Virus record (IMG/VR): IMGVR_UViG_3300022217_000045
Span: 1-26,304 of that record
Direction: 5' to 3' (one strand)
DNA length: 26,304 nucleotides
DNA from: a virus
Taxonomy: Duplodnaviria; Caudoviricetes
Every line of letters begins with the position of its first letter. Within the stretch, counting starts at the first letter, position 1. This document shows positions 1 through 26,304 of this stretch, in pieces. The notes under the pieces are model-generated. The model was given only the letters and a program-made list of their open reading frames with translations, was not told the origin of the DNA and ran no database searches. Both the position numbers and the translations under genes were made by a program.

Positions 1-124
1 AAAAAGTTAAAAAAAGATTGAATCCAGTTTATGATATGCATACTCATAGCATTGATTTAACAGGCGAATTAGCAACGATGGAGCATGCATTTATAAAGAT
101 ATTAGATAATTAATGGAGGGTGTC

Positions 125-319
125 ATGATTACCAGAATTTGCATGTGTTGCAATCGGGTACTAGGTAAAATAGAAACCGAGCAAACAGGGGATTCACACG
201 GTTTATGTACTCATTGTTATGGACTCATGATAACCGAAGGCGTGATAGACTCTAAAGAGTCGATTGCATTTATCCCGGCAAACACAAGGATTAATAGTTT
301 GAGGAATTACCGATTGTAA
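125..319 (+). CDS. small zinc-finger-like phage protein (CxxC...SHGxCxxC)
   Basis: ORF track 113..319; GGAGGG RBS favours ATG at 125; RICMCC...SHGLCTHC motif typical of small phage proteins. Confidence 0.65.
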   Translation: MITRICMCCNRVLGKIETEQTGDSHGLCTHCYGLMITEGVIDSKESIAFIPANTRINSLRNYRL

Positions 320-462
320 TTTAATAATAGCAGAAAGGGGGTGATATTGGTGTCATGAGGGTAAAGCCTCAATTGTGATAAAACTGCTAAACATCACAAT
401 GACTATGGATTAAAAATATATAAAGAGAAATATCAGGAATGAATTAAATAAGGAGGTCAAAA

Positions 463-612
463 ATGTCACAATACATAGTAAGATGGAAATTCATTCCAAC
501 GGGCGTGACAAATGAAACTAGGCTGATGAGTTTAAAAAAGGCTGAGAGTTTCTTTAAATATTTAAAGCGTTGGCCTGATCATATTCTTTGTTGGATGGAA
601 GAAGATAAATAG
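463..612 (+). CDS. hypothetical phage protein, 49 aa (MSQYIVRW...EEDK)
   Basis: AGGAGG RBS at 451-456, ATG 463, TAG 610-612; below the ORF-track cutoff. Confidence 0.65.
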   Translation: MSQYIVRWKFIPTGVTNETRLMSLKKAESFFKYLKRWPDHILCWMEEDK

Positions 613-623
613 GAGGTAATCAA

Positions 624-779
624 ATGAGCATTATAATTCTTTGGCTTAAATCTTATGGACTATACTTTTTACTATTCGCTATGGCGGTGGGATGGTGGGT
701 AAAGTTGGAATGTAAGCGCCGGAGCCGTGAGGATGCTAAAATGAAGAACCTGGATAGGTATTTTAAGGAGAAAGAATAA
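624..779 (+). CDS. small membrane protein, 51 aa
   Basis: AGGAGG RBS at 611-616; hydrophobic N-half (IILWLKSYGLYFLLFAMAVGWWV) followed by a charged tail. Confidence 0.65.
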   Translation: MSIIILWLKSYGLYFLLFAMAVGWWVKLECKRRSREDAKMKNLDRYFKEKE

Positions 780-958
780 TGTCTGATTATCAAGCACATA
801 ACAGTGCATCTGACAAGAGTGACCCCAGAAACGCCGAGGATTGTTTCTGTGGGCAAGATATTTGTGTTTGTGGTCATGATGAGGATTGTAAATGTGCAGG
901 ATGCAGGAGGCGACAAATGGAAGAAAATACTGATTTAAATATGTGGTTAAATGACTAA
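779..958 (+). CDS. Cys-rich small protein, 59 aa
   Basis: AAGGAG RBS, TAATG coupling to the previous gene; CFC, CVC and CKCxxC motifs. Confidence 0.55.
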   Translation: MSDYQAHNSASDKSDPRNAEDCFCGQDICVCGHDEDCKCAGCRRRQMEENTDLNMWLND

Positions 959-1115
959 AATAACCTGCATACAGCTACCAACCAAAAAAATCACCTTATC
1001 GGAGGCCCGTAAAAGAAAGACTAATTATTGGTGCCGGGGCTGTAAAAACTCTGGAGAGAGCGCAAGGGCTTGCAGAAGAATACAAGTAAGTCGGTGTAGA
1101 AATAACAGACATTGA
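951..1115 (+). CDS. basic Cys-containing hypothetical protein, 54 aa
   Basis: ATG overlaps the end of the previous ORF; open to TGA 1113-1115; WCRGC motif. Confidence 0.4.
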   Translation: MTKITCIQLPTKKITLSEARKRKTNYWCRGCKNSGESARACRRIQVSRCRNNRH

Positions 1116-1141
1116 ACCCACAACTTTAAGAGATTAATTTC

Positions 1142-1170
1142 TTGACTTTCCATACAAGCTATGGCAAGAT
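1142..1170 (+). promoter_or_regulatory. putative sigma70 promoter upstream of the tRNA
   Basis: TTGACT (1142-1147), 17 bp, CAAGAT (1165-1170) preceded by TG; the -10 is imperfect. Confidence 0.4.
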
Positions 1171-1276
1171 GTAATCTTACATACAGTAGTTACGGTACTG
1201 AGCAATAGCATAATTAGTGAATTAACTTCAGAATTATATTTCATTGAAACAAAAATAATTGAGAAGGTAATTACCT

Positions 1277-1324
1277 GAAAAGCCCATTGTGGAAGCCGTA
1301 ACCTTCCCTTTGGGCTTTTCTTTT
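1277..1324 (+). terminator. terminator/attenuator-like hairpin
   Basis: GAAAAGCCCA (1277-1286) pairs TGGGCTTTTC (1311-1320); inner stem GGAAG/CTTCC; followed by TTTT. Confidence 0.55.
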
Positions 1325-1351
1325 GCCTGATAAAATATCGAGTCTTAAAAA

Positions 1352-1438
1352 GGATTGGTCACATAATTGGTATTGTCCCGGATTGTAACTCCGCGGGAGC
1401 TTTTGAGCTTGGAGGTTCGACTCCTCCCCAATCCACCA
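1352..1438 (+). tRNA. tRNA-Tyr (GTA), class II with long variable arm
   Basis: Acceptor GGATTGG/CCAATCC, discriminator A, encoded CCA (1436-1438), D-loop GG, anticodon GTA at 1385-1387, T-arm GGAGG-TTCGACT-CCTCC. Confidence 0.93.
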
Positions 1439-1638
1439 AAAAGAAGCGCCAAGAAGAAGAAAGGAGACGTGAGGCCGAGGCTGAGGAAAATAGACAAGCA
1501 AATAAACGGCATCGGAACAAGATTCATAAAGAGGCAAAAAGTTCTCTGTTGGAACATGGGATATCTGAAGAAGATGCTACAATTTTTGTAAGCATGGTTA
1601 AGGATGGATTAGTTGAACATATAACGATCAATTATTAA
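1439..1638 (+). pseudogene. 5'-truncated remnant of a phage coiled-coil protein (family often mis-annotated TolA-like)
   Basis: Frame reads KKRQEEERRREAEAEENRQANKRHRNKIHKEAKSSLLEHGISEEDATIFVSMVKDGLVEHITINY*, resembling that family's C-terminus; no upstream ATG/GTG/TTG in frame. Confidence 0.6.
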
Positions 1639-1649
1639 TGGAGGGTGCA

Positions 1650-2423
1650 ATGGGAGAGAAAAAAAACGAAATACAGCCAATAGAAAAACCGGAGGAGTCA
1701 AGAGAAGTTGCCCCTCAAATGTCATTGCCTCAAGTTCTGCAATACGCAATTCAAAAGGATGTTGGAGTTGAGCATCTTGAGAAAATGATGGAATTACAGG
1801 AACGGTATGAAGCTAATGAAGCAAAGAAAGCTTATCATATGGCAATGGCTCAATTTAAAGCAAATCCACCAAAAATAAATAAGGATGCTCATGTAAATTA
1901 TAAATCTCAGAAAACAGGGCAAGTAACAGACTATAAACACGCTACTCTTGCGAACGTAACAGATGCAATCAATACTGCTTTAAGCAAACATGGACTTTCT
2001 TCATCCTGGATTCAAGATCAAAACAATGGCAATATCGCTATCACTTGTAAAATCACTCATATCATGGGGCATTCTGAAAGTACGACATTGGCAGCGGCCC
2101 CTGATGCGTCGGGGGGTAAGAATAGTATACAAGCTGTTGGAAGTACCGTAACTTATTTACAGAGATATACTTTACTTTCTTTGACCGGGTTAGCAACTCA
2201 AGAACAAGATGACGATGGAATTGATTCTGAAGCCGAATATATTACAGATGATCAAATTGAAAGAATCAATCTATTGATCGAAAAAACAGAATCAGATTTA
2301 AGTCTATTTTTGTCATTTATGAAGGTTGATAGACTTGATAAAATCTTTGTCTCTGATTACAGGAAAGCAATTTCCGTATTAACAATATCAAGTCCAGTGC
2401 AAGCCAAGGAGAAGCAGTCATGA
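1650..2423 (+). CDS. erf: ERF-family single-strand annealing recombinase
   Basis: YKHATL, IQAVGSTVTYLQRYTL and GLATQEQDDDG motifs; GGAGGG RBS favours ATG 1650 (track start 1638). Confidence 0.9.
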   Translation: MGEKKNEIQPIEKPEESREVAPQMSLPQVLQYAIQKDVGVEHLEKMMELQERYEANEAKKAYHMAMAQFKANPPKINKDAHVNYKSQKTGQVTDYKHATLANVTDAINTALSKHGLSSSWIQDQNNGNIAITCKITHIMGHSESTTLAAAPDASGGKNSIQAVGSTVTYLQRYTLLSLTGLATQEQDDDGIDSEAEYITDDQIERINLLIEKTESDLSLFLSFMKVDRLDKIFVSDYRKAISVLTISSPVQAKEKQS

Positions 2424-3040
2424 TAATTGTCGATATAGAGCAAGGCCATGATGAATGGTTAGATTTACGGGCAGGCATTCCCACAGCTTCAGTATTTGAT
2501 CAAATCATAACATCTCAAGGAATGCCATCAAAGTCACAACAAAAACTTATCTATCGCTTAGCAGGAGAGCGTATATTAGGACATAAAGAGTTAACCTATA
2601 GCAATGCAGCGATGGAAAGGGGGATTGAGCTTGAGGGGGAAGCTAGGGATTGTTTCAAGTTAATTACTGGACTTGATATTGTTGAAGTAGGTCTTTGCTA
2701 TAAAGATGATGATGAAAAAATAGCTTGTTCTCCCGATGGTCTGATAGGTAAACACTGGGAATTTGCTAGGGAAGGTCTTGAAATCAAATGTCCATCGTTA
2801 GCCGTTCATGTTGAATATCTCATTAAAGGGAAATTACCGACAACATATTTCCAACAAATTCAAGGTAGTATGTTTGTGACAGACTGCGAAAAATGGCATT
2901 TCTTTTCTTATCATCCCGGCATGAAGCCATTACACATAATAGTTGAACGCGACGAAATTTGGATAGCTAAGTTTTCAAAGATTATCGATGATTTTTGCAT
3001 GGAACTGGATGAAGTGCATAAATCATTACTAGAAAAGTAG
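2420..3040 (+). CDS. YqaJ/lambda-exonuclease family protein
   Basis: QGHDEWLDLRAGIPTAS, MERGIELE, SPDGL, EIKCP and QIQG motifs; ATGA-coupled to erf. Confidence 0.92.
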   Translation: MIIVDIEQGHDEWLDLRAGIPTASVFDQIITSQGMPSKSQQKLIYRLAGERILGHKELTYSNAAMERGIELEGEARDCFKLITGLDIVEVGLCYKDDDEKIACSPDGLIGKHWEFAREGLEIKCPSLAVHVEYLIKGKLPTTYFQQIQGSMFVTDCEKWHFFSYHPGMKPLHIIVERDEIWIAKFSKIIDDFCMELDEVHKSLLEK

Positions 3041-3091
3041 ATATTAATTTTTAAATGACTGTATAAAGCCAAGAGGATAGGGAGGGAAATA

Positions 3092-3496
3092 ATGAAGAAT
3101 ATTATATTAGCGTTACTTTTAATCGTGTTAATAGGCTGTGCAAATAAACCATGGAACAAGAAAGAGAAAGTCAATGCAGCTATGTTCACAGGATTAGCAA
3201 TTATAGATTGGGGGCAAACAAGAGATATAGTAGACAAAATGTATGATGATTGCGTATATAGTTCAGATGGCACATGGCATTGTAAATATTCACATTATGA
3301 GCGAACAAACTTCATGTTAGGAAAAAAACCAACAATAGGAAAGGTGGACACGTATTTTCCTGTAGCAATTGGCACTATATTAACTATTTCTCATTATCTA
3401 CCAAAATGGCGAAGTAATATATTAAAAGGTGCTGCAACGGTAGAGCTAGGAATAGTGTATGGTAATTATCAAATAGGACTCAATGTTAATTTCTAA
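3092..3496 (+). CDS. predicted lipoprotein
   Basis: GGGAGG RBS; signal peptide with LIGC lipobox; DWGQT and YERTNFMLG motifs. Confidence 0.7.
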   Translation: MKNIILALLLIVLIGCANKPWNKKEKVNAAMFTGLAIIDWGQTRDIVDKMYDDCVYSSDGTWHCKYSHYERTNFMLGKKPTIGKVDTYFPVAIGTILTISHYLPKWRSNILKGAATVELGIVYGNYQIGLNVNF

Positions 3497-3507
3497 AAGG
3501 AGATAAA

Positions 3508-3708
3508 ATGTCAAACTTAATGGAGGCAATGACAGATATAATATTAAATGAACTTTCTGAAAGAACCGAGGCAACAAAAGCGCAATTGAATAAACTCTAT
3601 CGTATATCCGGCCCGAATTGGTTGAGACTTTGCCAAGCATGTGAATTAATTAACCGAGGTTACAATATTGACTATGTAGAAGATCAAATGATATCAGGGG
3701 GGTTATAA
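3508..3708 (+). CDS. hypothetical protein
   Basis: AGGAG RBS; 66 aa ORF. Confidence 0.6.
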   Translation: MSNLMEAMTDIILNELSERTEATKAQLNKLYRISGPNWLRLCQACELINRGYNIDYVEDQMISGGL

Positions 3709-3844
3709 TGCTGATACACAAGACAACGGTATATAATCAAAGAAGGATGGCTACAATATGAGAAAAAGACTAAAAAAGAAGATAGCTAGAAAAAAGATAT
3801 TTGAGTCAATTAATTGGTGGGATGATGATGCAGTGTCTAAATAT

Positions 3845-3873
3845 TTGACACTTTTAAATAAAGGTGATAATAT
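3845..3873 (+). promoter_or_regulatory. sigma70 promoter for the packaging/late operon
   Basis: TTGACA (3845-3850), 17 bp, TAATAT (3868-3873) with extended TG, about 45 bp upstream of terS. Confidence 0.65.
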
Positions 3874-3916
3874 ATGAAATGTCATTAAAGTAAGCTTAAA
3901 TAACAATACTTAAAAT

Positions 3917-4429
3917 ATGAAGAGTGATTTAAACCTCAAACAAACACGCTTTGTAGATGAATATCAAGTTGATCTCAATGCTACAAAGGCAGCGATAAGG
4001 GCCGGATATAGCGAAAAAACTGCGGGCGTACAAGGCCACGAACTCTTAAAAAAACCTAAAATCGCAGCAAAAATCCAAGAAGAATTCCAAAAAAGAGCCA
4101 AAAAAGTTAATCTAACTGCTGAAATGGTAATTAGAGAAATGATGAGGCTTGCCTTTATTAATGTAAAGCACCTTTATGATGATGATGGTAATTTCCTTCC
4201 AATAAAAGACCTTCCGGACGACGTAGCTTGTGCAATATCAGGAGTAGACTTAACAGAGTTGAAAGCTTTAGATGGTGAAGGGGATATAAAAAAGCTAATT
4301 AGTCAAACTAAGAAGATTAAATTTTGGGATAAACGCGCAGCTTTAGAGACGCTAGGGAAACATCTAGGGTTATTTAATGGTGGAGGAGAAACGCCCATTG
4401 ACGAACCTATACCGGATGAGTTTTTATGA
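3917..4429 (+). CDS. terS: terminase small subunit
   Basis: KQTRFVDEY, DLNATKAAIRAGYSEKTA and DKRAALETLGKHLGLF motifs. Confidence 0.95.
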   Translation: MKSDLNLKQTRFVDEYQVDLNATKAAIRAGYSEKTAGVQGHELLKKPKIAAKIQEEFQKRAKKVNLTAEMVIREMMRLAFINVKHLYDDDGNFLPIKDLPDDVACAISGVDLTELKALDGEGDIKKLISQTKKIKFWDKRAALETLGKHLGLFNGGGETPIDEPIPDEFL

Positions 4430-4680
4430 GCAAAGTAATTAAACTATCAGAAGTATCCTGCAATTGCATGCATTGGTCACCTATTGATATGTTAAAAGAG
4501 GCTCAAGAGATTGCAAAGGAAGAGCCAAGATATAAGAAAGCGTTGGTTATTTTTTTGGATGATGACGGAAAGTATGAAAGAAGGAGTTTATATTCATACT
4601 TTCCGAAAACGACAGAGGTTATTGCTTTACTGGAAGTAGTAAAGCAGGATAATATTAATTTGATATTGGAAAGCGAGTAA
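4426..4680 (+). CDS. hypothetical protein
   Basis: ATGA-coupled to terS; 84 aa. Confidence 0.65.
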   Translation: MSKVIKLSEVSCNCMHWSPIDMLKEAQEIAKEEPRYKKALVIFLDDDGKYERRSLYSYFPKTTEVIALLEVVKQDNINLILESE

Positions 4681-4681
4681 T

Positions 4682-4882
4682 ATGAAATATAAAGAATTAG
4701 AAACTTCTAACGATAAGGCTGACAAACTACGATATATTAAGTATGGAGTTAAATTTTTTCAGTGGTTTGATAATCTGCCTGATTATATTTGGTTTCCCTT
4801 GTTTAGTCTTTTTAGTTGTTGTCTCGGTATGTTTCTTGGATATTTCTTTGCTATTAGTAAATGTGGGTGGCATTTGTGGTGA
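4682..4882 (+). CDS. small membrane protein
   Basis: Starts 1 nt after the previous stop; one hydrophobic helix. Confidence 0.5.
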   Translation: MKYKELETSNDKADKLRYIKYGVKFFQWFDNLPDYIWFPLFSLFSCCLGMFLGYFFAISKCGWHLW

Positions 4883-4917
4883 TCTTGAGACATTAAAGAA
4901 TAAATTGGAGGGGAATA

Positions 4918-5148
4918 ATGGAAAACAATAGAATAGAAAAGGCAGCGTTTCAACATTTTTTAACCATAAGTATAAGTAGCTTTTTAATTATGTTGGGGCT
5001 GTCTTTATTAGATTATTCTTATGGCAATAATGTGCAATTACCACTAAGGGTGTTATTTATAGGCGGGCCGTTTTTGGTATGCATAATTTCCGGTACACTT
5101 TCCTTTAGTTGGTACATAAGAATGAAAAAAAATGAGCTTTTGGCGTAA
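4918..5148 (+). CDS. two-helix membrane protein
   Basis: GGAGGGG RBS; two hydrophobic segments. Confidence 0.65.
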   Translation: MENNRIEKAAFQHFLTISISSFLIMLGLSLLDYSYGNNVQLPLRVLFIGGPFLVCIISGTLSFSWYIRMKKNELLA

Positions 5149-6439
5149 AGAAGAACCTGAAATAATACCAGGTAAGTTCCCGATTGTAACAAAAGGGGGA
5201 ATGTTTCCGGCACAGCATGAATGGTGGGAAGATAGATCATTTTATAAGTTTTTACTAGGGGGATATGGCTCGGGAAAATCAAAGGCGTTAGGCAAGAGAA
5301 TGACAGCACTAAGTATTTATAATGCACCTCATCCTTGTATGGTAGTATCACCGACGTACAAAATGGCAAAACGCACCATGATACCAACAATCAAGAAATT
5401 GTTAGACGGTAGGCAGATAACTTATAGATATCATAAATCAGATCATTACTTTACAATTAATTACAAAGGTCACACAGGTACTTTATGGATAGCGTCTGGT
5501 AATGACCCTGATAGTCTTAAAGGCTCAAATCTTGCTGCGGCTGGTATGGATGAGCCTTTTTTAATGAAATATGATGTATTAACGCAATTATCAGCAAGAG
5601 TAAGAGAGCCTAAAGCAAGGCATTCGGAGATTTGCGCGGCTGGCACCCCCGAGGGAATAGGTGGTTGGGGATATGAATTGATCGAGGGAGATATTAACGA
5701 CCCTGAATCACTAAAGGCCCGATACTCACAAAACGGTGGTTTATCGATAAGCAGAGCTAAAACAAGCGAGAATAAAGCCCTTCCTGAACAATATCTTGAT
5801 AATCTCAAAGCGACATATGACACGAGGATGCTACAAGCCTACTTTGATGGCGAATTTGTTGCATTATCTAATCTACTCGTTTATTATAACTTCACAGATG
5901 ACAATATAAAAGATATTGCCGACCCTGGCGGTGAATTGTGTATAGGATTAGATTTCAATGTTGACCCTATGGCTGGAGTAATATTTTGGAAACACGGCCC
6001 TAGAATGCATATCATGGACGAAATAGAGATACCTAATAGTAATACAGAGTATTGGATATCTATGGCGAAAGAGCGGTATGTAGATAAAAATGGGAAGAGT
6101 AGAATTAAGTCAGCATATCCAGACCCGACAGGAAGAAAGAGACAAACGAGCGCACAGGTAGGAACAACAGACTTTACAATTATTAAAAATGCTGGTATTT
6201 CTGTTTATGCGAGAAAACAGCAAGGGGTTAGAGATAGACATAACTCAACTAATAAAAAGCTTGAAGATGGTACACTAACAGTATCGTCTAAATGCAAAAA
6301 GCTTATTAAATATTTTAAATCATCGGCACATGATGATACTGACGATTCAATGACACACTTACTTGATGCCGCCACTTATCCGGTAGCATTTATCTACCCA
6401 ATTAAACGACCTGTATATAGAGGGAATCATTATGTCTGA
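5132..6439 (+). CDS. terL: terminase large subunit
   Basis: Walker A GGYGSGKS, Walker B AGMDE, GTPEG coupling motif, RNase H-like GLDFNVDPM...HLLDAATY. Confidence 0.95.
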   Translation: MSFWRKEEPEIIPGKFPIVTKGGMFPAQHEWWEDRSFYKFLLGGYGSGKSKALGKRMTALSIYNAPHPCMVVSPTYKMAKRTMIPTIKKLLDGRQITYRYHKSDHYFTINYKGHTGTLWIASGNDPDSLKGSNLAAAGMDEPFLMKYDVLTQLSARVREPKARHSEICAAGTPEGIGGWGYELIEGDINDPESLKARYSQNGGLSISRAKTSENKALPEQYLDNLKATYDTRMLQAYFDGEFVALSNLLVYYNFTDDNIKDIADPGGELCIGLDFNVDPMAGVIFWKHGPRMHIMDEIEIPNSNTEYWISMAKERYVDKNGKSRIKSAYPDPTGRKRQTSAQVGTTDFTIIKNAGISVYARKQQGVRDRHNSTNKKLEDGTLTVSSKCKKLIKYFKSSAHDDTDDSMTHLLDAATYPVAFIYPIKRPVYRGNHYV

Positions 6440-7796
6440 TAAATTTAAGAGAAATCCAAAAATAGAAGAAATTTTACCGCGTCTAAAATTCTTTAATGAT
6501 AGTTACAAAGGCGGTCAAGCATATAGAGATGGACGTTATCTCAAGAAACATAGAGTAGAAAGTAGCGAAAGTTATAATGAAAGATTAAAAGTTGCTTCTT
6601 TCAGGAATTTTTGTGCACCGATTGTTGATATTTATACAGCTTATTTGTATAGAGATGAGCCGACAAGGGAATTTGGTAGTATAGAAAAAGAAGTACAGCT
6701 ATTTTTGGAAAATGCTGACTTAGAGGATAGATCATGGAATAAGGTAGTAAGGGAGTTATCAAAACAAGCTAGTAAATATGGCATGATGGGTGCGATTATA
6801 GATAAGCCCCAGGGAGAAGTTAGAACGAAAGCTGATGAAGTGGCACAGGGAATGCGCCCGTACATAGTTCCATATTCGCCTATGCAATTCATTAATTATA
6901 AATATGAACGTATTAATGGCGAGCCTGTATTAACAGAATTGATACTATTGGAAGAATCAGACGATTGCGAAATTAAAAAATATCGCATCTGGTATAGAGA
7001 TAAATGGGAATTGTGGGAAGACTCTACTAGCAAAGCAGGTGGTAAAAGCGAAATAACAATGATAGACAATGGTGTTAATAATTTAGGTGACATACCATTT
7101 GTTTTGATTAAAAACAGGGATATGTTCAAACGGATGCAAGGGTTGTCCGATATTGAAGATATTGTTGATATTAATAGACGTATTTATAATATGGATGGTA
7201 GTGCTGACGAAACCATCGAAAGAACTGGCTATCCCTTTTTAGAGCTACCAAGATCGAGTGTAGATGAAGGAAAAACGCAAATAGGAACAGGTAATCTTAT
7301 CGTAAGAGATGATGATGAAGAAAAGGGAGCAGAATGGAAAGAGCCTCCACATACGTCACTACCTAAAATTTTAGAATGGAGAGAGGCAGCTATTGAAGAT
7401 ATTCGGGAAATGGCAAGAACGGGCAAAATTTCCGGTACACAGATAGAGTCAGGTATAGCATTAGAATTAAGATTTCAGCAATTAAACGCTTTGTTGTCAG
7501 AAAAAGCGGCAAATATGGAACATGCTGAGAATGAAGTATTTAGGTTGTTTGCACTATGGGAAGGTAAAACATGGGATGGAAAAATTACTTATCCGCGTAA
7601 ATTTGGAATCAGGGATTTATTGTATGATCTTGATTTAGCTTTAAAGGCAAATCTTGTTGTGCCTAGTAGAACGTTTGAGTCAGAGCAAGGTAAACGCCTT
7701 GCAGCCAGGATATTAAAGGATGCTGATCAAAAGATAATAGATATAATCGGCAAGGAGCTTGAAACTATCCCTGTTGTTGTTGATGAGGAAATTTAA
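6432..7796 (+). CDS. portal protein (SPP1 gp6-like)
   Basis: Directly after terL; 454 aa; NFCAPIVD, LGDIPFV, GLSDIEDI and SGIALE motifs. Confidence 0.88.
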   Translation: MSDKFKRNPKIEEILPRLKFFNDSYKGGQAYRDGRYLKKHRVESSESYNERLKVASFRNFCAPIVDIYTAYLYRDEPTREFGSIEKEVQLFLENADLEDRSWNKVVRELSKQASKYGMMGAIIDKPQGEVRTKADEVAQGMRPYIVPYSPMQFINYKYERINGEPVLTELILLEESDDCEIKKYRIWYRDKWELWEDSTSKAGGKSEITMIDNGVNNLGDIPFVLIKNRDMFKRMQGLSDIEDIVDINRRIYNMDGSADETIERTGYPFLELPRSSVDEGKTQIGTGNLIVRDDDEEKGAEWKEPPHTSLPKILEWREAAIEDIREMARTGKISGTQIESGIALELRFQQLNALLSEKAANMEHAENEVFRLFALWEGKTWDGKITYPRKFGIRDLLYDLDLALKANLVVPSRTFESEQGKRLAARILKDADQKIIDIIGKELETIPVVVDEEI

Positions 7797-8314
7797 TGGG
7801 CTTCAAAGCGCGAATAATCGGAGCGGATAGCCTACAAAAGAAACTCACTCAGGTAGAGAAAGATCTTTTAACACGTAAGATAATGGGAGCGGTCGCCCTT
7901 GATGCTGTTACATTCATTAAGTCCCGAACTTTGGAAGGGAAAGATGAAAATAATAGGGATTTCAAGGATTATTCAAAAAAGCCTGGATATTTTAAGATAA
8001 GAGGTAAATATAGATATTTTGAAGAAGGGTACTATGATTTTAAACAATCAAGGGGAGGAAGTCATTTTAGTGGTAAGGTCAATTTATTCAATGAAAGCGA
8101 TATGTTTGGAGCATTACAACCAATTAGAGTAACAGATGCCACGGCAATACTAGGATTTACAAAGACTGAAGAAGGGTTGAAAGCTTCAGGTCATCAAAAT
8201 GGAAATCCAGACATTGGTCTGCCGGAAAGAAAATTCTTCGGATTGGGAAGAGAAGGAACTGCAAGAGTCATGAAATTATTAGATAATCATTTGAGTAAAG
8301 TCATTGGCAGATAG
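7796..8314 (+). CDS. phage virion morphogenesis protein (Mu gpG/P2 gpS-like)
   Basis: HQNG...LPERKFFGL C-terminal motif; position in the head module. Confidence 0.7.
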   Translation: MGFKARIIGADSLQKKLTQVEKDLLTRKIMGAVALDAVTFIKSRTLEGKDENNRDFKDYSKKPGYFKIRGKYRYFEEGYYDFKQSRGGSHFSGKVNLFNESDMFGALQPIRVTDATAILGFTKTEEGLKASGHQNGNPDIGLPERKFFGLGREGTARVMKLLDNHLSKVIGR

Positions 8315-9056
8315 AGAAGACATCATAGAAGCTAATTTAATCAAGGCTTTGAATAAAGTAGAGAATAAGATAACGGCATTAATAGCAACTCTTGATACTT
8401 CCAGGGGGCAATTAATAACTACCAATGTCAATCTTAGACGTGCTTTAGCAATGAGAACTGAGATTTTAAAGGCTATGGCTCCATATAATCGTGCTGCAAG
8501 AAATGCAACTGATTACTCTTTTGCTGTCAAAGAAGTTAGGGACAGATTGAAAGCGGCTGGTATAAAGTCAAGCATTACAAACGTGGATAAAGACCTTATT
8601 GATGCATTCTCAGCCGATGTATATACGGAATTAAGATCATCAGGAACAAGATATGCAGCAGATATAAGCAATAAAGTATATACAAATGTAATAGCAGGCG
8701 CACCACTTAACGATACTATCAATGATGTTAAACAATTACTCACAGGTGGCTTAGACCGGGCAGGCAGACCATTAGAAACACATGCAAAAACAATTGCAAC
8801 GACTAAATATAGAGAAATAGACTCAACACTAATTAAAAAGAAAGCTACAGAGGCAGGAATAACAAAGTTTAAATATGTTGGCTCTCTAATTAAAGATTCA
8901 AGGGATTTCTGTGCTAAAAGAGCCGGAAAAACGTACACATTGGAAGAAATAGAATCATGGAATGATCTTGAATGGCAAGGAAAGAAAAGCGGAGATGTTT
9001 TTATAACTCGCGGTGGTTGGAATTGTCGCCATAATTGGGGGCCAGTAGCAGAATAA
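8304..9056 (+). CDS. minor head protein (SPP1 gp7/Mu gpF-like)
   Basis: SRDFC...GGWNCRH C-terminal motif; TTG start. Confidence 0.75.
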   Translation: MADREDIIEANLIKALNKVENKITALIATLDTSRGQLITTNVNLRRALAMRTEILKAMAPYNRAARNATDYSFAVKEVRDRLKAAGIKSSITNVDKDLIDAFSADVYTELRSSGTRYAADISNKVYTNVIAGAPLNDTINDVKQLLTGGLDRAGRPLETHAKTIATTKYREIDSTLIKKKATEAGITKFKYVGSLIKDSRDFCAKRAGKTYTLEEIESWNDLEWQGKKSGDVFITRGGWNCRHNWGPVAE

Positions 9057-9075
9057 CAACAAAAGGAGGAATAAT

Positions 9076-9741
9076 ATGACAATAGAAGAATTACAAGAGC
9101 AAATGGAACAAATGAAGGCAGACTATGAAGCACAAATTAAGGCATTGAATGGTGAAGCCGCTAAATATCGAAAAACAGCAAGTGCCAGGGCTGAAGAGTT
9201 AAAGAAATTCGAAGGGCTTGATCTTTCAGAAATTGATAAACTTAAGGCGGATGCTGCACAGAGAGAAGAAGATAAACTTAAAGAGGCTGGTAAGTTCGAC
9301 GAATTAAAGGCCAACCTTACAAGAGAATATGAAGCCAAGCTTGAAGCTGCTCAGAAATTCGGAAATGGATGGCAGCAAAAGTATGAGTCAGTTGTTATTG
9401 ATAAAGCTTTAATCGATGCAGGTGCTAAACACAATGGAATTGCCCCTGCAGAAATTGCACAGCTTACAAGATCAAGGGTTAAGCTTGGAGAAGATGGAAA
9501 CCCGTTTATCATGAATGCCAATGGTGATACATTACTTGATGAGCAAGGGAATAGAATGACAATTGATGGTTATGTTGGTTCATGGCTACAAGATCATCCT
9601 CATCATGTTAAAGCGTCTGGCGGTGGAGCTGGAAGCAGCAATAACGGGGATGGTTCTAGCGGTACTAAAAAGGTTATTAGCTCTTCTGAAATAGGCAACA
9701 ATCTTGAAGATGTAGCAAGCGGGAAAGTTATAGTTCAATAA
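9076..9741 (+). CDS. capsid scaffolding protein
   Basis: AGGAGG RBS; coiled coil with EAAKYR; Gly/Ser-rich C-terminus; directly upstream of the coat gene. Confidence 0.8.
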   Translation: MTIEELQEQMEQMKADYEAQIKALNGEAAKYRKTASARAEELKKFEGLDLSEIDKLKADAAQREEDKLKEAGKFDELKANLTREYEAKLEAAQKFGNGWQQKYESVVIDKALIDAGAKHNGIAPAEIAQLTRSRVKLGEDGNPFIMNANGDTLLDEQGNRMTIDGYVGSWLQDHPHHVKASGGGAGSSNNGDGSSGTKKVISSSEIGNNLEDVASGKVIVQ

Positions 9742-9744
9742 CAT

Positions 9745-9773
9745 TTGCAATTTAAGTAAAGATAGGATATTAT
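9745..9773 (+). promoter_or_regulatory. internal sigma70 promoter upstream of the major capsid gene
   Basis: TTGCAA (9745-9750), 17 bp, TATTAT (9768-9773). Confidence 0.55.
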
Positions 9774-9800
9774 AAACAAGAAATAGGCTTTATGCCACGA

Positions 9801-9912
9801 ATTAACCCCGTTGGGTTCGATGTCTGAAAAACATCGTTAAAAAAGTTTCAGAGTAGGCCAGGTGCCTCGGAAGTGACCGATTCACTAAACTTTTACCCAA
9901 TGGAGAGTTAAT
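9801..9912 (+). promoter_or_regulatory. multi-branched structured 5' leader of the capsid mRNA that sequesters the RBS
   Basis: 9801-9816 pairs 9895-9912; inner stems CGATGT/ACATCG, AAAAGTTT/AAACTTTT, AGGC/GCCT, CGG/CCG. Confidence 0.55.
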
Positions 9913-9913
9913 C

Positions 9914-11047
9914 ATGGCAAATAGTCTTGAAGAAGTAACCCCCGTACTAATCGCGCAGGGTCTTATGGCTTTGCGTGAAAATGCTATTATGCCTCGAATA
10001 GTCAATATGGACTATCAAGACGAGGCAAGAGAAAAAGGTGATGTTGTCAACATCCCTATTCCTTCCGCAGTTGCTGCTACAGATGTAGCGCCAGGACTTG
10101 TACCAACAGCAGGCACAGATGTAATTCCCACAAAAGCTACGGTTGAATTAAATCAGTGGAAAGAAGCTAAGTTCCAGATGACTGATACCGATATCCAGAA
10201 AGCTTTGGATGGTATCATGCCTATGCAAGCAAGTGAGGCTGTCAAATCTCTTGGAAACGCTATTGATAATTATGTCCATAGTCTTTATACAGGGATTTAT
10301 AGTGTGTCAGGTGTTGCTGGTAATACACCTTTCAGCTCAGACTTAACTGAGGGAACATGGGCAAGGAAAAACCTTAATAACAATCTTGCACCTTTAGACA
10401 ATAGGCGTTATGTCCTCGACCCTGACGCAGAAGCTAACTTCTTAAATGTCGCAACCATAATCAATGCAAATCAACGTGGTGATACTGACGGTGTAAGAGA
10501 AGCTTCTATGGGTCGCAAAATTGGTTTTGACTTCTATATGAGTCAGAATGTCACTACCCACGTTAGTACACCATTTACGGCAGGTGCTGTTACTGTTAAT
10601 GGTGCTAATGTCGCTGGTTCAGACACAATATCACTTAATAAAATCACTAATCCGACCGATCTAGTCAAAGGTGACATTCTTACCTTTGCCGGAGATGATC
10701 AGACATATACGGTTACCGCCGATGTAACTTTAATAATTGGTAACACTACTGTCGGTATATCTCCATCTTTGCAAGTAACTACAACAGGTGGCGAAGCAGT
10801 TACATTGACAGCATCACATGTTGTCAATCTTGCTATGCACAGAGATGCTTTTGCACTTGCAACCAGACCACTTTTAGATATTGGTGGCGGACTAGGAAAT
10901 ATCATTCAATCTGCAACCGACCCTGTGACTGGTCTTACATTGAGATTAGAGATAAGCAGGCAACATAAGCAAACACAATTTGCATATGATATATTGTGGG
11001 GTGCAACACTTGTCAGGCCGGAACTAGCTGACAGATCAATGGGATAA
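9914..11047 (+). CDS. major capsid protein (P22 coat-like, HK97 fold)
   Basis: KGDVVNIPIP, GRKIGFDFYMSQNV, NLAMHRDAFALATRPL and YDILWG motifs; central insertion domain. Confidence 0.9.
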   Translation: MANSLEEVTPVLIAQGLMALRENAIMPRIVNMDYQDEAREKGDVVNIPIPSAVAATDVAPGLVPTAGTDVIPTKATVELNQWKEAKFQMTDTDIQKALDGIMPMQASEAVKSLGNAIDNYVHSLYTGIYSVSGVAGNTPFSSDLTEGTWARKNLNNNLAPLDNRRYVLDPDAEANFLNVATIINANQRGDTDGVREASMGRKIGFDFYMSQNVTTHVSTPFTAGAVTVNGANVAGSDTISLNKITNPTDLVKGDILTFAGDDQTYTVTADVTLIIGNTTVGISPSLQVTTTGGEAVTLTASHVVNLAMHRDAFALATRPLLDIGGGLGNIIQSATDPVTGLTLRLEISRQHKQTQFAYDILWGATLVRPELADRSMG

Positions 11048-11053
11048 TGAATC

Positions 11054-11080
11054 AGGGGGGCTTAAAGCCCCCTTTATTTT
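11054..11080 (+). terminator. rho-independent terminator after the capsid gene
   Basis: GGGGGC-TTAAA-GCCCCC followed by TTTATTTT. Confidence 0.8.
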
Positions 11081-11091
11081 AAGGAGATAAT

Positions 11092-11283
11092 ATGTCAAAA
11101 GTAAAGACAGTTAAAGTAATGTGTGAAGGTTTACCGTTTATAGTTATCAACGAAAGTGATCTTACCAGTGATCATACTCTTTATGAAGAAGAAGCTACAG
11201 AAGTTAATAATGCAATCAGTGAAGATGATCAATCTGAAGAAGTTGAGCAACCTAAAAAACGGGGACGTAAGAAACGCACATGA
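11092..11283 (+). CDS. small head-associated protein
   Basis: AAGGAG RBS; INESD motif and basic KKRGRKK tail, typical of the gene after the coat. Confidence 0.7.
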   Translation: MSKVKTVKVMCEGLPFIVINESDLTSDHTLYEEEATEVNNAISEDDQSEEVEQPKKRGRKKRT

Positions 11284-11708
11284 TACCGTATATTACAGAT
11301 ACAGACCTTGCCAAACATGTCCCTGATATTAATGATCATAATCCCCCGTCAAACTGGTCAGATCAAATTCAGTATGGTACGGATGATGTACTTAATAAGA
11401 TCAAAGCGGCATGGTGGCCTCAGGTAACAGACCCTATTTATGAATTAGATGAATCATTACTCAATACTGATGCCTTAGCTAATCTTGCAATATATTGTTG
11501 CTTAGGGTTTTATGCTTTGCCTTACTTGGCTACCGAAAGAGACAAAGATGGTGATTCATTTTCCCGGAAAGCTGAGTATTATAGAGGTAGATATAACGAA
11601 GAATGGGAAGTTGTAAAAGAATTGCCTCTATATGATTTTGATGGGGATACACAATTTGAAGATTCTGAGCGCCAAGGTCCAATTGTAAGGGAGTTAGTAC
11701 GTGGCTGA
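11280..11708 (+). CDS. head-tail adaptor (putative)
   Basis: Position and size; helical; YITDTDL N-terminus. Confidence 0.6.
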   Translation: MIPYITDTDLAKHVPDINDHNPPSNWSDQIQYGTDDVLNKIKAAWWPQVTDPIYELDESLLNTDALANLAIYCCLGFYALPYLATERDKDGDSFSRKAEYYRGRYNEEWEVVKELPLYDFDGDTQFEDSERQGPIVRELVRG

Positions 11709-12147
11709 TAAGGAATCTGCATTAGTAGCTATTAAAACAGAGCTTGAAACGATAACTATAACAAATGGGTATAGCTTTGATATTAAGAAGGTAACAAGAC
11801 AATTCGAAACCATTAAAAATATAGCTGTTACAGATTTTCCTTGTTTAATAATTGAAGACGATGGTGCAGAAGAACTTGATTTTAAAACAGGTGGTTTTGC
11901 TGACATACAAGTAGATATTAATATCATTGGATATGTAAATAACAGGGATAATGTTAGTACTAAACTTAACGAACTTGATAATGCACTTACTAAGGCGATT
12001 TATAGTAACCCGACATTATCCGGGGCCGTTGGTCATGTATCAATTGTGGAAATCAAAGAAAGAAGTGGCTCACAATATAATCCCTACGGATTTTTTGTAA
12101 GACCAATTAAGTTGTTTTATGAAGTTCAATTACCTAACGGACTATAA
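11701..12147 (+). CDS. tail terminator/neck protein (putative)
   Basis: ITITNGY, FPCLII and PTLSG motifs; upstream of the tail tube. Confidence 0.65.
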   Translation: MADKESALVAIKTELETITITNGYSFDIKKVTRQFETIKNIAVTDFPCLIIEDDGAEELDFKTGGFADIQVDINIIGYVNNRDNVSTKLNELDNALTKAIYSNPTLSGAVGHVSIVEIKERSGSQYNPYGFFVRPIKLFYEVQLPNGL

Positions 12148-12157
12148 GAGGTAAATC

Positions 12158-12247
12158 ATGGAAAAGAAATCAGAGCCTAAAAAAAAAGAGGCACCGACTG
12201 TAAAAGCTACAATTAAGAGAAAAATCAAGAAAGGAGGCGATAAATAA
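12158..12247 (+). CDS. 29 aa Lys-rich peptide
   Basis: GAGG RBS, ATG 12158, TAATG coupling to the tube gene. Confidence 0.4.
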   Translation: MEKKSEPKKKEAPTVKATIKRKIKKGGDK

Positions 12248-13161
12248 TGGCTGTAAAATACGATAGAGTACTACTTGCAAAAACAGAAGTTACAAAAGGA
12301 ACAGATGCGGTGCCAGTTGTGGGAAGTGATGCAATAAGATGCCGAACTTTTGATGTTTCCGTAACCCCGGATGTTATTGACAATGTAGCAGTTAAGCAAA
12401 CAATGGGCATGTTGCCACACTTGATAGGTAAAGAGATTATGCAACTTGACGTTGAAATAGCTGTTAAGGGTTCGGGCGCGGCGGGTACAGCTCCGGAATT
12501 CGGGCCATTACTTAAGGCTTGTGGACTGGCTGAAACAGTTACGCCGGCTACATCAGTGGCTTATGACCCGTCATCAGACATTGCAAATCATGACTCAGTA
12601 ACGGTTTATGCTTATAAAGATGGACTTTTATGGAAATTCCTTGGCGCAGTAGGTACAGGCCCGATAACCGTAACGATGAATGAAATCATTACTATTTCGT
12701 TTACTTTGCAGGCTCCTTATTTAGCACCGACAGCCGTAGCAGACCCGGCTGGGGCTGTTTATCAAGCAAGTCAACCTCTAGTGGGTAATAGTAGTGATGT
12801 TGTTAACGATGGTTCGGTTATTAAAGTAGGTACTTTCTCCCTCGACATGGCTAACGACGTACAAGAGCATTATGTTACAGGTGATCATCAATTTGTTGTT
12901 GCAGATAGAGCGCCAGTTTTGACGTTTACAAAAGATTCAGTAGCAACAGCCGCAGAATGGGCAGCTTTATCAGGTGGTACAAACGCTGCTTTGTCCGGTA
13001 CGTTTGGAGCTACGGCAGGCAATATATGCGCGATTACCGCACCCGTAGGAAGACGAGAAACGATAGCTTATGGAGAAAGAGCAGAACGGGATTTACTCGA
13101 TGTAGGTTATCGCTTATATGAGAGTACGGGAGATGATCAATTTCAAATTTTATTTACATAA
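12247..13161 (+). CDS. major tail tube protein
   Basis: LLAKTEVTKGTDAVP and GSGAAGTAPEFGPLLKACGL motifs; position before chaperone and tape measure. Confidence 0.8.
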   Translation: MAVKYDRVLLAKTEVTKGTDAVPVVGSDAIRCRTFDVSVTPDVIDNVAVKQTMGMLPHLIGKEIMQLDVEIAVKGSGAAGTAPEFGPLLKACGLAETVTPATSVAYDPSSDIANHDSVTVYAYKDGLLWKFLGAVGTGPITVTMNEIITISFTLQAPYLAPTAVADPAGAVYQASQPLVGNSSDVVNDGSVIKVGTFSLDMANDVQEHYVTGDHQFVVADRAPVLTFTKDSVATAAEWAALSGGTNAALSGTFGATAGNICAITAPVGRRETIAYGERAERDLLDVGYRLYESTGDDQFQILFT

Positions 13162-13170
13162 AGGAGGATT

Positions 13171-13581
13171 ATGAAGCTATTAGGAACTGACGAAATAGTA
13201 AAGGAAGGTGGGCCTGTTAGATTTACTATGCATCCGGTTACAACAGCAATACAGACTTATTATATGGAATCATCATTAGGTGGAGTGAGTCTTTCTGAAA
13301 ATGTCGAAATAATCCAATATGCTCTTAAAAATGTCATCACAGATATTTGGATTGATGGCAAGACATACAACCCAATAGATTTAGCAGATAGAAGTGATCT
13401 TACAGACGCAACAACGAGGAATATTTTTCTTTTGATTGGACGTTTAGTCATGGAAGAGGTTGTCTTAGGGGCCGAAACTGAAAAAAAGTCCGAGCTGCCG
13501 CAGAAGCTTGGCTCTTCGGCAGACAATGCAGAAAATGTCCCCGCTCAGAAAACGGGCAAAAGCCACAAGAAGGTTGCATAA
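13171..13581 (+). CDS. tail assembly chaperone (G)
   Basis: Between tube and tape measure; contains slippery A AAA AAG at 13482-13488. Confidence 0.8.
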   Translation: MKLLGTDEIVKEGGPVRFTMHPVTTAIQTYYMESSLGGVSLSENVEIIQYALKNVITDIWIDGKTYNPIDLADRSDLTDATTRNIFLLIGRLVMEEVVLGAETEKKSELPQKLGSSADNAENVPAQKTGKSHKKVA

Positions 13582-13796
13582 GTGATTACCCGATAGCCTG
13601 GATACAAGAAATTGAAACGTTAGAATGTCCTGTGCCATGGATAAGAGATTTTGACAAAATATTTACCGCTTATAAATGGAGTAGACACGGCCATTTGCCA
13701 CAAATAGGCGGGGTTTTCGATCAACCAGCAATATTAATGCAGTGTATCCAAATAGTTGAAAGCATAGTGACGAAATGGCAGAAAAACTCAAGATAG
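13488..13796 (+). CDS. tail assembly chaperone -1 frameshift extension (GT, about 208 aa fusion)
   Basis: -1 frame open for 102 codons: VRAAAEAWLFGRQCRKC...GHLPQIGGVFDQP...KNSR*. Confidence 0.8.
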   Translation, partial: VRAAAEAWLFGRQCRKCPRSENGQKPQEGCISDYPIAWIQEIETLECPVPWIRDFDKIFTAYKWSRHGHLPQIGGVFDQPAILMQCIQIVESIVTKWQKNSR

Positions 13797-16090
13797 TCAT
13801 AGAGGGTGACAATAAAAAGGCTAAAAAAGCAGTTTCAGATGTTAATAGTGGTTTAGACACTGTTACTAAAGCATTAGCTAAGTATACAGCGGCAGCGGCA
13901 GTTGCCGGGACTGCTTTTGTTGCATTTAAAAAATCGATTCAAATTACCGCGCAATTTGAGTCTGCGATTTCTGATTTATCGGCTATCACTGGGGCCAGCG
14001 GTGAAGATTTAAAGTTTTTATCTGATGCTGCCAAAGAAATGGGAGCAACTACTACTAAGTCGGCATCAGAAGCAGCGGAAGCAATGAAACTTGTTGCTTC
14101 CGCAAAACCAGATTTATTAGCAAATGCTGATGCGTTAACAAGAGTAACCAAAGAAGCTTTGACTTTAGCAGAGGCAGCAGGCGCAACACTTCCAGAAGCA
14201 GCAAATACTCTTGGTTCATCCCTTAATCAATTTGGTGCGGAAGCAGATCAAGCAGGTAGATTTATTAATGTACTTGCAGCTGGAGCTAAAGAAGGTGCAA
14301 GCGAAATAAATGAAACATCAGCAGCCCTAAAAGAATCTGGCACAGTAGCTAGTGCCGCAGGAATATCTTTCGAATCAGTTAATGCTGCAATACAAGCAAT
14401 GTCTACAGTTGCTATCAAAGGTAGTCAGGCTGGAACAAATCTTAGAAATATTATCCTCAAACTCCAAACCCAGACAGAAGAAGGTTTTAATCCGGCAGTA
14501 GTTGGATTAGAAAAAGCCCTTAAAAATTTACAAGAAGCTAATCTCGATACAACTGAATTAACAAAATTATTTGGTCTTGAAAGTGTTACGGCAGCACAGG
14601 CACTAATTAATCAAGCTGATAATGTTGCTGAATTAACAGACAAATTAACTGATACAAATACTGCTTATGATCAAGCTTCTATAAAGACGGATAATATGGC
14701 TGGCGATATGGCAGCGCTTACATCAGCTATAGAAGGTGCAGCTATTGAATTTGGGGAAGAATTTGGCCCAACAATTAGAGAGGTATTGCAAACAACTACA
14801 GAACTTATTAGAGATTTAACGCCAGTAGCTAAAGCTACAGCTGAGGCGATAGTAGTAGCATTTAAACCTGTTTTACTTACATTCCAAGCAATTGGTGATT
14901 CAATCGATACCTTTCAGGCGGCAGCAGAAGCCTCAGATGCAAAAGTAAAGTCTGTAATTAATGCAACCAAAGCATTCAATAAGGTTTTAAGGCCAAATAG
15001 GGAATTATTAAAAGAACTTGGCGTAAATATAAGGGATATCGACCCTAGAAATGTAGATGCAGTTAACGCTGCTTTATCAGTATTAAACAAGCATGCTGCC
15101 GCGAACAATACAAAACTTATTACAAGAAATACCCTAAATGAAAAATTTATAAAAACGCAAGAACAGATTAAAAAGATAGCTATAGAAACACCAATAGAAC
15201 CAATAGTTGCTGAGCCGCCTAAAGATAAAAAACTAAGTAAAAAAGAAAAAGAAGAACAAGAAAGCATTGAGAAATCTATAGCTGCACAACAAGCAAAGTG
15301 GGATAGGCTTGAACAGATGGCTATCGATAGTCAATTAAACGAAGAAGATAGAGAAATTCAAAGACATGCAAGACAATTAGAAACTATTGAACAAGATAAG
15401 CAACGACTTATCGATTTAGGCGCAAGTGAAGCCGAAATAAGAGCTATGGCACATGAAGCTGAAGTGGCAGAGCAAGTATTGCATAATGTCAGACTTCTGG
15501 AGATTGAAGAGGCCGCTTTAAACCAGCGTAAAGATTTTAGAGACATGACTGATGATGAGAGAATAGCATCATCTAAAGCTATGGCAGGAGAAATACTAGG
15601 GATTGCAGCTGGATTTAACAAAGATGCTTTTATATTGCAGAAAAACATTGCATTAGCTACTACAGCAGTGTCATTACCAACGGCAGTAATAGAGTCATTT
15701 GAGAACGGTGGTGGGTATCCATGGGGGTTAATACCTGCTGCTTTAATGGCGGCAAGGGGCGCGGCTGAGATAGCAACAATAACAGGAACATCATATACAG
15801 GACAAGCACATGCCGGATTAGATACAGTTCCGGAAGATGGTACTTTTCTTTTAAGACGTGATGAAATGGTGTTAGACCCAGGAACATCAAGCGCAGTTAG
15901 AAACGCTGCAATAAATGCAGCATCACCACAAAAAATGGGGCATACATTTAACTTTAATTTTGAAATAAATAACCCTTTATCAATACAGAATTGGAAGGAA
16001 ATTATAGAAGAAGATATTGCCCCACGAATGATTGACGCTGTTAGAAAAGGGATTGATTTCGGACTACAACCAGAGGAGAAATTTGCATGA
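13775..16090 (+). CDS. tail tape measure protein (TP901-like)
   Basis: 771 aa, Ala-rich helical; IKGSQAGTNLRN and LFGLE motifs. Confidence 0.93.
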   Translation: MAEKLKIVIEGDNKKAKKAVSDVNSGLDTVTKALAKYTAAAAVAGTAFVAFKKSIQITAQFESAISDLSAITGASGEDLKFLSDAAKEMGATTTKSASEAAEAMKLVASAKPDLLANADALTRVTKEALTLAEAAGATLPEAANTLGSSLNQFGAEADQAGRFINVLAAGAKEGASEINETSAALKESGTVASAAGISFESVNAAIQAMSTVAIKGSQAGTNLRNIILKLQTQTEEGFNPAVVGLEKALKNLQEANLDTTELTKLFGLESVTAAQALINQADNVAELTDKLTDTNTAYDQASIKTDNMAGDMAALTSAIEGAAIEFGEEFGPTIREVLQTTTELIRDLTPVAKATAEAIVVAFKPVLLTFQAIGDSIDTFQAAAEASDAKVKSVINATKAFNKVLRPNRELLKELGVNIRDIDPRNVDAVNAALSVLNKHAAANNTKLITRNTLNEKFIKTQEQIKKIAIETPIEPIVAEPPKDKKLSKKEKEEQESIEKSIAAQQAKWDRLEQMAIDSQLNEEDREIQRHARQLETIEQDKQRLIDLGASEAEIRAMAHEAEVAEQVLHNVRLLEIEEAALNQRKDFRDMTDDERIASSKAMAGEILGIAAGFNKDAFILQKNIALATTAVSLPTAVIESFENGGGYPWGLIPAALMAARGAAEIATITGTSYTGQAHAGLDTVPEDGTFLLRRDEMVLDPGTSSAVRNAAINAASPQKMGHTFNFNFEINNPLSIQNWKEIIEEDIAPRMIDAVRKGIDFGLQPEEKFA

Positions 16091-17523
16091 GTATAGGTGG
16101 CAAAGTTACATTATTGGCAGATAATCAAGTCCCTGTCTTTACTCCAACGAGTGAGGCAACAGGATTTGAAGCAACACATTTGACGGATGGTAATGAAACA
16201 ACAATCTGGAAACCAACCGGGTTCACAACACAGACATTGACATATGATATTGGGGTGCCTTTGATATCAAGCTTTGCAACTTCTGTATTTGATGTAAGTG
16301 CGACATCTCCAAATGGGATTTCCTATGCCCCTGATGGCACTCTATGGATTGTTGATACCGCTACTGACAAAGTTTATAATATTACGCAAACAGGGACATT
16401 AATATCTTCTTTTCTTACTTCTATATTTGATGCAAGCGCAACTGATACTGCAGGGATAAGCTATGCTTCTGATGGTACTTTATGGGTATGTGATGTTATC
16501 ACAAATAAAATATACAACATTGAATTAGATGGCACATTAATATCTTCTTTTGCCACCTCTGTCTTTGATGCAAGTGCAGTAGCACCAAAGGGGATTACTT
16601 ATGCCCTTGACGGCACTTTATGGATATGTGATGTTATCACAAATAAAATTTACAATGTTGAATTAGATGGCACATTAATATCTTCTTTTGCCACCTCTGT
16701 CTTTGATGCAAGTGCAGTAGCACCCAATGGCGTATCCTATGCACTTGATGATACTTTATGGATTAGTGATTTTTTTACGGATAAGATTTACAATATTGAA
16801 ACTGATGGCACATTAATAACCTCTTTTGCCACCTCTGTCTTTGATGCAAGTGCAAAACAGCCTGCCGGAATTTCCTACGCCCCTGATGGCACTCTATGGA
16901 TATGTGATATTGTTACGGATAAGATTTACAATATCAAGGAAATGCTTGCCTTTGACAGCCTCTTTCTATCAGGCCATAATCTCAACACTGTAGGTGCTGA
17001 AATCTTATGGCAGTATTCTGATAATGGCTCTACTTGGGTAGATATTAACTACCCTTTCTCTCCTGCTAATGATAAGAGCATAGGGGTAAGACTTGATGCC
17101 ATGCGTACAACTCGTGCAGTGAGAGTGCAATTATCATCCATGACAGCCCTCCCTTATATAGCCAACCTAATTATCACAAAGCAGTCAGAAATTGATTATG
17201 CTGGGCTATATGACCCACATAGGACTCGTATAGAGCGCACAGTCAATAAGACGCTTCATGGCCAAGTTTCAGACGTTACAGAGTACTACCGGGAAAGGAT
17301 CCTTACCTTGACTTTTGCTACTGTTAATGACCCAACATATAAAAAGATCAAGAGGTATTTTGATAATCACGCCTCAGATATTATTGGTGTTTATTGGGAG
17401 CCTGAATTCCATCAAGACGACGTATGGCCTATGACGTTAGATAGTGATGAGCTTAATGCGCCATTTGTTGTATCTGGAGTTACTAGAAGTGTAACTATAC
17501 AATTGCGCGGGGTAGAGGAATGA
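16087..17523 (+). CDS. distal tail (Dit-position) protein with a discoidin-like domain interrupted by a five-repeat beta-propeller
   Basis: Directly after tape measure; LTDGNETTIW...YDIG and FDSLFLSGHNL...QYSDNGSTW flank five 46-aa repeats. Confidence 0.7.
   Translation: MSIGGKVTLLADNQVPVFTPTSEATGFEATHLTDGNETTIWKPTGFTTQTLTYDIGVPLISSFATSVFDVSATSPNGISYAPDGTLWIVDTATDKVYNITQTGTLISSFLTSIFDASATDTAGISYASDGTLWVCDVITNKIYNIELDGTLISSFATSVFDASAVAPKGITYALDGTLWICDVITNKIYNVELDGTLISSFATSVFDASAVAPNGVSYALDDTLWISDFFTDKIYNIETDGTLITSFATSVFDASAKQPAGISYAPDGTLWICDIVTDKIYNIKEMLAFDSLFLSGHNLNTVGAEILWQYSDNGSTWVDINYPFSPANDKSIGVRLDAMRTTRAVRVQLSSMTALPYIANLIITKQSEIDYAGLYDPHRTRIERTVNKTLHGQVSDVTEYYRERILTLTFATVNDPTYKKIKRYFDNHASDIIGVYWEPEFHQDDVWPMTLDSDELNAPFVVSGVTRSVTIQLRGVEE
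16261..16935 (+). repeat. five tandem 138-bp (46 aa) coding repeats
   Basis: Unit LISSFATSVFDASAxxPxGISYAxDGTLWICDxxTDKIYNIxxDGT; 67 bp identical at 16520-16586 and 16658-16724. Confidence 0.92.
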
Positions 17524-20444
17524 TCACTCTTCCTGCTGCTTTTGAAGCTGCCAACAAAAAGAAACAACAAACTCCATCAACATTAGTACTGCTAGAGACA
17601 AGTGAACTCAAGGCAGAGAAAAAGACTGAAACAGATTGGGGCAACAATGTTGCTGAGAATGAAGTTGACTATACATCAATCCCTGGAAATGTAATACTCA
17701 ACACAACTTTATGGCTAAGCGGAGGACATGGTGGAAATGCATACATTTATAATGTTGAGAGGGATGGAACTCTTATAACTTCATTCCTTACTTCAACATA
17801 TGATGCAGCATCAACGAGTCCTGGAGGGATAGGATATGGCTATGACGATACACTTTGGATAATTGATGCAAATTCAAACAAAGTATATAACGTCACCACT
17901 GCTGGAACATTTATATCATCATTCAGCGTTGCAATATATAATTCTCCATTTGGGCTATCATGTGATCCAAATGGAACATTGTGGATAGTAGATTCATCAA
18001 CAAATATTGTCTATAACTTAACCACAACAGGGTCAGTAATAAGTAGCTTTTCTGTTACTGCTGGAGTCACTGGTCTCTTCGTATCCCCAGCAAGAACATT
18101 ATGGATGTGCGATAAAACAACTAATACTATATACCATAGAGAGAATGATGGAACCCTTATAAATTCTTTTGCAACATCCGTATTTGATGCAAGCGCAACT
18201 AGTGTTGAAGGCATTGGCTTAAGCAATGTAAATACATTGTGGATAGCTGATTCTAATACAAGGAAAATCTACAATGTCACAATAAAAGGTGCACTACTAG
18301 ATAGTTGGCTGAATACAAGCTTTGGCCCATCAGGAACATTAGTTCTTGGATTATCTTGTAGGCCATATTATTCTCTATTTGGCAATATCACAACAGACAA
18401 CCTAGACCTTGGTTCAACTCCTACAGTTCCAGGTGAATGGCAGATTGGTGACTCTAGGGTTGCTGGTGGTGCTTTGTGGGTATCTGATGAATCAACAGAT
18501 AAAATCTACAGCATAACAACTTCAGGTAGATTAAGGGATTTGTTTCCAACATCTGTCTTCGATGCAAGTGCAACTGCACCAAAGGGCATTTCATATGCAC
18601 CTAACGGTACTTTATGGATATGTGATTCTGCTACAGACAAAATATATAATATTGAGCCCGATGGTACTTTAATCACTTCTTTTGCTACATCTGCATTTGA
18701 TGCAAGTGCAATTTTACCAGCGGGTATTAGCTTTTCCTCAGATGGTACTCTTTGGATTTGTGATGTTATAACAAAAAAAATCTATAACGTAACAACAACA
18801 GGGACATTAATTAGTTCATTTTTAACTTCTGTATTTGATGTAAGTGCGACATCTCCAAATGGGATTTCCTATGCCCCTGATGGCACTCTATGGATATCGG
18901 ATATAGTTACTGACAAGATTTACAATGTTACCACTACAGGAACATTAATTTCATCTTTTGCGACGTCAGTATTTGATGCAAGTGCAACACAACCCACGAG
19001 CGTACATTACGCCCCAGATGGCACATTATGGATATGTGATGCTAATACAGATAAAATTTACAATGTTGAATTAGATGGCACATTAATATCTTCTTTTGCC
19101 ACCTCTGTCTTTGATGCAAGTGCAGTAGCACCCCAAGGCGTAAGCTCTTTTCAGATGGGTTCTATTGCTTATGAAGCATGGGGGAGTGCAACTGGAGCTT
19201 TTGCAGGAGAGGAAACCTATCTTGGTGTTATAGAAGATGGCGACGAAATAACACAACTATTCAGGTACTACAGGGTCAAGGCAAGATTATCGTCAAGCAA
19301 TGATAGGGCTGATACGCCAAGGCTGCAAAGCATAGTAGCAAGTTTTGTGACATTTACTAAGCTAACAGACACAAAAGGGCTTGGATATAATGTTACTGTG
19401 TCTGGAGTATCTTCTTTGACTACTAAGATCGATATGTTTAAATCCTCAACTATAGGCGAAATAAGTGTTGATGCTTTTTTTAATCAAGAAATGTCAACAT
19501 ATTTTAGTATCCCTAGAAAAAACAGATTAGTAAAAGTCTTTCAAGGTTTTGCAGGATTGGCAGAATCAGATTACATTAGTTATTATTACGGTATAATAGG
19601 TAATGCCCCAATAAAAACAGATGAAACAATTACCATTACTATTGATGATTATACCGCTACATGGTCAAAGCCAATACCTGCAAAATGGGAGACTGTTGCA
19701 GATGATGTTGAATGGGCTGGCGTTCACCCAATAGACGTGCTCCTTGATATATTCAAAAATCACCTTGATGTGCGTGATAGCTTTATTGACCATGCTGCTT
19801 TTGATACAGTTAGAGCTGCTCACGCTGGATGGATAGTCTCAAGGAAAATAACAGGGAATACTGAAAGGACAGATGTTTTAATTAATGAATTGAGGCAGCT
19901 AATGTCATGCTTCTTAATTCCTCAGCCAGATGGTAAAGTATCAATTAAGCAGTTTGATGCTACAGCAGCAGCAGTTGCCTCAATCAGTGATGATGACTTT
20001 ATAGCAGCACCCGGTCTTTCCTATGACCCTCAATATAGTGAGTTGATCAATAGATTCACAACATATTATGGATGGGATGGCGCTGGAGACGATCTTGAAA
20101 ATTATGCTGGATTAGATGATTACACTAATAGCACATCAGTGACTGCATGGAAAGAGGAAAGATTTGAAGTCGTCAAAGATAAGTGGACAGCATTAGCCAA
20201 CACATCACAAGTCACAGCAAGAAGGACAGTATTGGATGGAATATATGGCAATGCCCCTGTCTTGTTGACTGGCAAGCTTTCTCGCAGGTTAGTGGCTCTT
20301 GAAGCTGGCGACGTAGTTGAGATTACTATTGATCGATATCCAAAAGCTTCAGGCTTTGGAATAACTAATAAGAAATTTCTTTTAATTAAGCGTAATTATA
20401 ACTACAATAAAGGTGATATATCAGTTTCATTTTTAGAACTTTAA
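17520..20444 (+). CDS. tail tip/hub (Tal-position) protein with two five-repeat beta-propellers
   Basis: 974 aa; C-terminal hub-like HPIDVLLDI, DGKVSIK and LEAGDVVEI motifs; repeat blocks about 17706-18365 and 18471-19151. Confidence 0.75.
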   Translation: MITLPAAFEAANKKKQQTPSTLVLLETSELKAEKKTETDWGNNVAENEVDYTSIPGNVILNTTLWLSGGHGGNAYIYNVERDGTLITSFLTSTYDAASTSPGGIGYGYDDTLWIIDANSNKVYNVTTAGTFISSFSVAIYNSPFGLSCDPNGTLWIVDSSTNIVYNLTTTGSVISSFSVTAGVTGLFVSPARTLWMCDKTTNTIYHRENDGTLINSFATSVFDASATSVEGIGLSNVNTLWIADSNTRKIYNVTIKGALLDSWLNTSFGPSGTLVLGLSCRPYYSLFGNITTDNLDLGSTPTVPGEWQIGDSRVAGGALWVSDESTDKIYSITTSGRLRDLFPTSVFDASATAPKGISYAPNGTLWICDSATDKIYNIEPDGTLITSFATSAFDASAILPAGISFSSDGTLWICDVITKKIYNVTTTGTLISSFLTSVFDVSATSPNGISYAPDGTLWISDIVTDKIYNVTTTGTLISSFATSVFDASATQPTSVHYAPDGTLWICDANTDKIYNVELDGTLISSFATSVFDASAVAPQGVSSFQMGSIAYEAWGSATGAFAGEETYLGVIEDGDEITQLFRYYRVKARLSSSNDRADTPRLQSIVASFVTFTKLTDTKGLGYNVTVSGVSSLTTKIDMFKSSTIGEISVDAFFNQEMSTYFSIPRKNRLVKVFQGFAGLAESDYISYYYGIIGNAPIKTDETITITIDDYTATWSKPIPAKWETVADDVEWAGVHPIDVLLDIFKNHLDVRDSFIDHAAFDTVRAAHAGWIVSRKITGNTERTDVLINELRQLMSCFLIPQPDGKVSIKQFDATAAAVASISDDDFIAAPGLSYDPQYSELINRFTTYYGWDGAGDDLENYAGLDDYTNSTSVTAWKEERFEVVKDKWTALANTSQVTARRTVLDGIYGNAPVLLTGKLSRRLVALEAGDVVEITIDRYPKASGFGITNKKFLLIKRNYNYNKGDISVSFLEL
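17706..19151 (+). repeat. two blocks of five propeller-blade repeats
   Basis: Ten (T/A)LW...IYN...G repeats; first block diverged, second close to those in the upstream gene. Confidence 0.88.
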
Positions 20445-20455
20445 TGGAGGTTATT

Positions 20456-20854
20456 ATGAAAAAAATATTAGTATTGTTTATAGTATTACTTACGGGTACA
20501 GCTTATGCGGCAAATACAACGTATATTTTAATGCAGAATAAAAGAACGGTAGGACCAGGTACGACAAAGACTGTTAATAATGCTTATGATTCTTGGGGCT
20601 GCGACGTTTTGACTTTTGGAAATATGAGTGCTGTAACTATACGAATTGAAGGCAATCAAGGTGGTACAATCTTTGACCCCGAAGGGATGCAGACTCATAC
20701 AATGACATTTGCTAATCATTCATCACAATTAAAAGCGGGCATTGGGTCTTTTGAAATTACTTCACATGTTGTTAAACAAATTAGGGGTTATCTTGTGTCA
20801 TTATCGGGAGGTGTAGACCCCAGAGCAACTGTAAGATGTACTGGAAAGGAATAA
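20456..20854 (+). CDS. signal-peptide-bearing beta-rich protein
   Basis: GGAGG RBS favours ATG 20456; MKKILVLFIVLLTGTAYA signal peptide. Confidence 0.7.
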   Translation: MKKILVLFIVLLTGTAYAANTTYILMQNKRTVGPGTTKTVNNAYDSWGCDVLTFGNMSAVTIRIEGNQGGTIFDPEGMQTHTMTFANHSSQLKAGIGSFEITSHVVKQIRGYLVSLSGGVDPRATVRCTGKE

Positions 20855-20855
20855 A

Positions 20856-21338
20856 ATGAAAAAATTATTCATATTAAATATAATATTTTTTATCTGTCTA
20901 ATTGCTACGCCATCATTTGCATTTAATGTTTATGGTGAAGCATGGAAACTTGAAAATCATATTATTAAGCCTGGAGATGGAACCCAAGGAATAGAATTTA
21001 CAAATTTTAGCACTATACGTTTAAATGGTTTAATGGTCGGTTTTAGAAATTTGTCTAGCACGTCAGAAACCATAACAACCGCTGACTATCTCATTACTTG
21101 TCTTGCTAATGATAATGGAGTGACTCTTAATTTGCCGCCTGTCAGTACTAAGTCACAAATAATAAAAGTTAAATATGTCGATTCAGGGTCTACAAATAAA
21201 TGCTATTTAGATGGCAATGCCTCAGAGCAAGTCGAAGGATTTGACGTTTATAGCGGATTAGATACGTTTCGAGAGGGCCGCATATTGGAATCAGACCCTG
21301 CAAGAGCAAGCTGGTGGATAACAGGAGGTTGGCAATGA
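20856..21338 (+). CDS. signal-peptide-bearing tail-fibre-like protein
   Basis: MKKLFILNIIFFICLIATPSFA; C-terminal VTLNLP...IKVK...DGNASEQVEG...WWI domain of a type seen in phage fibre/baseplate proteins. Confidence 0.65.
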   Translation: MKKLFILNIIFFICLIATPSFAFNVYGEAWKLENHIIKPGDGTQGIEFTNFSTIRLNGLMVGFRNLSSTSETITTADYLITCLANDNGVTLNLPPVSTKSQIIKVKYVDSGSTNKCYLDGNASEQVEGFDVYSGLDTFREGRILESDPARASWWITGGWQ

Positions 21339-22759
21339 GATATTTAATTTTACTTTTACTACTACCTGTTTTAGCTTTTGCTGATGCTCCGGCATGGGAA
21401 ACTACGCCGAATGGTACAAAAATGAAAGAACCGATCAAACATGAAGCTGAGTCATTATGGGATACAGAAGTAGGTGAAGTTACTGGACTACATGGAGTTC
21501 ATACCCATGTCTATGGCGCTGAAACATGTACGGTAAATGAAAGAACATCTTCATTTGCTTTAGTATCTACAACATTTAGCATTTATCCATGTACTGTGCA
21601 TATTGATGGCCCTGTTTATGATCTTAATACAACTGTTTTTCCTCAGATAACATCAATTACATTGAAATTTAGTTCTGCATTTGTTGGTGCTACAATGAAC
21701 GGTTACACTCAACAAGATAATTTTTTTACTGATGAGGATTTGGAAACGGTGATACCGTTAGCTAGAATCCAGCAACAAGCAGACGGTACTTTATCGATAA
21801 TTGATCAACGTGATATTATTACCGGAGCTGATAAAAAGAGTCATAAATACAAACGCGGTGCTATTGGTTCTCCTATGAGCTTGGATGGTGGATTGATACC
21901 AGTTGAAACCGGAACCAGAAATATTAATCTTATTGAAGGATCCTTTTATGATGAGGAAGGTGATAGGCATGATTTACCAACGTTCAACTTATTATCAACA
22001 ATACCGCTTTGGCGCACAACAAGCTCTTTTGATTCTTGGACTACAACAGGCAAAGAAGTTTTTCAATTAGATAATGTGTTTTACAATGATGTATCAACTG
22101 GAGGCCTTGTTGCCGCTTTAAATCCTACTAAGTTTATATATCAATTATTAGCTTGCTCTCCAGAAGGCGGAACTGTTAGAGGAGTAGATACCGGGCGGAA
22201 ACCAACATGCTTTGCTATTTATGGCCCCGATGAATATGATAGTCTGGAGGCTGCAAGAACATCTAATGTTGATCTTGGAAGTTTTGCAGAGTCAAAACCT
22301 AGATTGATTATTATTGCTAAAATAATTACAACAAAAAATAATGGCACAATTATTGATGTCTGGGATGAGCGTAGATTTCTCACAACTCCAACAGGCTCTT
22401 CCGTTTCTATACCATCTACAGCATCATTACAAACTACATATAATAATAGCCCAAATGGTGGCATAGCCGAGATAATTACAAATGATGTAAATGAAGCGCT
22501 TACTATTAAGCATGGCGATATTGGGGTTGACCCAAAAACCTTTGAAGTAGAGCTTGATGACGGTACTGATTTATTTGGGGTTTATACTACTCACATTAAC
22601 ATGGCATTTAGTAACGGCACGTCAGTGGTATTTGATAATTGGACTGGCACAGATGAGACAGGTATATTGATTCGTAAAAATGGTGCCGTAAGTAGGGTGT
22701 CTTTAGATTCGGCTGATTCATGCGGTTCTGGATTTCGATGTTTAAGAACAACTAATTAG
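21335..22759 (+). CDS. signal-peptide-bearing tail-fibre/receptor-binding-like protein
   Basis: AGGAGG RBS favours ATG 21335; MRYLILLLLLPVLAFA; C-terminal ADSCGSGFRCLRTTN resembles the ADSGGSGFRxLRVPN end motif of phage fibres. Confidence 0.65.
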   Translation: MRYLILLLLLPVLAFADAPAWETTPNGTKMKEPIKHEAESLWDTEVGEVTGLHGVHTHVYGAETCTVNERTSSFALVSTTFSIYPCTVHIDGPVYDLNTTVFPQITSITLKFSSAFVGATMNGYTQQDNFFTDEDLETVIPLARIQQQADGTLSIIDQRDIITGADKKSHKYKRGAIGSPMSLDGGLIPVETGTRNINLIEGSFYDEEGDRHDLPTFNLLSTIPLWRTTSSFDSWTTTGKEVFQLDNVFYNDVSTGGLVAALNPTKFIYQLLACSPEGGTVRGVDTGRKPTCFAIYGPDEYDSLEAARTSNVDLGSFAESKPRLIIIAKIITTKNNGTIIDVWDERRFLTTPTGSSVSIPSTASLQTTYNNSPNGGIAEIITNDVNEALTIKHGDIGVDPKTFEVELDDGTDLFGVYTTHINMAFSNGTSVVFDNWTGTDETGILIRKNGAVSRVSLDSADSCGSGFRCLRTTN

Positions 22760-22764
22760 AGGAG

Positions 22765-23025
22765 ATGAAATTGAAAAAGTTTATATTGATATTGGTAATT
22801 TTACTGTTTGCAGGTTCGGCAATAGCTGCGGAGATATGTTTTAACGTAACGGCGGCAAATGATACCAGGGCAGGAAAGCAAGCCACACGCAAGGGTATTA
22901 CTAAATCAGAGCTAGCCCGTAGATCGTTACTTAATGCCATGGACTACAATACAGCTATTAGACAGCAAGATGTTTTATTTACACACATGACAGCTATTTG
23001 TAATACGTATGAATGTGACGATTGA
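22765..23025 (+). CDS. small secreted protein
   Basis: MKLKKFILILVILLFAGSAIA signal peptide. Confidence 0.65.
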   Translation: MKLKKFILILVILLFAGSAIAAEICFNVTAANDTRAGKQATRKGITKSELARRSLLNAMDYNTAIRQQDVLFTHMTAICNTYECDD

Positions 23026-23270
23026 TTTATGAGATAATCATGCCAAACATTGACGAGTCTTCTGAAGCAATTGGTTCACTGAGAGCATCAGTTAAAAATA
23101 TCGATAATACTCAAAGAGATATTCTCAAAGAAATTAAGGGAATGCGGGAAGATATCGTTATACAGAAAGTGAATTCTGCACGGAATGCGGGGAAGATGGG
23201 CGTGATAACAGCAATAGGAACCTTTGGATTTTTTGAAGGATTAAAATATTTAATAAAACTCAAATCATGA
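23022..23270 (+). CDS. coiled coil plus C-terminal TM protein (lysis region, holin/XhlA-like)
   Basis: Coiled coil then hydrophobic helix; real start may be ATG 23040. Confidence 0.6.
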   Translation: MIYEIIMPNIDESSEAIGSLRASVKNIDNTQRDILKEIKGMREDIVIQKVNSARNAGKMGVITAIGTFGFFEGLKYLIKLKS

Positions 23271-23449
23271 AAGGGGCTAATATGAGAATTTGGGAATATT
23301 TGAGCGGAAAGAAAACAGTTATTGCAGCTATATTGAAAGCTATAGCAGATGTATTGACTGCAACCGGTTATCAAGAAATTGCACAAGTAGTCGATCAAGC
23401 AGGAAATGCTTTGCTTGCTGTTGGCCTAACACATAAAGCTGTAAAATAG
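23267..23449 (+). CDS. putative small holin
   Basis: GKKTVIAA...LLAVGLTHK pattern; last gene before the terminator; start may be ATG 23282. Confidence 0.55.
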   Translation: MKGANMRIWEYLSGKKTVIAAILKAIADVLTATGYQEIAQVVDQAGNALLAVGLTHKAVK

Positions 23450-23494
23450 TCTCCTTCCTTCCTAGCCAGCCTAATCCACTGGCATCCTCCTAGT

Positions 23495-23520
23495 AGCCGC
23501 CTGAAAAGGCGGCTTTTTTA
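23495..23520 (+). terminator. rho-independent terminator ending the late operon
   Basis: AGCCGCCT-GAAA-AGGCGGCT followed by TTTTTA. Confidence 0.88.
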
Positions 23521-23589
23521 TTTATCTAACACATAAACGAGGAAAAACAACAAACAAATTAAAAGCCCAAAAACAAAAAAAATCTCCAT
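23518..23589 (-). CDS. 23 aa hydrophobic peptide (MEIFFVFGLLICLLFFLVYVLDK)
   Basis: AAGGAGG RBS just upstream of the ATG; single TM helix. Confidence 0.55.
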   Translation of the reverse strand: MEIFFVFGLLICLLFFLVYVLDK

Positions 23590-23618
23590 ATTCCTCCTTG
23601 TTTAAATTTAATACTTAA

Positions 23619-23708
23619 TCAATTCCCCCATTGTTCAGCCATAGCATCAGCGATGCCTTGGTAGGTAATTGATCTTAATTTCCATCTGTCTTTAGACGGC
23701 CCCAGTTT
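23619..23708 (-). pseudogene. C-terminal remnant of a phage DNA cytosine methyltransferase-like gene
   Basis: KLGPSKDRWKLRSITYQGIADAMAEQWGN* matches that family's conserved C-terminus; frame closed upstream at 23733 with no start. Confidence 0.7.
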
Positions 23709-23810
23709 GCACTTTAATAACAGGATGTGATTTCATACCTAGTCTATTAATTGCTGACAACAAAGAATCTACATTGTGTATTAATAACATCTTTTCCCTC
23801 CTTATTTTAC

Positions 23811-24194
23811 TTATGAATTTAATTTGATATCAACTAAATGACTTACTAATTGATTATGTACTTTAGCAATGCAGTTAATATTGGTTATCAAATCATAACC
23901 GTCGGAATCTTCACCTATTCTTTTACCAGTATATATCCAACAACCAATCAAATTATCTTTCATTTTTAAAAAATTATATTCGGTGATTCTTCTTGCTAAC
24001 CAATTATCTTCTAATACCCAATCTTTTTCAATTTGTACTGATGATAAACCTTCATGGATTCCGCCGTTTAAATAATCTCTACTGTTTTTTTGTTTCATGT
24101 CTTTTGCAGGGCCCCGAGAAAAACGAACAAACAGCGTATCTTGACTTTCAGTGATTATTTTTTTTAAATTGCTAATTGTTTTTATTGTTTTCAT
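23811..24194 (-). CDS. DUF6098-like protein
   Basis: LFVRFSRGPAKD...SRD...GLS...WLARRITEY...W...G...GEDSDG pattern; GGGAG RBS. Confidence 0.6.
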   Translation of the reverse strand: MKTIKTISNLKKIITESQDTLFVRFSRGPAKDMKQKNSRDYLNGGIHEGLSSVQIEKDWVLEDNWLARRITEYNFLKMKDNLIGCWIYTGKRIGEDSDGYDLITNINCIAKVHNQLVSHLVDIKLNS

Positions 24195-24223
24195 TTTTTC
24201 TCTCCCTTTTTACTTATATTTAT

Positions 24224-24239
24224 TGCAACCGGCGTGCCA
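24224..24239 (-). promoter_or_regulatory. sigma-54 (RpoN) -24/-12 promoter
   Basis: Minus strand TGGCAC-GCCGG-TTGCA, an exact consensus match, 30 bp upstream of ATG 24194. Confidence 0.85.
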
Positions 24240-24245
24240 AGTCTG

Positions 24246-24258
24246 TAAAGCGTTGATT
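24246..24258 (-). promoter_or_regulatory. IHF binding site
   Basis: Minus strand AATCAA-CGCT-TTA matches WATCAANNNNTTR, just upstream of the -24 box. Confidence 0.65.
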
Positions 24259-24290
24259 TAACAGGCTTTTTTATTTCATATGCAATAAAT

Positions 24291-24425
24291 TGTAAAATAA
24301 CCTGACGCTTTTTTAGGAAAACGTTGATTCTGGGTGTAAAAAATATTGACACCTTTTTTCTCTCAATTTATAAGTGCCTGTTTTTACTAAGTATTTCTAT
24401 TTTGAGGTGTAAAGAAAACTGACTC
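24291..24425. promoter_or_regulatory. three TGTAAA-N6-TGAC sites (putative enhancer-binding-protein UAS)
   Basis: TGTAAAataaccTGACGC (24291), TGTAAAaaatatTGACAC (24335), TGTAAAgaaaacTGACTC (24408). Confidence 0.55.
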
Positions 24426-24464
24426 AACATTGTGATATTAAGAATTAATTCCTAATATCGTTAG

Positions 24465-24686
24465 TTATAATTTGTACTGCCTACAATGCCTTATGACGTT
24501 TAGGCAGTCAGGGCATGTAATACGCTTTCTTGGTTCTTGGCCGGAACTATAGCCCCATTCTTCACAAGCGACACCACAAAGAGTAAATTCTGGATCAAAT
24601 GACAGACCATGTGAACGCTTAAAAAAATTATCGTCTTCCGGTAAACAATCACTTTGTTTATTGTCTTTCGGTTTAAATATATACAT
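24465..24686 (-). CDS. cassette 1 ORF: zinc-binding phage protein (H...TLCG...ITCPDC)
   Basis: ORF track 24465..24698; ATG 24686 or TTG 24698; stop lies within GTTA 24464. Confidence 0.7.
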   Translation of the reverse strand: MYIFKPKDNKQSDCLPEDDNFFKRSHGLSFDPEFTLCGVACEEWGYSSGQEPRKRITCPDCLNVIRHCRQYKL

Positions 24687-24688
24687 AA

Positions 24689-24753
24689 TTATAACCAACC
24701 GTCAGAGCTGGATTGCGGAAACAGCCCCGCAACCACTCAACTCCACGTTAGCG
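24689..24753 (+). repeat. attC-like site 1 (65 bp)
   Basis: TTATAAC-N5-GTCAGAGC...TTGCGG/CCGCAA stem...ACTCAAC-N5-GTTAGCG. Confidence 0.75.
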
Positions 24754-24999
24754 TGCTATCCTCATTTTCCATTCAAAATGCTTTAATAGTCTTTCCCACT
24801 CATTTTTCGGGATAGCAATTGTTTCAGTCCCATGCTTTCTATAATATTGTAATGTGTTTCCTTTTATTGGAGTAGGGATAAGAAATAATTGTTCAATATC
24901 CCCGTTTGGCAGTCCTACCCAATACCTATGCCCTTCAGTTAGTTGTCTCATTTCACTAGGTAGCATTACTTCTCTCCTCTTCTTAATAATCCAGCACAC
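24748..24999 (-). CDS. cassette 2 ORF: hypothetical protein
   Basis: ORF track; AGGAG RBS favours the internal MLPSEM start; stop lies within GTTA 24747. Confidence 0.6.
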   Translation of the reverse strand: MCWIIKKRREVMLPSEMRQLTEGHRYWVGLPNGDIEQLFLIPTPIKGNTLQYYRKHGTETIAIPKNEWERLLKHFEWKMRIAR

Positions 25000-25074
25000 T
25001 AACCAACTAATGCACTCTGACCGCCAACACTCATTTCATTCACTTATGTTGGCAGGTGATCGTCCTTGTTATAA
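24997..25074 (+). repeat. attC-like site 2 (78 bp)
   Basis: CACTAAC-N5-AATGCACT...GCCAACA/TGTTGGC...GGTGATC-N6-GTTATAA. Confidence 0.8.
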
Positions 25075-25266
25075 AGCCTTGTTTTTTATTGATCTCTCTT
25101 TAAGTTCAGCCATTGAATTTGCCTCATAATGGCTTAAAACTATTCGCATTGCATCATCCCATCCTTTTGAATATTCCTCGCTTATTTCCTTGAAAGCCTT
25201 GCAATTACCTATAGAGGCTTTAACCGCTTTTTTTATCATTTCAAGTTTCAATTCAGCTTCCATCAA
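25069..25266 (-). CDS. cassette 3 ORF: hypothetical protein
   Basis: GAGGTG RBS; EYSKGWDDA motif; stop lies within GTTA 25068. Confidence 0.6.
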   Translation of the reverse strand: MMEAELKLEMIKKAVKASIGNCKAFKEISEEYSKGWDDAMRIVLSHYEANSMAELKERSIKNKAL

Positions 25267-25293
25267 TCACCTCTTCTTTAAAGTCATCGGGCT

Positions 25294-25352
25294 TTATAAC
25301 CCGTCGTTCAAAATTCGACCGTTAACACGGCGTTTTAACTCAATCGTTATGT
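25294..25352 (+). repeat. attC-like site 3 (59 bp)
   Basis: TTATAAC-CCGTC-GTTCAAAA...TTTTAAC-TCAATC-GTTATGT; canonical extra base in L''. Confidence 0.85.
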
Positions 25353-25559
25353 GTATTCAAATACAGGCTGATTTCTTTTATTATATCCTTTGAAGTAAAA
25401 AGCCACTGTGACGCCAAATGGTCCTTCAACTTTGTCCTCTGGTCTCACTCTCAAGTCAAGAGGCGGTGTTATTGCCATTTCAAACATTCCTATATATACA
25501 AAATATCCTGAAATATCAACTTCTTTTGTCCATCCGTCTAACATTACTATTGCTTTCAA
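25347..25559 (-). CDS. cassette 4 ORF: hypothetical protein
   Basis: AGGAGG RBS, TTG start; stop lies within GTTA 25346. Confidence 0.65.
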   Translation of the reverse strand: MKAIVMLDGWTKEVDISGYFVYIGMFEMAITPPLDLRVRPEDKVEGPFGVTVAFYFKGYNKRNQPVFEYT

Positions 25560-25575
25560 AATATCCTCCTTTTCC

Positions 25576-25637
25576 AGATAACCATGCGCTGCACTTGGAA
25601 ACGGCTTACGCCGTTCCAGTGATCTTGTTTGTTAGCC
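25576..25637 (+). repeat. attC-like site 4 (62 bp)
   Basis: AGATAAC-N5-GCTGCACT...ACGGC/GCCGT...AGTGATC-N6-GTTAGCC. Confidence 0.8.
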
Positions 25638-25859
25638 GCCACATAATTTAATAAGTTCGCCTATTCCAGCATTAGCTTTAGCGGCTCTATAATCAATATA
25701 TTCTTGTGTTGTTTGCAATCGTCCCTGCATTCTCTTCCTGTCACACGATAAAGCCTCCCACCGTTCACGCCACCTATGAAGAACTTTATAGCGGCTAACC
25801 ATGCGCTGCTTTTCGACGGCAGTTAGCTCCTTCTTCTCGCTTTGTGCATCTTCTTTCAT
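25632..25859 (-). CDS. cassette 5 ORF: hypothetical protein starting inside attC 5
   Basis: GGGAGG RBS inside the attC; stop lies within GTTA 25631. Confidence 0.55.
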   Translation of the reverse strand: MKEDAQSEKKELTAVEKQRMVSRYKVLHRWRERWEALSCDRKRMQGRLQTTQEYIDYRAAKANAGIGELIKLCGG

Positions 25860-25913
25860 CAGTCGTTTCCTCCCTTGTTATGTCTCAAGCCGCGCAAGAG
25901 CTTTTTGTTATAA
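25793..25913 (+). repeat. attC-like site 5 (long, 121 bp)
   Basis: GGCTAAC-CATGC-GCTGCTTT...CAAGAGC-TTTTT-GTTATAA; shares TAACCATGCGCTGC with site 4. Confidence 0.7.
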
Positions 25914-26099
25914 AACTTCTATGCTTATAAAGTCTTCCTTTGATTTGGCTTTTATTTCTTCGCAGAATTCCTTGCTTCCTAGCTGGTGTGTGAAAATTGG
26001 CCCTTCCATTATTTCTTCAATGTATTCGTGCATGTCTGAAAAATCTCCTATCAAAACGCCTGTAAATGCACTTACAATCGCTGCCTCTCTTTTCGTCAT
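25908..26099 (-). CDS. cassette 6 ORF: conserved small phage protein (MTKREAAIVSAFTG...PIFTH)
   Basis: GGAGG RBS; motif resembles a widespread small phage protein family; stop lies within GTTA 25907. Confidence 0.7.
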   Translation of the reverse strand: MTKREAAIVSAFTGVLIGDFSDMHEYIEEIMEGPIFTHQLGSKEFCEEIKAKSKEDFISIEVL

Positions 26100-26126
26100 T
26101 GCAATGTCCTCCGTAAGATAAAAGTT

Positions 26127-26184
26127 TTATAACCCACCATTCCAGGCGACCGCTATCGCGGCTCCTGAATTTAATTGGTTGGGT
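26127..26184 (+). repeat. attC-like site 6 (58 bp)
   Basis: TTATAAC-CCACC-ATTCCAGG...CCGC/GCGG...CCTGAAT-N7-GTTGGGT; L''/L' pair perfectly after removing one base. Confidence 0.8.
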
Positions 26185-26186
26185 TG

Positions 26187-26303
26187 CTAGTTGTCCCAAC
26201 AACGGCACTCTCTTTTATACACATTTGTAGTTTCTGGCAAGGAACACAGCGGGCATACCATTACATCGTTTGGATATGTTGCCGGTTTGTACCAATCCCC
26301 ACG
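26187..26303 (-). CDS. cassette 7 ORF, partial (3' end; CPLC...CRC)
   Basis: Open frame from the window edge: RGDWYKPATYPNDVMVCPLCSLPETTNVYKRECRCWDN*. Confidence 0.5.
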   Translation of the reverse strand, partial: RGDWYKPATYPNDVMVCPLCSLPETTNVYKRECRCWDN

Positions 26304-26304
26304 T

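Follow-up and report, generated by a model that had tools for sequence, protein, structure and literature searches.

Integrons are known as bacterial tools. The excision and insertion of their cassettes by the integrase IntI, which acts through a folded bottom strand, is established (PMC5027507, PMC8946536), and recombination is raised when the bottom strand lies on the lagging template (PMC8946536). Integrons have lately been described as stores of anti-phage genes (bioRxiv 10.1101/2024.07.02.601686, 10.1101/2024.07.02.601719). In phages, Qi, Rajabal, Ghaly, Tetu and Gillings (2023) report 17 CALINs in 10,705 genomes, and five of the six phage attC sites tested recombined with IntI1, via their bottom strands (PMC9892861).

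The window, which is the whole stretch of DNA analysed here, is an entire linear viral record of 26,304 bases with a completeness rating of 43%, i.e. about 57% of the phage genome is estimated to be missing, and its right end carries a cassette array. A sequence-only reading had placed this array on a phage; the location is real and is not new by itself, since phage attC clusters have been published and tested with IntI1 (PMC9892861). The array and the matched cassette ends of that reading stand as well, while it overlooked the two unusual features of the array, which are genes inverted with respect to attC and an attI-like site at the left end.

Like the phage CALINs of Qi et al., the arrays considered here are attC clusters without intI whose cargo includes small genes and DNA methyltransferases (PMC9892861). 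Unlike those CALINs as described in the available portion of that paper, the window array has an attI-like head and a cassette common to unrelated phages, and its genes are inverted, whereas that portion presents TJE1 and PH101 as typical arrays and makes no mention of gene inversion (PMC9892861). The TJE1 array, rescanned here, is canonical, as its genes and the attC top strand share one strand. In MW202573 of the same set, the attC-like sites called by the scanner run counter to the annotated genes, and the inverted form may sit unremarked within this CALIN set; for PH101, scanning the first 45 kb of 132 kb did not bring the cluster to light.

As in canonical integrons (class 1 and sedentary chromosomal), the attC anatomy is R''-5-L''(8)...L'(7)-5 to 7-R' with crossover at G^TT, one junction at the head lacks an attC, and the sites have an extra base on the left arm and a stabler bottom strand, features that are also described for canonical sites (PMC5027507). 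Unlike canonical integrons, the window array has no intI, and expression of its bottom-strand genes from a Pc at attI is ruled out by the layout, in which they are antisense to any promoter there. Moreover, attC contains or adjoins the ribosome site, in some cases together with the start codon, and the stop codon lies in R', not in R''. The backward insertion of whole cassettes by top-strand recombination likewise leaves a gene antisense to its array, but it flips the attC along with the gene (PMC5027507), whereas attC polarity in the window is uniform and each gene is reversed within its own cassette. Inverted-integrase integrons, with intI on the attC strand, are likewise an orientation variant, but they concern intI relative to attC (PMC13323075), whereas the window concerns cassette genes relative to attC; both phage integrons found here have intI on the usual strand, which makes it co-directional with the inverted genes. 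A literature search that covered few subscription journals found no account of inverted cassette genes, of attI-headed integrase-free arrays or of cassette sharing between phages.

Phage context and attC sites of the window

The head and tail module of the phage, which includes terminase, portal, scaffold, major head, tail terminator and tape measure genes, spans 3917..23449 on the + strand and is closed by a terminator-like hairpin at 23495-23514. Genes for an Erf-like annealing protein and a RecE-like exonuclease lie at 1638-3040, on the + strand with the structural genes. Sheath or baseplate families are absent among the 40 window proteins scanned, so the phage is probably of the siphovirus type. 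The GC skew switches at about 23.5 kb, past the terminator-like hairpin, and the genes beyond are on the - strand. Relatives of the major head protein are found at five loci with 38-64% identity, with no array within the DNA covered, and no host name stands near the top among the terminase relatives. A blastn search of 23400-26304 against 50,697 phage records gives five short matches and nothing more.

The run that best covers the window is a sediment metagenome. Run X1, possibly the source sample, has one 7105-bp contig that covers 23400-26207 without any difference, and in another study (X2) a 151-bp record crosses the junction at 26178 and extends 32 bases on its shorter side.

All six attC-like hairpins that had been read from the sequence are found where they had been placed, with R'' starting at 24689, 24997, 25294, 25576, 25793 and 26127, AAC at 24693, 25001, 25298, 25580, 25797 and 26131, and the closing GTT at 24747, 25068, 25346, 25631, 25907 and 26178. 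Each of the six satisfies the grammar of R'' AAC, 5-nt spacer, 8-nt L'', 7-nt L', 5-7-nt spacer and R' GTT, with L'-R' spacers of 5, 6, 6, 6, 5 and 7 and with 5.5-7 of 7 positions paired in the L arms. A grammar scanner run over 24401-26304 recovers all six on the + strand and two weaker matches on the - strand, and none of 300 dinucleotide shuffles reaches three matches, at a threshold that was chosen once the sites were known; an earlier, stricter version recovered three of the six. At the same threshold the rest of the window gives 5 scattered + and 10 scattered - matches, so lone matches mean little. An Rfam scan gives no match inside the array.

The cassette-end matches quoted earlier (9/9, 10/11, 11/11, 8/10, 9/9 and 12/12) are correct. 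Over 12 nt each cassette start has its own R'' as best partner, and the observed sum is reached by 1 of 720 permutations. Median runs of the inverted repeats at cassette ends are 8 in viral and bacterial sets alike, and the idea that they are unusually long in phages was dropped.

Such end matching is symmetric and thus uninformative on polarity, which was tested separately. The extra base fits the left arm (L'') better in five of the six sites, with one tie, and the bottom strand has a lower folding energy than the top in 11 of 12 forms and an equal one in the twelfth, the bottom fold being at least as stable as the top one throughout. Compared with shuffles, z is -1.9 to -3.6 for sites 1, 4 and 6, -1.3 to -1.5 for site 2 and close to 0 (-0.6 to +0.9) for attC3 and attC5, whose hairpins gain no stability over shuffled sequence; in attC4 the R boxes stay unpaired in the fold of lowest energy. 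The left-arm extra base, the - strand fold and the attC-less junction at the left together make + the attC top strand. The same polarity is seen in the shared cassette 7, which begins at a + strand G without the attC on its left.

Gene orientation in viral and bacterial cassettes

All six whole genes of the array lie on the attC bottom strand (-), as does the truncated seventh, and none of the six cassettes follows the usual rule, in which the gene is on the top strand and upstream of its own attC. The stop codon of each whole gene is a TAA formed by the complement of the TTA that follows the crossover G, and five of the six genes have a clear ribosome site. Cassette 1 (24465..24747, 283 bp, attC1 24689-24753) holds a gene of 73 aa at 24465-24686 (-), or 77 aa from the TTG at 24698, which matches phrog_15583, a family of unknown function. 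Cassette 2 (24748..25068, 321 bp, attC2 24997-25074) holds a gene of 72 aa at 24748-24966 (-) with a GAGGAG ribosome site, cassette 3 (25069..25346, 278 bp, attC3 25294-25352) one of 65 aa at 25069-25266 (-), and cassette 4 (25347..25631, 285 bp, attC4 25576-25637) one of 70 aa at 25347-25559 (-) with AGGAGG; these three match no family. In cassette 5 (25632..25907, 276 bp), whose attC5 (25793-25913) has a long loop, the gene of 75 aa at 25632-25859 (-) has its ribosome site and ATG within that loop, so that the left arm of the hairpin is translated. Cassette 6 (25908..26178, 271 bp, attC6 26127-26184) holds a gene of 63 aa at 25908-26099 (-), which belongs to DUF7736 / phrog_13999. Cassette 7 (26179..26304), which is cut by the contig end, holds the 3' part of a Cys-rich gene at 26187-26304 (-), and its start is identical to that of the fourth cassette of a second phage, G056. 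All cassettes are given on the + strand. Promoter-like matches occur only at chance level (10 versus 10.5).

A single attC pattern was searched in two collections and gave 69 viral loci and at least 145 genome loci; many of the 42 matches of a first, 16-base pattern were not attC sites. The cassettes analysed are 144 distinct ones from 48 viral loci and 184 from 56 genome loci, with related contigs unweighted. The top strand is purine-poor in 140 of the 144 viral cassettes versus 69 of the 184 bacterial ones. Family matches were used for the gene strand, and longest-ORF calling was misled by antisense frames in GC-rich loci. In viral cassettes the longest bottom-strand frame has a PHROG match in 36 of 139 cases, nine of them DNA methyltransferases, and the longest top-strand frame in none of 131. 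Among 70 bacterial cassettes sampled at random out of the 184, Pfam matches fall on the top strand in 17 and on the bottom strand in one, a transposase. An ORF-fill test, which is noisy, gives 63 viral cassettes filled on the bottom strand only, 15 on the top only, 30 on both and 36 on neither (n=144), and 11, 83, 15 and 75 bacterial ones, respectively (n=184). The median cassette body is 478 bases in bacteria versus 303 in viruses. Gene inversion is the rule for viral cassettes of this one attC pattern.

The shared cassette and the head of the array

One other viral record, G056 (locus L350), is found with 24 bases of cassette 7 as the query; in it, 127 of 127 bases from the G at 26178 are identical to L350 9997-10123 and stand behind a different attC; this left boundary and the 127 bases are the visible part of the shared cassette. 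G056, which has baseplate hub and wedge genes and is otherwise unrelated to the window phage, carries an array of eight inverted cassettes with matched ends, plus the start of a ninth. The other blastn match in 12.5 kb of L350 is a 31-base piece with a ribosome site and R'', which in G056 accompanies a different gene and is not joined at G^TT. The whole 17.6-kb record of G056 adds to these blastn matches only the first-junction motif discussed below, and tblastx of the whole record against the window gives no match outside the array.

The two phages co-occur in the same sequencing run. In X1 a record carries 26178-26304 behind other sequence, with its loose end at the crossover G 26178, and the depths of 23 (window contig), 69 (the other upstream contig) and 100 (the shared record) roughly fit a sum. 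The array continues beyond the contig end. As cassette 7 occurs in a second phage, the window ends inside a repeat, and the contig probably stops at cassette 7 owing to it. No circle junctions are found among the assembled contigs compared, a kind of data that drops rare forms.

Twelve other pairs of viral loci were compared. L060 and L066 are identical over 251 bases bounded by GTT on both sides, the match of L081 and L114 likewise runs from GTT to GTT, the match limits of L084 and L098 are within 3 and 13 bases of G^TT, and the match of L101 and L117 ends at GTT; the remaining eight pairs are near-identical copies or match within genes, not at G^TT. The proposal that integron-type cassettes are exchanged at G^TT is thus borne out by the recurrence of cassette 7 from its crossover G in G056 and by four of twelve viral pairs that break at or near G^TT. 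For the window, this boundary evidence is the left edge of cassette 7, and cassettes 1-6 were not found in another neighbourhood. Judged from the two records, cassette 7 is a cassette that has moved, likely between phages.

At the head of the array, a likely attI-type site spans 24442..24466 on the + strand, and consists of an 18-bp motif (24442-24459), four free bases, and the crossover G at 24464 followed by TT. This motif, which a 16-bp near-palindrome at 24439-24454 overlaps, is the sole 18-mer common to the window and L350 outside cassettes 6-7, and in both phages it sits 22 bases before the first G^TT. With a 19-base pattern, G056 is the only other record found in viral_contigs. A relaxed motif scan gives 38 viral loci, and a well-matched cassette follows in G056 only, while one other locus has a weak 7-base match 1.6 kb away. 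Of 31 first junctions that were picked automatically in other viral arrays, which include some attC sites missed by the scanner and near-duplicates, 15 have CTA at -9 from the first G, versus 83 of 10186 GTT sites (0.8%); the window motif is off this common viral register, with CTA at -12, not -9. The left-end motif with the first G^TT is likely to be an attI and is treated here as a candidate.

The same motif could instead serve a shared host regulator as its operator or as a promoter element, the first cassette having entered a generic GTT. The palindrome in it has a 2-bp centre, which sets it apart from a recombination core and would suit such an element, and the motif has no match beside bacterial intI: it is absent at 11 bacterial first junctions (37 intI loci were examined and 11 gave a first junction), and CTA at -9 is found at none of the 11, or at one if the better junction of L345 is used. 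Nor is it found in 401 genomes from the phylum to which G054 (Ca. Electrothrix aarhusensis) belongs; 48 of 121 genomes from that phylum have intI. The spacing argues against the operator, as the distance from motif to first G^TT is equal in both phages, whereas the next start codon is about 250 bases away here and about 57 in L350, and we regard this alternative as unlikely.

Source of the integrase and proposed mechanism

The window contig, which is 43% complete, has no match to the tyrosine recombinase family (PF00589), including in the 24 kb left of the array, in line with the earlier statement that no integrase is in view. The position that intI has in a complete integron holds a DUF6098 gene (23811..24194, -), which is no recombinase by Pfam or NCBIfam and has no relatives in viral_contigs. 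G056 has no PF00589 match either, and a methyltransferase and small genes stand at its intI position. Among array-bearing viral records, 6 of the 50 searched match PF00589 (six further candidates lay outside the search), and of the 13 rated at least 90% complete 11 have no tyrosine recombinase and 2 have one. A true IntI is found in two of the 50 (TIGR02249, 468 and 475 bits, cut-off 265), and both phage-borne intI genes lie just left of the first G^TT and run with the inverted cassette genes. The presence of IntI with the inverted architecture and its absence from most such phages point to a host or a co-infecting element as the supplier of the enzyme, and we infer that the recombinase acting in trans comes from the host. 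With six attC sites in one orientation over 1.5 kb and no intI to the left, the right side being cut by the contig end, the window array fits a CALIN; it is CALIN-like, behaving like an integron array with mirror-image cassettes, and is not a complete integron.

The array could alternatively serve itself, with an IntI or similar tyrosine recombinase encoded by the phage in the part of its genome that the 43% complete contig lacks, or with one recently lost beside the attI-like site, which is flanked on its left by 270 bp of non-coding DNA and a methylase fragment; the two records with IntI directly beside the first cassette are examples of such a layout. Against this, the intI position falls within the window and is occupied by the DUF6098 gene, G056 lacks the enzyme too, and so do 11 of the 13 near-complete records, so we consider self-service decidedly unlikely. 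It is more improbable still that the array was built by IntI and is now inert, its cassettes passing by homologous or illegitimate recombination guided by short similar ends. The phage does encode the Erf-like and RecE-like proteins, attC3 and attC5 fold weakly and the 31-bp piece shared with G056 is joined off G^TT, but the shared cassette starts exactly at the crossover G behind unrelated sequence, which leaves no upstream homology to recombine on, its 100% identity points to a recent transfer, and all six end pairs are intact. A bacterial origin of the array, either as an integron fragment taken up by the phage or as a faulty join in assembly, is largely refuted and scarcely credible, since, although many bacterial arrays have this attC type too (at least 145 loci) and the contig ends within a repeat, bacterial cassettes of this type are longer and canonical in orientation, the cargo matches phage families, and the segment belongs to the phage, as the earlier reading held, by its tailed-phage genes, by the independent X1 assembly that joins tail genes to the array without difference and by the X2 record that bridges the last junction.

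The reading that we prefer, and hold to be probable, is that the phage carries at least seven integron cassettes with inverted genes, likely headed by an attI, and likely built and reshuffled by an IntI that would likely be supplied in trans by the host. Phages would then likely trade accessory genes through an integrase borrowed from the host. From what is directly observed, i.e. the attC anatomy and polarity, the gene inversion, the shared cassette, the shared 18-bp motif and a contig free of recombinase, we infer the following steps. IntI would bind the folded bottom strand and would cut the cassette out as a circle, in which R'' pairs with the start of its own cassette and which could enter a second phage genome in the same cell at the attI-like site or at an attC. 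Transcription of the array would come from a phage promoter beyond the right end and run towards attI, with each cassette bringing its own ribosome site, beside or inside attC. In an array read towards attI, the promoter would be most distant from the newest cassette, which turns the Pc design around.

Likely reasons for the persistence of the inversion are that it would align the cassette genes, and any intI, with phage transcription, and that a host cassette arriving in normal orientation would lie antisense and stay silent. The inversion would also place the bottom strand on the lagging template, favouring recombination, if genes and replication run the same way. A broader proposal, which we offer tentatively and with some doubt, is a phage-run cassette pool, in which phage genes would sit in mirror-image cassettes and integrase-free phages would carry a host-specific attI at which these cassettes dock; the host IntI would trade cassettes between unrelated phages of one host, and polarity would silence host defence cassettes in the phage and phage cassettes in the host. 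If this is true, the polarity of cassette making would be set by the donor replicon, which would give a handle on how cassettes arise.

If phages use integron chemistry with reversed polarity, unrelated phages would have a site-specific means of swapping small accessory genes and DNA methyltransferases in mosaic fashion. The two co-occurring unrelated phages, with one exact shared cassette and a candidate attI, are defined test substrates. Genes of the DUF7736 type, which occur in phages both free and in cassettes, make the origin of cassettes testable as well: 34 other viral loci contain relatives of the cassette 6 gene and show no attC in the inspected part of their flanks, and DUF7736 appears to be an ordinary phage gene that has turned up in cassette form.

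Left flank of the array

A DNA methylase-like fragment, which lies on the minus strand at 23626-23708 of the window and resembles the 3' end of a phage gene, matches Sinorhizobium phage phiM6 at 82% of 83 bases by nucleotide comparison. The fragment has no in-frame start, and pieces akin to it are present in several sequencing runs. The pair TTGACA and TATAAG, spaced by 17 bases, was spotted by eye on the plus strand (24347-24375), about 90 bases ahead of the first G^TT, and is absent from the list of the promoter scan. A promoter made of these two motifs would sit where Pc lies in canonical integrons and would drive transcription antisense to the genes of the cassettes.

Sequence shared between cassette ends

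Cassette 6 of the window and one cassette of G056, an unrelated baseplate-bearing phage with an inverted array of its own, have in common a 31-base block (window 26105-26135; L350 12331-12361), which is formed by a ribosome site and the R'' box of the attC left end, while the gene and the attC interior differ between them. The block may be a trace of cassette making from a common end piece. The starts of attC4 (25576-25596) and attC5 (25793-25813) are also alike (TAACCATGCGCTGC, 18 of 21 bases).

Gene content and orientation of other arrays

G056 has two DNA methyltransferase genes to the left of its first junction (L350 6606-7791), carries a radical SAM gene as cassette cargo (L350 10277-11125), and has three genes within its sixth cassette. 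RNA ligase and queuine tRNA-ribosyltransferase are cargo of inverted cassettes in two other viral loci, L082 and L110. In G022, a 99%-complete phage (L296 / L323 and L324), intI lies next to the phage's ordinary integrase gene; another array, at a separate place, has a CTA-type first junction and is without intI.

The genome loci L200 and L180 have short cassettes, several of them with a purine-poor top strand, and most bacterial arrays differ from them. These cassettes are not simply inverted, because a BrnA match in L200 is on the top strand.

Other features of the window

A tRNA-like match (45.6 bits) is located at 1352-1435, and two large tail-region proteins (16087-20444) have beta-propeller repeats of the NHL / Vgb-lyase type.
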